Shown here: piece by piece, positions 1-64,000 of the stretch
Layout of the letters: every line of letters starts with the position of its first letter
How positions within the stretch are numbered: position 1 is the first letter of the stretch
Source of the DNA: Candidatus Gottesmanbacteria bacterium
GTDB lineage: Bacteria > Patescibacteriota > Microgenomatia > UBA10105 > UBA927
Assembly (NCBI GenBank): GCA_023245335.1
Contig: JAHFKK010000001.1
Span: 299,282-363,281 of the forward strand
Length of the DNA stretch: 64,000 nucleotides
Reading direction: 5' to 3'
Notes under the pieces: model-generated
What the model was told of the DNA's origin: nothing
The model's database searches: none
The model's input: only the letters and a program-made list of their open reading frames with translations
Made by a program: the position numbers and the translations under genes

Positions 1-1786
1 TGTTGCCTACCCACACGACTGCGGTACGTGACGGCGTATAACCGGCGGTCCAATTGTCCCGTTTATCATTGGTGGTGCCGGTTTTTACCGAGACGGTCTT
101 TCCCGGAATAACCAAGGATGAATTCGGACCGAACGCCGCGGTACGCGCCTGATTATCTGCGAGTATGTCGGAAAGAATCCAACTAACGTCAGGTCTCACC
201 GCATCGACGGGCTTTGCGGGCTGGTTATCTTCCAGGACTTGGCCGGTATAATCCGTAACCCGGAGGATAGGAAGGAGAGTCTCGCGTTTTCCCATGTTCG
301 CAAGGGTGCCGTATACTTGTGCCATCTCAAGCATCGTGACGTCTCCGCCTCCCAATGTGAGAGATAGTCCGTAGCGAGTGGGGTCAATCCAGGAATCGAT
401 TCCCATGAGCTTGGCTTTGGCCATCATGGCCGGGAGTCCGACTGCCGCGAGTGTTTTGACGGCAGGAATGTTATAGGAGTTGGCGAGCGCATACCGTAGC
501 GGCACGGGCCCATGGAATTTTCCGTCATAGTTAACCGGTATATAAGCCGGGCTTCCTACTTGTTGGAATACAACCGGCGCGTCGTTTAGAATGGTTGCTG
601 CGGTCATGCCGTTTTCTAGGGCTGTCGCATACGTGACGACTTTGATGGAAGAACCGGGTTGTCGGTGAGAGGTCACGACATTTACATTGCCATCGTGGGC
701 ATCGTCGAAATAATTACGGCTCCCGACCATCGCAAGAATTTCTCCTGTTTTGGGGTTGGTCACGATTGCCGCTCCATTGCCAACCTGGAGATTAGCAAGG
801 CTGTCCACGTTCCGACTGACAATCCTTTGCATCTCATCCTGAACGTTTATGTCTAGAGATGTTGTGACGCGGAGACCTCCCCGTTCGACCAGTCGGGGGC
901 CATATTTTTCTTCCAGAAGCTCTTTGACGTACATGACGAAGTGGGGAGCCCGTATGCCGACACGGGGTTGGGCAAACTGAACAGGTTCGGCAAGAGCCCG
1001 GGTTTCTTCATCACGGGTAATGTCGCCGTCTGCAGCCATACGCGTCAGTACTTCTTTTTGTCTTTCGATCGCCAGTTCCGGGTGTCCGCCGAACGGAGAA
1101 TATTCACTGGGGGCCGCAGGGAGTCCGGCAAGAAGGGCGGCTTGGGCGAGCGTCAATTGGGTAACGGATTTACCAAAGTACGTTTGGGCGGCGGACTCAA
1201 TACCCCATGCGGTGCCACCATAAGGAACCTGGTTGAGGTACATTTCTAATATTTGATCTTTGGTGTAGAGACGCTCGGCCCAAAAGGCGAGAATGATCTC
1301 TTTTGTTTTGCGGACGACGCTGACCTCCGGGGTAAGGAGGGCAGATTTTATAAGTTGCTGAGTGATCGTGGATCCTCCCTGGATTTGTTTGTGGACGACG
1401 ATCTGCGTAGCGGCCCGGACAATACCACGGACCGAGAATCCCGGGTGGTGATAGAAGTCCCGATCCTCAATGGCGAGCGTCGCCTCTTTGACGTAGAGAG
1501 GAATGTTATCTAATTTTACCGGTGTGCGGTTTTGGTCGGTATAGATTTGATACAGGAGCTGTCCGTTCCGATCGAAAATCTTTGTGCTGACTTCCAGATC
1601 CCGTTGGGTAAGGAGTTGGGGATTGGGGAGGCTGCGCAAAAATATGAATGTGTTATACGGGATCATGACAAACATGACTGTCATTCCTATGCCAATGATG
1701 AGTGATTTGATGTGCAAGATAACGCGGGGTTTTCGGGGGGCGGGAAGTTGAATTTTTTTGCGTCTGGTGGGTAGAGAATATTTCAT
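1..1786 (-). CDS. Class A penicillin-binding protein (GT51 transglycosylase + transpeptidase); C-terminus runs off the window start; paralog of 2318-4534
   Basis: Minus-strand hand translation from ATG at ~1784-1786 gives MKYSLPTRRKK..TM..EDRDFYHHPGF..QGGSTITQQL..transpeptidase region, colinear with the neighbouring PBP. It is absent from the ORF track because it touches the window edge. The in-frame reading continues upstream to an ATG at ~2134, so a longer N-terminus is possible. Confidence 0.8.
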   Translation of the reverse strand, partial: MKYSLPTRRKKIQLPAPRKPRVILHIKSLIIGIGMTVMFVMIPYNTFIFLRSLPNPQLLTQRDLEVSTKIFDRNGQLLYQIYTDQNRTPVKLDNIPLYVKEATLAIEDRDFYHHPGFSVRGIVRAATQIVVHKQIQGGSTITQQLIKSALLTPEVSVVRKTKEIILAFWAERLYTKDQILEMYLNQVPYGGTAWGIESAAQTYFGKSVTQLTLAQAALLAGLPAAPSEYSPFGGHPELAIERQKEVLTRMAADGDITRDEETRALAEPVQFAQPRVGIRAPHFVMYVKELLEEKYGPRLVERGGLRVTTSLDINVQDEMQRIVSRNVDSLANLQVGNGAAIVTNPKTGEILAMVGSRNYFDDAHDGNVNVVTSHRQPGSSIKVVTYATALENGMTAATILNDAPVVFQQVGSPAYIPVNYDGKFHGPVPLRYALANSYNIPAVKTLAAVGLPAMMAKAKLMGIDSWIDPTRYGLSLTLGGGDVTMLEMAQVYGTLANMGKRETLLPILRVTDYTGQVLEDNQPAKPVDAVRPDVSWILSDILADNQARTAAFGPNSSLVIPGKTVSVKTGTTNDKRDNWTAGYTPSRTAVVWVGN

Positions 1787-2317
1787 TACCGGAAACCTGA
1801 TTCTCGGGAAAGTAATAACCGGCAGCGTGAGACGCGGTAAGACAATCCGGGGCATGCGGAATTTAGGGAGTGTCACCCTCGGGGGCCGAATCGTAGGAAA
1901 CCGCATAGACGAAGCCGCGGTTTGAATATTCGTGAATGTCCGTGCGATGAGTGTTTGTCGGAAGGTGAATACCGGTTTTGCTTCATGAAGACGTTTCGGT
2001 CGGGGAGCACGACGGCGGGGTTGAATTTCCGTCCATTTTTCATGAAACCACGTGTTGGCAGAGATAGTTGCGTCGTGTACTATCGGCCGAAGATACTGTA
2101 TGAAGAAGGGGGTAAGATGAAGGATAAATGACATGATTATCCGTATAGCATCGCCGATAGCGACAAAGAATAGGATAAAGAGAAGCGCGACCTGGGCAAT
2201 AAGAGGTAATTTGTGTTCCGGCGATGATAGAGGTCTGCGGGGCTTAGTCACGCCACTTTTTATATCACAGTCTATAGGCTTAAACAAGAAGGAATTGCCG
2301 TAGGAACGCTCTAGGCG

Positions 2318-4534
2318 TCATTTTACGATCGCCGGTTTTTCCTGGGGATGCTGGCAGTCCAGGCACCAGTTGGTTATGCTGTCCGATATGACCTGGTGTT
2401 GTTGCATTTCTACATTATCCGTTTGACCGGGGCTTGCAAGATCATTGGTTGTTTTATCGATAGCCACAGTCTGGGTGAGATTTTCCCTCGTGGTAGGGAC
2501 GGTGCCTTTCGTAAAGTATTCAAACCGAGTCGGGCACCCTTTATCACCTGCGTTAGGATCGGGATTCGGCGGAAGGAGCCCCGTCGTCGTACAGATTTGG
2601 GCTCCCACGACGCTATCCGGCTGTTTCGGCCAGATATCCGGTTGGCCGAAAAGTGCGTGTTGCATAAGTTTATTCCAGATAGGAGCCGCTCCCGTAATAC
2701 CGGAAACTAAGTAGCTATTCATCGGATGGTTATCGTTGTTGCCGACCCAGGTGGCGATGAGGAATTGTGGCGTGTAGCCAATGGTCCAGTTGTCACGGAT
2801 ATCATTGGTGGTACCGGTTTTGACTGATACGGCATGGCCAGGGATGACAAGAGCTGAATTGGGGCCGAATTCATCCTGACGGGCGTTGTTGTCGAGAAGT
2901 ATGTGAGAAATAAGAAACGATGTTTCGGGAGATACCACACGGACTCCTGTTTGCAGAAGCTGCGACGGGATGACCTTGCCGAGGTTCGGATCCTTGTATT
3001 GTTGGAGTACCTTGCCGTCTTTGTCGACCACTTTAAGTATTGATACGAGATCGTGTCTCGTGCCGCCGTTGGCAAATACGGAAAATGCCGTCGCCATATC
3101 AGTCATGTGGACTTCGCCGCCTCCCAATGTGAGCGACAGTCCGTAGTGTGTCGGGTCTTTTAACGTGTTTAAACCGAAGGCGGAAGCAGAAGCTACCATA
3201 TCCTGTACGGTGTTGAGGTAGAGCATTTTGACGGCAGGGATATTCAAAGAATTACCCAATGCAAACCGTAATTGTACCGGACCGTGGAATTTCCCGTCAT
3301 AGTTTCTCGGGCAGTATGCAGGCTGGCCGGCAAGATTGGCAAAACATGTGGGTTCATCCAGAAACATCGTTGCAGGCGTGACGATGCGTTTTTCTAGTCC
3401 TATGCTGTAGTTAATCGGTTTGATGGAAGACCCCGGTTGGCGAAGGGCAGTCGTGACATTAAACGATCCTGATGGTGTCGCGAAATAGTCCGTAGACCCC
3501 ACCATGGCGAGTATTTCACCAGTTGAGGGATGGGTGATAAGCGCCGCTCCGTTGGATACGTCAACGGTTTTGAGCTTTGCGACTTCCGCGGCGACGGTTG
3601 CCTGCGCATAGTTTTGCAGATCAAGATCGAGAGTCGTTGTCACTTTAAGTCCGCCCCGTTCTACCAGAGCTTCGCCGTATGTATTTTCAAGCTGGTCCTT
3701 CACGTACATGACGAAATGAGGAGCCTGGATGCCGGTTTCCGGCTTATAGACCAGTGGTTCCGCAAAGGCATCGTCTGCCTGTTTTTGGGTGATGTAGTGG
3801 TCGTCGACCATACGGGTGAGCACTTCTTTTTGGCGCTGTTTTGCATATTCGGGATGGGCCCCATAAGGCGAATACAGCGTCGGGGCCTGCGGCAATCCGA
3901 CCAGAAGAGCGGCTTCGGCGAGACTGACTTGTTTAATGGGTATGCCGAAATATTTTTCTGATGCGGTTTCTATGCCCCACGCGGTCCCGCCGTACGGCAC
4001 GGAATTGAGGTACATTTCCAGAATTTTATCTTTGGAATACAGGAGTTCAACAAGAGGTGCGAGCATAAGCTCCTTCACTTTCCGCGTGATAGTGCGTTCC
4101 GGAGTCAGAAGCGCGGATTTGACGAGCTGTTGGGTGATAGTCGAACCACCCTGGAGTTTGCGGCTGACAACCGATGCCGCAATCGCGCGAAGCAGGCCCC
4201 CGATGGGGTTTATCGCACCGTGTTGATAGAAGTTTTTGTCTTCGATGGATATCGTACCCTGTTGGACGTATTTGGGCATATCGGACAGGGGAACAGGAGT
4301 ACGATTTTGGCCGACGAAGATGTCGAAAAGGAGTTTACCGTTCCGGTCGTATATTTTTGTCGCTACCGGAATATCGTACCTTCCTAAATTCGCGGGAGAC
4401 GGAAGATCCCGTAGGATAAACCAGTAGAATGCGGCGAGCATCAGAAACGGTATGCACCAAAAGATGTATGGTTTCCATGATGACGGAATGCGTGGAAGCG
4501 GCAGTTTGCCAAACGATAGTCTAGGAAAGGACAT
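2318..4534 (-). CDS. Class A penicillin-binding protein 1A (transglycosylase/transpeptidase)
   Basis: 738 aa with an N-terminal TM, EDKNFYQHGAI and QGGSTITQQL (GT51 motifs) and a transpeptidase domain. TATAAT lies 6 nt upstream of the ATG (leaderless-like). Confidence 0.9.
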   Translation of the reverse strand: MSFPRLSFGKLPLPRIPSSWKPYIFWCIPFLMLAAFYWFILRDLPSPANLGRYDIPVATKIYDRNGKLLFDIFVGQNRTPVPLSDMPKYVQQGTISIEDKNFYQHGAINPIGGLLRAIAASVVSRKLQGGSTITQQLVKSALLTPERTITRKVKELMLAPLVELLYSKDKILEMYLNSVPYGGTAWGIETASEKYFGIPIKQVSLAEAALLVGLPQAPTLYSPYGAHPEYAKQRQKEVLTRMVDDHYITQKQADDAFAEPLVYKPETGIQAPHFVMYVKDQLENTYGEALVERGGLKVTTTLDLDLQNYAQATVAAEVAKLKTVDVSNGAALITHPSTGEILAMVGSTDYFATPSGSFNVTTALRQPGSSIKPINYSIGLEKRIVTPATMFLDEPTCFANLAGQPAYCPRNYDGKFHGPVQLRFALGNSLNIPAVKMLYLNTVQDMVASASAFGLNTLKDPTHYGLSLTLGGGEVHMTDMATAFSVFANGGTRHDLVSILKVVDKDGKVLQQYKDPNLGKVIPSQLLQTGVRVVSPETSFLISHILLDNNARQDEFGPNSALVIPGHAVSVKTGTTNDIRDNWTIGYTPQFLIATWVGNNDNHPMNSYLVSGITGAAPIWNKLMQHALFGQPDIWPKQPDSVVGAQICTTTGLLPPNPDPNAGDKGCPTRFEYFTKGTVPTTRENLTQTVAIDKTTNDLASPGQTDNVEMQQHQVISDSITNWCLDCQHPQEKPAIVK

Positions 4535-4580
4535 GGGAACATTATATAATAAATAGCACCTTTAAGGAGGACAGTTACCT

Positions 4581-5189
4581 ATGTTTACACTTCCTGATCT
4601 CCCATACGCATATAATGCATTGGAACCTTTTATAGACGAACGGACGATGCAGATCCATCATGATAAACACCATGCGGCGTATGTCAAAAATCTGAATGAC
4701 GCCCTCGTCGGTCAGGATGCGCTTCTCGCATTACCGGTTGAGGAACTCATACGGGATTTGACGAAAGTGCCGGAGGCTCTACGGACGAAAGTCAAAAATA
4801 ACGCGGGCGGGCACGCGAATCACAGCTTATTCTGGCAGGTGATGGCGCCAAAGGCGGGTGGAGTTCCTGCCGGCAAGGTTGCCCAGGCTATCGATGCGGC
4901 ATTTGGGTCGTTTACCCAATTTCAGGAAAAGTTTTCGGCGGCTGGCATGGGGCGATTCGGAAGCGGTTGGGTATGGCTCGTGGCTGATGGGGGGAAGCTT
5001 ACGCTCACCGATACACCCAATCAGGACAGTCCGGTGATGGAGGGAAAAACTCCGATACTGACGCTCGACGTGTGGGAGCATGCGTATTATTTGAAATATC
5101 AAAATTTGAGAGCCGATTATATAAAGGCCTGGTGGAATGTGGTGAATTGGGCAGACGTAGAAAAACGGTTTCTCGGGGCTACCACATAA
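4581..5189 (+). CDS. sodA: Fe/Mn superoxide dismutase
   Basis: 202 aa starting [25 protein letters not shown], with the D..WEHAYY C-terminal motif. AAGGAGG SD at 4563-4569. Confidence 0.9.
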
Positions 5190-5200
5190 TTTTTTTCTCT

Positions 5201-5935
5201 ATGCGTTTTCCTGATGCGTACGCGCTCCGGCGTGAATCTCCCAAAGAGACGATCATATTTGCCGCGAGTCAATTGATGGGTTCTCGCGCCCGGCAGGAAG
5301 ATTATTTCCTTAATTTTAATGACGAATGTTTTGTCGTCGCTGATGGCGTGGGTAGTCTTCCGAACGGAGACACGGCGGCGAAACTCGCCAGCGAAACTGC
5401 GGTGTGGGCATATAAGCATATCCGTCAGCATCGGTATTATTGGTTGGATAAAAAATTGTTTATGAAGCGTATCTTCCGTTCCACCAACCTTGCTGTATGG
5501 CAAAAACGACGGGAGAAAGGTTTTGAGGAGGGGCTCGCGACGACGCTCATGGTACTTATGGTTGGTCCGAAACATATCTGGTTGGGGACCGCCGGGGATT
5601 CCAGTGCGTGGCTCTTCCGCGACGGAGAGATGACAAAGCTGACCCATGACAAATCCGAATTTCAGGATATCCCGCCCCATGTGTTAGGCGTGCAGCGACT
5701 TGGACTCGTTCCGGAATTTTTGACGAGCCCGTTTGACGAAGGGGATGTGATACTTCTGACGACCGACGGCGTCGGGGATTATCTTACGGTACAGGATATG
5801 CAAACGTGCGTGACATCCGTGGGCTCTCGTATGGAGGACGTCACCAATTCGGTCGTATCAGTTCTTCGTGCCGCCCAAACAAACGGTTCGGATGAAAACA
5901 TGACTGCGGTTATCGTAAAGCGTTTGCCGAAATGA
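5201..5935 (+). CDS. PP2C-family (PPM) Ser/Thr protein phosphatase
   Basis: Carries VVADGVGS, ATTLMV and LTTDGV motifs. The internal ATG at 5201 was chosen because the long ORF start (5072) overlaps sodA. Confidence 0.7.
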   Translation: MRFPDAYALRRESPKETIIFAASQLMGSRARQEDYFLNFNDECFVVADGVGSLPNGDTAAKLASETAVWAYKHIRQHRYYWLDKKLFMKRIFRSTNLAVWQKRREKGFEEGLATTLMVLMVGPKHIWLGTAGDSSAWLFRDGEMTKLTHDKSEFQDIPPHVLGVQRLGLVPEFLTSPFDEGDVILLTTDGVGDYLTVQDMQTCVTSVGSRMEDVTNSVVSVLRAAQTNGSDENMTAVIVKRLPK

Positions 5936-5971
5936 CATTGCACTTTTCTGCAATTCCCCTATACTGAATCT

Positions 5972-7456
5972 ATGCCTGCCGAATTTTTTGATCCTATCAG
6001 TGATCACAAAACACCCCCGACGTATTTCTTTTTTGACGGCACATCATGGAAGGGTAGCGAAAGCGGAAAAACAGTCCCGGTCGTTTCACCCATAGACGGA
6101 TCTCCCGTCGGCAATCTCCCTGTCGTTACAACAAACGAAATTGATCAGGTCATGGCATCAGCAACAGCAGCTCAACCGGCATGGGAGGCGACGGCGCTTA
6201 ATAAACGCGTCTCGGTCATACATTTGGCTGCGGATTGGATCCGTCAGTATCAGGAATATCTGACAAATCTCATGGTCCGCGAGATCGGCAAAAGCGCAGA
6301 AGAAGCAAAAAGCGAAATTGTCCGTACCGCCGACCTCATTGATTATTTTGCGGATGAGGCGGAAGCACTGCGCGGAGAAACCATCGATAGTGATAATTTC
6401 CCCGGATACGAAAAAGGAAAGATCGCAATCGTAGAGCGGGTAGCGCACGGGGTAGTCCTTGCCATCGCCCCGTTTAACTATCCCGTCAATTTATCCGCAA
6501 GCAAAATCGCACCGGCTCTCCTTATGGGCAACAGCGTTGTGGTGAAGCCTCCGACCATGGGAGGTATAAGCGGTTTGCACCTTGTCCGCATATTTGAAAA
6601 AGCAGGTGTACCGCCCGGCGTCATTACCGCAGTAACCGGCACAGGAGATGTGATCGGAGATTACCTCGTGCGGCACCCGAAGATTTCTATGGTCGCCTTC
6701 ACCGGAAGCAGTGACACGGGTCTTGCGATTGCGGGTAAATCCCCGATGAAGCCTTTACTTTTTGAGTGCGGCGGAAATAATCCGGTCGTCGTCATGCCGG
6801 ATGCGGATATTGCCCTTGCTTCCCGCGAAATCATAAAAGGCGCGTTTGCCTACAGCGGCCAGCGGTGTACAGGCATAAAGTATGTCCTGACAACACCGGC
6901 AATACGCGAACAGCTCCTCTCACAAATCGTCAAACTCATGCCGGAGATGGTCAAAGCCGGTGACCCGCGAAGTCCTGATACGAAGATGGTCGGTCCCGTC
7001 ATATCGGAACAAGCGGCAGTCCATGTCGAAGAGGTCATCCAAGAATCGGTAAAAAACGGGGCAACCGTCGTTATGGGAGGGAAACGCGAGAAAGCAATGA
7101 TCGAGCCGACTATATTAACCGGTGTTATTCCGACTATGCCGGTTATTGCGAAAGAAACATTCGGGCCGGTCGTAAGTTTCGTCGATGTGCAATCCTTCGA
7201 TGAAGCAGTCACTATCATCAATCAATCCTCCTACGGATTGCAGGCGAGTGTGTTTACGAAAGATGAAGGGACGGGCATCGTGTTCGGCAGTAAGCTCCAC
7301 GTCGGTTCAGTACAAATAAACGGTTCGCCCCAGCGGGGACCGGATCACTTTCCGTTCTTGGGAGTGAAACACAGCGGCGTTGGTGTCCAGGGCGTGCGGT
7401 ATAGCTTAGAAGCGATGAGTAGGATCCGTCCGATAGTCCTCAATAAGCCTCAGTAG
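5972..7456 (+). CDS. gapN: NADP-dependent non-phosphorylating glyceraldehyde-3-phosphate dehydrogenase (ALDH superfamily)
   Basis: 494 aa with IAPFNYPVNLSASKIAPAL, FECGGN and SGQRCTG (catalytic Glu/Cys) plus the C-terminal QRGPDHFPFLGVKHSGVG. Close colinear match to the GapN I recall from streptococci. TTGCAC-N16-TATACT sits 6 nt before the ATG. Confidence 0.85.
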   Translation: MPAEFFDPISDHKTPPTYFFFDGTSWKGSESGKTVPVVSPIDGSPVGNLPVVTTNEIDQVMASATAAQPAWEATALNKRVSVIHLAADWIRQYQEYLTNLMVREIGKSAEEAKSEIVRTADLIDYFADEAEALRGETIDSDNFPGYEKGKIAIVERVAHGVVLAIAPFNYPVNLSASKIAPALLMGNSVVVKPPTMGGISGLHLVRIFEKAGVPPGVITAVTGTGDVIGDYLVRHPKISMVAFTGSSDTGLAIAGKSPMKPLLFECGGNNPVVVMPDADIALASREIIKGAFAYSGQRCTGIKYVLTTPAIREQLLSQIVKLMPEMVKAGDPRSPDTKMVGPVISEQAAVHVEEVIQESVKNGATVVMGGKREKAMIEPTILTGVIPTMPVIAKETFGPVVSFVDVQSFDEAVTIINQSSYGLQASVFTKDEGTGIVFGSKLHVGSVQINGSPQRGPDHFPFLGVKHSGVGVQGVRYSLEAMSRIRPIVLNKPQ

Positions 7457-7460
7457 TCTT

Positions 7461-8984
7461 TTATTCCCATTCCATCGTTGCCGGGGGCTTCGTCGTGATG
7501 TCATAGACAACACGCGAAATTCCGGGCACCTCGTTTACGATGCGGCTTGAGATCGTCTGAAGGAGCGAATAGGGGAGTCTACTCCAGGATGCAGTCATGA
7601 TATCGACAGATCCGTATACGCGAAGTGCCACGACTTCACCATAAAATCTCCCGTCGCCCTTGACGGCAGTACTTTTGGTATCGGTCAACACCGGAAATGA
7701 CTGGAAAACTTTGTTGATCCACCCGCTTCTCCGCATTTCCTCAAGGACTATCCGGTCAGCGTGCTGTTGCCGCGCGAGCCGATCAGCCGTGACCTCGCCG
7801 ATGACGCGTATGGCCTGTCCCGGTCCGGGAAATGGCTGCTGCATAACAATGTCATTCGGGAGATGTAATTTCAAGCCGAGCTTCCGTACTTCATCCTTGT
7901 AGAGCGCGCGCAGCGGTTCGTAGAGTGTCAATCCCATTTGTTCCGGTAAGCCCCCGACGTTGTGGTGACTTTTGATTTTATCGGCGTGTTTGGTACCTTT
8001 GGATTCTATAACGTCGGAGTAGATGGTTCCCTGGATAAGGAACCGTGCGTCAGAATAGCGCCGTGCTGTCTTTTCGAAATAATCGATATAGAGCTTGCCG
8101 ATTGTTTTACGTTTTTCTTCGGGATCTGTGATTCCCCGAAGCGCCGTAAGAAAATGTTTTTTGGCGTCCACGATCTCCAGCGGCACCTTGAGAATTTCGC
8201 GGAATATATGCGTTATCGATTCGTAGTTTTCCGTCCGCATGAGACCGTTATCTATGTAAATAGGTATGAGCCGCTTCCCGATGGCACGAGAGAGGATGGC
8301 CGCGGCGACCGTAGAATCGACGCCTCCCGATACGGCAATAACAGCACGCTTGTCCCCGATGACTTCTTTTGCCGTTTGGATGAAAGTCGCGGGTTTGAGA
8401 ATGATCCGTTTGATGGGGACACCGCAGATTTCTTTGAGAAAATTGCGAATGATGAGTGAGCCGTATTTCGTGTGCTTCACTTCGGGATGAAATTGCAGGC
8501 TATATATTTTTTTATACTCGTTTTGCATCATAGCAACCGGTGCCGTCGTCGTTTTCGCGGGACTGGTGTATCCGGGAGGGGGCATGGTGACGGTGTCGCC
8601 ATGACTCATCCATACCGTGAAGTGGTTGTCGATGATATGGGCAAATAATTTGGAGGGGCCGTTTATTTCGATAACTGCCGGACCGTATTCCTTGGTGCGT
8701 CCTGGTCTTACCTTGCCGCCCAAAAGATATGCGGTGAGTTGGTGTCCATAACAGATGGCAAGGATGGGGATACCCAGAGTAAATATGTTTTTGTCGACCA
8801 TCGGAGCGCCGTTTTGGTTGACAAACGCAGGGCCTCCGGAAAATATGATGCCGTCCGGTTTTTGAAGTCTGATCTCATCCATCGCATCTTCCGGCGGCAC
8901 GATCATGACTGCGGCCCCGCATTCGCGTACGCGCCTGCCAATAAGATGTGCGGTCTGCGATCCAAAATCGATAAGTAATATCAT
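7461..8984 (-). CDS. guaA: GMP synthase (glutamine-hydrolysing)
   Basis: GATase domain (MILLIDFGSQ..) plus ATP-PPase SGGVDS. Start set to 8984 (MILLID) immediately after the stop of the upstream gene. Confidence 0.9.
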   Translation of the reverse strand: MILLIDFGSQTAHLIGRRVRECGAAVMIVPPEDAMDEIRLQKPDGIIFSGGPAFVNQNGAPMVDKNIFTLGIPILAICYGHQLTAYLLGGKVRPGRTKEYGPAVIEINGPSKLFAHIIDNHFTVWMSHGDTVTMPPPGYTSPAKTTTAPVAMMQNEYKKIYSLQFHPEVKHTKYGSLIIRNFLKEICGVPIKRIILKPATFIQTAKEVIGDKRAVIAVSGGVDSTVAAAILSRAIGKRLIPIYIDNGLMRTENYESITHIFREILKVPLEIVDAKKHFLTALRGITDPEEKRKTIGKLYIDYFEKTARRYSDARFLIQGTIYSDVIESKGTKHADKIKSHHNVGGLPEQMGLTLYEPLRALYKDEVRKLGLKLHLPNDIVMQQPFPGPGQAIRVIGEVTADRLARQQHADRIVLEEMRRSGWINKVFQSFPVLTDTKSTAVKGDGRFYGEVVALRVYGSVDIMTASWSRLPYSLLQTISSRIVNEVPGISRVVYDITTKPPATMEWE

Positions 8985-8986
8985 CG

Positions 8987-9709
8987 TTATTCCTGTCGGA
9001 CCAGAGAAAACCAATAGTTGAACCCTTTCAGCTTGAGTTTTCCCGGGCGCATGGAATCTATCGTCACGAGGGAGTAGATTTCATCGTCCCGGAATCCCGC
9101 TTGCTTGACACGTTCCCGTCCGAGGAATGGCTTTTCGATAACAAATACACAGCCGACCGGAATGGCATTTGCTTCGCGTATGATCGCCAGTAAGTCCGTT
9201 GTTGTTTTGCCGGTATCCAGAAAATCATCACAGATAAGAACCCGGCTTCCCGGAGGGAGGCAATCTTTGGCAACGACGAGTGGTACGGACATACCGTGTG
9301 TATATGAGCGGCTCTGAGTCTTATATGCATCCTGTATGGTGATGGGCATGCCTTTCGGGGCATAGATGATGTCCGGCATTGACGGAAGATTTGCGGCGAT
9401 TGCGACGCTTGGGATGTTACCGGAGGAGGGAGCCGTGAGGATAATGTCGGGTTGGAGATTGGCGACCATGAAGGCAAGTTCTTCGCCTATCGCGTCTATG
9501 AGTCTCGTATTGATGCGATGATTCAAAAAGTGCGTGACGTCCAAAACCAGAAGCGGTGACTCGGAACCCTTCAGGTGATATTCAAAGGATCGCGACTGGG
9601 TGACGAGCGCGCTCGCGAGTAGCTTTTGAGCCCGGGAATAGTCAGAAGATGAGATAAGTTGGAGTGCGGCCTTTGCTTCCGTTACCGGTAATTCCGGGTA
9701 GTCTTTCAT
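8987..9709 (-). CDS. Purine phosphoribosyltransferase, xanthine-PRT-like
   Basis: PRPP-binding motif VLICDDFLDTGKT with an N-terminal extension. ATGA overlap with the upstream PRTase gene. Confidence 0.7.
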   Translation of the reverse strand: MKDYPELPVTEAKAALQLISSSDYSRAQKLLASALVTQSRSFEYHLKGSESPLLVLDVTHFLNHRINTRLIDAIGEELAFMVANLQPDIILTAPSSGNIPSVAIAANLPSMPDIIYAPKGMPITIQDAYKTQSRSYTHGMSVPLVVAKDCLPPGSRVLICDDFLDTGKTTTDLLAIIREANAIPVGCVFVIEKPFLGRERVKQAGFRDDEIYSLVTIDSMRPGKLKLKGFNYWFSLVRQE

Positions 9710-10284
9710 GTCAGGTGATGTTTTCGGACAAATTTAATTTGTTTGTCGGTATACCCTAGTGTCTCGAGAAATGTCTGGATTTCCGCCTTTGTTTTCCCTT
9801 CTGCCGTCATTTTTTTCGTGAATGTGTATATCCATTCGGTCACCTCAAACGGTTGCAGGAGCCATTTCGTCGTACGGGTCGCGAAATAATCCGGCTGTAC
9901 GCTAGAGTGCGGCTTGTAAAACAATGTAGCGATCGTTATCACGTGCGGCCGAAAGCGTTTGAGATAAGAGACGGCGCGGGTGAGCGTTTTGCCGGTATCG
10001 GCGATGTCATCAACCAGTAAGACTCGTTTCCCGGCAATACGCGATGAGAGTCCTGCTGTAATTTCTACCTGACCCTGTTTTTGAATGTCCGTATAGCTTT
10101 GAATAGTGATAGAAGAGATGGGGACACGCAGAAAGTCAGATAATATGTGCCCGAAAGTGAGACCGCCGCGGCCGATCGCGACGATAATATCAAAGGGTTT
10201 GTCATGAACAATGATCGCTGCCGCAAGTTTTTGTGAGAGGTTTTGGTAGTCGTTCCAGGAAACCGGGAGGTATTGGACGTGCAT
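9706..10284 (-). CDS. Purine phosphoribosyltransferase, Hpt/Gpt-like
   Basis: VLLVDDIADTGKT PRTase motif; 192 aa. TTGACA-N18-CATACT sits 5 nt before the ATG on the minus strand. Confidence 0.75.
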   Translation of the reverse strand: MHVQYLPVSWNDYQNLSQKLAAAIIVHDKPFDIIVAIGRGGLTFGHILSDFLRVPISSITIQSYTDIQKQGQVEITAGLSSRIAGKRVLLVDDIADTGKTLTRAVSYLKRFRPHVITIATLFYKPHSSVQPDYFATRTTKWLLQPFEVTEWIYTFTKKMTAEGKTKAEIQTFLETLGYTDKQIKFVRKHHLT

Positions 10285-10332
10285 ACGCTAGTATGCGGGT
10301 GAATCGGCGATTTTGTCAATAATTATTTTCGC

Positions 10333-10361
10333 TTGACGAATACGGGGGCGGCTTTATAATA
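10333..10361 (+). promoter_or_regulatory. sigma70-like promoter (TTGACG-N17-TATAAT) ending 5 nt before the ATG at 10367, so leaderless
   Basis: Sequence reading only. Confidence 0.45.
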
Positions 10362-10366
10362 GGTGC

Positions 10367-10990
10367 ATGGCATCCCGGAAAGCAAAAAAAGCATCCTCGT
10401 CGTTTAACTATGCCAGCATCGCGATTTCCGGCCCTCCGGGAGCGGGAAGGTCCACACTCCTTAAGAATCTCCGACCGTATTTAGAGACTATCGGATGGGA
10501 TTTTTTTTCCGGTGGGGAATGGAGTAGGAAATACGCCATAGATAACGGCATGCACGATCCCCGTGATCCCAAGCACCATTTAGCTACGGACTATGGCGAT
10601 GATGTGGACAACGAGATAGACGCAGCGATGCGTAAAAAAATTTCCGATCCGAACGTGCATATGGCGATCGAAAGCTGGATTGCCGGATGGAATGCGCGGG
10701 GTATTCCGCACGTACTGAAAGTATTACTCATGTGTGATGATTCACTCCGGATCGATCGCATCGTCAACCGCGATGACGTGTCTGTTGAGGAAGCGAAATT
10801 GCATTTGCGTCAGCGGGAAGAGGCAAATCTGACGAAATGGAAGCGGATGTATAATACTGAAGATTTTTGGCATCCCAAACATTATGACCTCATTATAAAT
10901 ACATACTCCCACGGCCCCGCCCAGACGCTCGAAATCGTACTTCAGGCGCTCGGGTATTACAAAATTAACGGCCAGCCGAAGAGTAAATAG
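10367..10990 (+). CDS. P-loop nucleotide kinase-like protein (cytidylate-kinase-like family)
   Basis: Walker A ISGPPGAGRST; about 207 aa. Confidence 0.5.
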   Translation: MASRKAKKASSSFNYASIAISGPPGAGRSTLLKNLRPYLETIGWDFFSGGEWSRKYAIDNGMHDPRDPKHHLATDYGDDVDNEIDAAMRKKISDPNVHMAIESWIAGWNARGIPHVLKVLLMCDDSLRIDRIVNRDDVSVEEAKLHLRQREEANLTKWKRMYNTEDFWHPKHYDLIINTYSHGPAQTLEIVLQALGYYKINGQPKSK

Positions 10991-11006
10991 GTGGTCCGGT
11001 TGATCT

Positions 11007-12185
11007 ATGAAGCAGCGGAAGATATTCGGTTTTCCCTCAAACGTATTTTTCCTTTCTGTGGTGTCGCTTTTTAACGATATCGGCGGCGAGACGATTAAAA
11101 AAACCATCCCGTTATATTTAGCAAACGTCCTCGGAATACCCGCCACCATTATAGGACTCATCGAAGGTGTCGCGAGTGCGACGCCTCAATTATTGCAGCC
11201 GGTTTCGGGTTATTTGTCGGACGTGACGCATGCCCGAAAGCCATTGGTTGTTATAGGTCAGGCGTTGCGATCTGCCATGGTAGCGCTTTTTTGGGCGACG
11301 TCCTGGCCGAGTATATTCATTATCCGTTTATTGGATCGTGGGGGAAAGGGTATTGCTGAAGCCCCCCGTGATGCATTAGTTTCCAGCTCGGCGGAGAAAG
11401 GACATGTCGGAAAAGCTTTTGGTCTCACGAGAATGTTTGATAACGCGGGTGCCGTTATCGGTTTATTGCTCGCAAGCGTCATAGTCTGGTACACCGCGCA
11501 TGCGACGGTGACGCTGACTACCTCGCTTTTCCATTCGATAGTTTTACTATCGGTTATCCCACTTTTACTGAATATCGGAATATTGGCAGTATTAGTCCAT
11601 GATGTGCCAAAAAACAGGGACGACATATCTACGGAGAAGCGGAAAGGATTGGGGCCGGTATTCTACCGATTTTTTGCCCTATCGATCCTTTTTACGATCG
11701 GAAATTCGTCTGACGCATTCATAATTTTACAGTCACAGAGGACCGGGCTTGCGGTTTGGGCGATATTTCTCTTGCTCGCAGGGTATAGTCTGACGTCGTC
11801 ACTTTCTGCAGTGCCGCTTTCCGCCCTGTCCGACAGGTTGGGAAGGAGAACGCTTCTTATCATAGGATGGTTATATTACGCGGTCATCTATTATGTCCTT
11901 GCCGTGGTCAAAACACCACTCGCCGTCTCCATAACCGTGCTTATGTACGGTATTTATTATGGTTTCACCGAAGGGAGTGCGCGTGCCTATATTGCTGATT
12001 TGGTTCCAACCCGCCTTCGGGGTACGGCGTACGGTTTGTATAACATGGGAACGGGGATAGCTCTTTTTGCCGCTTCCCTCATCGCAGGGTACTTATGGCA
12101 GGCTATTTCTCCGTCTGCCACATTCTATTTCGGAAGTGTAGCCGCGGTTCTTGCGGGACTTGGGTTGCTTTTTGTCGTGCATTAA
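11007..12185 (+). CDS. MFS transporter
   Basis: About 12 predicted hydrophobic helices; 392 aa. Confidence 0.75.
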   Translation: MKQRKIFGFPSNVFFLSVVSLFNDIGGETIKKTIPLYLANVLGIPATIIGLIEGVASATPQLLQPVSGYLSDVTHARKPLVVIGQALRSAMVALFWATSWPSIFIIRLLDRGGKGIAEAPRDALVSSSAEKGHVGKAFGLTRMFDNAGAVIGLLLASVIVWYTAHATVTLTTSLFHSIVLLSVIPLLLNIGILAVLVHDVPKNRDDISTEKRKGLGPVFYRFFALSILFTIGNSSDAFIILQSQRTGLAVWAIFLLLAGYSLTSSLSAVPLSALSDRLGRRTLLIIGWLYYAVIYYVLAVVKTPLAVSITVLMYGIYYGFTEGSARAYIADLVPTRLRGTAYGLYNMGTGIALFAASLIAGYLWQAISPSATFYFGSVAAVLAGLGLLFVVH

Positions 12186-12208
12186 TCCGTAGGTCTTTCA
12201 TTATATAT

Positions 12209-12781
12209 ATGATTCCGACACCAAATGAGGCGAAGGTATTGTGGGAAGACTATTCGCTTCCGGACACCAAGCGTAATCATTGTCTTTGGGTGGCTCATCT
12301 TGCCGTGTGGTTTGCCCGGAAGATTTCGTCACAGGGAGTCTCAGTAGATGCCGGTCTTCTCGAAGTTGCAGCGCTCCTTCATGATGTTGATAAAGCTATC
12401 CCGCGACTCACAGGTGAGCGGCATCCGGACACGGCTGTCCGCATACTACGGGAGCGGGGGATGGGAGAGGTTGCGGACCTGGTCAGAACACACCCTCTTC
12501 ATGCGATACTCGATCAAAACCTGTCACCCAAATCTTGGGAAGAAAAAATTCTCTACCTTTCCGATAAGATGGTCAAACATACAATCATTACGGTTGACGA
12601 ACGGTTTGCCTTATGGCGGGCGGAGCATCTCCCGCCAGCTGCAATCTCGGAATTAGACGCTGCATACCCATTGGTAAAATTGCTTGAGAATGAACTGTGT
12701 TCATTCATAGGGATGCAGCCTTCGGATGTGGTAAAACTTGCATCAAAAGATGAAACGAGTACAATGAATTCACCCGTATAA
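12209..12781 (+). CDS. HD-domain phosphohydrolase
   Basis: H..LLHDVDK motif. The internal start at 12209 avoids overlap with the MFS gene. Confidence 0.7.
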   Translation: MIPTPNEAKVLWEDYSLPDTKRNHCLWVAHLAVWFARKISSQGVSVDAGLLEVAALLHDVDKAIPRLTGERHPDTAVRILRERGMGEVADLVRTHPLHAILDQNLSPKSWEEKILYLSDKMVKHTIITVDERFALWRAEHLPPAAISELDAAYPLVKLLENELCSFIGMQPSDVVKLASKDETSTMNSPV

Positions 12782-12791
12782 GGAGGAACTC

Positions 12792-13361
12792 ATGAAAAAA
12801 TATATATCATACGTTTCCGTATTCCTGGTTATCTTTTTTTCCGTTCCACTTCTTACATCCGTTTTTCATGAGACCGTGGTAGCCGCAATGGCAAAAGTTA
12901 CGACGACAGCCAAGGCCCCGGTACCGACGCCGACAGTAGCCCCTTCCCGTGTAGAGTATTCATTGCCCTACCCCGGTATACTTCCGGACAATCCACTCTA
13001 TGTATTGAAAACATTTCGGGATAAGATCATCGAGTTGCTCGTATCCGATCCCATCAATAAAGCTGAGTTTTACATCCTTCAGGCAGATAAAAAACTGAAT
13101 ATGAGCATTGCATTAACCGGAAAAGGTAAATCCGCAGAGGCACAGGAGATGATGGCGCAGGCGTTGATCGCACGGACCCAAGCGGTCACGTTACTGGAAA
13201 CAACCGCACAGTCGGGGAGAGTGATACCTGATTTTGTTCTGGAGAAGTTGACGTTATCATTGAAAAAACATCAAGAAGTGCTCGCAGACATGAAGCAAAA
13301 CGTTGACGCGGTAGCCACTCTTCTTGCGAAAGCAGAGAAGCTTATACCCCAGTCTAAGTAA
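12792..13361 (+). CDS. Secreted hypothetical protein with signal peptide and a YSLPYPGILPDNPLY motif
   Basis: N-terminal hydrophobic signal; AAGGAGG SD before the ATG. Confidence 0.5.
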   Translation: MKKYISYVSVFLVIFFSVPLLTSVFHETVVAAMAKVTTTAKAPVPTPTVAPSRVEYSLPYPGILPDNPLYVLKTFRDKIIELLVSDPINKAEFYILQADKKLNMSIALTGKGKSAEAQEMMAQALIARTQAVTLLETTAQSGRVIPDFVLEKLTLSLKKHQEVLADMKQNVDAVATLLAKAEKLIPQSK

Positions 13362-13572
13362 GTTCTGTGTCCGAATATCGGAGGGAAGCCCACTTTGGCA
13401 GTCCGTCTAACTCCCTTGTTTCCTAGCCTTCTGCATACAGAAGCTGTTCAGGGAAGAAAAGATAATCGGCTCGATCTGAAAGAATGCTGTATTTTCACCG
13501 TACTTTTCCCTCATATAATTACGAACGAGGCTAGCGTGAAACCTTTGGATATTTTGATATAGAAGTTGCCAG

Positions 13573-13601
13573 TTGACTCCCCACGATTAGTGTCTTAGGA
13601 T
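13573..13601 (+). promoter_or_regulatory. Candidate promoter TTGACT-N17-TAGGAT for the nrdR-nrdJ operon, followed by NrdR-box-like sites
   Basis: Sequence reading only. Confidence 0.35.
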
Positions 13602-13640
13602 TTTGATTGGCACAACATATAGTGCCTTTTATTTTCACGG

Positions 13641-14096
13641 ATGAAGTGTCCATATTGCACGAATACTGATACAGAAGTCATCGAAACGAGGGACAGCGAA
13701 GATCTGGCAGTCACACGCAGGCGTCGTACCTGTGCCAAGTGCGGGAAGAGATTTACGACGTACGAACGGATAGAGTCGATGCTTTTGACCGTTATAAAGA
13801 AAGACTCACGAAGAGAGCCATTTGATCGGGACAAACTCGCACGCGGTATTTGGCGGGCAAGCGGAAAAACGATGATTAAGGCAGAAGACGTGCGCCGGGT
13901 CGTCGACGAAGTAGAGCGAGAACTTATAGGCGGCAACACGACGGAAATTAAAAGCAAAAAAATAGGAGAACTGGTTGCTAAGAGGTTGAAAAAAATAGAT
14001 AAGATAGCGTATATCCGGTTTGCAAGCGTGTTTCGGCACTTTGTAGACCTGGAGGATTTCGAGGGAGAATTAAAAAAGTTGATTAAAAAGAAGTAA
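13641..14096 (+). CDS. nrdR: Transcriptional repressor NrdR
   Basis: MKCPYC..CAKCGKRF zinc ribbon followed by an ATP-cone domain; 151 aa. Confidence 0.9.
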   Translation: MKCPYCTNTDTEVIETRDSEDLAVTRRRRTCAKCGKRFTTYERIESMLLTVIKKDSRREPFDRDKLARGIWRASGKTMIKAEDVRRVVDEVERELIGGNTTEIKSKKIGELVAKRLKKIDKIAYIRFASVFRHFVDLEDFEGELKKLIKKK

Positions 14097-14099
14097 CGT

Positions 14100-16574
14100 A
14101 TGGATAATTTTACCGGTATCCGCCAAACAGTATTTGCAGACCGCTACGCACTAAAAAATGAAGCAGGTACCGCTATTGAACAAACCCCAGAAGAAATGTG
14201 GCATCGAGTCGCCCGCGCTATCGCTAAGGTAGAAAAAAAGGCAGATAGGGCGAAGTGGGAGGACGAATTTTACGAAGCCATGAAAGACTTCGTGTTGGTG
14301 CCGGGCGGGCGGATTCTTTCCGGAGCCGGTACGGGGTATAAGGTCACGTTCTACAATTGTTTTGTCATTCCGAGTCCCCATGATTCCCGTCAAGGAATCC
14401 TTACAACACTCTCGCAGATGGTTGAGATCATGTCGAGAGGCGGAGGAGTCGGTATAAACCTTTCGAGTTTGCGTCCGAGAGGTTCGCGGGTGCGGAAAGT
14501 AAACGGGTTTTCTTCCGGTCCGTGTAATTGGGCGGAGCTTTTTTCCGTCGCGACACGCGATATCATCCAGCAGGGCGGGAGTAGGCGCGGGGCGCTCATG
14601 CTCATGCTCTGGGATTGGCATCCGGATGTCGAAGAATTTATCACAGTAAAACAGGATCTCGCCAGGATAAATGGTGCTAATTTGTCCGTGTGTGTTTCGG
14701 ACGAATTTATGACCGCGGTCAAAAACGATGCCGACTGGGATCTCAAGTTTCCGGATACGCATGATCCGGACTACGACACGAAATGGGATGGGTATTTGCC
14801 GAACTGGATAGCACTAGGGAAAACGCCGATCGTCAAAAAAACCATCAAGGCACGTGCGCTGTGGGATTTGGTCGCAACCGCCGCATGGAAAAGCGCAGAG
14901 CCGGGTGTCGTTTTCATGGAGCGCTACAATAAATGGTTTAACAATAATTATTTTGAGTACGTCAATTGTGTGAATCCCTGCGGCGAGGAAGGATTGCCGA
15001 ACTGGGGTGTGTGTAACCTCACATCCATCAATTTATCTTCGTTGGTCAACGAGAACGGCGAGATGGATTTCGAACGACTCGCGCGCATAGCCAAAGTGGG
15101 CGTCCGGTTCCAGGACGATATCATAAATGCAGACACGTACATTTTTGACCAGATTAGAAAAGTGCAACTTCAGGGAGAGCGGCGGATAGGATTGGGGACC
15201 ATGGGACTCGGAGATGCGCTTATCAAAATGAAACTACGGTACGGTTCCGAAGAAAGTTTGGACGTGATCGACAAAATTTACCGGACCATACGGGATGCGG
15301 CATATGAGTCATCCATCAATCTCGCGAAAGAAAAGGGTCCGTTCCCGAAGATAAATAAGACGAAGCATGTCGCGGGATACTTCATACGCCAACTGCCGGA
15401 ACGTCTTAAGAAACAGATGAAGAAATACGGCGTCCGTAATTCGATGGTACTTCAGCAGGCGCCGACCGGCTCAACCTCGCTCATGGCCGGTGTGTCATCC
15501 GGAATTGAACCTGTTTACGAATTCGAATTTTTGCGCCGGGACCGGTTGGGCGAGCACACACTCCGACACCCGTTGTACGATGCGTGGTTTGAGTCGTTTA
15601 AAGAAAAAAACGGCCGTGAACCCACCAAAGAAGAACGGCCTGATTATTTCGTTTCCGCAAATGATCTCAGTCCGGAAGACCACGTCCGCGTCCAGGCGAT
15701 GATTCAAAAGTATGTTGATGCATCGATCAGTAAAACCGTCAACGCACCCCGTACACACACGGTAGAAGACGTGAAGCGTTTGTATACGCTTGCGTACGAC
15801 TTGGGATGTAAAGGGATAGCGTACATGCGGGAAGGAAGCCGCGAAGGGGTTCTCGTACGTAAAGAAGAAGCGCCGAAGGTAGAAGTGAAGCAGGAAGCCG
15901 TGATGTTGCCGGAAGTAAAGCCCCGACCTGCGGTCGTGCACGGATCGACCTACCAGATGGAAACTCCGATGGGACAGGCATATATCACGATCAACACAAA
16001 CGGCGGAGGACATCCCCACGAGTTGTTTGTCAATGTCGGTAAAGCCGGAAGCGATGTCACCGCCATGGCAGAAGCATTAGGGCGGCTCATATCGCTCATC
16101 CTTCGTATATCATCACCGATTTCACCCACGGAACGGATCCACAAAGTAGCGGCAGAGCTTATCGGTATCGGCGGCGCCCGAAGCCTTGGTTTTGGAGAAA
16201 ATCGTGTCAGGAGTCTGCCGGACGCTATAGCGAAAGCCATTGATAGGCATTTCGGATTTTTCAAAAAGCAACACGTTGATAGTCTTGTGGTAACTCCCGG
16301 GGCCGGGGATGGGATGATGACGAACGGTCATACCAATGGGAACGGGAATGGAAACGGTCATGCGGCTGCGATTCTTTTGAATGGTCACACCAACGGACAT
16401 ACTATACCTACGGAATCAGCAACGACTCCCGTAATCCCGACACCGCAACACGCATTTATCGCGACTTCCCCCCGTATGGTGACCGTCGATCTCTGTCCGA
16501 GCTGCGGCGAGGGAAGCCTGGTGTTTGAGGAATCCTGCAAAAAGTGTTACAGCTGCGGATACTCCGAATGTTAG
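14100..16574 (+). CDS. nrdJ: Class II (adenosylcobalamin-dependent) ribonucleotide reductase
   Basis: 824 aa with the NPCGE active-site motif, an (NGH)n low-complexity insert and a C-terminal Cys4 zinc ribbon. Adjacent nrdR and the downstream PduO-type adenosyltransferase support the B12-dependent class. Confidence 0.8.
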   Translation: MDNFTGIRQTVFADRYALKNEAGTAIEQTPEEMWHRVARAIAKVEKKADRAKWEDEFYEAMKDFVLVPGGRILSGAGTGYKVTFYNCFVIPSPHDSRQGILTTLSQMVEIMSRGGGVGINLSSLRPRGSRVRKVNGFSSGPCNWAELFSVATRDIIQQGGSRRGALMLMLWDWHPDVEEFITVKQDLARINGANLSVCVSDEFMTAVKNDADWDLKFPDTHDPDYDTKWDGYLPNWIALGKTPIVKKTIKARALWDLVATAAWKSAEPGVVFMERYNKWFNNNYFEYVNCVNPCGEEGLPNWGVCNLTSINLSSLVNENGEMDFERLARIAKVGVRFQDDIINADTYIFDQIRKVQLQGERRIGLGTMGLGDALIKMKLRYGSEESLDVIDKIYRTIRDAAYESSINLAKEKGPFPKINKTKHVAGYFIRQLPERLKKQMKKYGVRNSMVLQQAPTGSTSLMAGVSSGIEPVYEFEFLRRDRLGEHTLRHPLYDAWFESFKEKNGREPTKEERPDYFVSANDLSPEDHVRVQAMIQKYVDASISKTVNAPRTHTVEDVKRLYTLAYDLGCKGIAYMREGSREGVLVRKEEAPKVEVKQEAVMLPEVKPRPAVVHGSTYQMETPMGQAYITINTNGGGHPHELFVNVGKAGSDVTAMAEALGRLISLILRISSPISPTERIHKVAAELIGIGGARSLGFGENRVRSLPDAIAKAIDRHFGFFKKQHVDSLVVTPGAGDGMMTNGHTNGNGNGNGHAAAILLNGHTNGHTIPTESATTPVIPTPQHAFIATSPRMVTVDLCPSCGEGSLVFEESCKKCYSCGYSEC

Positions 16575-16586
16575 GATAACTATCAT

Positions 16587-17168
16587 ATGCCCATCTATAC
16601 CCGTACCGGGGACTCCGGTTCCACGTCGCTTTTTGGCGGTAAACGCGTCCTCAAATGCGAGGAGCTTGTCGATGTGTATGGATCTATCGATGAACTGAAT
16701 TCCTGGATCGGACGCATCGGGTCAGAACTTGAGTCTCTTGACGTGCAGCAGTTTTTAGCTGCCATACAATCAGATCTTTTTACCGTCGGCAGCCACCTTG
16801 CCGGTTGGAAGACGGATCTTTCTGTTTTACCAAAACGGGTGAAAGAAATGGAAGCGCGCATTGATATTTTGGAAACATCACTCCCGGCACTCAAGAATTT
16901 TATTCTCCCCGGAGGGACGCCGCTCGCTTCGGAAATCCATTTGGCGCGGGCTGTCTGTCGCAGGGTAGAACGGCAAACCGTCGCGTTAGGTCAAAAACCC
17001 TCCTCCGCTAAAGCTTCGACGGGCAGGCAGGAGGTCGACCCCAGAATTCTTGAGTATCTCAACCGATTGTCGGATCTTCTTTTTATGCTCGCACGATTCG
17101 TCAATAAAGAAGAAGGAATTGTAGAAACAGTGTGGAGCGGTATTGACCGCAACCAGAAAAAGAAGTAA
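16587..17168 (+). CDS. ATP:cob(I)alamin adenosyltransferase, PduO type
   Basis: The N-terminal MPIYTRTGDSGSTSL motif is characteristic. Confidence 0.8.
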   Translation: MPIYTRTGDSGSTSLFGGKRVLKCEELVDVYGSIDELNSWIGRIGSELESLDVQQFLAAIQSDLFTVGSHLAGWKTDLSVLPKRVKEMEARIDILETSLPALKNFILPGGTPLASEIHLARAVCRRVERQTVALGQKPSSAKASTGRQEVDPRILEYLNRLSDLLFMLARFVNKEEGIVETVWSGIDRNQKKK

Positions 17169-17185
17169 AAGTAGCTACGTAGAGA

Positions 17186-17270
17186 TTTGAGGAACGCTGT
17201 GTAATTCAGCGACTGTGCCGCAACGGTAACCCGTCTCGACTCGAGGCTGGAAGTCCGGAACTCCCCTCTA
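17186..17270 (+). promoter_or_regulatory. Candidate compact cobalamin-riboswitch-like element upstream of the DUF4430 gene
   Basis: Ordered partial matches to cobalamin aptamer elements: GAGGAA..GCUGUGUAAUUCAGC (GGUG..AA..CC-like hairpin), GCGACUGUG (cf. GCCACUG), and AGUCCGGAACUCCCC (B12-box-like). The CUCCCC run could pair with the AGGAGA SD at 17285-17290. Weak and unverified. Confidence 0.3.
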
Positions 17271-17293
17271 CGCATATCCCGAGCAGGAGATTT

Positions 17294-17713
17294 ATGAAAA
17301 AGATATATGCCGTCATTGCGGCGGTCCTCATTATAATAGGTATTGAAGTTTTCCGTGCGCGTATTCCTTCCGTACCGAACCATCAGACTTCCATTTCTTC
17401 GACTATTTCTCCCGCGCCCATAGTTTCAGTCGTTATAGATGATAGCACGCATATCGCCACATATTCGGCGGTAATGGCTGTGACTCCGTATGCTTCGTTG
17501 CAGGCGGTTATGGATGAGTTACATATACCGGTCACCGTCAAACGGTATGACTTTGGTGTTTTTGTCGACGGAGTGGGCGACAAAAAAAATACAAGTGATC
17601 GGGCTTGGATATATTTTGTGAATGGAATTTCAGGTAATGTCGCTTCCGATGAGATGAAATTACACGCGGGAGACGCCGTCACGTGGCGGTATATGAAGCC
17701 CGCAATGGAGTAA
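17294..17713 (+). CDS. DUF4430-like (transcobalamin/intrinsic-factor beta-domain-like) membrane-anchored protein, putative B12 binder
   Basis: N-terminal TM. C-terminal W.YFVNG...L..GD.V.W.Y pattern (AWIYFVNGISGNVASDEMKLHAGDAVTWRY). Confidence 0.55.
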   Translation: MKKIYAVIAAVLIIIGIEVFRARIPSVPNHQTSISSTISPAPIVSVVIDDSTHIATYSAVMAVTPYASLQAVMDELHIPVTVKRYDFGVFVDGVGDKKNTSDRAWIYFVNGISGNVASDEMKLHAGDAVTWRYMKPAME

Positions 17714-17717
17714 AACT

Positions 17718-18224
17718 ATGTTAGAGCTCGTCGTCCTTACAGCTATTGGTGTCATGTCGCGTTTGTTGCCGCACGTGCCGAACTTTACGGCGGTCGGAGG
17801 AATCGGACTTTTTTCGGGGGCCCGATATGGGGTGAAGAAAGGTCTCGTTGTGACAGGCGTCACCATGTTTATTTCCGATGCGATTGTAGGATTTCATCCG
17901 TTGGTATGGGCGACGTACGGAAGTTTGCTCGCTTCGGTTTTGCTGGGCGCGGCTTTCCTGAAGCGGCGTGATGGCTATCGCATTGCTGCATTCACGATCG
18001 GTTCCGGTTTGTTGTTTTTCATTGTGACGAATTTTGCCGTATGGGCGCAAGGACTGTGGTATCCGAAGACGGTAGCAGGACTTATAGACTGTTATGTGAT
18101 GGCGATCCCATTTTTACGCAATTCATTATCAGGAGATGCGTTTTATAGCGCTCTTCTCTTTGGTATAGAAGCGATAAGTGTTGTGAGGATTCGCCGTCCG
18201 TCAGGAGCGATAGAGGGCGCGTAA
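17718..18224 (+). CDS. Small polytopic membrane protein, possible ECF-type S component (CbrT-like) for cobalamin
   Basis: 168 aa with 4-5 hydrophobic helices. It abuts the DUF4430 gene by 4 nt. Context-based assignment. Confidence 0.4.
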   Translation: MLELVVLTAIGVMSRLLPHVPNFTAVGGIGLFSGARYGVKKGLVVTGVTMFISDAIVGFHPLVWATYGSLLASVLLGAAFLKRRDGYRIAAFTIGSGLLFFIVTNFAVWAQGLWYPKTVAGLIDCYVMAIPFLRNSLSGDAFYSALLFGIEAISVVRIRRPSGAIEGA

Positions 18225-18229
18225 TTTGT

Positions 18230-20224
18230 ATGGAAAAACCCGCACCGATGTTTGATCGATTCAACCGATATACGAAGACCGACTCATACGACCATGGACA
18301 AGGTGTCCAGTATAACGAGCGGATGATCGCCCGTGGGATTCCGGTGGTGAGTGACAAGAACGAGTCATCCGACAAACCGGTTTGGCGGGGGGACCATTCT
18401 TTTAACTCCGATGCTGCTTCGTATTCACTTATGCATTTCATAGAGCCGGAAGTTGCCTCCCAGCACCCGGACTGGGGCATAGAAAAGGTCAAAAAGGAAG
18501 CGCGAAATAGATTTACCCGCAGACTCGCCCAAGATCTTTCGTATGAAAATAGAGAAAACGATCATGAGGAAACCGTCGTCCAATGGCACCCGATAACAAC
18601 ATCAGACGGGTCGGTAGAGCTTGCGACAGAATACGGCGATGGGATGATTACGCTCAAGGAATTATGGAAACATACGAAAGAATATGCGGTGTTTGTCGGT
18701 AAACCCGAGGCATATAACCAGGAGGAAGAACGCGTGCAGCTTACTATGCAGGATGCGTTTGTCCGCGGCTCGTCGACGGGATTTGTGAGCGTCATAAGTC
18801 ATCCCGATGCCGTTCGGTATGTGCAGGTTTGGGAGAAAGCGCCTGACGGGGAAATTACATCAAAGCAAGTGGATCTTTTTTCGACAACCGGGAGAGATTT
18901 TTCGAAGGAAGAAAGTGAGAGGCTCATAGAGCATCTTGCAGTTTTTGACGGACACACGTCAATCGATGTCCGGCTGCCGGATTCGTCATATACGCATGTA
19001 TTTGTGGAGCGTGGTGCCGTCAAAGAACAAAATATTAGGATGATCGCTACGGCATTGGTGATGCAGCATGAGTATCATGCCGAAGCAGGTTTGTCAGAGT
19101 CGGTCATTCATATGCGGGATGCTCGACCCAAAGTCCGGGAAGCTGCGGACTCCATGGTGCTTTTAGGGCGGTTTCTGCATGATCACATATCAGAAACACT
19201 TGATAGGCTCAAAAATATAGACAGTAAAAAAGCGCCAAAGGATGCTGTCCCGATACATCCTGCGAGCAGGCGACCGCTTGAGCATCGAATCAAGAGAGGG
19301 CAAATATCCGCCGCGGAATCCATACTGCATGTCATATCCAGGTCCGAACAGTCACCCAAGAGAAGGATAGAGAGGGGTGAAAAACCCGTACACGCGGCTA
19401 TGGCGGAATGGTTTATATCGCAAACAATAGTTACAAATAGCAGGGATCTTCCGGCAGGACCGCATGCCGCTCTCTATTGGTTTAGTCTGCTCGAAGAGCG
19501 TGAAAGTCTCCAGTCGAGAGCGCCGTCTTTTGTAGATAAGCCAACTACGGAAACCCAAGTTGCCACATCACCGAACGTTTCTCCGTTAAAACATATTTGG
19601 GAGACCGTTTTTTTTGGGTTGCGACAAATACTTGCGCCCGGACGAAACGGGGAGACCATACTGACGAAAAAGAAAGATAGCGTGACAAAGAAAATAAAGC
19701 CGTCCGGGAACGAAGCATCTCGGCGACTCATACGGGCGCCGGAGCTATTACAGGTGTTCTTTCGTGGGGTACGTGATCGTTTTCAGAAGTTTATTCACGT
19801 TCCCTTGTACGTCAGGGAAGCCGCTCGAGTGATCGGTGTACCAAATCAGAATACAGAACTTCCGTTTGTGCCAAAAGAGAATAGAGAACTGCCGGCCGTG
19901 TATGTAAAAAGTCTTGAGGTTGCATGGGTTGTCTGGTATATGCTCCGGGCAGACAGAACATCCTCCGGGAAAGACGTGCCAGCACGAAATAGCGTAGGGA
20001 AAATTCCGTTATTGGTTCGTCGTGAAGTCCGAGCTACGGATCACCATGAAGAAGAAACTATGTGGGTGCTCCTTGGGATCATACGATACCTTACTCTTTT
20101 ACGGGAATCAGGGAGGGGAGGGCACATACAGGGAGTCCGGGCTAAACGGAATAAAGCGCGTCAGGCGTTGGGCTTCCGTACGATTTCCCGTGCCCGGGCC
20201 ATAATATTTACGATCGCTTCATGA
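18230..20224 (+). CDS. Large hypothetical protein (664 aa), no recognisable domain
   Basis: Long ORF in an operon with the TraD/VirD4-like ATPase. No TM segments and no Walker motifs. Confidence 0.6.
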   Translation: MEKPAPMFDRFNRYTKTDSYDHGQGVQYNERMIARGIPVVSDKNESSDKPVWRGDHSFNSDAASYSLMHFIEPEVASQHPDWGIEKVKKEARNRFTRRLAQDLSYENRENDHEETVVQWHPITTSDGSVELATEYGDGMITLKELWKHTKEYAVFVGKPEAYNQEEERVQLTMQDAFVRGSSTGFVSVISHPDAVRYVQVWEKAPDGEITSKQVDLFSTTGRDFSKEESERLIEHLAVFDGHTSIDVRLPDSSYTHVFVERGAVKEQNIRMIATALVMQHEYHAEAGLSESVIHMRDARPKVREAADSMVLLGRFLHDHISETLDRLKNIDSKKAPKDAVPIHPASRRPLEHRIKRGQISAAESILHVISRSEQSPKRRIERGEKPVHAAMAEWFISQTIVTNSRDLPAGPHAALYWFSLLEERESLQSRAPSFVDKPTTETQVATSPNVSPLKHIWETVFFGLRQILAPGRNGETILTKKKDSVTKKIKPSGNEASRRLIRAPELLQVFFRGVRDRFQKFIHVPLYVREAARVIGVPNQNTELPFVPKENRELPAVYVKSLEVAWVVWYMLRADRTSSGKDVPARNSVGKIPLLVRREVRATDHHEEETMWVLLGIIRYLTLLRESGRGGHIQGVRAKRNKARQALGFRTISRARAIIFTIAS

Positions 20225-20228
20225 TAGA

Positions 20229-20681
20229 ATGAAATTAATGACTGATACACTGCCCCAATCAAATCCGGCATCACCAAATCCTCCCCCGGGAGCGGTGCCG
20301 CAGCCGACAAGCGGCAGCATGGCGAAAGAAACAGGCCCGCATATCAGCTTCGTGGAAGCCCCGCTGGTGACTGAAGTAGGTCAGGAGACGCCTCTTTCGG
20401 ATGAAGTCGCAAAGGCTGGCGTGACGATCCGACCAACGACCGTGACTCTCCCGCCCTCCGTCCAAAAGCTGGGGGTGAAGGTGCTAGGTGAGGGGACTCC
20501 TGCGTCCGCGTCAAAGACCGCTACCCCGCTTCCTTTGACCGATGATCAGATTGCGACCGGATTACATCAGAGCATCAAAAGTTCGTGGCGGTGGCTTGCG
20601 GAATGGTGCGTCCGTCAGTTAAAACAGGCACATGTCCTGCTGAAGTCATTTCATGGAAAAATCGTGCGGCTCGATGAGTGA
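20229..20681 (+). CDS. Pro-rich hypothetical protein (150 aa)
   Basis: ORF between the 664-aa protein and the coupling-protein-like ATPase. Confidence 0.45.
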   Translation: MKLMTDTLPQSNPASPNPPPGAVPQPTSGSMAKETGPHISFVEAPLVTEVGQETPLSDEVAKAGVTIRPTTVTLPPSVQKLGVKVLGEGTPASASKTATPLPLTDDQIATGLHQSIKSSWRWLAEWCVRQLKQAHVLLKSFHGKIVRLDE

Positions 20682-20708
20682 GCGGCCGGTCTTTAAATTA
20701 TTTGTCTT

Positions 20709-23060
20709 ATGCCAATAGAATTTGCAGATATCATCTATCGGTTAGAAGTGTTGGGCGTGGTGTTGGTTATTTTGACTATGTGCGTGGTCGGACTTGCCGT
20801 GGTCGCGTACGTCGTTTTCCTCTTCTGGAAATATCGCGATCGCGAGAAACGATCACTTGATTATGTCCTCATGCAGATAGCTACTCCCCGTGACAATGAA
20901 ATAAAGATTGATGCCGCCGAGCAGTTATTTGCCAGTCTTTCCGCGATCCGTCACGGAGGGTTCTGGTCGTTTCTGAAGCCGCAGGAGCATATGTCGTTTG
21001 AAATCGTTGCGAAACGGGAAGATATCAGATTTTATGTGGCGGTACCCAAGCATTTGGTTGACCTCGTTGAGAAACAGATCCACGGGTCGTATCCGGGCGC
21101 TGATGTGAAGCAAGTCGATGAATACAATATTTTTAGTGAAAAGGGTAAGGTCGCATTTGCGGCACTTATTCCCAAAAATTCCGACTATCTGCCGATCCGC
21201 ACGTACCGTGATTTACCTGTTGACCCATTGTCCTCGCTTACCTCGAACCTTGCGAAGATGGGTGAGGATGAGGGGGCTGCCATACAAATCCTCATCCAGC
21301 CCGCAGACAGTAAATGGAGTAGTTTGGGTCGATCGTATATAGCCAAAACCAAAAAGAATGAAGCGAATCCTGAAAAAGCGAGTTTCAAAGTAGACCCGAA
21401 GACGCTTGAATCCATCGAACAAAAAACGTCGAAACCCGGATTTAATACCGTCATTCGTTTGGTCGTCAACGCCGCCACAAAAGAAGCCGCCGACGCGAAT
21501 CTGGAGAACCTCGAGACGTCATTTCATCAGTTCACATCTGATCATAATCATTTTTCCAAAGTGAAACATCCGTTAAAAAAGTTTTTTATGATAGATTTCG
21601 TATATCGGTATTTCCCAATTGCAAATTTCCCGTTTTTCAAGCAGTACGGCGTCCTCAACAGTGACGAGCTGGCATCAATTTATCATCTGCCGAATAAATT
21701 GATTGAGACCGCGCATATTTTTTGGCTGAATGCCAAGCGGGCTCCCGCTCCAATGCAGATTCCGTCGAGCGGGTTATTTTTGGGCGTGTCCCGGTATAGG
21801 GGCGTCGACCGGCCGATATTTGTGAGTGATGAAGACCGGAGGCGCCATCTTTATGTCATAGGGAAAACGGGTACCGGAAAATCACAACTCTTGGAAGAGT
21901 TGGTGCTACAGGACATGAGAGCGGGAAAGGGACTCGCGGTCATAGATCCGCACGGAGACCTTATCGAAGGAATACTGGAGCGCATGCCTGCCGAACGGGC
22001 AGAGGATGTCATCTATTTTGATCCTTCCGATACCGACCGTCCCGTGGGACTCAATATGATCGAGAGTCATAGTGAACAGGAGATGCATTTTGTGGCGACG
22101 TCCATCGTCGGACTCATGTACAAACTGTTCGACCCGATGAAAACCGGCATCATCGGTCCCCGATTCGAGCATGCGATACGAAATGCCATATTGACGGTAC
22201 TTCAGGCGATGTCCGGGGGTACGTTTATTGAAGTCGTTCAGGTATTACAGCGGCCTGACTTTGTGCAGGAACTTCTGCCCCGGGTGTCGGATCCTATCGT
22301 CCGCCGGTACTGGACCGATCAGATCGCCCAGACGGCGGATTTCCACAAATCCGAAGTTCTGGACTACATCGTTTCCAAATTCGGCAGATTCATTACCAAT
22401 AAACTCATGCGTAATATCATCGGACAATCACAGTCGACACTCGATTTCCGTAAAGCGATGGATGACGGCAAGATACTGCTGGTCAACCTCGCCAAAGGAA
22501 AACTTGGGGAAGAAAACAGTAACTTTTTGGGGCTTATCCTCGTGCCGAAAATATTGATTGCCGCCATGAGCAGGCAGGATATACCGGAAGAAAAGCGTCG
22601 TGATTTCTATCTCTATGTCGATGAGTTCCAAAACTTCGCCACCCCTGATTTCGCGCAAATACTTTCCGAGGCCCGGAAATACCGCTTGAACCTGATCGTC
22701 GCAAACCAATTTATCGGTCAGATGGAAGAAGAGGTAAAAAATGCGGTTTTCGGAAATGTGGGAACGCTTATCACATTCCGTATCGGAGTGACGGATGCCA
22801 ATTACATTCAGCACGAATATACACCGACGTTTAATGAGACCGATCTTATCAACATTGATAAATATAATGCCTATGTCAAAACGATTGTCCACAACGAACC
22901 GGTGAAGCCGTTTAGCATTGATCTCACGAAAGATATGTCAAAAGTTATGGAAACACAGAATCTTGAAGTGGCCAAAGCAGTGGTTCAGTTATCCCGCCTC
23001 AAATACGGGAAGCCGAGGGAACTTGTGGAAGCGGAGATTACCGAACGTGCGAGACTATAA
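20709..23060 (+). CDS. TraD/TrwB/VirD4-like type IV coupling-protein-family ATPase
   Basis: N-terminal TM helices, Walker A GKTGTGKS and Walker B LYVDEFQNF; 783 aa. Confidence 0.75.
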   Translation: MPIEFADIIYRLEVLGVVLVILTMCVVGLAVVAYVVFLFWKYRDREKRSLDYVLMQIATPRDNEIKIDAAEQLFASLSAIRHGGFWSFLKPQEHMSFEIVAKREDIRFYVAVPKHLVDLVEKQIHGSYPGADVKQVDEYNIFSEKGKVAFAALIPKNSDYLPIRTYRDLPVDPLSSLTSNLAKMGEDEGAAIQILIQPADSKWSSLGRSYIAKTKKNEANPEKASFKVDPKTLESIEQKTSKPGFNTVIRLVVNAATKEAADANLENLETSFHQFTSDHNHFSKVKHPLKKFFMIDFVYRYFPIANFPFFKQYGVLNSDELASIYHLPNKLIETAHIFWLNAKRAPAPMQIPSSGLFLGVSRYRGVDRPIFVSDEDRRRHLYVIGKTGTGKSQLLEELVLQDMRAGKGLAVIDPHGDLIEGILERMPAERAEDVIYFDPSDTDRPVGLNMIESHSEQEMHFVATSIVGLMYKLFDPMKTGIIGPRFEHAIRNAILTVLQAMSGGTFIEVVQVLQRPDFVQELLPRVSDPIVRRYWTDQIAQTADFHKSEVLDYIVSKFGRFITNKLMRNIIGQSQSTLDFRKAMDDGKILLVNLAKGKLGEENSNFLGLILVPKILIAAMSRQDIPEEKRRDFYLYVDEFQNFATPDFAQILSEARKYRLNLIVANQFIGQMEEEVKNAVFGNVGTLITFRIGVTDANYIQHEYTPTFNETDLINIDKYNAYVKTIVHNEPVKPFSIDLTKDMSKVMETQNLEVAKAVVQLSRLKYGKPRELVEAEITERARL

Positions 23061-23147
23061 CCCGCGTATTTTTTCTGGATTTTCTCTCTTTACATTACCC
23101 AAAAATCGTGTAAGCTCACTAAGTATTCTTATATATTTTTCTCCTGC

Positions 23148-24542
23148 ATGAATGGAATAACGGCAGACGCGTCACTGGAAAAAAAACATAACGTAGTTGT
23201 TTACGTTTTTAACATGTCGGAGGATGTCTGGCCGTTTATTTCCTCCATGTCGGATGCGAATGCCCGGTCCGCGGAAATTGTAGAAAACGCATACCTTGGG
23301 GACTCGCGCATGTTTCAGTTTGCGGGTGAGGACAGTGATGTCCTCTATATCACACCGCAGGCCGTGAGTGAATACTTCCTCGAATATTTCCATTCGTTAT
23401 TTCCTCATACCAATCTGACCGTTTTGACCACAGGACAGCATAGCGGTGTCATATGCGAGGATATGCTCCATGATCCATCTATCATGAATGCGTTGGTTGA
23501 GGCCGCCAATTCATCCAAGAAACTTATAATCACAAGTTACGCGGTAACGCAGCCGTTTCTCCAGTTAGTGAGAGCGCTTCGGGAGAAGGGGTTGACAGTC
23601 GTCACTCCGGAAGCACCGGATGAAGAAGATGCATGGACGGTAAATTTTTTCGGCAGTAAGTCGGGCATACGGCAGCTTGCGCAACAAAGTGAACATGAAG
23701 AACCGGATTTTCAGATGGCAGACGGCGTCATTTGTTTTGGTATAGAGGATGCCTCCAAGATTGCTGCCATCCGGTACGTGAAGGAACAGGGAGTGGTCAT
23801 AAAGACCAACAAGGGCCATTCCGGTATGGGAGTCGAGATATTCCGTCCCGGGGATTTACCCGGGGACTTTCATGCATGCCAGGCGAAGATTTATTCATTA
23901 CTTGAGAAAGATGCATATTGGCAGAAGTTTCCGATTGTTATAGAAAAGCTTATCCTGGTGAGTAACACGGTTGCCGGCGGGAATCCGAACGTGGAGTTTA
24001 AAATCAGCCGGAACGGACGCATTGATTTTCTTTATCACTGTGGTGTGTTGGTCACAAAAGACGGCGTGTTTCACGGCATAGAGGTGGGGCATGACATCAT
24101 GCCGGAACGGGTAGCGGCCCGAATCAAGGATACGGGTTTCTATATAGCGGAACGATTTGCCGCAGCCGGATACCGCGGATATTTTGACGTTGATTATGTC
24201 GCGGGGAGAAACGGCGAAGTGTATGTCGCCGAGTCAAACGTCAGAAGTACCGGCGGCACATTTGTGTATACGACGGCTGTTGCTCTCTTCGGTGAAAACT
24301 TCATGTTCGACACGTATTTATTTTCCAATAACGGGTATATGATCCCGCATCTGAAGCAACTTACATTCGAGAAGCTTATGGAGCGGCTTTCTCCGGTGCT
24401 TTTTAGTAACCAAACCAAAGAGGGAATAGTCCTCACGTCAGAGAACCTGCTGCGGATGCAAAAATTTTCGTTCATTATCTTTGCACCGACCAAAAAGCGC
24501 GCCTACGAAATTGAGGCTTCCATGGAGTCGCTCCTCAAATAA
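23148..24542 (+). CDS. ATP-grasp superfamily ligase, substrate unknown
   Basis: VVIKTNKGHSGMGVEIF and YRGYFDVDYV..GEVYVAESNVR motifs with a roughly 190-aa N-terminal pre-domain. Confidence 0.6.
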   Translation: MNGITADASLEKKHNVVVYVFNMSEDVWPFISSMSDANARSAEIVENAYLGDSRMFQFAGEDSDVLYITPQAVSEYFLEYFHSLFPHTNLTVLTTGQHSGVICEDMLHDPSIMNALVEAANSSKKLIITSYAVTQPFLQLVRALREKGLTVVTPEAPDEEDAWTVNFFGSKSGIRQLAQQSEHEEPDFQMADGVICFGIEDASKIAAIRYVKEQGVVIKTNKGHSGMGVEIFRPGDLPGDFHACQAKIYSLLEKDAYWQKFPIVIEKLILVSNTVAGGNPNVEFKISRNGRIDFLYHCGVLVTKDGVFHGIEVGHDIMPERVAARIKDTGFYIAERFAAAGYRGYFDVDYVAGRNGEVYVAESNVRSTGGTFVYTTAVALFGENFMFDTYLFSNNGYMIPHLKQLTFEKLMERLSPVLFSNQTKEGIVLTSENLLRMQKFSFIIFAPTKKRAYEIEASMESLLK

Positions 24543-24576
24543 GAGACCCGGATTTTGGTATAATAAGGCTCGTATT

Positions 24577-24648
24577 GGGCGCGTAGCTCAGTGGTAGAGC
24601 GCTACTCTTATAAAGTAGATGTCCTTGGTCCGATCCCAAGCGCGCCCA
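24577..24648 (+). tRNA. tRNA with anticodon TAT (UAU), putative tRNA-Ile reading AUA; unusual T-loop (TCCGATC, C at position 55)
   Basis: Hand-folded cloverleaf: acceptor GGGCGCG/CGCGCCC, D arm GCTC-AGTGGTA-GAGC, anticodon stem CTACT/AGTAG with loop CTTATAA, T arm CTTGG-TCCGATC-CCAAG, discriminator A. CCA is not encoded. Confidence 0.6.
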
Positions 24649-24688
24649 CAAATAGTTGGTACCATTAACACATTAACGAAAGAAAGAA

Positions 24689-25237
24689 ATGTCTGAATTC
24701 GTCGTATTAGTAGATGAGAAGAATAATCCAATAGGCACTGCGGATAAAAATGCCGTGCATACGGAAAGTACTCCACTGCATCGCGGATTTTCACTTTTCG
24801 TATTCAATTCCAAACGGCAATTTTTGCTTACGAAACGGGCGTCAACGAAAAAAACATTTCCCGGAGTATGGACGAATACGGTCTGCGGACACCCGGCGCC
24901 TGAAGAATCGGTGACGGAAGCGGCCTCGCGAAGATTGCGTGACGAACTGGGGATTACCGGGGTAGATGTACAGGAGCTTGCGCCATATCGGTACCGGGTT
25001 GCCGACCAAAACGGTATCGTAGAAAACGAAATATGCCCGATCCTGGTGGGACAGTATCAGGGAGATCCTGTGCCGGTCTCCGGCGAGGTTGAAGACTGGA
25101 AATGGGTAGACTGGAATGAATTCCTGCGGGAGATTCACGATAATCCTATGGCGTACTCACCCTGGAGTGTTGCGGAAGCAAAGATCCTCGCCCGGAGCCA
25201 GCTTCAGCTTATTGATAGGGCCCCACGTGCGGTTTAG
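24689..25237 (+). CDS. idi: Isopentenyl-diphosphate delta-isomerase, type 1 (Nudix)
   Basis: 182 aa with a conserved Cys/Glu Nudix-like core (TNTVCGHP..E). Confidence 0.8.
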   Translation: MSEFVVLVDEKNNPIGTADKNAVHTESTPLHRGFSLFVFNSKRQFLLTKRASTKKTFPGVWTNTVCGHPAPEESVTEAASRRLRDELGITGVDVQELAPYRYRVADQNGIVENEICPILVGQYQGDPVPVSGEVEDWKWVDWNEFLREIHDNPMAYSPWSVAEAKILARSQLQLIDRAPRAV

Positions 25238-25292
25238 GGCGTCAGAACAACTAAAGTTGATTTATTCACCGTGTAAGAGTAGTATCCGAGGC

Positions 25293-25553
25293 ATGACAAC
25301 ACACTATGAAGGAAAGAGAGTGCCATTTAACGCTAAAGTAAGTGCATCCAATATACTTCTGAGTCCTGATCTTATCAAGATACATTCTTTGCCAGGTGGG
25401 GCTCTTTCCGTTATAGGAGAACATCTTAAACAGTATCATCAACTTAGAGAGGGAACACGAGCTTGGGTGAGTGGAAGGGCTCGACACCTCGCAGCTTGGT
25501 GTGCTGGCGATGCTTCACTTCCTGAGTTTAGCGCCGGAGATAATTCTCACTAA
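25293..25553 (+). CDS. Small hypothetical protein (86 aa) in a lower-GC spacer
   Basis: Internal ATG of track ORF 25116-25553. Convergent with tsaD. Confidence 0.3.
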   Translation: MTTHYEGKRVPFNAKVSASNILLSPDLIKIHSLPGGALSVIGEHLKQYHQLREGTRAWVSGRARHLAAWCAGDASLPEFSAGDNSH

Positions 25554-26587
25554 ATAGATTCAACTGACAGATCGGGCACCGCAGTGACCTTTCGCCACGG
25601 CGCCTTTTTACCCCGGAAATATGCATAGCTTGCAATATATGCTGCATTGTCTGTGCAGAGATTCACGGGAGGGACGAATAAGGGAATGGTCAAACGTTTG
25701 AAGTCCAGTTCTTCCCGGAACTTTTCCCGCAGACGAAGATTTGATGCGACACCTCCGGAAAGCAGAATAGATTTGACACCAATCCTCCCAGCCGCTTTGA
25801 GCGTCTTTTCGACGAGAAGGCCGGTGATTATTTCTTGCACCGCGTGCGCAAACGCGCCGACGGATGGTGAGGAGTGGTCCGTTTCTTTATTCCACTCGCG
25901 CCAGATGGCCGTTTTCAAACCGCTAAAGGAAAAGTTAAATTCGTTTTTGCCAAGCAGTATGGGATGGGGAAGAGGGACAGTGGGTTTTTGTCCGTGGTAG
26001 TCGGCGGCCGCTTCCTGTATCGCAAGTCCGCCGCCATGGCCGAATCCCAGAAGCCTCGCCGTTTTGTCGAAACATTCTCCCGCCGCGTCATCGAGTGTGC
26101 CGCCAAGCCATTTCAACTTTTTGGGCAATTCCATGAGATAGAGTTCGGTATGTCCTCCGGAGACGACCAGAGATATGGCGGGATACTGAATGCGAGACGA
26201 GTTATCAACAAAATTCGCATACATATGCGCCAATACGTGATTGACCGGGATAAGCGGCTTATCGGTGACTAATGCCATTGTCTTTGCCGTTTCCACTCCA
26301 ACTAGTAAGCTCCCGATAAGACCGGGGCCCTGAGTTACGGCAATAGCGTCAATGGTGTCGATGAGGTGATCTATGACAGACGATTCATCTTTGATGCCCG
26401 TTGCTTCCATGATGACCGGAATAACCGATTCCAGTTGGGCGCGTGCCGCAACTTCCGGAACAATGCCGCCATATTTTTCATGCATGTCTTTGGACGTGGC
26501 GACAGCGTTTCCCAATACGTGCACGCCGTCTTTTACGACAGCGGCTGCCGTTTCGTCACAGGATGATTCGATGGCAAGAATGTTCAT
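25550..26587 (-). CDS. tsaD: tRNA N6-adenosine threonylcarbamoyltransferase
   Basis: Kae1/TsaD family, starting MNILAIESSCDETAAAVV; 345 aa. Confidence 0.9.
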   Translation of the reverse strand: MNILAIESSCDETAAAVVKDGVHVLGNAVATSKDMHEKYGGIVPEVAARAQLESVIPVIMEATGIKDESSVIDHLIDTIDAIAVTQGPGLIGSLLVGVETAKTMALVTDKPLIPVNHVLAHMYANFVDNSSRIQYPAISLVVSGGHTELYLMELPKKLKWLGGTLDDAAGECFDKTARLLGFGHGGGLAIQEAAADYHGQKPTVPLPHPILLGKNEFNFSFSGLKTAIWREWNKETDHSSPSVGAFAHAVQEIITGLLVEKTLKAAGRIGVKSILLSGGVASNLRLREKFREELDFKRLTIPLFVPPVNLCTDNAAYIASYAYFRGKKAPWRKVTAVPDLSVESI

Positions 26588-26596
26588 GCGGCTATT

Positions 26597-27013
26597 CTAC
26601 TCAAGCCCGAGAAGTTTCGCCAGTTGCGATGTCGACGGGGTAGAGATTTTTGGAATGACGGCAACGCGAGCATCTATCGTTGTGGCGTGCTGTTGTTTTT
26701 TTCCTATTACCGGATCGCCCTCGGTGACGGCGATGACGCCGGGGTGCACATCAGTTACGAGTTTGGCATACTCAGCATCTGATGTCATGGTCGGAAGAGA
26801 TATCACCTCATCAACACAGCTGAGTGCCGTCAGCATGGCTTTCCGTTGTGCTTGTGTGTGAATGGGACGTGCGTCGCCTTTCATGCGGCGGACGTTTTCG
26901 TCCGATTCCAATGCAACCACGAGATAGTCGCCCTGTTCTTTTGCTTTTTTCAGGAACTCTATATGTCCGAAATGCAAAAGGTCGAAACACCCGCCGACGA
27001 GTACTTTTTTCAT
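26597..27013 (-). CDS. Cytidylyltransferase-family protein (TagD/RfaE-II-like nucleotidyltransferase)
   Basis: MKKVLVGGCFDLLHFGHIEFL (HxGH motif) and GDYLVVA. The track ORF extends to 27037. Confidence 0.7.
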   Translation of the reverse strand: MKKVLVGGCFDLLHFGHIEFLKKAKEQGDYLVVALESDENVRRMKGDARPIHTQAQRKAMLTALSCVDEVISLPTMTSDAEYAKLVTDVHPGVIAVTEGDPVIGKKQQHATTIDARVAVIPKISTPSTSQLAKLLGLE

Positions 27014-27155
27014 ACGTTCATTATTATCCTGTTTCATTATTCAGTGTGCAATAAATAAAAAAAATCATATTTTGAAAAAGAGCAGCAGCGGTTTATGTTC
27101 GGCTTAGCCGGACGCTGCGTCGAGAAAAAATCGAAGGTTTTGTCTCGAGATTTTA

Positions 27156-28580
27156 TTAAACCTGCGGCCCCCGCAGGTATACTGCCTGCCAGGGTTGAAA
27201 GTTTGACGTAAATGTCTGGTTTTCCAGTACCTCACCCCCTCGTGTCACGGTGTACTGAAACGATGCTTTAGCGCCCCAGGCAGCAAAATCCACTTGTTTA
27301 ATTTTGCCGGGAGGCAAGGTAGGGTCGTCCTGATATAAATCCGGCGGGGGAGCTACTTGTCCATAGACCACCTGATTGGAAATGACGGCACTTCGTCCGT
27401 CGGACGTACCGTACAGCTCGAAAGTCAGGGTTAGGTTGGTTGTGTCGGTTTTGGTTTGTATGAGAATGTAGGATGCAGTGTCATTTTTGAATTTGAGATC
27501 GACCGATGGTGAAAAGACCGTAGCGTCGAGCCCGGCTTTAAATCCGCCCTCCTCGTAATAATGGACGCGATACGCATGCGCATGGCGTTCAACAATCGGA
27601 AGTCCTGCGTTGAGTGCCGCGCGAAATAGCGTGGTACTGACCTGACATACGCCTCCTCCGTCTCCCAAGACCGTATGTCCTTCTTTGATGATGTAGGCGG
27701 ATTGATATCCGGTAGCCGCGGAAATGTCTCCAACGGCGTTATCAAAAGAAAACGTTTCTCCCGGTGGGATGAGTACGCCGTTTAAGCGGGAGGCTGCAAG
27801 TTCCACATTATGAATTCTTCCCGGTATGGAACCCTGGAATTCGGAGTACCCGGTCGCGATCAATTCTTTGATGCCGTATGAATTAACCTGTGCCGTGGTG
27901 ACTGCGGGTTTCACTGTGTCGACCGGGACACTCACGATAATATGGAAGATAGGTGCGTGGGGAAGGGCGGCGACCGCTGCGTTAAACCTGTTTCTCGTCT
28001 CCATTTTATTGACAGCTCTGCCGTCTTTGGACAATCGGAATGCGGTTACCCTGCCGTTTTCGAAATGGAAAAGTGCATCCTGTACCGGTATATCGATATC
28101 CTGGGATAAGTTTTGTAGCGCCGTGTCGACCAGGTCCGTCTTCCATCGAAAATACGGTGTGAGGTTGGTGGGCCCGTGGAAAAATTTCATGACAGCATCG
28201 CTTAGCCAGTGGCCGCTTCTACCTATCGCATACGCTTGGGTCGCTGAAAGCGTTGCATCATAGCCCAAATCCATGTCTGCTCCCGAGACGGTCGCGACTT
28301 TGTCCTCGAATTTGAATTCAAAAACTGCACTGGCAAACGGAATATTTTGTGATTGCCAGTATGCCTCGACGTCCGCTGGTGTTTTACCGCCAAATGATAC
28401 CCCATCGATCGTGACGTTCGGATAGATTTTACCGTTATATTGTTGTTCAAATACGCCCAAACCGACTGCCCCGGCGAGGATGAGAACCAAAAAGCCGAGG
28501 GCTACGCTCATTATGATTCGTCGGGATGAAAACGATGCACGCGGGGTAGTGGAGTGATCGTGAGACATGATATGATACAT
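27156..28580 (-). CDS. VanW-domain protein
   Basis: N-terminal TM and the VanW core GGGVCQVSTTL..A. An alternative start at 28511 (MSVALGF) is possible. Confidence 0.8.
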   Translation of the reverse strand: MYHIMSHDHSTTPRASFSSRRIIMSVALGFLVLILAGAVGLGVFEQQYNGKIYPNVTIDGVSFGGKTPADVEAYWQSQNIPFASAVFEFKFEDKVATVSGADMDLGYDATLSATQAYAIGRSGHWLSDAVMKFFHGPTNLTPYFRWKTDLVDTALQNLSQDIDIPVQDALFHFENGRVTAFRLSKDGRAVNKMETRNRFNAAVAALPHAPIFHIIVSVPVDTVKPAVTTAQVNSYGIKELIATGYSEFQGSIPGRIHNVELAASRLNGVLIPPGETFSFDNAVGDISAATGYQSAYIIKEGHTVLGDGGGVCQVSTTLFRAALNAGLPIVERHAHAYRVHYYEEGGFKAGLDATVFSPSVDLKFKNDTASYILIQTKTDTTNLTLTFELYGTSDGRSAVISNQVVYGQVAPPPDLYQDDPTLPPGKIKQVDFAAWGAKASFQYTVTRGGEVLENQTFTSNFQPWQAVYLRGPQV

Positions 28581-28596
28581 TGTATCCTAAACACCT

Positions 28597-30204
28597 ATGG
28601 ATCCAAAAGACCCGTCTGTTCCAGCTCCTCCGGTTCCTTCCGAGGGAGGGGTAGGGATAGCTCAATCAGTATTTGAGGCGCCTCCTTCGGTTCCGCCTGA
28701 ACCTTCACACGAACCTCTGATGATGGAGGATACCGTTGTAGTTCCGCCGGGCGGAGGAAATACGTCAGGTAGTGGAGAAGTGACACAGGCTTCCCAGCAA
28801 CAAAACCCTTTTATTCCGGACATCGCGATGCCGCAGGTAGCCGGGAGCCCGCCGGCCAATAGCGGAAATCCCCTGATGCGCAGAATCCTTCTCATCGGCA
28901 TTCCCGTCCTAGTGATTATCGTGATTATTGCAATTGTCCGGATGCTTCTTCCGGGCAGTAATGGTAGTGGCGGTAGCGGTACCGGCCCGTCGAAAAAAGT
29001 GACCATAAACTATTGGGGATTGTGGGAGAATGACGCTGTTACCCGGCAGTTCCTCTCGGATTTTGAGGCGAAATACCCGAATATCACCGTACAATATACC
29101 CAACAGTCGCCGAAACAATACCGTGAACGGTTGCAATCCGCGATTAATCGCGGTGAGGGGCCGGACGTATTCCGGTTTCATAATACGTGGATTCCTATGT
29201 TACGGATGCAGCTAGCGACAGTGCCGCCAAGCGTCATGTCGGTATCGGATTTTAACAGCGCGTTTTTTCCGATCGCAAGCAGTAATCTGGTTGCGGGGAC
29301 GAGTATTTTCGGCATCCCGCTCATGATTGACGGATTGGGCCTCTATGTAAACGATGATCTATTCGCGACAGCAGGAGTCACGCCGCCTACCACGTGGACG
29401 GATGTCGCTGACATCGTTCCGAAGCTCACCGTGAAAAACGGTACGGCGATTGTCACCTCGGCTATAGCTTTGGGTACTGCCACAAATGTCGAACACTTTA
29501 GCGATATATTAGGATTACTCTTTTTCCAAAACGGCGCAGACCTCGCGGCCTTGACCGGTAAGGATGCGGAGCAGACGCTGACCTTTTACCGGCAATTCAG
29601 TGATCCGACTAACCCGTTGTATACATGGAGCGATGGCATGGACAATTCGGTGTCCGCATTTGCTTCCGGCAGAGTTGCCATGATTCTGGCGCCGTCGTGG
29701 CGGGCTCACGAGATCGCGCAGATAAGTCCCAAACTGCGGTTTCATATCGCCCCGGTCCCGCAACTCCAGGGGAACTCCGTCGCATGGGCGTCGTATTGGG
29801 TAGAGGGGGTATCGAGTAAAAGTACCAACCAGGATGCGGCCTGGATATTCGTCAAATATCTCACCAGTAAAGATGGTGCGAGTAGGCTATATACCGAAGA
29901 GTCAAAAACCCGGTTGTTTGGAGAACCGTATGCACGGGTGGATCTCGCGAACACCATACTCAATGATCCCTATACCGGCGCGTATGTCAAACAGGCGGGA
30001 TTCGCGCGTTCATTCCCGATCGCTTCCCGTACCTATGACAATGGGATTAATGACCGGCTCATCCAATATCTCACTGATGCGGTGAACAGTATGGCAACCG
30101 GTGCGGCTCCGTCACAGGTTTTGCAGACCGCCTCAGCAGGATTCCGGCAAGTACTGTCGTCATACGGCTTTGTGACCGGTTCAGCAGTGACTCCTACCCC
30201 GTAA
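28597..30204 (+). CDS. Extracellular solute-binding protein (ABC type, family 1), with a Pro-rich N-terminus and a TM anchor
   Basis: KKVTINYWGLWENDAV..SBP_bac_1-like fold; 535 aa. No permease or ATPase genes are adjacent. Confidence 0.7.
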   Translation: MDPKDPSVPAPPVPSEGGVGIAQSVFEAPPSVPPEPSHEPLMMEDTVVVPPGGGNTSGSGEVTQASQQQNPFIPDIAMPQVAGSPPANSGNPLMRRILLIGIPVLVIIVIIAIVRMLLPGSNGSGGSGTGPSKKVTINYWGLWENDAVTRQFLSDFEAKYPNITVQYTQQSPKQYRERLQSAINRGEGPDVFRFHNTWIPMLRMQLATVPPSVMSVSDFNSAFFPIASSNLVAGTSIFGIPLMIDGLGLYVNDDLFATAGVTPPTTWTDVADIVPKLTVKNGTAIVTSAIALGTATNVEHFSDILGLLFFQNGADLAALTGKDAEQTLTFYRQFSDPTNPLYTWSDGMDNSVSAFASGRVAMILAPSWRAHEIAQISPKLRFHIAPVPQLQGNSVAWASYWVEGVSSKSTNQDAAWIFVKYLTSKDGASRLYTEESKTRLFGEPYARVDLANTILNDPYTGAYVKQAGFARSFPIASRTYDNGINDRLIQYLTDAVNSMATGAAPSQVLQTASAGFRQVLSSYGFVTGSAVTPTP

Positions 30205-30211
30205 GATAGGC

Positions 30212-31114
30212 ATGATGCAATCCGTACACCAACAACTCATCGCAACGATCGCGTATGCAGATGTTTTTGATTATCCTTTAACGGATGAGGAAACCCGCCG
30301 ATGGATGATCTCACTCACAACTTCAAAGATCGCTACCCGTATACCGGGTATTGACCGGATTCGGGAGGGGAGTAAGACGTATCACCTGTTACACGGGAGA
30401 AAAGATATTCTTTCTCTACGGGCGAATCGTCACCGCATTGCTCAGGATAAATGGCGGTTTGTGCGCTCGGTCACGCGGTCGCTGCAATGGATTCCCACGG
30501 TTGAGCTCATCGGAGTGACCGGTGGCTTGTCGGTTGATAATGCCAAGTCGGAAGATGACATTGATCTTTTTTTCATCGCCCATCGGGGGACATTGTGGAT
30601 GACACGATTACTAGTGACAATAGCCTCGGAAATTATGGGAATCCGTAGACGTCCAGGGGATCACGCCGTCGCTGATAAAATATGTCTCAATATGTTTATG
30701 GCAGAAGATGCACTCGGACTGGCACCGGGAGACCGGGATCTATTCTCCGCCCATGAAGTGCTGCAGATGGTGCCGATTTGGGAACGGGAAGGGAGCTACA
30801 GACGATTCCTACAAGCGAATGAATGGGTGAAGTGGTTTCTGCCGAACGCATGGCGGGATAATGTGAAGCATCGGGAGAGTCGAGTAAGGAGGAGCAGCGT
30901 GTCTGTATTTTTTCTCATGCTCCTTGGGTTATGTGAGCCGCTCGCCCGTGAACTGCAGTTACGGTATATGCGAAGGCGCCGTACGGCAGAGGTAATTACT
31001 CCGGGCGTTCTGCGGTTTCACCCCAAAGACGCACGTGTCTGGATCAAGAAAAAGTATCGTGCCAGACTCCGGCGATATAATATCCCCCTTGACAATGTTT
31101 TTTATCACCGATAA
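30212..31114 (+). CDS. Hypothetical protein with a minimal nucleotidyltransferase (Pol-beta-like) motif
   Basis: GVTGGLSVDNAKSEDDIDLFFI matches the G[GS]-x9-13-D.D pattern. Confidence 0.45.
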   Translation: MMQSVHQQLIATIAYADVFDYPLTDEETRRWMISLTTSKIATRIPGIDRIREGSKTYHLLHGRKDILSLRANRHRIAQDKWRFVRSVTRSLQWIPTVELIGVTGGLSVDNAKSEDDIDLFFIAHRGTLWMTRLLVTIASEIMGIRRRPGDHAVADKICLNMFMAEDALGLAPGDRDLFSAHEVLQMVPIWEREGSYRRFLQANEWVKWFLPNAWRDNVKHRESRVRRSSVSVFFLMLLGLCEPLARELQLRYMRRRRTAEVITPGVLRFHPKDARVWIKKKYRARLRRYNIPLDNVFYHR

Positions 31115-31117
31115 AAT
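31089..31117 (+). promoter_or_regulatory. sigma70-like promoter TTGACA-N17-TAAAAT for groES-groEL
   Basis: Exact -35, 17-nt spacer, then -10 TAAAAT. Confidence 0.6.
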
Positions 31118-31142
31118 AGCACTCACTTCGAAAGACTGCTAG
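31116..31142 (+). promoter_or_regulatory. CIRCE-like HrcA operator, degenerate right arm (TAGCACTC-N9-GACTGCTAG)
   Basis: Left arm matches TTAGCACTC; right arm matches 7/9 of GAGTGCTAA. It lies immediately after the -10. Confidence 0.5.
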
Positions 31143-31198
31143 TATTACTTTCTGTATCAATAGTAGTCATATATAAAAATTTATTAAGGAGGTTCTTT

Positions 31199-31495
31199 AT
31201 GGCAAAGCAAAAGATTGTGCCGTTATTTGATAATGTCCTCGTGAAGCCCCTTGAGGCAGAAACAAAACTTCCCTCAGGATTAGTACTCCCTGATACCGCC
31301 AAAGAAAAACCCCAGATCGGAGAAGTCATGGCTGTCGGTCCTGGTGGGACAGACGACAAAGGAAACGTCGTCAAGGTGGTCGTGAAGGTCGGACAGAAGG
31401 TGATGTACAAAAAATGGGGAGGCAATGAAGTAAAAGTAGAAGGTGCTGAATGGACGATCGTCGAACAAAAAGACATATTAGCAATTGTTGAATAA
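31199..31495 (+). CDS. groES: Co-chaperonin GroES
   Basis: 98 aa with AAGGAGG SD. Confidence 0.95.
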   Translation: MAKQKIVPLFDNVLVKPLEAETKLPSGLVLPDTAKEKPQIGEVMAVGPGGTDDKGNVVKVVVKVGQKVMYKKWGGNEVKVEGAEWTIVEQKDILAIVE

Positions 31496-31500
31496 TATAA

Positions 31501-33168
<1,668 letters not shown>

Positions 33169-33240
33169 GCGCGAAGTGAAACCCCTCGGAGCTTTAGCGA
33201 AGTGGGGTTAATCATAAATAAATTAACTATTAACCAAAAG

Positions 33241-33266
33241 GTCCCGCGAAAGCGGGACTTTTGGTA
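33241..33266 (+). terminator. Rho-independent terminator after groEL (GTCCCGC-GAAA-GCGGGAC + TTTTGG)
   Basis: Perfect 7-bp stem with a GAAA tetraloop and a T-tract. Confidence 0.8.
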
Positions 33267-33288
33267 TATATGCTATACTTCACATGCT

Positions 33289-33495
33289 ATGACAGTGGCT
33301 AAATGGAAAAAACTTTCACAAAAATACCCAAATAAATGGGTCGCTCTCAATGAAAAGACAGGGCAGGTTGTTGGTGTGGGGAAAACGCCGAAAACCGCGT
33401 ACGAGCAATCACAAAAGAAAGGGATTTCCGTCCCGCTTATTACGAAGGTGCCGAAGGAATATGGCTCTTACATCCTTACTACGGTTGGCATATAA
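33289..33495 (+). CDS. Small protein (68 aa), DUF5678-like (KWVAL...GQVVGVGKT...GISVPLITKVP)
   Basis: Internal ATG of track ORF 33202-33495. TATACT -10-like element just upstream. AT-rich segment. Confidence 0.45.
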   Translation: MTVAKWKKLSQKYPNKWVALNEKTGQVVGVGKTPKTAYEQSQKKGISVPLITKVPKEYGSYILTTVGI

Positions 33496-33904
33496 GACGT
33501 TTCCCGCTTCACCCATTGAGCCATTTCCCAATAGAAGTACGGTATCCAGGCCAGTTATTGATGTGCTATTACGTTGGAACGGAAAATCTATTAAATACAG
33601 TGCCATCGTTGATTCCGGAGCGGATTATTGTGTTTTCCATGCGGAAGTGGGTGAGCTTCTTGGTTTGTCAGTTAAAAAAGGCAAGAAGCTCACGTTTTAC
33701 GGCACGAGTGGTTCACCTCAAAACGCCTATTTCCATACAATACAGATAGAAATTGCGGGTTGGCCAATGGATCTCTACTGCGGGTTTAGTTATGATATGC
33801 AGACACTGCCGTATGGGTTGCTCGGGCAAACAGGATTTTTTGATCGGTTTAAGGTTGAATTTGACTATCATAATAAACGGCTTGAACTTAAACCAAAACG
33901 ATAA
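33461..33904 (+). CDS. Retropepsin-like (clan AA) aspartic protease
   Basis: Active-site SAIVDSGADYCVF and a C-terminal GLLGQTGFFDRFKVEFDYHNKRLEL tail typical of bacterial clan-AA proteases. It overlaps the preceding small gene by about 35 nt in another frame. Confidence 0.6.
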   Translation: MALTSLLRLAYKTFPASPIEPFPNRSTVSRPVIDVLLRWNGKSIKYSAIVDSGADYCVFHAEVGELLGLSVKKGKKLTFYGTSGSPQNAYFHTIQIEIAGWPMDLYCGFSYDMQTLPYGLLGQTGFFDRFKVEFDYHNKRLELKPKR

Positions 33905-33959
33905 ATACATCACAGTAATTCCTTCTGAGTATATAGAAAAGTTAAAGGGCTTGAATTGC

Positions 33960-35144
33960 ATGAAGATTGACTCAAAAATTATCCGTATTATCGGGACGTT
34001 TATAATTATTGAATTCTGTTTGCAGCTCGTTACTTTCGGCCGATATGCCTGGGGTCAATATTCACAGAAACAGGCAGAGAACGATATCGTTGCCCGCACG
34101 TGGGCACTCCGGGATCCCACATTTCGGGCGGTATTTAACGAAGAGTCAAACGTTTGGGAAGAGTATTACCCTTTCGTCGGCTGGCGGACGCGGGAGATGC
34201 ACACGCCGCACATAAACGTCAGCGCGGACGGGATTCGTACAACCGTTGGTAATTCTGCGACAGTAGCCGGCTTGCCGACCATCTACTTTTTGGGAGGATC
34301 CGCGATGTGGGGGGAGGGGCTTACGGATGACACGACGATTCCGTCGCTTGTCGTAAAGCAACTTAACTCGCAATCCCCGGCTGCAGCGGTCTTTAATTAC
34401 GGAGAGATCGGGTATGTCAGCACACAGGAGGTTCTCCGTCTCGCACTGCTTCTCAAGTCCGGCAAACGGCCGGATCACGTGATTTTCTACGACGGATGCA
34501 ATGATTTTTTCGTTTCCGCTCTGGATTCGCGCGTGCACGAGACGTATCGCGACGACCGCATGAAGTCAGTACTGGGAAACATTTGGGCGCTGCCGGATGA
34601 TAGCGAGACGGTGCGTACTCACGACAACACAACGATATTCAGTACCGGGTTTTGGCAGCAGGTATTTTCTGCGGCTATAAAATATATACAGATTATCCGC
34701 TATCCTATGGAGATCTATAACACGCTACATCATGATGCAATTTCAGCGAAGCCGCAGGGATCAGTCAGTGATGCCGGGAAAACAGAGGCGATAGCAAACA
34801 ATTATGTAGAAAATATCCGATTAGTAGACGCGCTGTCACAAACCTATCATTTCGATTATCTTTTATTTTGGCAGCCCACGGTATATTCCTATGATCTGAC
34901 GCCGGAGGAGCGCAACTTGCCGGGCATTCATCCTGACCGATATACACAATTTTCTCGAATGTATCATGACGCGGCACAAATAATCGGACAGAAACTCGGC
35001 GGTAAATTCATAGACCTTTCCCGTATATACGAAGGGACGAAAGGTCCGATATTTACCGATTCCTGTCACGTGACGGTTGAGGGAAACAGGACGGTAAGTG
35101 AGAGAATCGCAAAGGAATTACAGTCAGCATGGGGATTCAGATAA
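33960..35144 (+). CDS. Membrane-anchored SGNH/GDSL-type hydrolase-like protein
   Basis: N-terminal TM, YFLGGSAMWGEG, FYDGCNDF (GxND block) and C-terminal DSCH (Asp..His). Confidence 0.55.
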   Translation: MKIDSKIIRIIGTFIIIEFCLQLVTFGRYAWGQYSQKQAENDIVARTWALRDPTFRAVFNEESNVWEEYYPFVGWRTREMHTPHINVSADGIRTTVGNSATVAGLPTIYFLGGSAMWGEGLTDDTTIPSLVVKQLNSQSPAAAVFNYGEIGYVSTQEVLRLALLLKSGKRPDHVIFYDGCNDFFVSALDSRVHETYRDDRMKSVLGNIWALPDDSETVRTHDNTTIFSTGFWQQVFSAAIKYIQIIRYPMEIYNTLHHDAISAKPQGSVSDAGKTEAIANNYVENIRLVDALSQTYHFDYLLFWQPTVYSYDLTPEERNLPGIHPDRYTQFSRMYHDAAQIIGQKLGGKFIDLSRIYEGTKGPIFTDSCHVTVEGNRTVSERIAKELQSAWGFR

Positions 35145-35163
35145 GTTTGTTATACTAGCTCAT

Positions 35164-35796
35164 ATGCCGGATGATCATGTCAAAAAAACGATTGCCGCGT
35201 ATGATGAAATCGCAGAAGAGTATATAGCGAAAATTCAGAAATACGCACCAAAGATGGAGCGGGAACGGTTCGCTTCTATGGTAAAGCCGGGAGGGAAAAT
35301 ATTAGATGCCGGGTGCGGTTCGGGTCGGGATTCGTGGTATCTCTCGGAACGTGGATTTACTGTTGTCGGGATAGATTTGTCCGACAGATTGCTGGACTAT
35401 GCAGATAGATATACAACCGCTTCCTGTTCGTTCCAAAAAATGGATTTACGGAAGATAAGCTTTACAGACGGAAGTTTTGACGGTATTTGGGCTTGTGCGT
35501 CTCTCCTGCACCTCACGCGGGAAGAGATTGTGCCGGTAATAAAAAGACTGTATGAAGTGCTTGTTTCCGGCGGAGTATTATTTCTTCTCATGAAAGAGGG
35601 GAAAGGCGAAAAATACCTTACCAACGAGAAATTCCGCGGCGACACCCGTTTTTTTACCTGGTATACGCAGGATGAGATCCGTTCACTTCTTGGGACTGTC
35701 GAATTTTCCGTATTGGATATGTTTACGTGGGATCAGAAAAACCGCAATGCCGAACGCCCGCATGAGATATGGATTTCTACGTTTGCTAAGAAATAA
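35164..35796 (+). CDS. Class I SAM-dependent methyltransferase
   Basis: Motif I ILDAGCGSGRDS. Internal ATG at 35164. Confidence 0.75.
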   Translation: MPDDHVKKTIAAYDEIAEEYIAKIQKYAPKMERERFASMVKPGGKILDAGCGSGRDSWYLSERGFTVVGIDLSDRLLDYADRYTTASCSFQKMDLRKISFTDGSFDGIWACASLLHLTREEIVPVIKRLYEVLVSGGVLFLLMKEGKGEKYLTNEKFRGDTRFFTWYTQDEIRSLLGTVEFSVLDMFTWDQKNRNAERPHEIWISTFAKK

Positions 35797-35825
35797 TTTA
35801 TCAATGTGTTAACACGTTAACATAT

Positions 35826-36728
35826 TTGGAGAATAGTATGAGAACAACATTTGAACTCGTAGAAGCAGTTACAAAAGATAAATTAGTGCATCAGGGCATT
35901 TTTACTCACCCGGAAAAAGCGGGAAAACGGGCTATCCTTTGGGTGCATGGGTTAACCGGCAGATTTTTCGGCGATGCGAAGCTCATGAATCTTTTTGCCG
36001 CTGAATGTGCCAAACAAGGCATGGCGTTTGCGGCATTCAACAATCGCGGGCATGACATCATCGCAAATATTCATACGCTGAAACAATCGGGAAGCACGGA
36101 GGACAGCGTGATGATCGGCGCCGGCATGGAAGTATTTGAGGGGAGCGTTTTTGACGTTGATGCCGGTATATCGTTTCTCGTGTCGCAGGGATATTCTGAA
36201 GTCGTCCTTGTCGGCCACAGTACGGGTGCCAATAAAGTCTGTTATTACGCAGGGAATACCGATGACCCGCGGATAGTCGGGGTTGCTCTCGCCGGCCCGA
36301 TATCAGATAGGCTCTCGGAACGCACGGATAAGGAAAAGTACGATGAGAACATCAAAATGTTGAAAGACCTTATCAATACCGGAAGGGGAGACGCACTGCT
36401 TGCCAAGACGCATTGGTTCCCGATTACCGCGAAAAGGGCGTGGAGTTTACTCGCACCGAACACCAAGGAAGACGTCTTTAACTATGGGGATGAAAAAGAC
36501 GTGCTGACGGTATTTAAAAAAATTACCATTCCGGTGCTCGTTACCCTTTCGGGGAATGATGAAGCCGCCGACCGGCCGATGGAAACAATCAAAGAGACGT
36601 TTGATACACATACCGGATCCAAGGATTACAAAAGCGTCATCATTCCCGATACGACCCACGGATATGAGGGGAAAGAAAAAGAATTTGTTCGCGCGGTGAC
36701 AGGTTGGGCGGCGTCGCTTGTATCATGA
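35826..36728 (+). CDS. Alpha/beta-hydrolase-fold protein
   Basis: Nucleophile elbow GHSTG. Confidence 0.7.
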   Translation: MENSMRTTFELVEAVTKDKLVHQGIFTHPEKAGKRAILWVHGLTGRFFGDAKLMNLFAAECAKQGMAFAAFNNRGHDIIANIHTLKQSGSTEDSVMIGAGMEVFEGSVFDVDAGISFLVSQGYSEVVLVGHSTGANKVCYYAGNTDDPRIVGVALAGPISDRLSERTDKEKYDENIKMLKDLINTGRGDALLAKTHWFPITAKRAWSLLAPNTKEDVFNYGDEKDVLTVFKKITIPVLVTLSGNDEAADRPMETIKETFDTHTGSKDYKSVIIPDTTHGYEGKEKEFVRAVTGWAASLVS

Positions 36729-37513
36729 AATATCAAACTATCAAACTAGCTATTCCCAACGGCTGCGGGTTGAAGCTTGCGACAGAAATTTATAAACCCG
36801 AAAAAGACGGGAGACTCCCCGCAGTAATGCTTTTTCATGGTTTTACCGGATACAAAGAGACGGCAGATTTTGTCGATATTGCAGACAAACTCGCCCGAAA
36901 GGGAATCGTTTCAATTCGGTTTACCGCATCGGGATTCGGGGACAGCGAGGGGACGCTGGAACAGGATTATCGGTTCAGTAATCACCGGAAGGATGCGGAA
37001 GCGGTTTACGAGTACGTGCGGAAACTTCCGTACGTTGATACATCCCGCCTCGGCGTACATGGTCACAGCATGGGTGGGAAACTGGCGGTATTGTTTGCCC
37101 GGGATCATCAGAACGTAAAGGTTTTAGTTGTAGTTTCCGCACCGGTTACTATGACCGCCACGTCCTACGGGAGTCACCTAGAGGAGTGGAAATCAACAGG
37201 ATATTTCCGTAAGGTGAGCGGCAGAGATGGGAAAGAGTTGCATGTGCCGTATGCGTATTTTGTTGATGTTGAAGGGCCGGAAAACGATGTACTCATCGCA
37301 GCTGCACAAGTTACGCATCCTCAATCATTGGTTATGGCGGGGGACGCGGATACCGAAGTGCCATGGCAAGAGACGCATAAAATCTATGAAGCGCTCACGT
37401 GCAGAAAGATTTGGAAGCTCGTCAAGGGCATTCCACATATCTATGGGAAATATTTGGAGTCTAGGAATACGGTAAATACTCTCATTATGGACTTTTGTAT
37501 GACCAACCTATGA
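36725..37513 (+). CDS. Alpha/beta-hydrolase-fold protein (second of tandem pair)
   Basis: GHSMGG. ATGA overlap with the upstream hydrolase gene. Confidence 0.7.
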   Translation: MKYQTIKLAIPNGCGLKLATEIYKPEKDGRLPAVMLFHGFTGYKETADFVDIADKLARKGIVSIRFTASGFGDSEGTLEQDYRFSNHRKDAEAVYEYVRKLPYVDTSRLGVHGHSMGGKLAVLFARDHQNVKVLVVVSAPVTMTATSYGSHLEEWKSTGYFRKVSGRDGKELHVPYAYFVDVEGPENDVLIAAAQVTHPQSLVMAGDADTEVPWQETHKIYEALTCRKIWKLVKGIPHIYGKYLESRNTVNTLIMDFCMTNL

Positions 37514-37758
37514 CAATCTCGATTAGAAATATTTTCCCTGACACCGCAGAGCGTTGCATAGAAATCCAAAAAAATGACGGTTTTCGACATGCATACTTTC
37601 TTACAAAAGAACGGATTGAAAAACTCTACAAAAACGGCGAGAAGTTTTATGGCGTCTTTGATGATAAGCATTACTTGATTGGATTTGCCTCGATTAATGT
37701 CGATCTCGTACGGTTACGCATTCATTTTTTCTCTGTATCCTTAATTACTGTTTCTTAA
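37510..37758 (+). CDS. Small hypothetical ORF (about 82 aa), possibly a remnant
   Basis: ORF-track only; weak. Confidence 0.25.
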   Translation: MTISIRNIFPDTAERCIEIQKNDGFRHAYFLTKERIEKLYKNGEKFYGVFDDKHYLIGFASINVDLVRLRIHFFSVSLITVS

Positions 37759-38359
37759 GCTCCGGTAGCACTTCCAGAGGATTGGTGGCTGTGCCGTTGA
37801 TATGGATCTCCAGATGCAAATGATTGCCGGTCGCCCAGCCGGTAGCACCGACTTCACCAAGCTCCGTGTTCTTTGTCACTTTTTGTCCTTCTTTGACGTT
37901 TATTTTGGAAAGATGGGCATACAATGACTCCAACTGGTCATTGTGTTTGACGATGACATGTTGGCCATAGCCCATGAGGATGGTGCCGGCATAGATGACC
38001 GTGCCGTCGGCAATCGGGTGGATGGCTGTACCTACCGGGTCGGTTAAGTCCATCCCGGGGTGGCCGCCGGAGAATTCCTGGGAAATGCCGAAGGTCGCGA
38101 GCGGCCAGCGGAAACGCGAATCAGATACGCCCGCGTTTACGATAATTTTTGGAGTATCGAAGTAGAGTTCTGTGGAGGCAAAGCCAGCCATTGTCTGCGG
38201 GACGACAAACGCACCGAAAAAGGCTAGGCCTATAAGCGGAATACCGATGAGTTCCTGCAGATGACGTTTTTCGATATGCAGGCGAATCCAGCGGCTTAAG
38301 CGGTTGCTGCCGTAATACGGAGTCGTGATCCAGTGAAGAAACTGTTGTATTTGTTTCAT
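37745..38359 (-). CDS. M23-family (LytM-type) peptidoglycan endopeptidase
   Basis: GGHPGMD..HLHLEIHINGTATNP zinc-binding motifs. Start at 38359 is chosen because a TTGACT-N17-TATACT promoter lies upstream of it, downstream of the track start at 38455. Confidence 0.8.
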   Translation of the reverse strand: MKQIQQFLHWITTPYYGSNRLSRWIRLHIEKRHLQELIGIPLIGLAFFGAFVVPQTMAGFASTELYFDTPKIIVNAGVSDSRFRWPLATFGISQEFSGGHPGMDLTDPVGTAIHPIADGTVIYAGTILMGYGQHVIVKHNDQLESLYAHLSKINVKEGQKVTKNTELGEVGATGWATGNHLHLEIHINGTATNPLEVLPELKKQ

Positions 38360-38401
38360 ATATGTTTTCGGTACGATCCCACGTCGCGTAAAGCTTCGTG
38401 G

Positions 38402-38435
38402 GAGTAAACAAAAACCACTCCCGAAAGAGTGGTTT
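38402..38435 (-). promoter_or_regulatory. 5'-leader hairpin (AAACCACUC-UUUCGG-GAGUGGUUU) plus U-tract at about +3 of the predicted M23 transcript
   Basis: Looks like an intrinsic terminator but sits at the transcript 5' end. Possible 5' stabiliser or attenuator. Confidence 0.35.
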
Positions 38436-38445
38436 AGTACCCGGT

Positions 38446-38474
38446 AGTATAGCAAGAAATCGTAGGTAAGTCAA
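38446..38474 (-). promoter_or_regulatory. Minus-strand promoter TTGACT-N17-TATACT for the M23 gene
   Basis: Reverse-complement reading: -35 at 38469-38474, -10 at 38446-38451. Confidence 0.5.
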
Positions 38475-38494
38475 ATCACTATAGGATAAGATCG

Positions 38495-38524
38495 TTGCCT
38501 ACAGCTTGAAAGGTGTGATATTAT
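38495..38524 (+). promoter_or_regulatory. Candidate promoter TTGCCT-N18-TATTAT for the PEGA-domain gene
   Basis: Sequence reading only. Confidence 0.35.
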
Positions 38525-38536
38525 CGAACTCAATCT

Positions 38537-39430
38537 ATGAAGCGCAAAGTGGTATTTTTCACTGTTATCATCCTCATTATTCTTGCTATCGCTGGGACGA
38601 TTAAGCTCATTTCATCCCGGACTCCCAAAGAAGGTGAATTACGGGTAGAAAGCAGCCCTTCAGTAAGTGTGTTTTTGGATAACAAACACCTCGGGAGAAG
38701 CCCGTATCGGGAGAAGGTGCAGGCAGGAGAATACACCCTCCGTCTGGTTCCGGAAAGTACGACCGGAAACATCGCGCCCTGGCAGGGGAAGATTTCCGTG
38801 GGAGCAAATTTACTTACCTTCGTCAACGCGGTTCTTTCGGAGTCAGAACTTTCTTCGGCCGTTGACGTACTGTGGCTCGAGAAAAGCATAGCCAGTAAGC
38901 CGGAGCTTTCGGTCATCACTAATCCGGACGGCGCTTCCGTCGTTGTCGATGACATAACGAAAGGCATCACCCCGTTGACGCTCCAGGATCTGCCGGAAGG
39001 AGATCATTCACTGACCGTTACGTCCCCGGGATTTTTGACACGGACCATGAAGATTAAATTGACGGTCGGATACAAGCTTATTGCGTCCCTGAAGCTCGCG
39101 CTTTCTGCAACTGGGGCGTCAGACGTGACCGCCTCGCCTTCCGCGACGACGTCAATTACGCCCACTCCGACACTCAAATCCGGAACCAAAACTGCTACAT
39201 CGTCTGCTACAACCCAAACACCGCAAAAACCGTATGTCGTGATCAAGGATACGCCGACCGGATTCCTGCGCGTACGCATGGACCCGTCGACGACCGCGAC
39301 AGAAGCGGGACGTGTGAACCCCGGAGATAAATTCCACGTATTTGATGAACAGACCGGGTGGTTCCAGATTTCCTATGACGGGACCAACAAAGGTTGGGTT
39401 TCGGGTACCTACGCCACAGAAACGAAGTAA
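38537..39430 (+). CDS. PEGA-domain membrane protein with a C-terminal SH3b-like domain
   Basis: N-terminal TM, PEGA-like repeats (LPEGDHSLTV), a Thr/Ser-rich linker, and an SH3_3-like C-terminus (GFLRVR..GWVSGTY). Confidence 0.6.
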   Translation: MKRKVVFFTVIILIILAIAGTIKLISSRTPKEGELRVESSPSVSVFLDNKHLGRSPYREKVQAGEYTLRLVPESTTGNIAPWQGKISVGANLLTFVNAVLSESELSSAVDVLWLEKSIASKPELSVITNPDGASVVVDDITKGITPLTLQDLPEGDHSLTVTSPGFLTRTMKIKLTVGYKLIASLKLALSATGASDVTASPSATTSITPTPTLKSGTKTATSSATTQTPQKPYVVIKDTPTGFLRVRMDPSTTATEAGRVNPGDKFHVFDEQTGWFQISYDGTNKGWVSGTYATETK

Positions 39431-39440
39431 TTATATTGGT

Positions 39441-39815
39441 ATGAATACCAATCAAATTCACCGTTGGATGGATGCATTCGGTTTAGCTTGGAGCAGTAAA
39501 GACGTTGATGTTGTGATGGGCCTGTTTGATAAGGATAATATCGAGTACTTTGAATCGGTATTCAACCCGCCGTTAACGGATTGGGCTGCGGTTAAAAAGC
39601 TTTGGGCTGTCGTACCTGCAAATCAGAAAGACATTACCTTCTCATACGACATAGTCTTGAGTTCTAAGGCCTCCTGTGTGATACATTGGAATGTTTCCCG
39701 AGTCTTACTACCCGCCAATGAAAAACAACTGGTAGATGGGATATTTCTGATTAGACTAAATAATAAGGGACTTTGTACGTTTTTCAAACAGTGGAGAGCA
39801 GTAAAAGCAGGATAA
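39441..39815 (+). CDS. NTF2-like/SnoaL-like small protein
   Basis: 124 aa from an internal ATG. Fold guess only. Confidence 0.4.
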   Translation: MNTNQIHRWMDAFGLAWSSKDVDVVMGLFDKDNIEYFESVFNPPLTDWAAVKKLWAVVPANQKDITFSYDIVLSSKASCVIHWNVSRVLLPANEKQLVDGIFLIRLNNKGLCTFFKQWRAVKAG

Positions 39816-39817
39816 TA

Positions 39818-40756
39818 TTACCCCCCGATGCCGTAGATAATGAACATGGCGCTCGCCCCCCAGAGGATAACGGTCGTCAGAAGCGGCAGATCAGCGGTCA
39901 GTACCTGTTCCGGCGATTCCCCTTTACCATGATAGATGAGCTGCATATAGCGCATGATGCCGTACAGGATAAAAGGAATCGTAATCATCATCCATTTGCG
40001 ATCCGGGATATCCGTGACAAAATCCCCGTAGTTTTTGAAAAATAATCCCTGGCTAAGCGGCCGCTCAAGGAACGTGAAGTATGTATAGGAAATAAACGTG
40101 GAGGTGGCAAACATAGACGTATATGCATCCAATAGTTTTTCCGAATAGTGCGAAAGCGACGCGCGGGTATCGCGGGGGGACATAGCGCCGGAACCCTGGA
40201 TGAGCGTCAATTCTGCGCGGCGTTTGCCTATCGCGAGGAAGAGCGCGAGTGATAGCGCCGCGAGCGCGAGCCATATGGATATATGGAGGCCCGTAGCCGC
40301 TTCACCCGCATAGACGCGGATGACGTAGCCTGCGGTTATGACGATAATGTCTACGACCGATATATGTTTGAGGATCATGGAGTATAGATATTGCAGGATG
40401 ATGAAAAGGATCGCAAACAGGAAAAATGACGGGCCGACACTATGCGCGATGGTCAGACCGATGAGGACAAAAAAAAGTGATGTGAGAAGTGCAATCTTCA
40501 CGGGCAACTTGCCGCTTGCCACGGGCCGGAATTTTTTGAACGGGTGCCGACGGTCGGCCGGAGCGTCCAAGACGTCGTTAAAAATATAATTCGAGGAGGC
40601 GAGGAAACAGAATGCAACGAAACCGAGCACCGTGTTGAGAAACAACTCCTGACGGAACAGTTGTCCCGTAAAAAATACGGTCGTAAACAGCGCGACATTT
40701 TTCAACCATTGTCGGGGCCGCGCAGCTTTGAAAATTGCGTAAAGAAGCTGACCCAT
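39818..40756 (-). CDS. UbiA-family prenyl-phosphate phosphoribosyltransferase (decaprenyl-phosphate 5-phosphoribosyltransferase-like)
   Basis: N-terminal RPRQWLKN and NDVLDAPADRRHP, the signature of DPPR synthases. Start set to MGQLL (40756) so the RPRQW motif is retained. It overlaps the upstream GT4 gene by 55 nt. Confidence 0.7.
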   Translation of the reverse strand: MGQLLYAIFKAARPRQWLKNVALFTTVFFTGQLFRQELFLNTVLGFVAFCFLASSNYIFNDVLDAPADRRHPFKKFRPVASGKLPVKIALLTSLFFVLIGLTIAHSVGPSFFLFAILFIILQYLYSMILKHISVVDIIVITAGYVIRVYAGEAATGLHISIWLALAALSLALFLAIGKRRAELTLIQGSGAMSPRDTRASLSHYSEKLLDAYTSMFATSTFISYTYFTFLERPLSQGLFFKNYGDFVTDIPDRKWMMITIPFILYGIMRYMQLIYHGKGESPEQVLTADLPLLTTVILWGASAMFIIYGIGG

Positions 40757-41784
40757 ACGAGAAACATGGTCAACGCGACAGCAACTGCGATAAACGCGAA
40801 TACTTTGAGAGAACTCGTGACTGTGAGCGAGACCAGCCCCAGTATAGCGGACACCCCCCAGTAAAACAAGGCGATTCTGCGTTTTCCCCACCCCAAATCC
40901 ATGAGCCGGTGATGAAGGTGTCCGCGGTCCGCCCAGACCGGTGACTTCTTCGTCCCGAGACGCCGCACCAGGGTTGCCACGGCGTCCAACATGGGGATGC
41001 CCAGGACAAGGAGCGCGGTCCCGAGTTTCGCAAACGAAAGTATGCCTAAGAGCGCCAAAAAGTATCCCGCAAGCGTTTTGCCGCCGTATCCGGGCATAAT
41101 GCGCTGCGGATAGAAGTTCCACGGCAAAAAGCCAAGAAACGATCCGGTCACGATGAATGCGAGCGTCGTTACCCAGGCCTGTGACGGGTCGGATAGGCTG
41201 TAGCGGAGCGACAGTAATCCCAAAACAAATGCGGAGATTGCGACATAGCCCGGCATTTGTCCGTCAACGCCTGCTGACCATCCGATGATGTTCATGGTCC
41301 AGACAATCCAAAGAAGTGCGAAGATCTGTGGTAACCCGACGACCACGCGAAGAGCACCGATAGTCAGTGTTTGATCCCATGTCGTGAGTTGTAGTACTCC
41401 TCCCGTCAACGGGTTGGTGATAAACGGAATGACGTTACCGCTGAAAACCACAATGCACGCGACCAGTACGTTCACGGTGAGGCGTACATACGGATTGATG
41501 TCTTTTTTGTCGTCAAGTAACCCTAGGATGGTGAGTATGAGCGCGCCGACTATGATGCCTACCTGATGGGGATTTAATTGTATGGAGAAAACGATCGCTA
41601 TGACGATGCCAAAACATATGGCGAGTCCTCCGGCGCGCGGTACTATGCCCCGATGCGTGTGTGCAGGATGATATCTGTGGGTGGGGTCATCAACGAGACC
41701 AAACCGTTTTGCCAAGACAATGACGAACGGCGTTGCGAGACATGTCGCGATAAGAGCAATAGCCCACGGTGCGATAAATTGCAT
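40702..41784 (-). CDS. GT4-family polyprenyl-phosphate N-acetylhexosamine-1-phosphate transferase (WecA/MraY-like)
   Basis: Ten or more TM helices and the HLHHRL motif. Confidence 0.8.
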   Translation of the reverse strand: MQFIAPWAIALIATCLATPFVIVLAKRFGLVDDPTHRYHPAHTHRGIVPRAGGLAICFGIVIAIVFSIQLNPHQVGIIVGALILTILGLLDDKKDINPYVRLTVNVLVACIVVFSGNVIPFITNPLTGGVLQLTTWDQTLTIGALRVVVGLPQIFALLWIVWTMNIIGWSAGVDGQMPGYVAISAFVLGLLSLRYSLSDPSQAWVTTLAFIVTGSFLGFLPWNFYPQRIMPGYGGKTLAGYFLALLGILSFAKLGTALLVLGIPMLDAVATLVRRLGTKKSPVWADRGHLHHRLMDLGWGKRRIALFYWGVSAILGLVSLTVTSSLKVFAFIAVAVALTMFLVWVSFFTQFSKLRGPDNG

Positions 41785-41786
41785 AA

Positions 41787-42179
41787 TTATCCTACTAAGG
41801 TCACTATACGGATAACAAAGAGAACGCTTAAGCTTGAGACCAGAAGAGACGTCATAAAGAGTACCCGTGCGAATATGGGATGATCTGCAGCATACCGGAC
41901 GACTACCGCGATATTCGTAAGATATATGATGATTGCCACACCGATAGGAACCAGGAGGAATAGCGGTGACGATAATCGATCTTCACCCCACGGCTGACTA
42001 TACCAAATCGGTACGACCGGGGGGAGTTTGCGCCAGTTCCAAAGGATTGCGACGATGCCGATGATTCCTTGTAAAATGGCACCTGCTGATGCAGCACGGT
42101 ATTCCCACGTCCGGCGAAGCGGCGCGATGCCCTGAAGGAAACGTTCCGGTGTCGGTGTGGTAGGGAAGATAAATTTCAT
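41787..42179 (-). CDS. Small integral membrane protein (130 aa)
   Basis: Three to four hydrophobic helices. Operon position between the GT-C and GT4 genes. Confidence 0.45.
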   Translation of the reverse strand: MKFIFPTTPTPERFLQGIAPLRRTWEYRAASAGAILQGIIGIVAILWNWRKLPPVVPIWYSQPWGEDRLSSPLFLLVPIGVAIIIYLTNIAVVVRYAADHPIFARVLFMTSLLVSSLSVLFVIRIVTLVG

Positions 42180-43525
42180 AGTTTGTTTTTACGAACGGAC
42201 GTTGTCCCTGCTGACGTGCGGTAAATGACCTCAAACGATGCGTCTCCGTGCACGAGAAACGTACGCGACGGAGGAAAGACGGAAAAATCTGCTTTCATGC
42301 GTCCCGGTGTCATAAGCGCCTCACCTATATACCACGGAAACGGTGCGTTTTGCGGGTTATAGAGAAATACCTGTGAACGATTATGGGCATAATAGAGCGT
42401 CTCAAGATATATAAGCGCGTTATCCGCCATGATGACGTCAGTGTTTCTCGAAAGAGCGTTGACTTCCAGCATTGTGTTGCGAAGCGGAACTTTGGGGTGT
42501 TGCGGGGGGAACCACCAGTTGATCCACAGGACAAAAACCATGAGCACCGCTGCCGTGATCTTTTGAAACATCCGGTTTTTGATCGCATCGAGCGCCGCGA
42601 CGATCACGAGGACCTCCGCGATAGTCGATGGAATGAGATACCGGTTCACAAAAAGCGGTTTCACAAAAGATATACCAATGATAACGGCAAGCGGCAGTGC
42701 CCCGAAGAGGATAAAGAGTGACGTGCGGTTGCGGTTTTTGCGGTCCATGAGGGCAAAAAGAGCGAAGCCCGCAAGGATAAGCGAAAGATACGCCGTATAG
42801 CCCCATCCGTACCACGGCGTCCCCTCATAGCCGGTAAACATATTTCCGAGTGCAGAGAGCACAAGTTGCAGATTGACCGGGAAATACCATGAATTCCGAA
42901 ATCGGGATGACTCCGCACCAATTTTTATGAGCCAGGGGATCATCAGTACGCCGACAGCAGTAAAGGCTCGAAGTGCCGCATCATGACGGAATAAATTTTT
43001 GATACGTCGGATGTCCGGATGGGTGAAGATGAACCAGTGGACAAAAAGAGCGCCGAGGAATAGTAGAAGATACACGTGGGTGTAGAATCCCAAAACTGCG
43101 GCTACGATAAACCATTTCCATCGTTTGTTCGTATATGCATAAAGCGTCGCAGTAGCGAAGAACATATACCATGCATATGTGCGCACCTCGAACGCATAGT
43201 AGAGGATCATGGGGTTCAGGAAAAAAAAGACCGGCATATAGAACGAAAGCCAGTGCTTTTTGTACATTTGAGCCGCCCATCGGATGATGATGACTGTCGT
43301 CAGCAAAAATCCCAGAAGCGATAAGCTGCGCGCGGCAATATCCGACTCACCGAATATCCGTATCCAGTAGTGGAGGAGTGTGTAGTAAACCGGAGGTTCG
43401 AATCCCAATCTTTCGACAATAAACCGGAGCGATTGTTCAGAGGCGAGGACCGAAAACGCTTCATCCCGCCAAAAACTTTGGGTCATGTAGAGAAGCGGTG
43501 TATGGGTGAGTAATAAGTTCCACAT
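42176..43525 (-). CDS. GT-C-fold membrane glycosyltransferase (ArnT/PMT-like)
   Basis: FWRDEAFS (DE motif) near the N-terminus; polytopic. Confidence 0.65.
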   Translation of the reverse strand: MWNLLLTHTPLLYMTQSFWRDEAFSVLASEQSLRFIVERLGFEPPVYYTLLHYWIRIFGESDIAARSLSLLGFLLTTVIIIRWAAQMYKKHWLSFYMPVFFFLNPMILYYAFEVRTYAWYMFFATATLYAYTNKRWKWFIVAAVLGFYTHVYLLLFLGALFVHWFIFTHPDIRRIKNLFRHDAALRAFTAVGVLMIPWLIKIGAESSRFRNSWYFPVNLQLVLSALGNMFTGYEGTPWYGWGYTAYLSLILAGFALFALMDRKNRNRTSLFILFGALPLAVIIGISFVKPLFVNRYLIPSTIAEVLVIVAALDAIKNRMFQKITAAVLMVFVLWINWWFPPQHPKVPLRNTMLEVNALSRNTDVIMADNALIYLETLYYAHNRSQVFLYNPQNAPFPWYIGEALMTPGRMKADFSVFPPSRTFLVHGDASFEVIYRTSAGTTSVRKNKL

Positions 43526-43574
43526 AGGAAAGAAACAAGGGCATTTGCTACGCTTCTGCGCAGTCTATTAACAA

Positions 43575-45056
43575 TTATATCTTTTCCGTTACTCTGTATT
43601 CCAGCCGTTTACCCAAAAGAAGCCGAGTGTGGGCATCCAATCCCGGGAGAGCGGAGAGGAAAAATGAAATGATCGGAAGCGTGAGCCACTGAAGATAAAG
43701 AAGAGGCAATTTCCATTTGGCGTATGATGCCGGCGGGGGAGGTTTGATGCGCCAATCGATGATGAAGACTATAGCAAGGAAGATGGTAGAAAGCGTAAGT
43801 ATACCGGAGGAGATTTGTGCAAGGTTGTGTCCCAGAACAGTCCGTGCAAATACCGGGTTGACGAGTGGTGGTACGGTGCTTCCGAGCGTCAGGATAAACC
43901 AGTTCGTCGGCCATAATATATGGTGTTCCAGGAGGAGGAGTAAGCGCCGAAATCGTTCTCTCGCTTTGATTTCGGTATGAATAAAAACGTTTTGGATGAC
44001 ATACGGAATGTCGGATACGCCCCAGGCCCAGCGTTTGGCCTGTTCATACTGATTGATGAACGTATGAAAAAATCCCGTGCTTTCCGCCGCATCGACCGAT
44101 ATCGGTAAAAATATAGGAAGCGCTGATACTCGTCCGCCTTTGGCAAAATACACTTTGAAGAACATATGATAATCCTCGGGAATGACGTCGACAGACCACC
44201 CGCCTACTTCTTTGGCAGTTTTAAGAGACAGGGAATAGGTAGAGAAGTTTATAAGTCTGCCTTTTTGTGAGAGCGTTGCGAGATTCCAAATCGTGTTGAG
44301 GGTGTTGAGAAAACGATAGGGTAGTTGGATGCGCCAGATATTGTTGTAAAACATGATAGCACCCTGGTAAAAGTGATACGCACGGTCCTCATCCTTGAGA
44401 AATGTGCTGGCAAGTGCGGAGAAATATTTAGGATGCGGCAATGCGTCGGCGTCGCAGGATGTAACGGTTGTGTACTCGAGGGGAATATGTTTTGTTTTCA
44501 GGAACGCAATGATATTTTTTGAAGCCCACGCCATGTTTGAGGATTTACCGGCTATTTCACCGTTATGGAGGGTGTGTCTCGTGATGATGAAGTGAGCGAA
44601 AGCCGATGAAAATTCTTTTTTCAAAATTGCGCACGTTGCTTTGGCATCCGGATCCTTGGCCTCGGTCGCAAGAACGACTACCATTTTTGTTTTGGGGAAG
44701 TCCTGATTCGCGAGGTTAGTAAGGGTGCGACGGAGGATGTGGATGGGCTCTTTGAATTCCGGAATGATGACGACGTGCCAAAGATTTTCGAAGTGCGGAT
44801 TCGCCATTGCGAGCTTAAGCCAATCTTCCCGAACATGTGCCGAAAGCTTCGCAAATGACCGGAATGCGGAGTAAACAAGCGTCAATGATTTATAAAACCA
44901 ATAGACATCGAATGTGATGATGAGATACGCGACGGTCGCAGGGTGCCAGAACGAAAGCCAGAGCGGCATGGTGATAAGAAGCCATGAGACCGTCGGGATG
45001 GCAATTTCGAGTAACCGTTGGATTTTGTTCGGATAACGTAGGAATATCCAGCGCAT
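43575..45056 (-). CDS. Membrane-embedded GT2-family glycosyltransferase (processive-synthase-like)
   Basis: TSCDADA (DxD) and QAKRWAWG (QxxRW) with flanking TM helices. Confidence 0.75.
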   Translation of the reverse strand: MRWIFLRYPNKIQRLLEIAIPTVSWLLITMPLWLSFWHPATVAYLIITFDVYWFYKSLTLVYSAFRSFAKLSAHVREDWLKLAMANPHFENLWHVVIIPEFKEPIHILRRTLTNLANQDFPKTKMVVVLATEAKDPDAKATCAILKKEFSSAFAHFIITRHTLHNGEIAGKSSNMAWASKNIIAFLKTKHIPLEYTTVTSCDADALPHPKYFSALASTFLKDEDRAYHFYQGAIMFYNNIWRIQLPYRFLNTLNTIWNLATLSQKGRLINFSTYSLSLKTAKEVGGWSVDVIPEDYHMFFKVYFAKGGRVSALPIFLPISVDAAESTGFFHTFINQYEQAKRWAWGVSDIPYVIQNVFIHTEIKARERFRRLLLLLEHHILWPTNWFILTLGSTVPPLVNPVFARTVLGHNLAQISSGILTLSTIFLAIVFIIDWRIKPPPPASYAKWKLPLLYLQWLTLPIISFFLSALPGLDAHTRLLLGKRLEYRVTEKI

Positions 45057-45100
45057 AGTATCAAGCCAAACAATTATACTATATAGGAGTGTTCTTGCGC

Positions 45101-45880
45101 TTAAATGCCAAAGAGAGCTTTCGCGTTGGTGGTAGTCGCTTCCATAATTTCCTGTACCGGCTTTTGTTGTAGCTCAGCGAGCTTTTGGGCGATGAGCGGG
45201 ATGTATTTGGGCTCGTTACGTTCTCCGCGGTGGGGTACCGGCGTGAGATACGGGGCGTCGGTCTCCAGTACCAGCATGGAAAGCGGGATATGCGGGACGA
45301 TCATCGCAAGTTGTTTGGAATAGGTGACATTGCCGTCTATGCCGACGTAGAATCCGAGTTCCTGCGAGCTTCTAAGGTCCTGCAGGCCGCCGGAAAAGCA
45401 ATGAAGAACCCCCCGTGGTATGTTGGGTACCGTATGAAGGATAGTGAATAGATCCTCAAATGCGTCGCGACAATGGAGGATGACCGGGAGATTGTGGGTG
45501 AGCGCAAGTTTGAGCTGTTCCTCGAGTAACCGGTGTTGGACATCTTTTCTTCCTGCTGCCACCTCGCCTTTGTATTCATGGTAATCCAGGCCGCATTCGC
45601 CGATTGCGACAATCAATTTCTTGTTTTGTTCGTCCGTGAGGAGTGATTCAAGGTATGAAATATCCGGATTATGCGGTGCTTCATACGGGTGGTAGCCGAC
45701 ACCGGCAAAAATGACGCCCGGATGCACGGAGGCAAGGTGAAGAGCCGTCCTGCAGGAATTATGATCTACTCCCGGGACGACAAATTGTTTCACCCCGGCT
45801 TTTTTCGCATTGCCGATGACCATCTCCCGATCCGTATCAAAATCCGAGAAATTCAGTTGTGTGTGCGTGTCGATGAACAT
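45101..45880 (-). CDS. tatD: TatD-family metal-dependent hydrolase/DNase
   Basis: MFIDTHTQL start, then ..GECGLDYH.. motifs. Confidence 0.85.
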   Translation of the reverse strand: MFIDTHTQLNFSDFDTDREMVIGNAKKAGVKQFVVPGVDHNSCRTALHLASVHPGVIFAGVGYHPYEAPHNPDISYLESLLTDEQNKKLIVAIGECGLDYHEYKGEVAAGRKDVQHRLLEEQLKLALTHNLPVILHCRDAFEDLFTILHTVPNIPRGVLHCFSGGLQDLRSSQELGFYVGIDGNVTYSKQLAMIVPHIPLSMLVLETDAPYLTPVPHRGERNEPKYIPLIAQKLAELQQKPVQEIMEATTTNAKALFGI

Positions 45881-45882
45881 GA

Positions 45883-47340
45883 TTACGTAAGCCTTGGAAA
45901 CAAGGGTGGTTGAGATTTGATTGTCGGACCTTTAAATTGATCAAGGATTTTTTTCGCAGTTTCGGGCAGAAATGGTTTTAAAACTTGAGCAATCGATATA
46001 ATCTGATTAACAGCATTTGTTATAACAACATAGTTTGAAAGTTTTTTACTATCATCTGATAATTCTTTTTGCCACGGCCTTTCATTATTTATATATCGAT
46101 CTAGTCCAGTAACAGCACCCCAAATAAGTGAAAGCGCTTCATTAAAACGGAATGATTCAACAATCGGTTGTACATCGTTCCAAAGCGAATTGATTTCATC
46201 GGATTGGTCATTCTTAATTAATACATTATTATTCTCTGCGAGCTTAGCTACGCGGGCAATCAGGTTGCCCAATCCGTTCGCTAAGTCTGAATTATAAAGT
46301 TCCTTGAATCTCCGTTCGGAGAAATCTCCGTCGGCGGAAGAAGGAATTTCGCGCAGGAAATAATAGCGCAAGGCGTCTGCGCCGTATTTTTTGATAAGTT
46401 CAAACGGGTCGATGACGTTGCCTAAAGTTTTGGACATCTTCTGGTCGTTCACCGTGAAGTACCCGTGTACGAATATGCTTTTGGGAGTTGCGAGTCCTGC
46501 AGACAAAAGGAATGCCGGCCAATAGACCGCGTGGAAGCGGGAGATGCCTTTGCCGATGACGTGGACGTCAGCGGGCCACCATTTCTCATACTGCTTTTCG
46601 TCCCAGCCGAATCCGATGCCGGACTGATAGATGTTGAGCGCATCAAACCATACATACATGCGCTGGCTGTCATCGCCAGGTACAGGGACGCCCCAGTTTT
46701 TGGCGCGCGCGTTACTCCGGGAAATACTTATATCCTGGAGCGGCTGTTTGAGAAATGATAAAACCTCGTTTCTGCGGGTATCCGGAATGATCTTGAGTTT
46801 GTCTTTTGAGATTAGGTCAATTATCTGCTTTTGGTATTTGGATAGCCGGAAGAAATAATTTTCCTCCGACACCTTTTCGAGTTTTTTGCCGGGGTGTTCG
46901 AAACATTCGCCGTTTTCATCCAGTTCGTCGGCTGTATAAAACGTTTCGCACCCCACACAATAGAGGCCTTCATACGATTTTTTGTAGATGTCTCCGGCCT
47001 TGTCGCAGAGCTGCCATAATTTTTGGCTCGCGACGAAGTGATGTTCCTGGTCGCTTCCTTTTTGCCACACGTCAAACCGGCAACCGAGGGCGGTCGTGAG
47101 TTCCAGAAACTTTTTCGTATTGTCGTCGATGAATTTGTGTACGGGTACACCCGCCTTCTCTGCGGCCTGGACGTTTTTCAGTGCGTTTTCATCGCCGCCG
47201 GACAGGAGTAAGGTGTCTTCGCCCAAAAGCGCATGATACCGCGCGATGACATCTCCCTGTACGAATTCCAGGGCATGCCCGATATGTGGTGCGGCATTCA
47301 CGTACGGAATGGCGCACGTTATGTAGAACTTTTTGTTCAT
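45883..47340 (-). CDS. metG: Methionyl-tRNA synthetase (short form)
   Basis: PHIGHA (HIGH) and KMSKT motifs with a CxxC zinc knuckle; 485 aa. Confidence 0.9.
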   Translation of the reverse strand: MNKKFYITCAIPYVNAAPHIGHALEFVQGDVIARYHALLGEDTLLLSGGDENALKNVQAAEKAGVPVHKFIDDNTKKFLELTTALGCRFDVWQKGSDQEHHFVASQKLWQLCDKAGDIYKKSYEGLYCVGCETFYTADELDENGECFEHPGKKLEKVSEENYFFRLSKYQKQIIDLISKDKLKIIPDTRRNEVLSFLKQPLQDISISRSNARAKNWGVPVPGDDSQRMYVWFDALNIYQSGIGFGWDEKQYEKWWPADVHVIGKGISRFHAVYWPAFLLSAGLATPKSIFVHGYFTVNDQKMSKTLGNVIDPFELIKKYGADALRYYFLREIPSSADGDFSERRFKELYNSDLANGLGNLIARVAKLAENNNVLIKNDQSDEINSLWNDVQPIVESFRFNEALSLIWGAVTGLDRYINNERPWQKELSDDSKKLSNYVVITNAVNQIISIAQVLKPFLPETAKKILDQFKGPTIKSQPPLFPRLT

Positions 47341-47618
47341 AGTCGTATTTTACTACGCAACCAGTTCCCTAAGCCACGTTTAGCTTTTGGCGCCTCAAGA
47401 CTTTTGAGTTCTGACAGAGAAACTGTTCTTATAGGAACCGCTTGGGAATATATTTTTTTCCGTTTGGAAATTCCGTCGAGCGAGGTGCGTATCGAATGAT
47501 TTTGGATAAGAACGCTTGCACGATCTCCCTCTTTACTGATGAGCGTGACATCATACGCTTCGTCTTCGATTTTTAGACGATAGGCGTGTCCGATTATATG
47601 TTCTTTTTTTCCAAACAT
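47337..47618 (-). CDS. Small hypothetical protein (93 aa), translationally coupled to metG
   Basis: ATGA overlap with metG. GGGGTGA-like SD. Confidence 0.45.
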   Translation of the reverse strand: MFGKKEHIIGHAYRLKIEDEAYDVTLISKEGDRASVLIQNHSIRTSLDGISKRKKIYSQAVPIRTVSLSELKSLEAPKAKRGLGNWLRSKIRL

Positions 47619-47626
47619 ACTTCACC

Positions 47627-47658
47627 CCAATAAAAAACCTCCCGGTTCGGGAGGTTGT
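47627..47658 (-). terminator. Strong intrinsic terminator or attenuator hairpin on the minus strand (AACCUCCCG-AAC-CGGGAGGUU + UUUUUUAUU)
   Basis: 9-bp GC-rich stem and a U-tract, upstream of the small ORF and metG. Coordinates approximate. Confidence 0.6.
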
Positions 47659-47698
47659 CTGTGATTCCTGGTTAGGAAACTACGAAACACCCTCCCGT

Positions 47699-47746
47699 CA
47701 CGGGGGTTGCATCATAGACACCAACTGTCGCAAAAGATGGTTCATA
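47699..47746 (-). other. Candidate 15-codon leader-peptide ORF (MNHLLRQLVSMMQPP*) with tandem Met codons and AGGAGGA SD, upstream of the terminator
   Basis: Hand translation. See the finding on the metG attenuator. Coordinates +/-1. Confidence 0.45.
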
Positions 47747-47830
47747 GTATCAGGTATCCTCCTACGCCAAGGCTTCGGCGGATTGATGGTTGGTAAATTC
47801 ACTCGTCAGACTCGTTCGTTAACCAACCAT

Positions 47831-47862
47831 CAAAAAACCTCCTTGCGGAGGTTCATTTTTTG
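47831..47862. terminator. Bidirectional intrinsic terminator (AAAAAACCUCC-UUGC-GGAGGUU-CAUUUUUU)
   Basis: Hairpin flanked by A-run and T-run. It would terminate the minus-strand gene 47970-48287. Confidence 0.55.
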
Positions 47863-47969
47863 GCACATACAAACCTCCGTTAGTCGGCTGTCATGGCCAT
47901 CATCATGGAGATTGTAATCGTCATTAATGTGAAGAATATCACCAATTTATCGGGCGTGCAAGCGAGAGG

Positions 47970-48287
47970 TCATTTCCGTTTCCAGAGGATTTCTATAGCG
48001 ACAATACAGGCAATAAGAAGCGCCGGATAGACCGGACTCCGGAGACCAAAAAATCTCAAGACCAGAAACAGTGCCAGTCCGAAGCCTAGGAGGATGGATT
48101 GCTGTATTCGCCGGAGTACATACTGGATAAGGAGTCCCGTGGACGCGGTAAAGGCGATGATAAAGAGTGCGATCCGCCATAGAGCATCCGGTGGAAATAT
48201 GTTGACGAACGCGGCGAGTAATATGTATCCCGAGACGCCGGATATGAGGAGGTAGGGATTCCGCTGGGACCGTGGTAGTCGCTCCAT
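47970..48287 (-). CDS. Small membrane protein (105 aa, three TM helices)
   Basis: ORF-track call. TACAAT lies 6 nt before the ATG on the minus strand. Confidence 0.45.
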   Translation of the reverse strand: MERLPRSQRNPYLLISGVSGYILLAAFVNIFPPDALWRIALFIIAFTASTGLLIQYVLRRIQQSILLGFGLALFLVLRFFGLRSPVYPALLIACIVAIEILWKRK

Positions 48288-48294
48288 AAGTTTA

Positions 48295-48324
48295 TTGTAG
48301 GGCGGTAGACTCCCATGCTACAAT
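48295..48324 (+). promoter_or_regulatory. Promoter TTGTAG-N18-TACAAT, 8 nt before the ATG at 48333
   Basis: Sequence reading only. Implies a leaderless rmuC mRNA. Confidence 0.4.
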
Positions 48325-48332
48325 GGGCGGAC

Positions 48333-49367
48333 ATGCGACCCGACTTTCTCATCCTCATTCTTGTCGTCATCGCCGGGTTCGGAGTGCTTGCGTATCTCGT
48401 GAAAAAGGAACTCGGGAAACTCGCCGAGAAAAAAGAAGACACGACGCTTACCGAATGGCTGAAGACCATGCAGGTCTCGATCGAAAACACCAATAAGGTT
48501 TTAAATGAAGCGATGCGGGGACAGACAAGCGACGTCGCGAAACTTCTTCAATCCAACACAAAACAATTAAACGACCGTCTCGATACGGCGGCGCGAGTTA
48601 TCGGAGACCTCAAACAAAATTTAGGCGAAATGTCCGAAGTGGGGAAGGGAATACGGAGTTTGCAGGAATTCCTCCAGTCACCGAAGCTCCGCGGCAACAT
48701 CGGTGAACAGGTTATGCAGGACATGATCGGTCAGACGTTCCCAAAGAATTCGTTTCATCTCCAGTATCAATTCCGAAGCGGCGTGAAAGTGGATGCGGTC
48801 CTCAAAACTGATGCGGGTTTACTCTGTGTCGACTCTAAGTTTCCGATGGAGAATTTCACCAAGATGCACAAAGGGGAGACGGAAGTATTGAGAAATGCGG
48901 CAAAACGGGATTTCATGGCGGACGTCAAAAAGCATGTGAACGACATAAATAAAAAATACATTTTGCCGGAAGAGGGTACGATGGATTTTGCCCTTATGTA
49001 CATACCGTCCGAAGCCGTATATTACGAGATTGCCAACATGGAGGAACTCATGGAGTACGCACGGAAGCAGCGCGTGTATCCGGTATCTCCGAATACGCTC
49101 TATGCGCATCTCCAAGTACTCCTGCTCTCATTTCAGGGGAAGGAACTGGAACAAAAGTCACGGCAGGTTTTTCAACTTCTGCGGGCGATCCAGAAGGACT
49201 ACACGAAAGTGGAAGAAAATTTGGGTATCCTTTCAAAGCATGTGGGTAATGCGTATAACATGATGAGTAATGTTTCCGGATCGTTCTCCCTTCTCGGGCA
49301 GAAACTCTCACGGACCCAAAACCTTGAAGCAGAAGAAGAGCCTCCGTCTTTACCTCTCGCTGAATGA
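48333..49367 (+). CDS. rmuC: DNA recombination protein RmuC
   Basis: N-terminal TM, coiled-coil, then KLRGNIGE..LCVDSKFP RmuC core. Start moved to 48333 (MRPDF) because the -10 overlaps the 48315 ATG. Confidence 0.75.
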   Translation: MRPDFLILILVVIAGFGVLAYLVKKELGKLAEKKEDTTLTEWLKTMQVSIENTNKVLNEAMRGQTSDVAKLLQSNTKQLNDRLDTAARVIGDLKQNLGEMSEVGKGIRSLQEFLQSPKLRGNIGEQVMQDMIGQTFPKNSFHLQYQFRSGVKVDAVLKTDAGLLCVDSKFPMENFTKMHKGETEVLRNAAKRDFMADVKKHVNDINKKYILPEEGTMDFALMYIPSEAVYYEIANMEELMEYARKQRVYPVSPNTLYAHLQVLLLSFQGKELEQKSRQVFQLLRAIQKDYTKVEENLGILSKHVGNAYNMMSNVSGSFSLLGQKLSRTQNLEAEEEPPSLPLAE

Positions 49368-49955
49368 TTACTTCCCGATACCGCGTACGAACATGAGGAT
49401 GACGGGATAGTAGACGTAGATAAAATATCCGTTAACGGCGATAAGCCCCGGAAAAATGAAAAATTGTTCCAACGGCCCGCCTGTCCGTATCCGTAGAAAT
49501 TTAAACGGGGGGAAACCGAAGCGGATCGGGATGGGGAAAAACCACGGGATGCCTTCTTTGGTGATGAAGTCCATGACAAGATGTGATGCGTACCCGATCA
49601 TAAGAGCCCACCAGACGACCGTCATGTCGACCAGAAGCACGTGGTGCATCGCGTCCAGAAGAAGATGGACCAGGTATCCTGCTATCGCCATACCCACGAA
49701 CGAATGCGAAATCATGCGGTGATGACCTATAAGAGGGTGCAGTACTTTGCCGAAGAAAGATCCTGCAGGTATCTTTTGCCAGAAGTCGCTCGTCGCATCA
49801 TCAATGTCCGGCATGAGACCGCCGATCATATTGGCGGCAAATGCCGTAACTGCGGTGCCTAAGCTCATGTGCGGCACGTGTTGGGTCGCGATGAAGTACG
49901 TGAGTGTCGTAAACGCAGCGAGATCGTGGGTCCGTCCGGTCATAGAAAAAATCAT
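49368..49955 (-). CDS. Membrane-bound metal-dependent hydrolase, YdjM/DUF457-like
   Basis: His-rich TM protein (HHRMISHSF, HLLLDAMHH, HLVMDF). Confidence 0.6.
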   Translation of the reverse strand: MIFSMTGRTHDLAAFTTLTYFIATQHVPHMSLGTAVTAFAANMIGGLMPDIDDATSDFWQKIPAGSFFGKVLHPLIGHHRMISHSFVGMAIAGYLVHLLLDAMHHVLLVDMTVVWWALMIGYASHLVMDFITKEGIPWFFPIPIRFGFPPFKFLRIRTGGPLEQFFIFPGLIAVNGYFIYVYYPVILMFVRGIGK

Positions 49956-50003
49956 AGCATATCGGCCTTAACTCTGGGCTGCGGTGTATAATATGGAGGA
50001 GCT

Positions 50004-51176
50004 ATGAAGTTTATCTTATTTCATGGAGCCTTTGGTAGTCCCGGCAGTAATTGGTTGCCGGAACTCAAGGATAAGCTTGAATTATCCGGACAGGAAGCAT
50101 TAGCTCCCGCGTTTCCGGTGGATACATGGGACCGTGTGACGGAATTGGGGAAAAACGTCCCGTCTAAACGGCAAACTTTAGAGAATTGGTTTACTGAATT
50201 CGATGCGGTTTATAAGACGCTTCATAAAGGAGAAAAACTTTGTTTTGTCGGTCACTCGTTGGGCCCGCTCTTTATTCTCCACGTAGTTGAGAAATATAAC
50301 ATACAGCTGGATAGCGCTATTTTTGTCTGTCCGTTTTTCACGACGCTTCATAAGTCATGGCAAATAGACCATGTGAATAAAAGCTTTTACAAAACGGACT
50401 TTGATTTAAAAAAATTACGGAAATTAATCCCTGTTTCTTACGTACTCTATTCCGGTGATGATCCGTATGTCGATTCAAAATATTCTTTAGAGTTCGGAGA
50501 GAATTTGGGTAGTTCTGTTATATCCATGAAGCGTGCGGGTCATATGAACGACGAGGTACACCTCAATGACTTTCCTCTGGTTGTCGATCTTTGTTATACC
50601 CGCCTTGACCTTTCTTTGTATCAAAAATTTTTGGAACATTATAAGAAGCAGTCTGCTCAGGGATATATAACGGAAACAAAGAACAGCGGCATACTGAAAA
50701 TTAAACCTGAAGAAGTCATTGATGAAGGGATATTTCATTTCCGTCATTTAAGTTCGGATGGGTTCTGCACACTATTCACGCGAATCCAAAAATTTTGGGA
50801 TCCGGAATCTACCTATATGCAGCACGGCCGGGATGCTGCGAAACGGGGAGTATCGTTTACCCGCGTCATCGTTGCCGACGATGGAAGCGATTTGCACTCG
50901 CCGGTTCTCAAGAGGCAAGTGGAGTTGGATATCGCTGCCGGCATCCATATATATAGTGTTCTGTGGGATGACATAAAAGACGTCGTGACGGAGCCTGATT
51001 TCGGTCTCTGGGATAACAGCTATGTTTGTGTGGTTCGGGTAAATTCCGATACGGGAAAAGTGGTTGAGGCGGAACTAAATAGCAGGTTGAGTGACATGGG
51101 CAGATACCAGGATTGGCGGAAATACATATTGTCGAAAGCCAAAAAAATTCGTTCGACAAAAGACCTCATACGGTGA
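50004..51176 (+). CDS. Two-domain protein: N-terminal RBBP9/YdeN-like serine hydrolase plus a roughly 190-aa C-terminal domain of unknown function
   Basis: N-terminal MKFILFHGAFGSPGSNW..FVGHSLG. The C-terminal half is unrecognised. Lower-GC gene. Confidence 0.55.
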   Translation: MKFILFHGAFGSPGSNWLPELKDKLELSGQEALAPAFPVDTWDRVTELGKNVPSKRQTLENWFTEFDAVYKTLHKGEKLCFVGHSLGPLFILHVVEKYNIQLDSAIFVCPFFTTLHKSWQIDHVNKSFYKTDFDLKKLRKLIPVSYVLYSGDDPYVDSKYSLEFGENLGSSVISMKRAGHMNDEVHLNDFPLVVDLCYTRLDLSLYQKFLEHYKKQSAQGYITETKNSGILKIKPEEVIDEGIFHFRHLSSDGFCTLFTRIQKFWDPESTYMQHGRDAAKRGVSFTRVIVADDGSDLHSPVLKRQVELDIAAGIHIYSVLWDDIKDVVTEPDFGLWDNSYVCVVRVNSDTGKVVEAELNSRLSDMGRYQDWRKYILSKAKKIRSTKDLIR

Positions 51177-51209
51177 TCATTTTTACTTTCTTGCTATAAT
51201 GGCTCCACG

Positions 51210-54155
51210 ATGCAGAAGATCCCCGTAATTGACCGTAAATTAAATGATGAACAAAAGGCCGCAGTAGAGTACGGCGACGGACCGCTCCTTATTATCGCCG
51301 GCGCCGGTACCGGCAAGACGACGGTCATCACCGAGCGCATCAAGCACCTCATATCGACGAGCCGCGCGAATCCGTCGGAGATTCTTGCTTTGACCTTTAC
51401 CGAAAAAGCCGCACGCGAGATGGAAGAGCGGGTGGACGTCATCATGCCCTACGGTGTGACGGAAATGTGGATTTCCACGTTTCATAAATTCTGCGACCGC
51501 TTGCTTCGTCAGGAAGCGATCCATATCGGGTTGAATCCCGCATACCGTCTGATGACCGATACCGATGCTACGATGCTTTTCCGGCAGAATCTGTTTCAAT
51601 TTGACCTCAATTATTTCCGGCCTCTGGGCAATCCGACCAAGTTTATAAGCGGCATGCTGCAGCATTTTTCGAGATTGCAGGATGAGGATGTGAGTCCGCA
51701 AGAATATCGTGCGTACGTCAAAAAACTAGAGAGCGGGAAAAAAGAGAAATCCGAAGAAGACGAGTTGGAACTAGAGAAATATGTGGAGCTCGCCCGTGTG
51801 TACGGCGAGTATCAGGCGCTCAAGGAAAAAGAGGGCCGCATGGATTTCGGCGACCTTATCATCCAGACGCTTAAATTATTCCGGACGCGAAAAAATCTGT
51901 TGTCTGTCTACCGGAAACAGTTCAAATACATCCTCGTCGACGAATTCCAGGATACCAATATCGCCCAAAATGAACTCATCGCGCTTCTTTCCGGGGAGAA
52001 ACAAAATATCACGGCGGTATGTGATGACGACCAGAGTATATATAAATTCCGGGGAGCGGCGGTATCAAATGTTCTTGCATTCCGTAAGCACTTCACGAAG
52101 GCAAAACTCATTGTCCTGACCAAAAACTACCGGTCGACGCAGTCGATCCTCGACGCATCGTATCAACTTATCCAGCACAACAATCCAGATAGACTGGAAG
52201 TCAAGGAAAAGATAAGTAAAAAACTTGTGGCCGAGCGGGGGACAAACGGCCGCTGGCCGTCACTTTTGTATCATGACCGGGTCGAAAACGAAGCGGAGGG
52301 TGCCGTCAAAGAAATACAAAAACTCCATGAGGAATCCGGCAGGAAGTATGCATGGAAGGATGTCGCGATCTTAGTCCGGGCCAACAGTCACGCGGATCCT
52401 TTTATCCGTGCGTGTATGAGACTCGGCGTGCCGTTCCAGTTCCTGGGGCCGGGACAGCTTTTCCGCCAGCCGGAGGTCATGGACCTCATCGCGTACTTGC
52501 AGGTCATCCAGCATTTTGACAACAACGTAGCATTTTTTCGGGTGTTGTCCATGAAATATTTTGATATGCCCCCGCGGGATTTTGCGGCTATAGCGAATCT
52601 CGCCCGGAAGCAAAACATGTCCGTATTTGAGGCGAGCGAAGTCATGGCGGGGAAAAGGATTTTGGACGGCATAACCCTGCCGTTTATTTCCGAGGAAACC
52701 AAGGAGAAACTCGGCACCATTATTTCTATGATCCATAGGCACCTGGGGTTGGTGACCAAAGAGACGGCGGGGCAGATCCTTTTCTATTTTTTACAGGATT
52801 CCGGCTTTATCAAAAATATCCTGGAATATTCGACCCGGTCGGATGAGCAAAAAGCAAATAACGTGTCGAAATTTTTCAGCAAACTCAAAACTTATGAGAC
52901 GGATCATGCAGATGCCAGTGTGACCGCGGTTCTCGACTGGATAGAACTTTCGATGGAACTTGGAGAATCACCGCTTGCCGGGGATACCGACTGGGTGCAA
53001 AACGACGCTGTCAATATCCTGACGATTCATAGTGCGAAGGGTCTGGAGTTCCCCGTAGTTTTTTTGGTCAATCTCGTATCTCAGCGGTTTCCGACGACCG
53101 AGCGGCACGAACAGATCCCTATTCCGGAAGCGCTTATCAAGGAAGAATTGCCCGAAGGAGATTATCATCTGGAGGAAGAGCGCAGGCTTTGTTACGTCGG
53201 CATGACGCGTGCCCGGGATCTCTTGTATCTGACCGGAGCAAATTACTACGGCGAAGGCAAACGTGAGAAAAAATTATCGCCGTTTGTCGGAGAAGTGATA
53301 GGGGACGCAGCACGTGTGCCTATCGTGCCGCCCAAGGCGCTGCAGATGTCACTTCTGGACTGGAAAAAAGAGGATGCAACGGACACGACGAAAGTGACGA
53401 AAGCGCCGATTACGTATCTGTCATATTCTCAAATAGAAACGTTCCGGTTGTGCCCTTTGCACTATAAACTGAGGTACCTTTTGAATATTCCGACTCCGCC
53501 GTCCGCATCGCTTTCGTTTGGAACCAGCATTCATGCGGTGCTCAGAGATTTTTATGCCATGCACGAAAACGGAGAGAAGGTGACCAAGTCACTCCTCACA
53601 GATTTATTGGTGACCCACTGGAAACGCGAGGGGTATGAAAATAAACGATATGAGGAAGAAATGAAAAAGCGAGGAGAACGGTATTTGTCCGAATATTTTG
53701 ATAAAGAATTTCACCCTGATACGAAAACCGTTGCACTGGAGCAGTCGTTTACCGTACCAATAGCAACTGATACCGGATCACTTAAAATAGGCGGGAAGAT
53801 TGACCGCGTCGATATCTTGCCGGGAGGCAACATAGAGATCATAGACTATAAGACGGGCCGTATGCCCAGTAAGCGCGAGGTAGACACAAACCTGCAACTT
53901 TCGATGTACGCCATTGCCGCGACCAGCATTCCCGGTACGCCGTTTGGTAAGAACCCTGAAGACATTGTTCTCTCTTTGTATTTTTTTGATTCACAAACCC
54001 GCATATCGACGACCCGCACCGCGGATCAACTGCAAAAGGAGAAGGGAACGATCATTGATATCGCGCACGCGATCGAAACTTCGGACTTCATGTGTTCCGG
54101 CAATCAATTATGTGCTGCATGCGAATATGCGATGTTTTGTAACGTCTCCGGTTAG
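51210..54155 (+). CDS. UvrD/PcrA-family SF1 helicase fused to a C-terminal PD-(D/E)XK nuclease with a Cys4 Fe-S cluster motif (AddA/Cas4-like architecture)
   Basis: N-terminal GAGTGKT Walker A and UvrD motifs. C-terminal nuclease motifs IDYKTG, QL..Y and Cys pattern C..(CX5CX2CX5C). Confidence 0.8.
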   Translation: MQKIPVIDRKLNDEQKAAVEYGDGPLLIIAGAGTGKTTVITERIKHLISTSRANPSEILALTFTEKAAREMEERVDVIMPYGVTEMWISTFHKFCDRLLRQEAIHIGLNPAYRLMTDTDATMLFRQNLFQFDLNYFRPLGNPTKFISGMLQHFSRLQDEDVSPQEYRAYVKKLESGKKEKSEEDELELEKYVELARVYGEYQALKEKEGRMDFGDLIIQTLKLFRTRKNLLSVYRKQFKYILVDEFQDTNIAQNELIALLSGEKQNITAVCDDDQSIYKFRGAAVSNVLAFRKHFTKAKLIVLTKNYRSTQSILDASYQLIQHNNPDRLEVKEKISKKLVAERGTNGRWPSLLYHDRVENEAEGAVKEIQKLHEESGRKYAWKDVAILVRANSHADPFIRACMRLGVPFQFLGPGQLFRQPEVMDLIAYLQVIQHFDNNVAFFRVLSMKYFDMPPRDFAAIANLARKQNMSVFEASEVMAGKRILDGITLPFISEETKEKLGTIISMIHRHLGLVTKETAGQILFYFLQDSGFIKNILEYSTRSDEQKANNVSKFFSKLKTYETDHADASVTAVLDWIELSMELGESPLAGDTDWVQNDAVNILTIHSAKGLEFPVVFLVNLVSQRFPTTERHEQIPIPEALIKEELPEGDYHLEEERRLCYVGMTRARDLLYLTGANYYGEGKREKKLSPFVGEVIGDAARVPIVPPKALQMSLLDWKKEDATDTTKVTKAPITYLSYSQIETFRLCPLHYKLRYLLNIPTPPSASLSFGTSIHAVLRDFYAMHENGEKVTKSLLTDLLVTHWKREGYENKRYEEEMKKRGERYLSEYFDKEFHPDTKTVALEQSFTVPIATDTGSLKIGGKIDRVDILPGGNIEIIDYKTGRMPSKREVDTNLQLSMYAIAATSIPGTPFGKNPEDIVLSLYFFDSQTRISTTRTADQLQKEKGTIIDIAHAIETSDFMCSGNQLCAACEYAMFCNVSG

Positions 54156-54238
54156 CAGCAGTTCGTGTTGTGAGATAGGTCACTAAGTAAAAGCATGAGA
54201 CTTGACAACCTGAAAAACCTTCTGCATAGTAGATAGTA

Positions 54239-55786
54239 ATGGTGCAAAGAAATAATTCACCGATCAAGATTTTCTCTCTCGTTATAGCAGTCGCATTTGC
54301 CGTCATAGCACTTGCCGTAGGATACGTTGCCGTCCAGAAATCCACAGAAGGCCGATCAAAGGCAGGACTCATCCAGAAAGATTACATGCGCTGGGATTTC
54401 ACCAAGGATGCAGAAGGATGGACAGGAGCAAATATCGTCAGTAAGATCATGGCTTGGAGCGGAGGCGGTGTCTTGACCGGCACCATAATGCCGGGAAGTA
54501 CATTTAATAGTCCTGTTGTAAATGTTCCGATGCCGGTAGGCAATAAGTCTATCGTCGTGCGTATGAGCGTGTCTTCCGGTCAGCCGCTACCTATCTGGAT
54601 CGGAGGCACAGATTGTACAGTCGGGCCACTAAATGATGTCAAGTGCGGCGTCGTCCTAAACAAAACAGGGACGGTAACCGTCCAGAACGTAGGCGGAAGT
54701 GCTGTAAGTGGTAGTGCTCCGATCACAACATCGGCCGGTGTAGCACAAAAGCTTGTCACTTTGGATCCTATTGAGCGGCAACCCGCTCCGCCCTCTACAG
54801 TATGCATACCGCAACCCACGTGTCCGTCAGGCCAAATGTGTCCCATGATTGAATCATTTAGAGCGGGCGGTTACTGTCCGCCTGATGTCACACCAAAACC
54901 TTCACCGGTGTGTGTGCCACGGCTTCCGTGTATGGATGCCACAAATGGACCGCGATGTTTGCCCGACATAGCTCCCGGTGCTGCATTTTGTCCGCAACCC
55001 TGCGTCTCCAGGCCTGTTTGTAAGGATCCGAAGGGATGCGCCCAAAAAATGATGGTACCGGTTGGCGGGTGGTGTCCGGACACGACTCCGTATCCGACCA
55101 CAGCGCCAGTTAAACGATCAGTTACGTTTACCGTAACGTATGCATTGTCCAAAGGGCCTAAAGCACTCGATTCTGCTCCGATTTCCGAAACAGGAGAAAT
55201 ACCGAATAGCTTTATCGTACCGGTAGATGGCAGCATGACGGAATACACAGTAAAAATTCCCTTAATAAATTCAGCAGTCGTGCGTAAAGTCGGCATTCAG
55301 GTACAGCAGGGTGCGCTTAAAGGTGATCGGGTACTTATCGATTCCGTGCGCTTAGTAGGAGATGTAACGCCGGTCGTTACATGTGTCCAGCCCCCGACAT
55401 GCAGGCAGACTCTGATGAAAGGCACGGATGGCAGCTTCCGTTGTCCGATGACGGCAGATCTCAAGCCCGGGGTGACGTATTGCCCGTATCCTACGCCGCA
55501 GTGCATCCAGCCACCGACGACGTGCAACGTGAATGTAGTCGCGGGGAAAGACGGCACCTTTTATTGTCCATCCTTGGGATTAATGGATAAAACCGGCATG
55601 AAATACTGTGAGTTTCCCAAGCCGACTCCAACTCCGCCGGCTCCTGCGAACTGCTACTATCAAGCCGTGAAGTGTGTCAAAGCGCCATGTAATGCAGTCT
55701 TGGTGTGCACGAACCCAAAAGTGAATCCGCCGTTGAATCAAAATCGAGACCCCGGTGATAAAGCGATGAATAAGAAAAATAGGTAA
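54239..55786 (+). CDS. Cys/Pro-rich secreted or membrane-anchored hypothetical protein (about 36 Cys)
   Basis: N-terminal TM/signal; repeated C.P..C patterns. Confidence 0.5.
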   Translation: MVQRNNSPIKIFSLVIAVAFAVIALAVGYVAVQKSTEGRSKAGLIQKDYMRWDFTKDAEGWTGANIVSKIMAWSGGGVLTGTIMPGSTFNSPVVNVPMPVGNKSIVVRMSVSSGQPLPIWIGGTDCTVGPLNDVKCGVVLNKTGTVTVQNVGGSAVSGSAPITTSAGVAQKLVTLDPIERQPAPPSTVCIPQPTCPSGQMCPMIESFRAGGYCPPDVTPKPSPVCVPRLPCMDATNGPRCLPDIAPGAAFCPQPCVSRPVCKDPKGCAQKMMVPVGGWCPDTTPYPTTAPVKRSVTFTVTYALSKGPKALDSAPISETGEIPNSFIVPVDGSMTEYTVKIPLINSAVVRKVGIQVQQGALKGDRVLIDSVRLVGDVTPVVTCVQPPTCRQTLMKGTDGSFRCPMTADLKPGVTYCPYPTPQCIQPPTTCNVNVVAGKDGTFYCPSLGLMDKTGMKYCEFPKPTPTPPAPANCYYQAVKCVKAPCNAVLVCTNPKVNPPLNQNRDPGDKAMNKKNR

Positions 55787-55799
55787 CGTAGGAACCCCG

Positions 55800-56630
55800 T
55801 TACGAGGAGAGAGGATAATACAACTCACTTCCGCCGAAACCCTCTTTAAATTTGGTAAATCCTTTCCACTCATGATTCTGGTTTGGCATACGCTCATCCC
55901 AGACGCCGACAAAATCTAGGGCCGTCGTGCCTCGCTTTTTGGCGAGCTTAAGTGCCTCCCAGACGAGATAGGTCGGTGCAAAGAGATGTTTACCCTCCTT
56001 TGTCGCTCCAGCAACCCAGTAGTATGCAATTTTTTGCCAGTATATGAGGAGTATGCCGGCAACCGGAGTGTCCTTTGAGGTGCGCGCAGTAAGTATGTCA
56101 GCGTGATCCGGACGGAACTTTGGCCAGAGTTTATCAAGTCCGTACGTCGTGATGGAGCCCAAAAATCCGGCAGACGTATTTTTGAGACGGATAAATGTCC
56201 GGATGTCGTCGCTGACATCTATACGGACGCCATTTTTTTGCGCCCGCCGTACGGCGCGGCGCTTTGCCTCGCTCAATCCACGAAATATGGCGTCTTCAGG
56301 ACGCGTCACATCGACACGGATAGTTTTGGTCGGTAAGAACGGATCATGGTTGACGTGTATCGCACGCGGCAGACGCCTCACCCATCGTTTGAGATCACCG
56401 GAGCTCACCCGGCTGTCCGGTTCTATCGCGAGCCGTGTTGCCTTTTCATGAGACAGTAAAGGGAGAAATGTTTTGAGGTCCGGAAGCCTGGTCACCCGCT
56501 GGACCTTGATAAGCGCTCCCATAAATGGGAATCGACGGATGTAATAATATTGCCGGTTGTGCGCGACGACTTTCCATCCCAAAGATGCGATAAACGCGGC
56601 ATAAGGTTTGGATTGTTGGATTTCCATCAT
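55800..56630 (-). CDS. FemAB-family peptidoglycan interpeptide-bridge peptidyltransferase
   Basis: C-terminal GFTKFKEGFGG, the FemABX signature. Confidence 0.7.
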   Translation of the reverse strand: MMEIQQSKPYAAFIASLGWKVVAHNRQYYYIRRFPFMGALIKVQRVTRLPDLKTFLPLLSHEKATRLAIEPDSRVSSGDLKRWVRRLPRAIHVNHDPFLPTKTIRVDVTRPEDAIFRGLSEAKRRAVRRAQKNGVRIDVSDDIRTFIRLKNTSAGFLGSITTYGLDKLWPKFRPDHADILTARTSKDTPVAGILLIYWQKIAYYWVAGATKEGKHLFAPTYLVWEALKLAKKRGTTALDFVGVWDERMPNQNHEWKGFTKFKEGFGGSELYYPLSS

Positions 56631-56646
56631 ACAAATCGTAACGTCT

Positions 56647-57624
56647 CTAGCGGGACATGAGTTTCAGTATGGTCCATCGGAGCGTATCTGCGATCGTATA
56701 CAGGCGATAGAGGAACGGATGGACAACGAGATCGTACGAGCCGACAAACTCGATGAGCGTCGGGTTAAATCCCTGTTTGAAACGATGGAACCCGAACCAG
56801 GGATCGTTGATGTCCGGATTAGGTCCCAGAGACCCCCATAGATCAAATGTCTTGTATCCTTTCGCTTTCGCCCATTTGGTGATTTCCCACAACATAAGAG
56901 TCGGTGCCATGACTTCCCTATGGGTCCGCGAGGAGGCCCCGTAGGGGTAATACACAGTCTCACCCCAGGTAAATAGAATCCACGCCGTAAGTATTTCGCC
57001 TTCGTACACGGCAGTAAAAAGGTGTGCTATCCCGGCTTTGTGGAGCATATTCCACATCTTCTCGTGATATATCCTGTTATGCGCAAAGAATCCCTGTCTG
57101 GATGTGGTTTCCTCGTTGAGCCGAAGGTAGGAAGCAAATGCTTTTGGGGAAGAATCTTCTTGTATCGTTACCTTGTGGCGCTCGGCGACCCGTAAGTTAT
57201 ATCGTGTCTTAGAGTGCATAGCGGCAAGAAGCTCATTTTCCGTCCTTGTGAGGTCCAAGATATACGTGTATTTGGTGAAAAGGGGGTGATGTGACGGGAT
57301 GATTGATAATTTTTTGAGTTCGGTTGCCGTTTTTTCGGATGTAACGGCGTTTGGTTCCAACTGGATGAATATTGCACGTTTTTCTTTTCCGATACGCGTT
57401 AGCTTTTCGATCATGCGTGTATCAGGAAGCGGTCCTTTTGGAAAGAATCCGACATACCAGGGCGTATGAGGGAGCCGGTGAAACGTAAGTTGCCAGCCGT
57501 TTACCCGTACGACTTCGATACCCATTGCTTTACGGAATTCACCCCATGCCCACGTTTGCAGCGGATGGAGAGCCCCGGCATCCCAGGATTTTTGGTCGGT
57601 GTCTATGGCAGTACGGATTGTCAT
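56647..57624 (-). CDS. FemAB-family peptidoglycan interpeptide-bridge peptidyltransferase (tandem paralog)
   Basis: GFHRFKQGFNP C-terminal signature. Confidence 0.7.
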   Translation of the reverse strand: MTIRTAIDTDQKSWDAGALHPLQTWAWGEFRKAMGIEVVRVNGWQLTFHRLPHTPWYVGFFPKGPLPDTRMIEKLTRIGKEKRAIFIQLEPNAVTSEKTATELKKLSIIPSHHPLFTKYTYILDLTRTENELLAAMHSKTRYNLRVAERHKVTIQEDSSPKAFASYLRLNEETTSRQGFFAHNRIYHEKMWNMLHKAGIAHLFTAVYEGEILTAWILFTWGETVYYPYGASSRTHREVMAPTLMLWEITKWAKAKGYKTFDLWGSLGPNPDINDPWFGFHRFKQGFNPTLIEFVGSYDLVVHPFLYRLYTIADTLRWTILKLMSR

Positions 57625-57876
57625 ACCGGTCTTTATAATATATCTATTATCGCGCGTTCTTTACTATGATACAATGGGTTCGATGAAGCGCAAAGCGAGA
57701 TCTATGCGTCATGAAGAACCGGTCAGTTGGCTCCCTGTAGACACCAGAGTGATGCTCCCTCTCCTGTCATTCGGACACGTCCACGGGGTCGCAAAAGTGT
57801 TTTTGACCATAGAACTCGTACTCGCAGTAAGCGTCGTGTTTGGAAGTTGTGCTGCAGTACTTCTCCGGGTTTTGCC

Positions 57877-59742
57877 CTAAAGAAGGAGATCCTCATCCTG
57901 AAATCCCCGGTCTGTAGCAAGTGATACCTGGAGGTCGAGTGCGTGCTCCGGGATGTCCGCGATAAATCGCGATATCATGTTTTGTGTACGGGTCCCGAAA
58001 AATAACCGCCGGTTGGCATACGTGAGGTAAAGTTTTTCTTTGGCGCGGGTAATTCCGACATAGCAGAGCCGACGTTCTTCCTCGAGCTCATCCTTTTCCA
58101 TGAGAGACCGGCTGTGGGGGAATATTCCCTCTTCCATGCCGACGATAGTCACGATAGGAAACTCTAAACCTTTCGCGGCATGCAGTGTCATAAGCGTCAC
58201 GGCTTTGCGTTTGGCATCCATATCCCTCAATTTTTGCGGCGTGTATTCCTGCTCGACGAGCGCGACGTTTTCGAGAAACGTGGTGAGATCCGGAAACTGG
58301 GTCGCTACAGAGCGTAATTCCTTGATGTTTTCGAGACGGTAGTTTTCTTCCTCGACATTGGCGTCGTAGAGATCGGTATATCGGGTTACCTCCAATATCT
58401 CGTCCAGAAGCTCGAGAGTGGTGAGAGCGATGAGATGATTGTCATTCTTTCGTTTTTCGGCGAAGGCGAGAAATTTTTCGAACCTGGCCTTTCCGAGTTT
58501 TTCGGCACGGTGATAGGAGACCGTATCTTTGGAGTTTGCCAGTAGTCTCAAATATGAAAGCACATCCTTGATTTCTTTGCGTTCGTAGAATCGCGTACCG
58601 CCGACCAATACATAGGGGACTCCCGAATGCAGGAATGCCTCTTCCAGCACCCGCGATTGTGCATTCGTGCGATAGAGGACGGCGAAGTCGGAAAACGGTT
58701 TGTCTGATTGTAAGATGGTTTGGATGATGTACATGGCCTCGTCCTGTTCATTGCGTGCTTCGTAGAGCGTCACTTTTTCGCCGCCGTCTTTTTCTGTCCA
58801 GAGTTTGAGAATAGGATGCGACGTGTTTTTGGCGATCACGCCGAACGCTGCATCAAGAATGGTCTGGGTGGACCGGTAATTCTGTTCCAGGTGAAAAACA
58901 GCAATACCGGGAAAATCCGCCCTGAAGTTCATAATGTTGCGGAAATCCGCTCCGCGCCACCTATAAATACTCTGTGAAGCGTCGCCGACAACCGTGATAT
59001 TGTGCCAGCGTTTTGAGAGAAGTTTGGTCAGTTCATATTGGGCTTTATTGGTGTCCTGATATTCATCGACCAGGACATAGTGATACCGTTCCTGGTATTT
59101 GCCGGCGATCTCAGGAACTTCTTTCAGAAGCCGGACGGTTTTCATGAGTAAATCATCAAAATCCAAAGCCTCGTTGTCGAGCAACAATTTTTGGTATCCG
59201 AGGTAGACCCGGGCCACGGTTTCCTGAAAATTCCCACGGGCATAGTTGGGGTATTCGAGCGCGGTAATGAGCTCATTTTTTGCCTGAGAAATCGTGGCCA
59301 ACACCGCATTCGGATGATATTGTTTGGCAGATATGTCCAGTTTTTTCATCACGTCTTTGATTGCATCTATCTGGTCGTCGCCGTCGTAGATAACAAATGT
59401 GGGAGGCACGTGGACGTGTATGCCGTCTACGCGCAGTATCCTCACGCACAGCGAATGATAGGTCCCGGCGAAAGGCATGTCTTTATTGGCGATGGGAGAC
59501 GAAGTGTCGGAGATGAGTTTCGTGATGCGCTCCTTCATTTCGTTTGCGGCTTTATTCGTGAACGTGACCATGAGTATATTTTGGGGTGGCACATGCTTTT
59601 CTGCGATGAGGTAGGCGACCCGGTAGGTGAGAACTCTGGTTTTGCCGCTGCCGGCGCCTGCTAGTATGAGGACCGGTCCCTCGGTATGCACTACTGCCGC
59701 TTGCTGTTCTTTATTTAGATCACTGAGAAGCGAAGATGACAT
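57877..59742 (-). CDS. UvrD/PcrA-type DNA helicase (compact, 621 aa)
   Basis: GAGSGKT, TFTNKAANEM, VDEYQDTN and the remaining SF1 motifs. Confidence 0.85.
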   Translation of the reverse strand: MSSSLLSDLNKEQQAAVVHTEGPVLILAGAGSGKTRVLTYRVAYLIAEKHVPPQNILMVTFTNKAANEMKERITKLISDTSSPIANKDMPFAGTYHSLCVRILRVDGIHVHVPPTFVIYDGDDQIDAIKDVMKKLDISAKQYHPNAVLATISQAKNELITALEYPNYARGNFQETVARVYLGYQKLLLDNEALDFDDLLMKTVRLLKEVPEIAGKYQERYHYVLVDEYQDTNKAQYELTKLLSKRWHNITVVGDASQSIYRWRGADFRNIMNFRADFPGIAVFHLEQNYRSTQTILDAAFGVIAKNTSHPILKLWTEKDGGEKVTLYEARNEQDEAMYIIQTILQSDKPFSDFAVLYRTNAQSRVLEEAFLHSGVPYVLVGGTRFYERKEIKDVLSYLRLLANSKDTVSYHRAEKLGKARFEKFLAFAEKRKNDNHLIALTTLELLDEILEVTRYTDLYDANVEEENYRLENIKELRSVATQFPDLTTFLENVALVEQEYTPQKLRDMDAKRKAVTLMTLHAAKGLEFPIVTIVGMEEGIFPHSRSLMEKDELEEERRLCYVGITRAKEKLYLTYANRRLFFGTRTQNMISRFIADIPEHALDLQVSLATDRGFQDEDLLL

Positions 59743-59811
59743 AGATAAATAATCGGGTAGCAGAAATTCTGTCCTTATTTCATAAGGAAAAAAAGAAAGC
59801 GAACCGCTTTC

Positions 59812-59841
59812 TTGTATAGAAGTTTCACAACCCGCTATAAT
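59812..59841 (+). promoter_or_regulatory. Promoter TTGTAT-N18-TATAAT, 8 nt before the tpiA ATG
   Basis: Sequence reading only. Confidence 0.45.
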
Positions 59842-59849
59842 CTTATCAT

Positions 59850-60545
59850 ATGAAACATTTCTTCATTGCGGGGAATTGGAAGAGTTATAAGCGGACAGAT
59901 GAGGCCTTTATTTGGTTCAAGCGCTTCGCCGCGCTTGTTCAGTCGGCGCCGCGGTCATTTGAGAATGTGACTGCGGTGTTGTGTCCGCCGTATACATTAC
60001 TCCCGTACGCTCATGAGCAGATTCTCGCGCATAAATTACCGCTCGAACTGGGAGCACAGGACGTTTCGGCGTTTGGAGAAGGCGCATATACCGGTGAAAT
60101 CAGTGCGATGCAGGTTGCGGAATTTGCGAAGTGGTCGATTATAGGGCACTCGGAACGCCGCAAAAATTTAGGTGAAACCGATATGCTTCTCACGCAAAAG
60201 GTCAAAGCAGCCAAAGACGCCGGTCTTAAGGTAATTTACTGCGTGCAGGATGAATCCGTGCTGGTTCCTGAAGGAACGGATGTCATCGGGTATGAACCAC
60301 CCTGGGCAATAAGTGCGGTAAGCGGCGGGGTCGCGCAAAATCCGGAAAGTGCCAACCGAGTCTGTGAAAAAATAGTTGTCAAACACTTCGGGATTCCCGT
60401 CATATACGGCGGTAGCACGACGCCTGAGAACATTCAATCATTTGTCAGCCAAGAATACATTTCCGGCGTACTACCCGGTGGTGCCAGTTTGGATCCGGAA
60501 AAATTTTTCCAGATGATCGAGAGTCTCGCCGCTGACAACGTCTAA
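59850..60545 (+). CDS. tpiA: Triosephosphate isomerase
   Basis: AGNWKS..GHSERR..motifs; 231 aa. Confidence 0.9.
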   Translation: MKHFFIAGNWKSYKRTDEAFIWFKRFAALVQSAPRSFENVTAVLCPPYTLLPYAHEQILAHKLPLELGAQDVSAFGEGAYTGEISAMQVAEFAKWSIIGHSERRKNLGETDMLLTQKVKAAKDAGLKVIYCVQDESVLVPEGTDVIGYEPPWAISAVSGGVAQNPESANRVCEKIVVKHFGIPVIYGGSTTPENIQSFVSQEYISGVLPGGASLDPEKFFQMIESLAADNV

Positions 60546-60548
60546 TCC

Positions 60549-61604
60549 ATGCAGCAAAAATTCAAAAGAACGGTCGCGCCGAAGCTCCGAAGCGTTCTGC
60601 TTCTTTTTGTGGCGATGCTTCTCGTCGCAGGCCTTGCTATCGGGATTCGGACAGTCCGTTCGTTTACGAAAAATACCGGTTTGACGCCGGCAGCGGTTTT
60701 CGGCCTCATGTTTGATACCGGCGTTGACCTCGCTCCCATAAAGGGTCGGGTAAACGTGGCTCTATTGGGGATCGGGGGAGGCAATCACGACGGTGCTGAC
60801 CTCACGGACACCATTCTCATCCTTTCCTTTAATGAAAAGCATGATACGCTTGGGATGATTTCCGTGCCGCGAGACATATGGTCGGACTCTCTAAAAGATA
60901 AAGTAAACAGTGCCTATCATTACGGTGAGGAAAAGTCCCGCGAAGCTGGATCGGCCGCTGGTCGAAAAAAAGGCGGATTGATTCTCTCTAAAGCAATTCT
61001 ATCCGATATGGTGGGCCTGCCGATTCAGTATGGCATCGTATTTGATTTTACGAAGTTTCAGAATATCATCGATCTCGTTTCCGGCGTCACGATAGATGTG
61101 CCGGAGGCATTTACGGATTCCCAATATCCGATAACGGGGAAAGAAAAGGATATCTGTGACGGTGATCCCACATTTGCCTGCAGATACGAAACGCTTCATT
61201 TTGATAAGGGCCTACAAACTATGGATGGTGAACGGGCTTTGAAATATGTCCGGAGCCGGCATGCGGAAGGCGTCGAGGGAAATGATTTCGCGCGGGGGAG
61301 ACGGCAACAGCAAGTATTAGTTGCGCTTAAAGATCGGCTCACTTCTAAGAACACTATATGGAATCCGCGGAAATTATCGGCATTATATCGGGCGTTTGAT
61401 GATGCCACGGATGTCGATATGAATATCGCACAGCTAATGACGGTAGGGAAGCTATTTTTGCGGGTGCCACAGATCAACATTACCCGGATATCTATAGAGA
61501 ATGAGTTATACTCGCCTCCGGAAAGCTGGTACGGTGGATACGTGTTGTTGCCAAAAGACACCTTCGAGTCAATTCACGAATACGTATCATCTTTTCTTAA
61601 GTGA
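60549..61604 (+). CDS. LytR-CpsA-Psr (LCP) family cell-envelope phosphotransferase
   Basis: N-terminal TM, then TDTILILSF..ISVPRDIW LCP core. Confidence 0.8.
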   Translation: MQQKFKRTVAPKLRSVLLLFVAMLLVAGLAIGIRTVRSFTKNTGLTPAAVFGLMFDTGVDLAPIKGRVNVALLGIGGGNHDGADLTDTILILSFNEKHDTLGMISVPRDIWSDSLKDKVNSAYHYGEEKSREAGSAAGRKKGGLILSKAILSDMVGLPIQYGIVFDFTKFQNIIDLVSGVTIDVPEAFTDSQYPITGKEKDICDGDPTFACRYETLHFDKGLQTMDGERALKYVRSRHAEGVEGNDFARGRRQQQVLVALKDRLTSKNTIWNPRKLSALYRAFDDATDVDMNIAQLMTVGKLFLRVPQINITRISIENELYSPPESWYGGYVLLPKDTFESIHEYVSSFLK

Positions 61605-61607
61605 AGT

Positions 61608-62357
61608 TTAGAACGCCAGTCCCAGAAGCAGCAGGAGTATTCCTCCCGCAATCGTGGAAGCTCCCAAGACGGTTGGTCCTCCGGATACCGGGATCTTCGG
61701 TGTGGCAATAGGAGCCGGTGTTGGTGACGGTCCCGGTGTGGATGTCGGTCCGGGTGTGGATGTCGGTCCGGGTGTGGATGTCGGTCCGGCAGTGCCGATA
61801 CTCATGGACGTCTTACAGACATCCGGTACGTCAGAGAAGGCAAAGTTGTTGTCCCGCACGCGACAGGAGAAACTGAACGTGCCGTTTTGGGAGACCGTGT
61901 AGTCGGTAGAAAGCGATCCGGGACTGCCGACGTTTTTCTCGACCAGCTTGGTCGTGCCGTCGGGCAGGGTAAACTCCACAGCGGTGATGTCACCGTCGGT
62001 GTCTTTCCCGGAACAGGTCACGGTTGTGGTAAATGACGGCGTACCGCTAGAGGGTGACAGGGTAAGACCCGTACACTCCGGTACCGTATTGTTGCTTGAT
62101 GTGCCCGTCGGTGTCGGTGTCGCTGTAGGCGTCGACGTCGGTCCTCCGGTTGATGTCGGGGTCGGCGTGTTAGGCGTAATGGAAAACACGAGCTTACAGT
62201 TGATGTCATCGGTCGCCTTCGGGGTGACCTGCGGGACGGTGGGAGCGACGGATTGCTTGTTGGCCAGCTGGGTCGACGTGAGGAAGGCTACCACGCCAAT
62301 ACCGACCGTGAGGAGGGTGACCAGCAGTAAATACCAATATTTTTTCAGAAAACTCAT
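61608..62357 (-). CDS. Thr/Pro-rich repeat surface protein with an N-terminal TM/signal and a hydrophobic C-terminus
   Basis: Start at MSFLKKYW (62357) with a GGAG SD. (PTSTPG)3 repeats and a C-terminal GGILLLLLGLAF tail. Confidence 0.5.
   Translation of the reverse strand: MSFLKKYWYLLLVTLLTVGIGVVAFLTSTQLANKQSVAPTVPQVTPKATDDINCKLVFSITPNTPTPTSTGGPTSTPTATPTPTGTSSNNTVPECTGLTLSPSSGTPSFTTTVTCSGKDTDGDITAVEFTLPDGTTKLVEKNVGSPGSLSTDYTVSQNGTFSFSCRVRDNNFAFSDVPDVCKTSMSIGTAGPTSTPGPTSTPGPTSTPGPSPTPAPIATPKIPVSGGPTVLGASTIAGGILLLLLGLAF
61729..61782. repeat. Three tandem copies of an 18-bp unit (GGTCCGGGTGTGGATGTC), coding (PTSTPG)n on the minus strand
   Basis: Direct reading. Confidence 0.8.
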
Positions 62358-62358
62358 A

Positions 62359-63849
62359 TTATCTCCATGCTCCGTCCGTAAATACTTCTGCCTCAATGAC
62401 AAAGTCAGTGACGCCTGTGGCAGGCACCGTATACGCAAGAGTGAAGTCTGGTGGATCACTTTGTGTAGCCACGGTTGCGTCCTGCCATGCAGTGCCGTTT
62501 ATGCGGAAGTGTGCTTTCGTCGGGCTGCCGTCTCCGGAGACATGAAGTACAACGTCATCACCGGGAAGCAATGAAGACGGCGTGACCGCCGTACCAGCTC
62601 TCGTGATTCTCAGGTTTTTGCATTGAGGCGCGACCGGGGTAGCTGTAGGATTGTTTGTTGTGTCGCCCCCGTCACCGTTACTACTCCCGTTGGAAGTATC
62701 AACCGGATACCAGTTGCCGTTTGTTTGTGACAGATAATATCCAGCTACAGATGTGGGTTTGTTATCAGGTCCTAAAATGGCATACCCGCCCTTATTTACA
62801 TTTTCGGGTTTTGTATAATCAACCGGAACTCCATTTACCGTATAAAACGATTTAATTTCCTCATATGTATATCCGCCTGGAACATACGGCAGCGCCATGT
62901 TTTGTGGGTTTTTATCGACATTAACCATGTTGAGGGTTACGGGTTTTTGAACACCGTTTGCATCCGTTCCTGCAGCCTGTTCTCCGATGCCCCTATATAC
63001 GTCTTTTATGGTTTGCATGGCCTTGTCTTGCGCCGCCTTGACCCCGTTGGGGTCTGTGTGGTCAACTATTATTTCTGTTTTAGTACCATCAGGAAGTGTC
63101 ACTGAAGCTTTTGACGCACCGCTATTTATGTCTGCAACTGCCTTAATCGCTTCGTTATATGACGCATTATTGACACATCCACTGCCGCATTTATCATTTT
63201 CCTGTTTACTCCATTTGCCGCCCTGTGAAAAACCATTATTTTTTCCGGCCTGACTCCGTATATCAGCAAGTTGTTTGGGGTTTGCGACATAGATTGCGCC
63301 CACGCCGATTGCCACAAGCATGACAATGGCTCCAAGAATGCCGGCGAGCGGAATTTTTTTTCCTTTTTTACCCGGTATCTTGGGCTTCGGTGCATTATAG
63401 GATGGTGTAGGTGATACGGTTTCCGACGCAGGCGGGACGACCGAGCCCGGATTTTTTGAGTTTAAAATACTTTCGACAAACGCAGACGCTTCCGGGGATG
63501 GTGGAGCGGCATCGGGAGTAGACGCTGGCGGCGGTGTGGGAGCCGCAGAAGTAGTTGGTTCGACATGTGTTGGTTCTGCCGGTTTGTTTTCAGGCATTGA
63601 AGGCACGGGGGCGGCCGCGGGTTGGGCAGATAATCCATCAGCAAGAGGTATTCCGGGCGCCGACTCTGTGCTTGCGGTCATCGGGGGAACGGGTGCGGGT
63701 TCTTCCGGTATAGATGAGGGAGTCGAGGGAGAGGGTGGTGTGGCGGGTGCAGGAGATTGTTCTGGTTGGGATGATACCGGATCCGTGACAACTCCAGCGG
63801 CAGCGTCGTTTATTGCTTTTTGAGCGGCATCCAAAATATCATCCGGCAT
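62359..63849 (-). CDS. Pro-rich membrane-anchored hypothetical protein (about 190-aa Pro/Ser/Thr/Ala-rich N-terminus, one TM, extracellular domain)
   Basis: ORF-track call; compositional features only. Confidence 0.5.
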   Translation of the reverse strand: MPDDILDAAQKAINDAAAGVVTDPVSSQPEQSPAPATPPSPSTPSSIPEEPAPVPPMTASTESAPGIPLADGLSAQPAAAPVPSMPENKPAEPTHVEPTTSAAPTPPPASTPDAAPPSPEASAFVESILNSKNPGSVVPPASETVSPTPSYNAPKPKIPGKKGKKIPLAGILGAIVMLVAIGVGAIYVANPKQLADIRSQAGKNNGFSQGGKWSKQENDKCGSGCVNNASYNEAIKAVADINSGASKASVTLPDGTKTEIIVDHTDPNGVKAAQDKAMQTIKDVYRGIGEQAAGTDANGVQKPVTLNMVNVDKNPQNMALPYVPGGYTYEEIKSFYTVNGVPVDYTKPENVNKGGYAILGPDNKPTSVAGYYLSQTNGNWYPVDTSNGSSNGDGGDTTNNPTATPVAPQCKNLRITRAGTAVTPSSLLPGDDVVLHVSGDGSPTKAHFRINGTAWQDATVATQSDPPDFTLAYTVPATGVTDFVIEAEVFTDGAWR

Positions 63850-64000
63850 ACCTATACATTATGAGTGCATTCTAAACAATCTTGAAAGCACGAAAAATGC
63901 TCCTAGATCCAGAGTAGTGGAAATATATGACATGCGTCAAGTGGTGTCTCTACTTTAGAGGATGAGAACTGCTGTTCCCCCGACAAAGAGGCCAATTCCA

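Follow-up and report, generated by a model that had tools for sequence, protein, structure and literature searches.

A conserved five-gene cluster of Candidatus Gottesmanbacteria with a likely role in adding a lipid-linked ribose-type sugar to a cell-surface glycan

We examined a 64-kb stretch of DNA (the window) from Candidatus Gottesmanbacteria (CPR/Patescibacteria; Microgenomates), an uncultured bacterium of ultra-small size, in which five open reading frames lie on the minus strand at 39818-45056. These genes had been described in an earlier note made from the sequence, and the open reading frame listing places them at the same coordinates; an independent gene caller yields the identical five genes, overlap included, on two ENA contigs. 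Together with two upstream neighbours, and with the supporting evidence in parentheses, the features are:

39818..40756, minus strand: UbiA (PPPRS; Rv3806c type as predicted), 312 aa (Pfam, NCBIfam, PDB match, binding residues)
40702..40756, minus strand: 55-nt dual-coding overlap of PNPT and UbiA (sequence, locus conservation, information content)
40702..41784, minus strand: atypical PNPT (MraY/WecA/GPT superfamily), a Glycos_transf_4 membrane protein, 360 aa (Pfam PF00953)
41787..42179, minus strand: small 3-TM membrane protein, 130 aa (positional conservation, PNPT fusions)
42176..43525, minus strand: GT-C-fold glycosyltransferase, ArnT/PMT_2-like, 449 aa (AlphaFold2 model and Foldseek)
43575..45056, minus strand: membrane-embedded GT2 synthase-like glycosyltransferase, 493 aa (Pfam PF13632, motifs, Foldseek)
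45101-45880, minus strand: TatD-family hydrolase (Pfam; conserved upstream neighbour)
45883-47340, minus strand: methionyl-tRNA synthetase, MetRS (Pfam; conserved upstream neighbour)

The motifs quoted earlier are all present in the translations (RPRQWLKN and NDVLDAPADRR in UbiA, HLHHRL in PNPT, and CDADA (DxD) and QAKRW (QxxRW) in GT2). The ‘GT4’ in the title of that note stands for Pfam Glycos_transf_4, the PNPT family of MraY and WecA, and not for GT4 of CAZy. The junctions had been called overlapping or abutting, which holds for three of them (overlaps of 55 and 4 nt and a gap of 2 nt), but 49 nt separate GT2 from GT-C and 44 nt separate TatD from GT2; the MetRS/TatD gap is 2 nt. From spacing and synteny we infer co-transcription of the cluster, and TatD and MetRS probably belong to the same transcription unit, although they are not evidently members of the glycan pathway. 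Promoter and terminator scans gave results at chance level.

The gene order MetRS–TatD–GT2–GT-C–small protein–PNPT–UbiA is kept in ~60 Gottesmanbacteria/Microgenomates loci from species-level genomes, down to ~44% UbiA identity, and such deep conservation upholds the view of the five genes as one unit. Median identities to the window proteins are 68% for GT2, 68% for UbiA and 63% for PNPT, comparable to the 66% of MetRS, and therefore suggest strong purifying selection. The upstream limit of the conserved unit reaches TatD and MetRS, whose synteny is found in most loci.

The overlap spans the last 18 codons of PNPT and the first 18 of UbiA: the UbiA ATG lies at 40756, 55 nt within the PNPT gene, the PNPT stop ends at 40702, and UbiA is read in the -1 frame relative to PNPT, with the PNPT stop TGA embedded in the invariant UbiA W-L codons (TGG TTG A). 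Among 77 related loci in which both genes are present, 66 show an overlap of the same 55 nt in length, and in many of these the UbiA ATG is the sole in-frame start downstream of the preceding stop. Information content rises to 1.44 bits per nucleotide in the overlap versus 0.94–0.97 in its flanks, and third-position relaxation is absent in both reading frames, such that both are constrained. Given this recurrence and the raised conservation in both frames, the overlap is real as first described, and an assembly artefact or chance feature is ruled out. Its conservation in turn suggests translational coupling, which would keep PNPT and UbiA output in fixed proportion.

Several UbiA homologs carry the JGI label 4-hydroxybenzoate polyprenyltransferase, and the protein’s sole Pfam match is to the generic UbiA family (E=5e-20), as might be expected of a conventional MenA/UbiA/heme O synthase-like enzyme, an aromatic or quinone prenyltransferase. 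However, NCBIfam prenyltransferase models score it at 16–54 bits (cut-offs 180–420) versus 156–214 bits for DPPR-synthase models, and it passes the equivalog NF008978 ‘decaprenyl-phosphate phosphoribosyltransferase’ at 214.4 bits (cut-off 207). Its best PDB relative is Rv3806c (8j8j, E=2e-34), and 12 of the 13 PRPP/decaprenyl-P-binding residues listed for that enzyme (PMC10994848) are identical in UbiA (R22, K28, Y70, N73, D77, K87, R90, Q135, Y138, K143, Y157 and K191). Moreover, the phosphoribose- and 5′-phosphate-binding residues that set Rv3806c apart, the phosphoribose-specific ones not being common to prenyltransferases (PMC10994848), are all kept. The prenyltransferase assignment is thus effectively refuted, with a negligible probability left to it, and these sequence comparisons provide good support for UbiA as a polyprenyl-phosphate 5-phosphoribosyltransferase of the Rv3806c type, the DPPR-synthase identity first proposed. 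Length is also uniform, at 311–312 aa in all but a few of 120 listed homologs. The accompanying remark that such an enzyme lies outside its usual phylogenetic home is fair relative to Actinobacteria, but homologs from Gottesmanbacteria already carry the NCBI name ‘decaprenyl-phosphate phosphoribosyltransferase’.

The 449-aa GT-C protein has no Pfam match in the window’s own sequence, and no solved structure is detectable by sequence, but nine of 38 homologs match Pfam PMT_2. Its AlphaFold2 model is of high confidence (mean pLDDT 88.6, pTM 0.89) and retrieves ArnT first with Foldseek (5ezm/5f15, E=1e-5, TMq 0.58–0.60), followed by ALG12/ALG9, STT3/PglB, Pmt4 and EmbC (ranked 15th, E=0.025); all significant matches are GT-C enzymes using lipid-linked donors. 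D21-E22, after the N-terminal segment, and E43-P44-P45 show little or no variation among homologs, and no clear first TM helix was seen. The model thus supports the ArnT/PMT-like GT-C fold first assigned to this protein, and gene linkage suggests that it uses a polyprenyl-P-pentose donor, as we presume here. The donor cannot be read from the fold itself; ArnT-like folds use many polyprenyl-P-sugars.

This latitude leaves some room, which we consider small, for the genes being mere neighbours, the PPPRS product feeding another acceptor system (e.g. Wzy_C-type ligases or pilin glycosylation) and GT-C and GT2 using hexose donors on an unrelated glycan. In distant CPR lineages (loci L076, L078 and L079), UbiA is indeed followed by a Wzy_C/O-antigen-ligase-like protein instead of GT-C, and in L076 and L078 a stretch of 1.4–2.8 kb with opposite-strand genes separates UbiA from the GT2-PNPT genes. 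Against this separation stand the tight or overlapping junctions, the persistence of the GT-C–small protein–PNPT–UbiA order across the ~60 genomes, and the distant loci where similarity to the window GT-C is gone and the proteins at its position still match PMT_2. Nor does the cluster contain a polyprenyl-P-hexose synthase (GtrB/DPM1-type).

GT2 matches Pfam PF13632 (46.7 bits, cut-off 27) and carries the D, DxD, ED and QxxRW motifs and a C-terminal YRVTEK, with D202, D204, E294, D295, Q339, R342, W343 and Y487-K492 invariant in 32 homologs. The C-terminal motif appears to resemble the BcsA gating-loop motif FxVTxK. Foldseek matches include PcManGT, BcsA and the Chlorella virus and Xenopus hyaluronan synthases (E=1e-7 to 1e-5), as well as chitin synthases, from a model of moderate quality (pLDDT 64.8) whose transmembrane part is of low confidence. 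The invariant motif set and these matches agree with the synthase-like character given earlier to GT2.

PNPT is a clear member of its family (Pfam PF00953, 76.8 bits, cut-off 27) but falls far below the NCBIfam cut-offs for WecA (100 bits, cut-off 326) and MraY (52, cut-off 192). It keeps DD, N165, D174-G175 and a WecA-like cytoplasmic loop (‘P..D..RR..SP..DR.HLHH’), yet Tyr233 stands where MraY and GPT have the essential Mg2+-binding catalytic Asp, D265 in Aquifex MraY (PMC5039524); in alignments with MraY structures, the PNPT ‘MPGYGG’ falls on ‘FMGDxGS’. The replacement is kept in 74 homologs (Tyr in most, Phe in two lineages), with Tyr at this position in all UbiA-linked homologs, and A, S, K or N takes the place of the first Asp in DGxDG. 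Family membership and the DD and HLHH motifs therefore stand from the earlier ‘initiating WecA’ reading, but with this Asp replaced the canonical initiating reaction is not assured, and a role as primer synthase appears doubtful. The 130-aa small protein has three TM segments, a conserved loop (LPPxVPLWYSxPWGExRL) and no Pfam match of its own, although six of 29 homologs match DUF1648 weakly (best E=3e-5). Its family comprises 680 representative clusters, and its position is conserved in 67 loci. Because two further CPR lineages carry it fused at the N-terminus of PNPT (L076, E=4e-19; L078, 1.5e-16), it is probably a PNPT partner subunit.

The earlier note had predicted an arabinan- or ribofuranan-like polymer. 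For arabinan, DprE1/DprE2-like enzymes encoded elsewhere would epimerize polyprenyl-P-ribose to polyprenyl-P-arabinofuranose, from which GT-C would build a D-arabinan/arabinogalactan-like wall polymer on a primer made by the WecA-like enzyme. Consistent with this are the Rv3806c-type enzyme, EmbC among the GT-C matches, PNPT and GT2, as in arabinogalactan synthesis, an LCP ligase gene in the window (60549-61604), and, in one distant locus (L075), RmlA-like, SDR, Glf (UDP-galactopyranose mutase) and GT2 genes directly downstream of UbiA that recall the rhamnose-galactofuranan part of arabinogalactan. However, neither the cluster nor the 64-kb window encodes a DprE1-like FAD oxidase/ALO, a DprE2-like reductase or another epimerase, whereas documented non-actinobacterial Araf systems group DprE1/E2 homologs with PPPRS genes (PMC11127046). 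GT-C is also closer to ArnT and the ALG enzymes than to EmbC, and lacks a carbohydrate-binding C-terminal domain of the Emb/AftD kind. We therefore consider an arabinan pathway unlikely, and the lack of an epimerase in the window makes polyprenyl-P-ribofuranose the default donor. A pentose polymer is likewise unsupported; in the non-actinobacterial systems described, pentofuranose is attached as single side-chain residues (PMC11127046).

On balance, we think it likely that this conserved five-gene envelope-glycan cluster produces a ribose-type sugar on a lipid carrier and attaches it to a glycan at the cell surface. The LCP ligase gene in the window and the extension of the cluster in L075 also fit this reading. 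In the well-supported first step, the UbiA-fold enzyme would move 5-phosphoribose from PRPP to polyprenyl phosphate at the cytoplasmic face, giving polyprenyl-P-ribofuranose-5-P. The 5-phosphate would then be removed and the lipid-linked pentofuranose, most simply ribofuranose, flipped outward by enzymes for which the cluster offers no candidates; neither a PAP2 or HAD 5-phosphatase nor an SMR/GtrA-type flippase is encoded there or elsewhere in the 64-kb window. Outside the membrane, the ArnT-like GT-C may pass the pentofuranose to a glycan or to another acceptor at the surface, much as other PPPRS and GT-C systems perform extracytoplasmic pentofuranose addition (PMC11127046). The BcsA/HAS-like GT2 could build and export the backbone polymer to be decorated, and, less certainly, the PNPT-like protein and its 3-TM partner might provide a polyprenyl-linked primer or run a divergent reaction.

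Among the individual enzymes, GT-C resembles ArnT (GT83)/PMT_2-type enzymes in its best structural match and its N-terminal acidic DE and E-P-P motifs, but at ~12% identity, and is shorter. PNPT shares the Glycos_transf_4 domain, DD, N165, D174-G175 and HLHH loop with WecA/TagO, MraY and eukaryotic GPT (DPAGT1), but differs in its replaced catalytic Asp and in working with, or being fused to, a 3-TM DUF1648-like module. GT2 has the motifs and structural match of BcsA, hyaluronan synthase, chitin synthase and PcManGT, but no PilZ or other regulatory domain, its gating-loop-like motif lies at the extreme C-terminus, and its TM architecture is poorly modelled.

As a system, the cluster is closest to the three-component pentofuranose systems and the mycobacterial DPA pathway. 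The former, which carry out extracytoplasmic pentofuranose glycosylation, are exemplified by ORF15-ORF14-ORF12 of Citrobacter youngae O1/O2 (Kelly et al., 2024, PNAS; PMC11127046) and share with our cluster an Rv3806c-type PPPRS genetically linked to an ArnT-like GT-C, a PRPP-derived donor, and, in being without an epimerase, a likeness to those that add ribofuranose (PMC11127046). Unlike them, the Gottesmanbacteria cluster encodes a synthase to which no HAD phosphoribose-phosphatase domain is fused, and it contains neither a separate phosphatase nor an EmrE/ArnE-like 4-TM flippase, the sole small membrane protein being 3-TM and weakly DUF1648-like; a PNPT of atypical kind and a GT2 of the synthase type are present in addition. 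The cluster also adjoins housekeeping genes and is conserved like MetRS, and so seems to serve a core role in the envelope instead of being an add-on for serotype diversification.

The mycobacterial/corynebacterial DPA pathway comprises the Rv3806c UbiA, Rv3807c, DprE1/DprE2, Rv3789 and Emb/Aft GT-C enzymes and, for the core of arabinogalactan, WecA and GlfT. Common to both are the first enzyme type, with its shared substrate-binding residues, the use of a lipid-linked pentofuranose donor by a GT-C outside the membrane, and a PNPT and GT2, plus the LCP ligase in our window. In contrast, the window lacks DprE1/DprE2, an Rv3807c-like PAP2 phosphatase and a GtrA/SMR protein, GT-C, at 449 aa, is a small ArnT-like enzyme that has no carbohydrate-binding domains, GT2 is of a membrane-embedded synthase type rather than the soluble GlfT type, the PNPT active site is non-canonical, and the host is a CPR bacterium, presumed monoderm. 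Most likely, then, the cluster represents a pathway type already described in mycobacteria and in certain Gram-negative bacteria, with accessory parts that differ in Gottesmanbacteria.

Seven consecutive ORFs on the minus strand fill positions 39818-47340 of the window, with a cluster of five genes lying downstream of MetRS and TatD. The genome is that of a Candidatus Gottesmanbacteria (CPR/Microgenomates), and the closest relatives that carry a name are likewise Gottesmanbacteria. Read from MetRS to UbiA, neighbouring genes are separated by gaps of 2, 44 and 49 nt, then overlap by 4 nt, then stand 2 nt apart, and finally overlap by 55 nt; an independent gene caller (two ENA contigs) reproduced the genes along with the 55-nt overlap. 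The motifs named in the earlier note all occur in the translations.

Genes of the run in order of transcription, with the median identity of each product to the window protein across 44 complete loci
45883-47340, minus strand, MetRS, 485 aa; 66%
45101-45880, minus strand, TatD, 259 aa; 60%
43575-45056, minus strand, GT2, 493 aa; 68%
42176-43525, minus strand, membrane protein (GT-C), 449 aa; 49%
41787-42179, minus strand, small membrane protein, 130 aa; 38%
40702-41784, minus strand, Glycos_transf_4 protein of the MraY/WecA/GPT superfamily (PNPT), 360 aa; 63%
39818-40756, minus strand, UbiA-family protein, 312 aa; 68%

This gene order is retained in roughly 60 of the 79 loci recovered in a scan of species-representative genomes, and the core of GT-C, small protein, PNPT and UbiA holds down to about 44% UbiA identity; even where tblastn no longer finds the GT-C gene, the ORF at its position matches PMT_2. 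Several of the median identities are near that of MetRS, and we therefore regard the glycan enzymes as being under constraint comparable to that on a tRNA synthetase; in Gottesmanbacteria and related Microgenomates, the cluster equals such an enzyme in conservation. About 40 MAG records (binchicken co-assemblies), in addition to L004, L007 and L012, carry a clearly CPR-type locus under the titles 'uncultured Gammaproteobacteria' or 'uncultured Pseudomonadales', which look like placeholder or wrong taxonomy.

Promoter and terminator scans for operon boundaries gave counts at chance level. Only two intergenic gaps occur inside the run, at 45057-45100 (44 nt) and 43526-43574 (49 nt); these are possible internal promoter or RBS regions, where the promoter scan gave nothing above chance. 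Just upstream of a 93-aa ORF that overlaps the MetRS start lies a terminator-like hairpin (47636-47656, minus strand; 9-bp stem with 6 G-C pairs, followed by a T-run), which may mark where an upstream transcription unit ends and, with it, where a MetRS-to-UbiA unit begins.

The UbiA-family protein, 312 aa without an additional domain, passes the NCBIfam equivalog model NF008978 'decaprenyl-phosphate phosphoribosyltransferase' (214.4 bits against a cut-off of 207), and falls under the cut-offs of NF008977 (205.7 against 234) and NF008976 (155.6 against 474); models for quinone, heme O, chlorophyll and GGGP prenyltransferases score 16-54 bits against cut-offs of 180-420. Its closest solved relative is Rv3806c of M. 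tuberculosis (8j8j, E=2e-34), whose cryo-EM contacts to PRPP and decaprenyl phosphate (PMC10994848) were mapped onto it. In that structure the pyrophosphate is bound by a K/R cluster, Mg2+ by N73/D77, the ribose by N73/Q135 and the 5'-phosphate by K28/Y70/Y157, while the polyprenyl phosphate contacts K28, Y157 and K191 (PMC10994848). The window protein is identical at 12 of the 13 binding residues, the sole exception being K208, which aligns to A199 with R198 adjacent. Among the identical residues are K28/Y70/Y157 and N73/Q135, which are not conserved across the rest of the UbiA superfamily (PMC10994848).

The profile scores and the residue map therefore decide the question of a possible clustering with prenyltransferases in favour of DPPR synthase, and the assignment made in the earlier note, from motifs that are all present in the translations, is upheld: judged by sequence comparison, the protein is well supported as a phosphoribosyltransferase (polyprenyl-phosphate 5-phosphoribosyltransferase, PPPRS) rather than a prenyltransferase. 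The annotation itself is already known, as NCBI names Gottesmanbacteria homologs 'decaprenyl-phosphate phosphoribosyltransferase'. The UbiA and GT-C genes lie 1.4 kb apart on the same strand, a linkage kept in roughly 60 loci.

Which pentose such a donor would carry was approached through Pfam maps covering nearly the whole 64-kb window, together with flanks of up to 10 kb around the related loci. The window maps contain no DprE1-like FAD oxidase and no DprE2-like or GalE-like epimerase, nor was a DprE1/DprE2 pair found in the cluster, the 64-kb window or the examined flanks of distant loci. Documented systems without an epimerase transfer ribofuranose (PMC11127046). Of the arabinan- or ribofuranan-like polymer proposed earlier, the arabinose version is thus without support in the available sequence, since no epimerase appears in the window maps. 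The same maps contain no PAP2 or HAD phosphatase that could serve as a phosphoribose 5-phosphatase and no GtrA/SMR-type protein, and the cluster encodes no EmrE/ArnE-like 4-TM flippase, its only small membrane protein having three hydrophobic segments. TatD was considered as the missing phosphatase for its adjacency alone, and we found no evidence for such a role.

Fold comparison was needed for the two remaining glycosyltransferases because neither the GT-C family profile (sequence search) nor the GT2 profile gave anything significant against the PDB. The window GT-C protein has no Pfam match of its own, and 9 of its 38 homologs reach PMT_2. An AlphaFold2 model built from the 38 homologs is confident (pLDDT 88.6, pTM 0.89), and its 15 best Foldseek matches are without exception GT-C enzymes with lipid-linked donors, including ArnT (TMq 0.58-0.60), ALG12/ALG9, STT3/PglB, Pmt4 and EmbC; the last of these ranks 15th (E=0.025, TMq 0.46), with ArnT and the ALG enzymes matching better. 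D21 and E22, in the first extracytoplasmic segment, are invariant across the 38 homologs, and an E-P-P motif is invariant or nearly so.

The GT2 protein meets Pfam Glyco_trans_2_3, and D135, D202-A-D204, E294-D295 and Q339-xx-R342-W343 are invariant among 32 homologs, as is a C-terminal YRVTEK, which we take to resemble the BcsA gating-loop motif FxVTxK. Despite a moderate model (pLDDT 64.8), its structural matches are PcManGT, BcsA, hyaluronan synthases and chitin synthases, with TMq of 0.45-0.48 to BcsA and hyaluronan synthase from a model whose transmembrane regions have pLDDT below 50. The predicted folds thus support both a GT-C enzyme and a synthase-like GT2, as the earlier note had proposed.

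The PNPT is more unusual. It matches Pfam PF00953 (Glycos_transf_4; 76.8 bits against a cut-off of 27), its DD motif (D91/D92) is invariant, and it also has N165, D174-G175 and a WecA-like HLHH loop, of which H289-L290-H291-H292, in the last cytoplasmic loop, is invariant; we take the HIHH motif of this loop to be WecA-specific. It falls well under the equivalog cut-offs for WecA (TIGR02380, 100.2 against 326 bits) and MraY (TIGR00445, 52.1 against 192). When it is aligned to five MraY structures, both as a single sequence and as a profile, its 'MPGYGG' falls on 'FMGDxGS', which puts Tyr233 at the position of the catalytic, Mg2+-binding Asp (D265 of Aquifex MraY; PMC5039524). No acidic residue lies near Tyr233, the first Asp of DGxDG is likewise substituted, and the catalytic Asp is replaced in 74 of 74 UbiA-linked homologs, mostly by Tyr and by Phe in two loci (L076 and L078). 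This Asp is considered essential in MraY, WecA and GPT; a literature search on the WecA VFMGD motif and D217 returned nothing usable. The designation of this protein as WecA stands for the PNPT domain, the DD motif and the HLHH loop, and fails at the Mg2+-binding Asp position and the WecA cut-off. As many active-site residues are invariant, the PNPT may still be an enzyme, although its reaction need not be the canonical initiating transfer of GlcNAc-1-P.

The small membrane protein encoded just ahead of it has a strongly conserved loop (LPPxVPLWYSxPWGExRL) and, as its only family similarity, a weak one to DUF1648. Two independent CPR genomes encode it as an in-frame N-terminal extension of the PNPT:

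Fusions of the small protein to the PNPT
L076:3661-5160, single ORF of 499 aa in a Patescibacteria MAG (hmmsearch E=4e-19)
L078:5143-6609, single ORF of 488 aa in candidate division WWE3 (hmmsearch E=1.5e-16)

In both, the fused gene lies immediately after that for GT2, with no GT-C gene between. The family comprises 680 representative clusters, the best 150 of which are all stand-alone proteins of 84-150 aa. Because of the two fusions, we suggest that the small protein works with the PNPT, as its probable partner, and not as an independent EmrE-like flippase. A GtrA/SMR-type flippase was considered for this protein and is not supported, given no Pfam support, three TM segments in place of four, and the PNPT fusion in two lineages.

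The 55-nt overlap between the PNPT and UbiA genes is present in 66 of the 77 loci that have both, the other 11 showing overlaps of 64, 38, 20 or about 4 nt, a short gap or wider separation. Conservation per nucleotide is 1.44 bits inside the overlap against 0.94-0.97 in its flanks, third-position relaxation is gone from both frames within it, and the PNPT stop codon falls inside the invariant codons for W-L in RPRQWLKN of UbiA. An assembly artefact or mis-called start is ruled out, as 66 independent assemblies share the overlap, UbiA often has no in-frame start other than this ATG, and its length is conserved. We also considered a programmed -1 frameshift yielding a PNPT-UbiA fusion; the 55-nt sequence, read in the frame of the PNPT, contains no canonical slippery heptamer (X XXY YYZ), and five loci (L071, L073, L074, L075 and L061) have a 4-nt overlap or separate genes. 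Two exceptions occur among close relatives, L018:7022-7951, in which the PNPT frame ends 49 nt ahead of the UbiA start, and L064:6107-7042, with a late start of the UbiA match; both probably reflect a frameshift or an assembly error, although pseudogenes are possible. The overlap, whose conservation the earlier note had left to be checked, is long-standing and dual-coding, and most plausibly enforces coupled translation of PNPT and UbiA.

The replacement of Asp by Tyr, the pairing or fusion with a DUF1648-like 3-TM module and the 55-nt overlap could together be read differently, although we think this unlikely: the PNPT would be a new enzyme acting on the PPPRS product, not a WecA-type initiator, in a cluster leading to a pentofuranose-containing wall polymer. 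It might then act on the 5-phosphate of polyprenyl-P-ribose-5-P, using or removing it, or the lipid might be handed between two active sites, so that the PNPT would stand in for the phosphatase or flippase steps that are missing; the polymer would be lineage-wide in Microgenomates, probably essential and arabinogalactan-like in function.

The surroundings of the cluster and of its distant relatives offer hints of a wall-associated glycan as the product. LCP-family enzymes ligate polyprenyl-PP-linked wall glycopolymers to peptidoglycan, and a LytR_cpsA_psr (LCP) family protein encoded at 60549-61604 (plus strand), 15 kb from the cluster, is a candidate for the final step. In L075, a distant Microgenomates-type MAG, six genes on the same strand directly downstream of UbiA (L075:8962-15388) encode an RmlA-like NTP-transferase, two NAD-dependent epimerase/dehydratases (SDR), the UDP-galactopyranose mutase Glf, a GT2 and a protein of 496 aa without a Pfam match; the set looks like galactofuranose/deoxyhexose plus pentofuranose genes, reminiscent of arabinogalactan synthesis with its rhamnose/galactofuranose chemistry. 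In three loci from distant CPR lineages, WWE3 and Saccharibacteria among them, the gene after UbiA encodes a Wzy_C (O-antigen ligase-like) membrane protein (L076:9732-11048, L078:9636-10919 and L079:8901-10820, the last also bearing TPR repeats), which suggests that the acceptor-side enzyme differs in these lineages.

The window has other genes related to the envelope and to conjugation, namely those for a class A PBP (2318-4534), a DUF8128 protein weakly similar to TrwB/TraG-like coupling proteins (20709-23060, plus strand) and a tandem pair of FemAB-family peptidyltransferases (55800-57624, minus strand). The window also carries a tRNA-Ile with anticodon TAT (UAU) at 24577-24649 (plus strand; ARAGORN, with an Rfam match); AUA is read in most bacteria by a lysidine-modified CAU tRNA.

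CPR/Patescibacteria account for a large part of bacterial diversity, and to our knowledge almost nothing is known of their envelope chemistry. In the library searched, we found no paper joining these lineages with decaprenyl/phosphoribosyltransferase, and no mention of DprE1 or UbiA in the CPR literature searched. The prediction is that Gottesmanbacteria and other Microgenomates invest in a PRPP-derived, lipid-linked pentofuranose glycan, which would give a testable handle on their surface, presumably the contact face to host cells, by way of its sugar composition, of antibodies or lectins, or of compounds that inhibit Rv3806c-type enzymes. Should the Asp-less PNPT prove active, assumptions on catalysis across its superfamily would change.

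The PPPRS plus GT-C pathway type is itself already published; what appears undescribed here is the set of accessory parts, together with the conserved dual-coding overlap and a PNPT that lacks the Asp. The closest described system is the three-component extracytoplasmic pentofuranose pathway of PPPRS, small flippase and GT-C (GT136) (Kelly 2024, PMC11127046), with the mycobacterial DPA/arabinan pathway as an older analogue. The window cluster has the PPPRS and GT-C core in common with both; it differs from them in that the 64-kb window shows no phosphatase (whether a fused HAD PRP domain or separate), no SMR-type flippase, and no DprE1/DprE2 pair or other epimerase. Relative to these pathways it adds a synthase-type GT2 and an atypical PNPT with its partner, in a core, highly conserved locus beside metG-tatD. 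It brings a new major lineage, with other accessory parts, into the range of the PPPRS plus GT-C pathway.

Follow-up and report, generated by a model that had tools for sequence, protein, structure and literature searches.

A Likely Pair of Leader-Peptide Attenuators with Methionine Codons Ahead of metG in a Gottesmanbacteria-like Bacterium

Leader-Peptide Attenuation and the metG Leader

In E. coli, the matching aminoacyl-tRNA synthetase operon, pheST, is governed by pheM, a short leader peptide with many cognate codons, by means of alternative terminator and antiterminator hairpins. Here we describe a comparable arrangement of two putative units, A and B, upstream of the methionine--tRNA ligase gene metG of an ultra-small, Gottesmanbacteria-like bacterium of the Candidate Phyla Radiation (CPR). 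Positions refer to the whole 64-kb stretch of DNA that was analysed (the window), and all features described lie on its minus strand. Like pheM/pheST (Rfam Phe_leader, RF01859), the locus places a leader peptide rich in cognate codons before the matching synthetase operon; unlike pheM, its units carry Met instead of Phe codons, bear no sequence relation to it, reside in a CPR host and stand in tandem, and the unit A peptide is apparently leaderless. With trpL of the E. coli trp operon the units share the 1:2/2:3/3:4 pairing logic, a stop just before segment 2 and regulatory codons 3-5 codons before that stop, whereas the candidate targets are a synthetase and a salvage enzyme rather than a biosynthetic operon. 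In addition, the amino acid that would be sensed, Met, is the initiator amino acid too, a situation that classical attenuators avoid. The amino acids with a described leader-peptide attenuator are, to our knowledge, Trp, His, Phe, Leu, Thr, Ile/Val and Cys; we know of no Met case, and of almost nothing on gene regulation in the CPR.

Outside the Proteobacteria, leader-peptide attenuators before aminoacyl-tRNA synthetase genes have been predicted by comparative genomics for trpS and leuS in Streptomyces (PMC1262725) and for hisS in Firmicutes (PMC2965389). These resemble the metG leader in their position, but both the amino acids and the phyla differ, no sequence is shared with it, and neither report mentions metG or a Met leader. 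An AUG at the 5' end of the transcript, as proposed for unit A, characterizes the leaderless leader peptides of Deinococcus deserti (PMC4007540) and the poly-Cys leaderless uORFs of mycobacteria (bioRxiv 10.1101/834739), although these cases come from other phyla and, in the material considered, involve other amino acids, Cys being the example shown. The literature searched, which did not extend to Supplementary Table S9 of PMC4007540, where metG may be listed, contained no Met leader peptide and no CPR attenuator.

The Met T-box and SAM (S-box) elements of Firmicutes also employ a terminator/antiterminator switch that raises metS/metG or Met genes at low charging or low SAM, but there the tRNA or SAM is sensed directly by a structured aptamer, without a translated ORF. 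A first-pass annotation of the locus, which proposed a trp/pheM-style Met leader peptide ahead of metG, saw no T-box consensus, and Rfam searches confirm its absence: no T-box (RF00230) was found over 40000-55000 (E<=1), over 47560-48000 (E<=10) or, with the gathering score as cut-off, in 10 related loci. Likewise, SAM and Met riboswitches (SAM-I to SAM-VI and similar) gave no Rfam match over these two intervals or in the 10 related loci, Trp_leader, His_leader, Leu_leader and Thr_leader gave none over 47560-48000, and no Met case turned up in Rfam 15. The best Rfam match over unit B, Phe_leader at 47629-47716, is sub-threshold (25.3 bits against a GA of 55) and is a likeness of architecture only.

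The orf93-metG Operon and Its Promoter

The metG gene (45883-47340) encodes a short-form methionine--tRNA ligase of 485 aa (TIGR00398, 410 bits against a cut-off of 336) and is followed in the same operon by tatD. The view that metG is the controlled gene holds insofar as it lies in the operon, but the gene directly downstream of the leader is orf93 (47337-47618), whose stop overlaps the metG start (ATGA). This 93-aa ORF has no assigned family: it matched none in Pfam or NCBIfam, its homologs are two in the database plus one at a related locus (L011), its AlphaFold model is weak (pLDDT 64), and a Foldseek comparison of this model with the PDB found no fold match below E=0.04.

Upstream of the leader, on the same strand, a 105-aa gene ends 9 nt before the candidate leader promoter. 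The -35-like TTGCAC (47956-47961) was not called by a strict consensus promoter scan; TTGCAC or TTGCAG stands at the equivalent position in L011 and L108. The extended -10 box TGaTATTCT (47933-47941) lies 8 nt ahead of the AUG of the unit A uORF, and transcription would therefore start so close to this AUG that the leader mRNA is leaderless or nearly so. Since the promoter stands in front of unit A, unit B would be the second of a tandem, reached by read-through only. We consider it likely that the region 47941-47632 is the 5' leader of orf93-metG(-tatD) and holds two ribosome-mediated transcription attenuators in series, acting as Met-codon sensors. The interval 47619-47870 of the first-pass annotation leaves out the uORF of unit A.

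Some features of the leader, taken singly, are within chance. The window holds 57 copies of ATGATG (~43 expected) and 10 of AGGAGGA (~6 expected), neither being beyond chance alone, while the fold of a 162-nt leader is only slightly better than shuffles (z -1.5). The combination, on the other hand, is beyond chance, because strict terminator-like hairpins are few (~11 in 64 kb, both strands) with two of them in tandem at the metG leader, because none of 100 shuffles matches the fold of a 352-nt leader (z -4.6), and because the architecture recurs in relatives.

Unit A and Its Family

Unit A opens with uORF-A (MTITISMMMAMTAD-TAA, 47880-47924), a putative leader peptide beginning MTITISMMMAM, in which 4 of the 13 internal codons are Met (47906-47898 and 47894-47892). 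Segment A1 (AAUCUCC, 47907-47913) can pair with segment A2 (CGGAGGUU, 47872-47879), which begins at the base right after the TAA stop, is the complement of the terminator A 5' arm and is also SD-like; the MFE structure uses a second anti-antiterminator pairing instead, of GGCCAUGACAGCC with GGUUUGUAUGUGCC. Terminator A (A3:A4, GAACCUCC-GCAA-GGAGGUUC... then U6, 47832-47854, -11.7 kcal/mol) had been recorded as a second bidirectional terminator; the hairpin and T-run are indeed present, and would be the terminator of a second attenuator. A putative second mini-ORF, VPKNEPPQGGFLMVG* (47819-47866), starts with a GTG 7 nt past the GGAGG of segment A2 and reads across this terminator.

Judged by its sequence, unit A is far better conserved than unit B, and the covariance model R1 scores it (47941-47826) at 104.7 bits. 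It belongs to an apparently undescribed family. Three approaches gave 33 further instances: synteny around metG, an RNA pattern, and homologs of a SAM hydrolase (SAM_HAT). The pattern, CGGAGG-N8-38-CCTCCGCAAGGAGGTTTT, did not include Met codons in the query. Its scan yielded 22 distinct metagenome loci, 18 of which have an ORF of 13-21 codons ending 0-2 nt ahead of the CGGAGG; in these ORFs Met accounts for 53 of 255 internal codons (P ~2e-32 against 2.5%), while ATG appears out of frame at 1 of 510 positions. All eight SAM_HAT loci carry the element (Met at 29 of 135 codons), and a covariance model whose training set left them out detects seven of them, at 52-76 bits. Met-rich uORFs at 33 other loci thereby point to a trp/pheM-style Met leader peptide, as first proposed.

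Across the family the uORFs span 13-42 codons, ~21% of them Met, with the consensus M-N-T-K/Q-T-S-M-M-M-A-M-x-A-V*; codons 8-9 are ATG ATG, invariant in the 13 members having 14 sense codons. The stop lies 0-2 nt from segment 2, and keeps both its frame and its place despite whole-codon indels. Entropy by codon position is flat (0.90/0.97/0.91), so nothing suggests that the peptide sequence matters beyond its Met codons. A TAnnnT box precedes the uORF AUG by 5-10 nt (mode 7) in 30 of 34 instances, with TG in 23. Terminator stems have 5-9 bp and -9.1 to -14 kcal/mol and are followed by U5-U7, and 760 kb of related sequence hold no other CCTCC...GGAGG-Tn terminator. Several metG genes of the family have their own -10 box directly after the terminator, and read-through may add little in those genomes. 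Three to four members (L013, L098, L105, L106) retain the RNA with only one Met codon, L013 being degenerate with a broken U-run. Marginal model matches at L043, at L054 and on the L034 reverse strand were inspected and not taken as members, and L015, from a crude scan, looks like a false positive.

The hairpins might instead be ordinary terminators of the upstream 105-aa gene together with spacer structure, the short Met-containing ORFs being there by chance. The closeness and common strand of this gene agree with this, terminator A would also halt its transcripts, and two pattern matches (L103 and L104) had to be rejected as plain gene-end terminators of similar sequence. However, 33 loci with differing upstream genes keep the uORF, its Met codons and a segment 2 next to the stop, which contradicts a role of the hairpin as upstream-gene terminator only, the outcome that the first-pass annotation had named as fatal to its own proposal. 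Moreover, wherever the downstream gene is identifiable, the operon contains metG and/or SAM_HAT without exception, and two close relatives that have the same upstream gene and no attenuator (L028 and L021) have no terminator there. We regard this explanation as extremely improbable.

A ligand- or protein-binding RNA switch, sensing for example Met, SAM or MetRS, with the ORF incidental, would fit with helices whose conservation lies in their sequence rather more than in covariation, with the single-Met-codon members that retain the RNA, and with two extra conserved hairpins (H1 and H2) after unit A. Nevertheless, no Rfam family comes at or near threshold and no conserved multi-helix core exists beyond the four mutually complementary segments, while the AUG keeps a fixed distance from the -10 box, the in-frame stop holds its place beside segment 2, Met makes up a fifth of the codons (21%) in frame only, and codon 8 (A62, U63) is invariant outside any helix. 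Such a switch is very unlikely in our judgement.

The main effect could also be translational, the GGAGG SDs in segments 2 and 4 being hidden by anti-SD-like segments 1 and 3, such that stalling at Met codons would re-pair the RNA and expose the segment 4 SD, with the gene translated directly or through a mini-ORF of 1-4 codons. It has been described for ermC that a ribosome stalled on the leader ORF frees a downstream SD, and for pyrBI that the leader ORF runs through the terminator, and the SD-plus-start modules at segments 2 and 4 resemble both. The signal in those systems is an antibiotic or UTP-dependent polymerase pausing, in place of the tRNA charging proposed for the metG leader, and the ORF that begins at the segment 2 module of the metG leader family is not conserved in length or frame. 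Support for the translational effect comes from ATG, GTG or TTG exactly 7 nt past the segment 2 GGAGG in 19 of 23 GGAGG-type members and from start codons 7-8 nt past the segment 4 GGAGG in 18 of 26. The start after segment 4 is metG itself in L012, the SAM_HAT ATG of L111 comes after GAGGG+T7, L087 and L092 show an ATGA overlap of mini-ORF stop and gene start, and unit B of the window has the layout TTG GGG TGA agt ATG(orf93). Conversely, all instances except the degenerate L013 end in a canonical hairpin with U5-7, whereas SD masking needs no U-run; the +7 starts are missing in the GCGGG and GGGAGG types, unit B included; and the SD-like GGGGUGA of orf93 itself sits outside the hairpin. A mainly translational effect is distinctly unlikely on balance, although transcriptional and translational modes are compatible and dual control is possible. 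The conserved DTG after segment 2 was also considered as an extension of helix P1, which geometry forbids.

Unit B

Transcriptional attenuation was proposed at the outset for unit B, the unit first noticed, and the elements then reported are all found where they had been placed. The SD AGGAGGA (47757-47763) precedes by 11 nt the AUG of uORF-B (MNHLLRQLVSMMQPP-TGA, 47698-47745, ATG at 47745), a 15-codon ORF with 2 Met among its 14 internal codons, the tandem ATG ATG at 47715-47710. Segment B1 (CAACCCCCG, 47701-47709) covers the last three sense codons of uORF-B, and segment B2 (CGGGAGGGTG / CGGGAGGGUG, 47688-47697), containing CGGGAGG, abuts the stop. Terminator B (B3:B4, AACCTCCCGAACCGGGAGG+T6, that is AACCUCCCG-AAC-CGGGAGGUU followed by U6, 47632-47656) has 9 bp and -14.0 kcal/mol, and was also picked up by a scan. 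This unit calls for some caution, as it has only two Met codons, its SD-AUG spacing is long and just one independent homolog is known.

In constrained folds B2 takes B1 as its partner without a ribosome and B3 when a Met-stalled ribosome is masked (-24.3 kcal/mol, the strongest 2:3 structure of all instances), the antiterminator enclosing an inner hairpin UUUCCU-AACC-AGGAAU (47664-47679). The 1:2, 2:3 and 3:4 pairings each form in such folds, and the suggested folding check thus came out in favour of the alternative structures.

Unit B is, on sequence comparison, a diverged type common to one other locus, L108. Its 3' half is homologous to the sole attenuator of L108, which has the same stem (UUUCCU/AGGAAA) as the inner hairpin and a uORF that runs through segment 2 and carries MMEMM, so that the comparison with relatives called for earlier also speaks for the Met codons of this unit.

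Possibly only unit A works, with unit B as a duplicate that is neutral or in decay, or as what is left of a leader that used to be independent, hairpin B being a constitutive partial terminator or without effect. The unit has just two Met codons, in a window where ATGATG is common; it is without the family -10 box and the +7 start codon; the family covariance model gives no match over it at E<=1; a single unit suffices in L011, L108, L113 and L115; and degenerate members are known elsewhere, e.g., L013. Against an idle unit, the four segments, the stop-adjacent geometry, the strong SD and the intact 9-bp terminator with U6 have all been kept, the strength of the 2:3 structure is unsurpassed, and the homologous unit of L108 is all the attenuation that its operon has. 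An idle unit B is unlikely in our estimate.

Folding and Covariation

When a ribosome at the Met codons is masked, all 34 instances fold with segment 2 paired to the terminator 5' arm, at energies (-13.6 to -24.3 kcal/mol) stronger than those of the terminators, and a mask at the stop gives the terminator in 33 of the 34 folds. The predicted antiterminator thereby uses the terminator 5' arm, and the stop is placed to mask its 5' strand. Together with short candidate leader ORFs with plausible start signals in units A and B, enrichment in the cognate (Met) codons and an intrinsic terminator between leader ORF and first structural gene, this suggests a Met-specific form of classical ribosome-mediated attenuation in Patescibacteria. 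The sequence elements, their conservation and the genes that they accompany were observed, and each state was computed to be thermodynamically feasible; from this we infer where transcription starts, that the uORFs are translated, that ribosomes stall and what regulation results.

Segment 2 and the terminator type vary in step, in the sets GGAGG/CCUCC, GGGAGG/CCUCCC, GGCGG/CCGCC, GCGGG/CCCGC and GAGGG/CCCUC, and the mean duplex energy is -11.4 kcal/mol for a segment's own pair against -8.3 kcal/mol for cross-type pairs. The compensatory changes expected earlier were found in part. In a 34-row alignment, which was fitted to the model and includes loci found via SAM_HAT, the terminated-state helices are paired in 84.2% of cells against 80.1 +/- 0.7 in shuffles (0 of 500 reaching this value), fall to 39-56% when slid, and hold 31 cells with compensatory changes against 11 +/- 2.7 (0 of 500). 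The antiterminator helix, by contrast, is not significant by columns (77% paired, which 44 of 500 shuffles reach). In the first alignment (A1, 22 pattern-selected sequences) column-wise covariation was no better than in shuffles, since the helices hardly vary. In the P1 helix of the family, ACCUCC/GGAGGU, 79% of the cells are paired.

Proposed Mechanism and Regulon

In the model that we favour, transcription would start at the uORF-A AUG or immediately upstream of it, and the peptide would be read from a leaderless mRNA. When Met-tRNA(Met) is plentiful, the ribosome would reach the stop and cover segment 2, which starts at the next base; once it departs, segment 2 would pair back with leader-ORF sequence, and in either case terminator 3:4 could form and RNA polymerase would halt at the U-run. 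When charged Met-tRNA is scarce, the ribosome would stall on AUG-AUG-AUG-GCC-AUG and hide the upstream partner, leaving segment 2 to pair with segment 3 once this is made, so that the terminator is blocked and transcription goes on. Unit B would repeat the same decision with an SD-dependent uORF and two Met codons. With two units in series, metG would be made only after two read-throughs, which should steepen the response.

In related genomes, a unit A-type device would control metG and a methionine-releasing S-adenosylmethionine hydrolase. The host is probably unable to make methionine, and in such an auxotroph a decrease in Met-tRNA charging would bring about more synthetase and free Met from SAM. 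If so, the family would show which genes these cells use against methionine shortage, namely MetRS and the Met-releasing SAM hydrolase, the latter suggesting that SAM is a store of methionine or is scavenged to supply it.

Met starvation should also starve the initiation of the leader peptide and favour termination, an inherent conflict of design. A leaderless 5'-terminal AUG, combined with a start 7 nt past the SD-like segment 2, could integrate the charging of initiator and elongator tRNA-Met; if true, this would solve the conflict that has presumably kept Met out of the known leader-peptide attenuators. It is a bolder and, in our estimate, unlikely extension that the unit A type is a master switch of the methionine economy (SAM hydrolase and metG) in Microgenomates-type CPR, working as a dual transcription/translation device with two anti-SD/SD-plus-start modules. 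Working as proposed here, the element would be a compact (~95 nt) candidate sensor of Met-tRNA charging, and a simple, sequence-recognisable regulatory device in uncultivated, reduced CPR genomes. The family would be useful for annotating such genomes and would account for the puzzling tandem terminators upstream of metG.

Hairpins between the Units

Two hairpins separate the units. H1 (GAUGGUUGGU...ACCAACCAUC, 47785-47831) is the 10-bp inverted repeat already listed in the first-pass annotation; it was considered as a mimic of the tRNA-Met anticodon arm, in the manner of the thrS operator, and rejected, as a CAU-containing loop is present in L011 only. H1 is conserved in relatives, with counterparts 3' of the terminator in L011, L075, L113 and L115 whose stems display compensatory changes. 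H2 (CGCCGA-AGCC-UUGGCG, 47765-47780) was located by folding, and hairpins of the AUCCGCC...GGCGGAU type occupy its position in L113 and L115 and lie within H1 in L075.

Tandem attenuator-like units upstream of metG

The minus strand of the window, read from 47972 to 47600, carries two attenuator-like units in tandem (minus-strand positions unless marked otherwise). Just after the end, at 47970, of a gene for a 105-aa membrane-protein-like product, a promoter-like TTGCAC (47961-47956) is followed, 17 nt on, by a -10-like TGaTATTCT (47941-47933), 8 bases before the 14-codon uORF-A, MTITISMMMAMTAD-TAA (47924-47880). Segment 2 of this unit A, CGGAGGTT (47879-47872), begins at the base right after the stop, and an A-rich spacer leads to terminator A, GAACCTCC-GCAA-GGAGGTT-T6 (47854-47832). 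Then come a long hairpin, H1 (47831-47785; GAUGG...CCAUC with UUAAYGA and GUGA inside), and a small one, H2 (47780-47765; AUCCGCC...GGCGGAU type). They precede unit B, the Trp-style Met-codon attenuator proposed by the first-pass annotation, whose listed elements were all found in place: AGGAGGA (47763-47757), uORF-B, MNHLLRQLVSMMQPP-TGA (47745-47698), its segment 2, CGGGAGGGTG (47697-47688), and terminator B, AACCTCCCG-AAC-CGGGAGGTT-T6 (47656-47632). An inner hairpin (47679-47664) lies before terminator B. The same annotation had mentioned a second bidirectional terminator further upstream; that hairpin exists, and what had been missed is that a Met-rich mini-ORF and a stop-adjacent complementary segment of its own lie before it, making two units in tandem.

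Downstream, a 93-aa ORF (orf93, 47618-47337) overlaps with its stop the start of metG (45883-47340; 485 aa, TIGR00398 at 410 bits against a cut-off of 336), and tatD is next. The orf93 product is very rare, with two homologs among 5.8 billion clustered proteins plus one at the related locus L011; it matched no protein family, and its predicted model, a low-confidence small beta-sheet protein, gave no match in a fold search.

Taken singly, the individual features are weak, but the ensemble is not. The window contains 57 copies of ATGATG (~43 expected) and 10 of AGGAGGA (~6 expected). For the 162-nt unit B region, the gain in folding over its shuffles is marginal (z -1.5), while the whole 352-nt leader reaches z -4.6 and is equalled by 0 of 100 shuffles. 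A strict scan of the 64 kb, both strands included, gives only ~11 terminator-like hairpins, of which this leader holds two in series. The scarcity of clear intrinsic terminators in the window is illustrated by a strong one at 33239-33260 (+), directly after an ORF whose C-terminus resembles that of GroEL. A sub-threshold Rfam match at 53145-53243 (+) to the C. difficile sRNA n00280 (35.5 bits, gathering score 65, E 0.013) is probably due to chance.

Recurrence in related genomes

Related elements were collected by three routes. Among species-representative genomes, Patescibacteria supply all of the 80 metG loci nearest to this one (61-81% amino-acid identity), mostly Candidatus Gottesmanbacteria and other Microgenomates. 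On the first route, 760 kb of related metG loci plus the window were crudely scanned for a short ORF with ATGATG followed by a terminator within 90 nt. Six of the nine matches belong to this family, all upstream of the metG operon on the same strand. In L011 (MIQTVSMMMANTSG), L012 (MKFMPNTFSAMMTIFTIG), L034 (MTTKTSGMMQLAV), L067 (MKFEFVSMMSMQTV) and L075 (MNLQTSMMMAMEADP), the stop of the uORF given in brackets adjoins a complement of the next terminator's 5′ arm. No CCTCC-loop-GGAGG-Tn terminator was found elsewhere in these 760 kb. Both uORF and terminator are absent in most close relatives (e.g., L028, L021), so the element is sporadic (~7/81 loci).

The second route searched a metagenome collection with a Met-codon-free RNA pattern, CGGAGG-N8-38-CCTCCGCAAGGAGGTTTT, and returned 27 loci, 22 of them distinct. 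In 18 of the 22, an ORF of 13-21 codons ends 0-2 nt before CGGAGG, with the consensus M-N-T-K/Q-T-S-M-M-M-A-M-x-A-V-stop; the other four serve as negative controls, one being on a truncated contig, one an unrelated locus of high GC, and two ordinary terminators at gene ends. Met occupies 53 of the 255 internal codons in the 18 members (binomial P ~2e-32 against 2.5%), and ATG only 1 of 510 out-of-frame triplets. Downstream lies metG, a SAM hydroxide adenosyltransferase gene (SAM_HAT; PF01887/PF20257), or metG after small genes (a 99-108 aa ORF plus a glyoxalase-like gene, or DUF2000).

The third route started from protein homology: at eight of eight CPR SAM_HAT homologs chosen on long contigs, the element lies directly upstream of the gene. 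Seven uORFs are MSQTKVNMMSMQSV, MNKFVTMMQMTSV, MNKSISIMMQMASA, MNQKVIMMMQMRSV, MTIQSSVMMDMMLAS, MSKLIQTSMMMVMRAG and MKQTLKTSTMAMVAV, and the eighth, of 42 codons, ends in ...MGMMEAS; together they hold Met at 29 of 135 internal codons. A covariance model built from the first two routes only recovers 7/8 of these elements, at 52-76 bits. Comparison of upstream regions, suggested for metG as a check by the first-pass annotation, reveals Met-rich uORFs with stop-adjacent segments that recur before metG and SAM_HAT operons.

The order SAM_HAT-X-metG is found at six of the eight loci. It is a recurrent operon among the CPR genomes of L110-L116 and L067, the small gene being a cupin, glyoxalase-like or peptidase S66 gene or a 99-aa ORF; the window itself contains no SAM_HAT. 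In three SAM_HAT loci, the gene next upstream of the Met leader encodes a 117-aa member of the Trp_repressor family (PF01371): 156-509 in L112, 1029-1382 in L114 and 1026-1379 in L116.

Alternative RNA structures and covariation

The RNA of all 34 instances was folded with the ribosome-occupied region made unavailable. With a ribosome at the Met codons and segment 4 (the terminator 3′ arm) untranscribed, segment 2 pairs with the terminator 5′ arm in 34/34 instances, at -13.6 to -24.3 kcal/mol versus -9.1 to -14.0 for the terminators; with the ribosome moved to the stop codon, 33/34 form the terminator. The masked folding thus agrees with the switch originally proposed. When the ribosome is absent, segment 2 folds back onto the leader ORF, where it pairs with an ACCUCC that immediately precedes the Met run, with the final sense codons or with the Met-codon region; the pairing with the last sense codons put forward for unit B is seen in this state.

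Across members, segment 2 varies together with the terminator: CGGAGGUU accompanies AACCUCC/GGAGGUU, CGGGAGG accompanies CCUCCCG/CGGGAGG (window unit B, L108), GGCGGGG accompanies CCGCC/GGCGG (L067), GCGGGG accompanies CCCGC/GCGGG (L110, L112, L114, L116), and GAGGGUCUG accompanies CAGACCCUC/GAGGGU (L111). Column-wise covariation in the pattern-selected alignment did not exceed that of shuffles, because its helices hardly vary. In a 34-row alignment, which is fitted to the model and hence leans towards it, the terminated-state helices are paired in 84.2% of cells versus 80.1 ± 0.7 in shuffles, with 31 compensatory-change cells versus 11 ± 2.7 (0/500 shuffles reach either value) and 39-56% pairing in slid controls. 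The column-wise count for the antiterminator helix on the alignment was not significant, in part owing to a register that shifts from one terminator type to another.

Predicted leaderless initiation and Shine-Dalgarno-like modules

In 30 of 34 instances the uORF AUG has a TAnnnT box 5-10 nt before it (mode 7), in 23 of them with a TG extension, and the uORFs usually lack an SD. A -10-like box so near the AUG places the predicted transcription start at or beside it, and the leader peptide would accordingly be read from a leaderless mRNA. Unit B is the exception, having a strong SD and no -10 box, as expected if it is reached by read-through from unit A.

In 19 of 23 GGAGG-type units, the SD-like GGAGG of segment 2 is followed at exactly 7 nt by a start codon (ATG/GTG/TTG), and in three more at 6 nt; this start codon is absent from window unit B and GCGGG-type units. 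In the window it opens a second mini-ORF (47866-47819), with equivalents in L081-L117; such mini-ORFs span 1-25 codons in all three frames, often across the terminator. A start codon also follows the segment 4 GGAGG by 7-8 nt in 18/26 units (window 47830-47819 and 47631-47623; also L012, L087, L092, L107, L111). It is that of metG itself in L012 and the SAM_HAT ATG in L111, and in several others it begins a mini-ORF of 1-4 codons that stops at the main start or overlaps it (ATGA in L087 and L092; TTG GGG TGA agt ATG before orf93 in the window). This arrangement suggests that terminator formation would also hide an SD, giving dual control.

Possible origin of the tandem

L109 and the window come from the same strain. 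At L108 (70% identity), the leader carries one attenuator only. Its 5′ half is like unit A (promoter, then MNTTISMMEMM...) and the 3′ half is a unit B homolog (...CCCCCCGACGGGAGG..UUUCCU/AGGAAA inner hairpin..AACCTCCCAAACGGGAGG-T6), which makes unit B a member of a diverged type able to serve as an operon's only attenuator. In the window, unit B has kept every segment and only two Met codons. The A+H1+H2 module matches the leader before SAM_HAT in another Gottesmanbacterium (L113), and two leaders may have fused to give the tandem. Hairpins H1 and H2 are found at five loci, their stems differing by compensatory changes, ahead of orf93, metG or SAM_HAT (equivalents at L011 ~3614-3665, L075 ~3905-3960, L113 ~1440-1500 and L115 ~1420-1500).

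Proposed mechanism and relation to known systems

The best-supported reading of these sequence features is classical ribosome-mediated attenuation that would sense Met-tRNA(Met) charging, used twice in series. SAM_HAT enzymes (PF01887 family), named "S-adenosylmethionine hydrolase" in some sources, cleave SAM to adenosine and L-methionine, so the regulon would provide more MetRS plus Met released from SAM, a coherent combination for organisms thought incapable of methionine synthesis. A conceptual difficulty is that scarce Met also limits fMet-tRNA and thereby leader-peptide initiation, so that termination should be favored.

Such control of a synthetase gene would be shared with pheST, for which a leader-peptide attenuator is known or predicted, and likewise with trpS, leuS and hisS. 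These are known or predicted cases in Streptomyces (trpS and leuS; PMC1262725) and Firmicutes (hisS; PMC2965389), and leaderless leader peptides are on record as predictions for Deinococcus deserti (PMC4007540) and, in the case of Cys, from studies of mycobacteria (bioRxiv 10.1101/834739). Since neither a Met leader nor any Patescibacteria attenuator is mentioned in the searchable literature, a scope outside which the D. deserti supplementary list falls, and no Rfam 15 family matches this leader, it is classed as a new form of known leader-peptide attenuation.

In some lineages, the element may be decaying or differently used. L013, L098, L105 and L106, which form one sub-lineage, keep the RNA architecture with uORF Met codons down to one, and may represent copies in decay or ones whose sensitivity has changed; in the degenerate L013 (3867-3981), the U-run is broken and metG has its own SD. 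In L081, L098, L102, L105 and L106, a -10-like TATACT lies 6 nt before the metG ATG, ~26-32 nt after the terminator, a putative second leaderless promoter, proximal to the gene, that may bypass the attenuator. Finally, a Wildermuthbacteria contig (L054, 6226-6370 (+); weak model match, 19 bits) carries a leaderless-looking uORF, MKKISQTMLLLLVLV..., then AUCUCCCAA/UUGGGAGAU and a CCUCCC/GGGAGG hairpin with a U-rich tail, upstream of a ~700-nt ORF-free stretch; this uORF might encode a leader of Leu type or else a small peptide for secretion.

Follow-up and report, generated by a model that had tools for sequence, protein, structure and literature searches.

UvrD-Cas4 fusions, of which a monophyletic branch (pfam12705) was described in 2017 by Hudaiberdiev et al. 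(PMC5704561), combine an N-terminal UvrD SF1 helicase with a C-terminal Cas4-like domain (PF12705) harbouring four cysteines, are often stand-alone, and have been assigned inferred defence-related roles in other taxa. A further known case of an Fe-S nuclease residing on a helicase-like chain is AdnA (PMC8789073). We have analysed a window of 64,000 nt (the whole stretch of DNA studied) from Candidatus Gottesmanbacteria bacterium (GCA_023245335.1, contig JAHFKK010000001.1, positions 299,282-363,281, forward strand; GTDB lineage Bacteria; Patescibacteriota; Microgenomatia; UBA10105; UBA927), in which a preliminary description of the interval 50004-54155 had noted a hydrolase fusion gene (gene 1) followed by a helicase-nuclease gene (gene 2). 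Both genes are real, at precisely the coordinates first given, and have the architecture first described (Table 1). Our analysis suggests, with a probability of roughly 60%, that the locus combines two unrelated elements: gene 2 as a vertically inherited core-genome helicase-nuclease of the Microgenomates, a group of very small, uncultured bacteria, with rmuC as its conserved genomic partner, and gene 1 as an inserted accessory hydrolase.

Table 1. Features of the locus, in window coordinates
Feature	Position	Strand	Remarks
rmuC	48315..49367	+	350 aa; N-terminal membrane helix and RmuC PD-(D/E)XK-type domain
ydjM-like membrane protein	49368..49955	-	slot cargo; Pfam YdjM E 1e-21
gene 1	50004-51176	+	390 aa ORF
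gene 1, N-terminal RBBP9/YdeN-type alpha/beta serine hydrolase domain	50004..50597	+	PF06821; Ser85 codon 50256-50258
gene 1, C-terminal putative DUF6879 domain	50598..51176	+	predicted phospholipase-D-like fold without HKD motif; PF21806, AF2 model, Foldseek
gene 2	51210-54155	+	981 aa ORF
gene 2, SF1A UvrD/PcrA-type helicase motor	51210..53237	+	PF00580, PF13361
gene 2, RecB/Cas4-type nuclease domain	53418..54155	+	PF12705; four putative Fe-S ligand Cys
gene 2, Cys codons	C748 53451-53453; C968 54111-54113; C971 54120-54122; C977 54138-54140
Cys/Pro-rich ORF	54239..55786	+	N-terminal hydrophobic segment; lineage-specific; inserted between gene 2 and femAB
PcrA/UvrD-like helicase	57877..59742	-	621 aa; no nuclease domain; syntenic neighbour

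The gene 2 product is, as judged from its sequence, a UvrD-type SF1 helicase joined on one chain to a predicted Cas4/AddB-type Fe-S nuclease. Its motor matches the Pfam families UvrD-helicase (E 6e-78) and UvrD_C (E 9e-53), and all motor motifs are present (Walker A GAGTGKT, DEFQD, DDDQSIYKFRGA and VGMTRAR). Among solved structures PcrA (1pjr) is the best match (E 6e-89), with weaker matches to AdnB (E 5e-50), whose motor is likewise a UvrD-like SF1A motor, and AddA (E 6e-28), so that the gene 2 motor is closer to PcrA/UvrD than to AdnB. Assignment as a housekeeping PcrA, UvrD or Rep was nevertheless rejected, because the scores against the NCBIfam equivalogs are all below cut-off (pcrA, 465.8 versus 911.2; uvrD, 362.9 versus 1144; rep, 378 versus 951). 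The preliminary description had distinguished gene 2 from a second, conventional UvrD/PcrA helicase nearby; that second gene is indeed real and distinct from gene 2, exhibiting 30% identity to the gene 2 motor and scoring 735.9 bits against TIGR01073 (pcrA), itself under the cut-off of 911. With 1416 representatives at E<=1e-30, gene 2 belongs to a large family, in which a C-terminal nuclease domain is present in almost every full-length member (~900-1050 aa).

The nuclease domain corresponds to PDDEXK_1 (gene 2 residues 737-978; E 3e-38) and contains the motifs IDYKTG and QLSMY as well as C-SGNQL-C-AA-C-EYAMF-C, that is, CX5CX2CX5C. Four cysteines, C748, C968, C971 and C977 (C...CX2CX5C), do not vary among the 103-117 homologues that cover the respective positions, and E844, D865, D879-Y-K881, Q896 and Y900 are likewise invariant. 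In the Fe-S arrangement first proposed, CX5CX2CX5C with an upstream Cys, the first Cys of the motif, C962, is an extra residue kept in just 87 of 117 homologues. The AF2 model (pLDDT 94.5) has the AdnA nuclease domain (7sjr_A) as its best Foldseek match (TM 0.74, E 2e-11), followed by ACE1, AddB, Cas4 and Dna2; the best structural matches are all Fe-S nucleases. AdnA, with which gene 2 shares the predicted Fe-S subdomain, is the best match by sequence as well (6ppu_A; phmmer E 4e-5). The earlier assignment of a PD-(D/E)XK nuclease of Cas4/AddB type to the helicase chain itself is therefore borne out by PF12705, the invariant Cys and the AdnA-like model. The architecture is that of a UvrD-Cas4-type fusion and as such already known; distant plasmid and archaeal members align with the nuclease domain over most of its length, at 23-28% identity.

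Resemblance to AdnAB and AddAB raises the question of whether gene 2 encodes one subunit of a heterodimer of either type, with the gene for its partner elsewhere in the genome. The motor is similar to AdnB and AddA and the nuclease to AdnA and AddB, the latter sharing C...CX2CX5C and RecB-type motifs with gene 2, and the inspection covered 64 kb out of 1.2 Mb on this contig. The helicase-like domain of AddB is inactive, and the AddA nuclease is devoid of an Fe-S cluster. In known AddAB and AdnAB systems the two subunit genes are neighbours, those of AdnAB being paralogues whose products form a heterodimer, yet no second PDDEXK_1, AddB-like or helicase-nuclease gene was found in the window or within 10 kb of gene 2 in ~90 related loci; the sole nearby paralogue is the PcrA-like gene, which has no nuclease domain and is encoded on the other strand. 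Moreover, gene 2 unites in one chain what AdnAB splits, namely a predicted Fe-S nuclease and a motor in which every ATPase motif is present, and its NCBIfam scores for AddA, AddB and RecB are all far below the cut-offs. We thus regard the heterodimer as improbable. An orthodox AddA, which the preliminary description had named as an alternative, is rejected on the same evidence (TIGR02785, 189.1 versus 707.65 bits; TIGR02784, 157.6 versus 860.75 bits; addB not adjacent).

The genomic surroundings of gene 2 are informative about its partner. In the window, rmuC encodes a protein of canonical RmuC build, with a membrane helix and an intact D...D-x-K (RmuC domain, Pfam E 2e-48; E131, D160 and D173-x-K175 invariant in 53 orthologues). 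Among loci with 3 kb or more of flank, 41 of 44 have an rmuC gene upstream of gene 2 and in the same orientation, and with 6 kb or more the count is 36/37; for comparison, MetRS is found upstream in 27/37 loci and FemAB downstream in 27/35. In three loci (L074, L107 and L124) no rmuC is present in the 4.4-7.8 kb of sequence available upstream. rmuC and gene 2 stay together in differing outer contexts (MetRS...FemAB-PcrA on the one hand, TsaD...ABC-2 transporter or RNase Y-RecA on the other), and gene 2 lies beside recA in some lineages. All loci sampled belong to one class-level group (Microgenomates, Patescibacteria/CPR) with generally high synteny, and part of the linkage could therefore reflect inherited gene order rather than function. 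rmuC sits just upstream of the interval first noted and had been missed in the preliminary description.

The gap between rmuC and gene 2 is below 150 bp (direct adjacency) in 19/54 loci, and in lineages where the two abut they are probably co-transcribed. The gap forms a variable slot, in which the number of unrelated genes ranges from 0 to 8. Clustering of 97 ORFs from the slot gave 60 clusters, a mixture of metabolic, transport and toxin families. In the window the slot is occupied by ydjM and gene 1. The former, seen with the rmuC/gene 2 pair in only two related loci (L001, L011), intervenes on the opposite strand, so that rmuC and gene 2 are not co-transcribable here. On the other side of gene 2, the Cys/Pro-rich ORF lies outside the conserved unit: it has no Pfam, NCBIfam or PADLOC match and is absent by tblastn from all 71 gene-1-anchored loci, including the ~13 with gene 2.

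Linkage to rmuC also invites a defence interpretation, in which a Shield-like RmuC nuclease would be joined by a UvrD-Cas4 accessory helicase-nuclease that degrades invading phage or plasmid DNA. RmuC domains function in defence as part of Shield, whose ShdA-type RmuC protein is encoded in a defence island and, in three of four subtypes, accompanied by ShdB-E, and they also occur in DRT systems (PMC10270631); the PADLOC RTasRmuC model matches the window RmuC (E 4e-9). Neighbours described for UvrD-Cas4 fusions, in turn, include Type III R-M and Dcm/Vsr genes (PMC5704561), distant plasmid homologues of gene 2 lie near Csa3 or AbiE genes, and the slot next to gene 2 is hypervariable in the manner of a defence hotspot, with occasional Fic or PIN genes. 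Its contents are, however, largely metabolic or transport genes, and in contrast to the fusions in R-M loci, rmuC and gene 2 stand among core housekeeping genes in every sampled locus, some beside recA and RNase Y. The surroundings (MetRS, TatD, TpiA, LytR, FemAB and PcrA in the window; TsaD, RNase Y and RecA in other lineages) are not a defence island, and the defence-island context suggested earlier was not seen in this survey. Shield has been reported only in Pseudomonas (PMC10270631), none of its ShdB-E partners being described as a UvrD-type helicase-nuclease, whereas rmuC is a core gene here. Furthermore, the PADLOC matches listed (25 families) hold nothing past generic UvrD/GajB-type helicase models, a GajA-like partner was not found in the window or related loci, and an intein is present in helicase motif III of some gene 2 orthologues. 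We hence consider it unlikely that rmuC and gene 2 form an anti-phage or anti-plasmid system. Three specific assignments were rejected, namely (i) Gabija GajB, the PADLOC matches covering the generic helicase core only, with no OLD-family GajA neighbour, (ii) CRISPR Cas4 (TIGR00372, 25.9 bits versus 65; no cas genes among annotated neighbours), and (iii) Shield ShdA, the sole PADLOC match of RmuC being a weak one to the DRT RmuC domain, in a housekeeping context.

By analogy with characterized enzymes, the most likely role of gene 2 is DNA-end processing for recombination. We infer its Fe-S cluster, unwinding polarity and strand choice in the same way: the UvrD-type motor would translocate 3'->5' from a DNA end, as in AdnAB and AddAB, the Fe-S-stabilised RecB/Cas4-type nuclease would then degrade the displaced 5' strand, as the AdnA domain does, and a 3' tail would be left for RecA. 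RmuC, as a membrane-anchored PD-(D/E)XK protein tied to recombination control, would be the conserved genomic partner, and gene 1 would, alongside ydjM, merely fill the variable slot. More speculatively, RmuC and the single-chain UvrD/Fe-S-nuclease might in Microgenomates form a double-strand-break end-processing machine, a minimal equivalent of AddAB, AdnAB and RecBCD on one polypeptide that possibly resembles their presumed ancestor. If this were true, RmuC, the biochemical role of which has been obscure since 2000, would gain a defined partner. A UvrD-Cas4-type helicase-nuclease that is a core gene of a CPR lineage and tightly linked to rmuC provides, in any case, a lead on DNA-break resection in reduced genomes and on the function of RmuC.

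Gene 1 is a common accessory gene of Microgenomates without fixed neighbours, and no description of its hydrolase-DUF6879 fusion was found in the literature searched. FVGHSLG, VIVADDGSD and WDNSYVCVVRVNSDTGKVVEAEL, the stretches by which it was first recognised, are all present in the translation. The N-terminal half shares with RBBP9/YdeN serine hydrolases both the Ser_hydrolase match (residues 55-195; E 6e-13, 49.4 bits versus a cut-off of 22) and an intact Ser-Asp-His triad (S85, D153 and H180, invariant in 25 homologues), in agreement with the fusion first described. The C-terminal ~190 aa, left unplaced at the time, probably represent DUF6879 as judged from the domain search: the score of 18.3 bits is below the cut-off of 23.9, and full-length homologues exceed it (28.6-40.8 bits). 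The AF2 model (pLDDT 85.3) confidently predicts a phospholipase-D-like fold, with TrmBL2/TrmB, Nuc, NucT, Zucchini, FAM83 and PLD3 as top Foldseek matches (E 1e-6 to 1e-4, TM ~0.55). The domain thus appears to have the fold of the phospholipase D/HKD superfamily and lacks its catalytic motif: HxK(x)4D was not found, and no His or Lys is invariant among 31 aligned DUF6879 sequences, the conserved residues being instead E241, R287, D309, D332-F-G, D337, Y340 and C342. Since the His and Lys of HKD are absent, a phosphodiesterase is unlikely, and the domain probably serves ligand binding; HKD-less domains of this fold include the TrmB effector domain and the DUF1669 of FAM83, and TrmBL2/TrmB and Nuc are the most similar to the C-terminal half of gene 1. 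DUF6879, unmentioned in the literature searched, can now be placed with the HKD-less phospholipase-D-like folds.

The suggestion that gene 1 and gene 2 work together in defence or repair as a module of two genes is largely refuted. The genes lie on the same strand, 33 bp apart, and are adjacent in ~13 related genomes. These are ~13 of 71 gene-1 loci, all of one syntenic lineage, and since every one of them also has the whole TatD-MetRS-RmuC...FemAB-PcrA block, the adjacency is simple synteny. Conversely, a gene-1 relative occurs in only 1/80 gene-2 loci, and the available flank (up to 10 kb per side, less on small contigs) is free of gene 2 homologues in most of the 58 full-fusion loci; the neighbours of gene 1 in these 58 are varied, the best shared neighbour cluster occurring in 13 loci. 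The neighbourhood survey thus found gene 1 unlinked in relatives, half of what the preliminary description itself had set against its suggestion. In addition, the hydrolase occurs without DUF6879 in L056 and L061, other ORFs separate the two genes in L008, L011 and L035, and the ATG of gene 2 is preceded, at a distance of 10 nt, by a TATAAT box without mismatch. A module is hence very improbable and, as a new two-gene system, not worth pursuing. Base composition likewise sets gene 1 apart, as first noted: its GC content of 0.433 is the lowest of any 1173-bp stretch in the window (mean 0.495, sd 0.021), and its GC3 is 0.46 versus 0.50-0.63 across eight neighbouring genes, all of which are at or above 0.52 except the Cys/Pro-rich ORF. 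This low GC is consistent with placement in the variable insertion slot.

The helicase-nuclease gene (gene 2) has the reading frame first proposed for it, and all motifs quoted in the preliminary description are found in its translation. Pfam recognizes UvrD-helicase, UvrD_C and, over its full length at residues 737-978 (E = 3e-38), PDDEXK_1. The motor, whose nearest relative of solved structure is PcrA (E = 6e-89), followed by UvrD, Rep and AdnB, has kept Walker A, DEFQD and motifs III and VI, and the protein reaches none of the NCBIfam equivalog cut-offs of PcrA, UvrD, Rep, AddA, AddB, RecB and Cas4. In an alignment of 120 homologues of the nuclease domain, the suspected Fe-S ligands are conserved: neither C748 nor any of C968/C971/C977 (C...CX2CX5C) varies among the 103-117 sequences aligned there, while the further cysteine of the originally described CX5CX2CX5C cluster, C962, is present in only 87 of 117. 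The RecB-type catalytic residues E844, D865, D879-Y-K881, Q896 and Y900 are invariant in the same alignment. Modelled with AlphaFold2 (pLDDT 94.5), the domain finds its best structural match in the nuclease domain of AdnA (TM 0.74; E = 2e-11), with further matches to the Cas4-family protein ACE1, AddB, Cas4 SSO0001 and Dna2, and AdnA is again the best solved match by sequence (E = 4e-5). ACE1, AddB and Dna2 carry Fe-S clusters.

Features of the window, with positions counted along it
Feature	Position	Strand	Length	Remark
rmuC	48315-49367	+		upstream neighbour of gene 2
ydjM	49368-49955	-		in slot
Slot between rmuC and gene 2	49368-51209			holds ydjM and gene 1
TATAAT (perfect)	49986-49991			12 nt upstream of gene 1 ATG
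Gene 1	50004-51176	+	390 aa	serine hydrolase with C-terminal DUF6879
TATAAT (perfect)	51194-51199			10 nt upstream of gene 2 ATG
Gene 2	51210-54155	+	981 aa	UvrD-type helicase with C-terminal nuclease
Cys/Pro-rich ORF	54239-55786	+	515 aa	N-terminal hydrophobic segment
PcrA-like helicase	57877-59742	-	only 621 aa	

According to Hudaiberdiev et al. (2017, PMC5704561), the largest branch of pfam12705 is a monophyletic UvrD-Cas4 fusion whose members stand alone or next to genes of Type III R-M or Dcm/Vsr; Cas4 is a documented Fe-S nuclease (PMC5704561), and in AdnAB the Fe-S nuclease subdomain located at the fork of the DNA belongs to the AdnA subunit (PMC8789073). Since both the fusion and the AdnA nuclease are published, the architecture of gene 2 is already known, and gene 2 joins it as a further member. 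It differs from these precedents in that (i) one gene unites a fully motif-bearing motor with an AdnA-like Fe-S nuclease, (ii) it sits in the core genome, and (iii) it has rmuC as a conserved neighbour. This last association is tight: of the 44 loci in which the helicase-nuclease is complete and the upstream flank measures at least 3 kb, 41 have rmuC upstream in the same orientation, as do 36 of the 37 with at least 6 kb, compared with 27/37 for MetRS upstream and 27/35 for FemAB downstream. The pair is kept across different outer contexts, among them MetRS-Trp-repressor-like-rmuC-gene 2-FemAB-PcrA-LytR, and TsaD-rmuC-(oxidoreductase)-gene 2 followed by either ABC-2 transporter genes or RNase Y and RecA. 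RmuC of the window has an N-terminal membrane helix, and its residues E131, D160 and D173-x-K175 are invariant among 53 orthologues. The literature searched contained neither a link between RmuC and a UvrD-type helicase-nuclease nor a description of resection enzymes from Patescibacteria, and the conserved rmuC association is possibly new.

The data show how the protein is composed of domains, which motifs and ligands are conserved, what its structure resembles and how often its neighbours recur. Beyond this, we infer that the motor would travel 3'->5' from a DNA end, as do PcrA, UvrD and AdnB, and that the Fe-S nuclease may cleave the displaced 5' strand in the manner of AdnA, thus leaving a 3' tail for RecA; RmuC could contribute either targeting or another nuclease. 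AdnA acts as one subunit of AdnAB, and gene 2 might likewise have a partner subunit encoded elsewhere in the genome, which we regard as improbable for a protein combining motor and nuclease in one chain. A role of rmuC and gene 2 in defence has slightly more in its favour and is nevertheless unlikely: rmuC gives a weak match to the RmuC domain of DRT in PADLOC, and the defence system Shield is RmuC-based, but reports of Shield are confined to Pseudomonas, and its partners are different ones. Among the PADLOC matches listed, gene 2 appears with its generic UvrD core only, and its GajB/DRT matches, which cover this core, were not counted as evidence for defence. The neighbours in the window are housekeeping genes (MetRS, TatD, TpiA, LytR, glycosyltransferases, UbiA, FemAB), and relatives of the nuclease domain are distant (below 30% identity) both in phages, where only stand-alone RecB/Cas4-like proteins match, and in plasmids, where a few fusions do. 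In one lineage (L105, L108, L123, L132, L136, L151), the helicase-nuclease gene is convergent with a downstream cluster comprising RecA, a 160-aa ORF, RNase Y and a 90-aa ORF.

The proposal that the hydrolase gene (gene 1) and gene 2 form a pair is not supported by the comparison of loci. Among 71 gene-1-anchored loci from a scan of species-representative genomes (58 with the full fusion), a gene 2 homologue adjoins gene 1 in only about 13, all of them within the larger block TatD-MetRS-RmuC-...-gene 2-FemAB-FemAB-PcrA; outside this block, gene 1 has varied neighbours, the commonest neighbour cluster occurring in 13 loci. Conversely, a gene 1 relative lies next to gene 2 in one (L072) of 80 gene-2-anchored loci, which were collected by scanning metagenomes with the nuclease domain down to 40% identity. 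The syntenic lineage itself varies: DUF6879 is missing from the hydrolase in L056 and L061, paralogous hydrolases stand in tandem in L001 and L008, and further ORFs part the hydrolase from gene 2 in L008, L011 and L035. Given such loose linkage and variable arrangement, there is no conserved module, and a genuine one is very hard to credit. Gene 1 is instead an accessory gene, one of the insertions in a slot of variable content. The rmuC and helicase-nuclease genes abut (gap <150 bp) in 19 of 54 loci, with 1-8 ORFs intervening in the others; these 97 ORFs fall into 60 clusters of unrelated annotation, including oxidoreductase, VIT1, MFS, aminotransferase, deformylase, RNase HII, DNA-alkylation repair, Fic, PIN, YdjM and alpha/beta hydrolases. 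The slot is a hypervariable insertion site of 0-8 ORFs flanked by two conserved genes, in the window as well as in L072-L151. As a promoter and terminator scan gave counts at chance level (9 versus 8.1 expected, and 6 versus 7.0), we make no operon claim from it. The perfect TATAAT hexamers just upstream of both genes, together with the absence of a Shine-Dalgarno sequence for gene 2, suggest that each gene has its own promoter and that the leader is very short or missing.

Gene 1 itself conforms to its initial description in reading frame and quoted motifs, and in its low GC content of 0.433: 1173-bp stretches across the 64 kb window average 0.495 with an sd of 0.021, and none lies lower. At third codon positions (GC3), gene 1 has 0.46 versus 0.50-0.63 in eight neighbour genes. 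It matches Ser_hydrolase (PF06821, RBBP9/YdeN family; E = 6e-13), with Ser85, Asp153 and His180 invariant in 25 full-length homologues; Patescibacteria hold more than 120 such homologues, those with names mainly from Gottesmanbacteria. The C-terminal 190 residues, initially left unplaced, score sub-threshold against DUF6879 (PF21806; 18.3 bits, cut-off 23.9), which full-length homologues pass, and can now be assigned to a fold on the basis of a predicted structure (pLDDT 85.3, pTM 0.80): the model is phospholipase-D-like, its top matches (E = 1e-6 to 1e-4; TM about 0.55) being TrmBL2/TrmB effector domains, Nuc, NucT, Zucchini, FAM83 DUF1669 and PLD3. Because no His or Lys is invariant in the aligned domains, DUF6879 lacks the HKD motif. 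It thereby resembles TrmB and FAM83, the non-catalytic members of this fold, and our best guess is ligand binding. A sequence search of solved structures with this half gave chance-level matches only, and DUF6879 is not mentioned in the literature searched. PADLOC listed no match for gene 1, and tblastn found none for the whole gene in phages or for its DUF6879 half in plasmids. In L001 (9950-11757) and L008 (10564-13024), hydrolase-only paralogues of about 200 aa, without DUF6879, adjoin the full fusion in up to four consecutive copies.

The Cys/Pro-rich ORF that separates gene 2 from femAB is a lineage-specific insertion with no family match, and a tblastn search of the 71 loci anchored on gene 1 found it in none. 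The PcrA-like helicase scores 736 bits, below the pcrA equivalog cut-off of 911, in two stretches, the first spanning residues 5-413.

At E<=1e-30 the nuclease profile retrieved 1416 sequences, each representing a cluster at 50% identity, with the domain C-terminal in nearly all full-length proteins (about 900-1050 aa); the best 120 full-length homologues are, where labelled, 'ATP-dependent helicase' of Patescibacteria/Gottesmanbacteria. Two short homologues checked as candidates for a split stand-alone nuclease, P0217 and P0190, are fusions truncated at contig ends. We have seen no description of the architecture of P0361 (1297 aa), P0363 (1245 aa) and P0367 (554 aa), in which two to five tandem PDDEXK_1/Cas4-like domains, closely related to that of gene 2, occur without a helicase. 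Finally, several orthologues of 1304-1350 aa (P0255, P0299, P0321, P0326, P0352; loci L093, L095, L097, L151) have helicase motif III interrupted by an intein of some 360 aa (DDDQ / C...HN / SIYKFRGA), at the site that corresponds to the Q276/S277 junction in gene 2 of the window.
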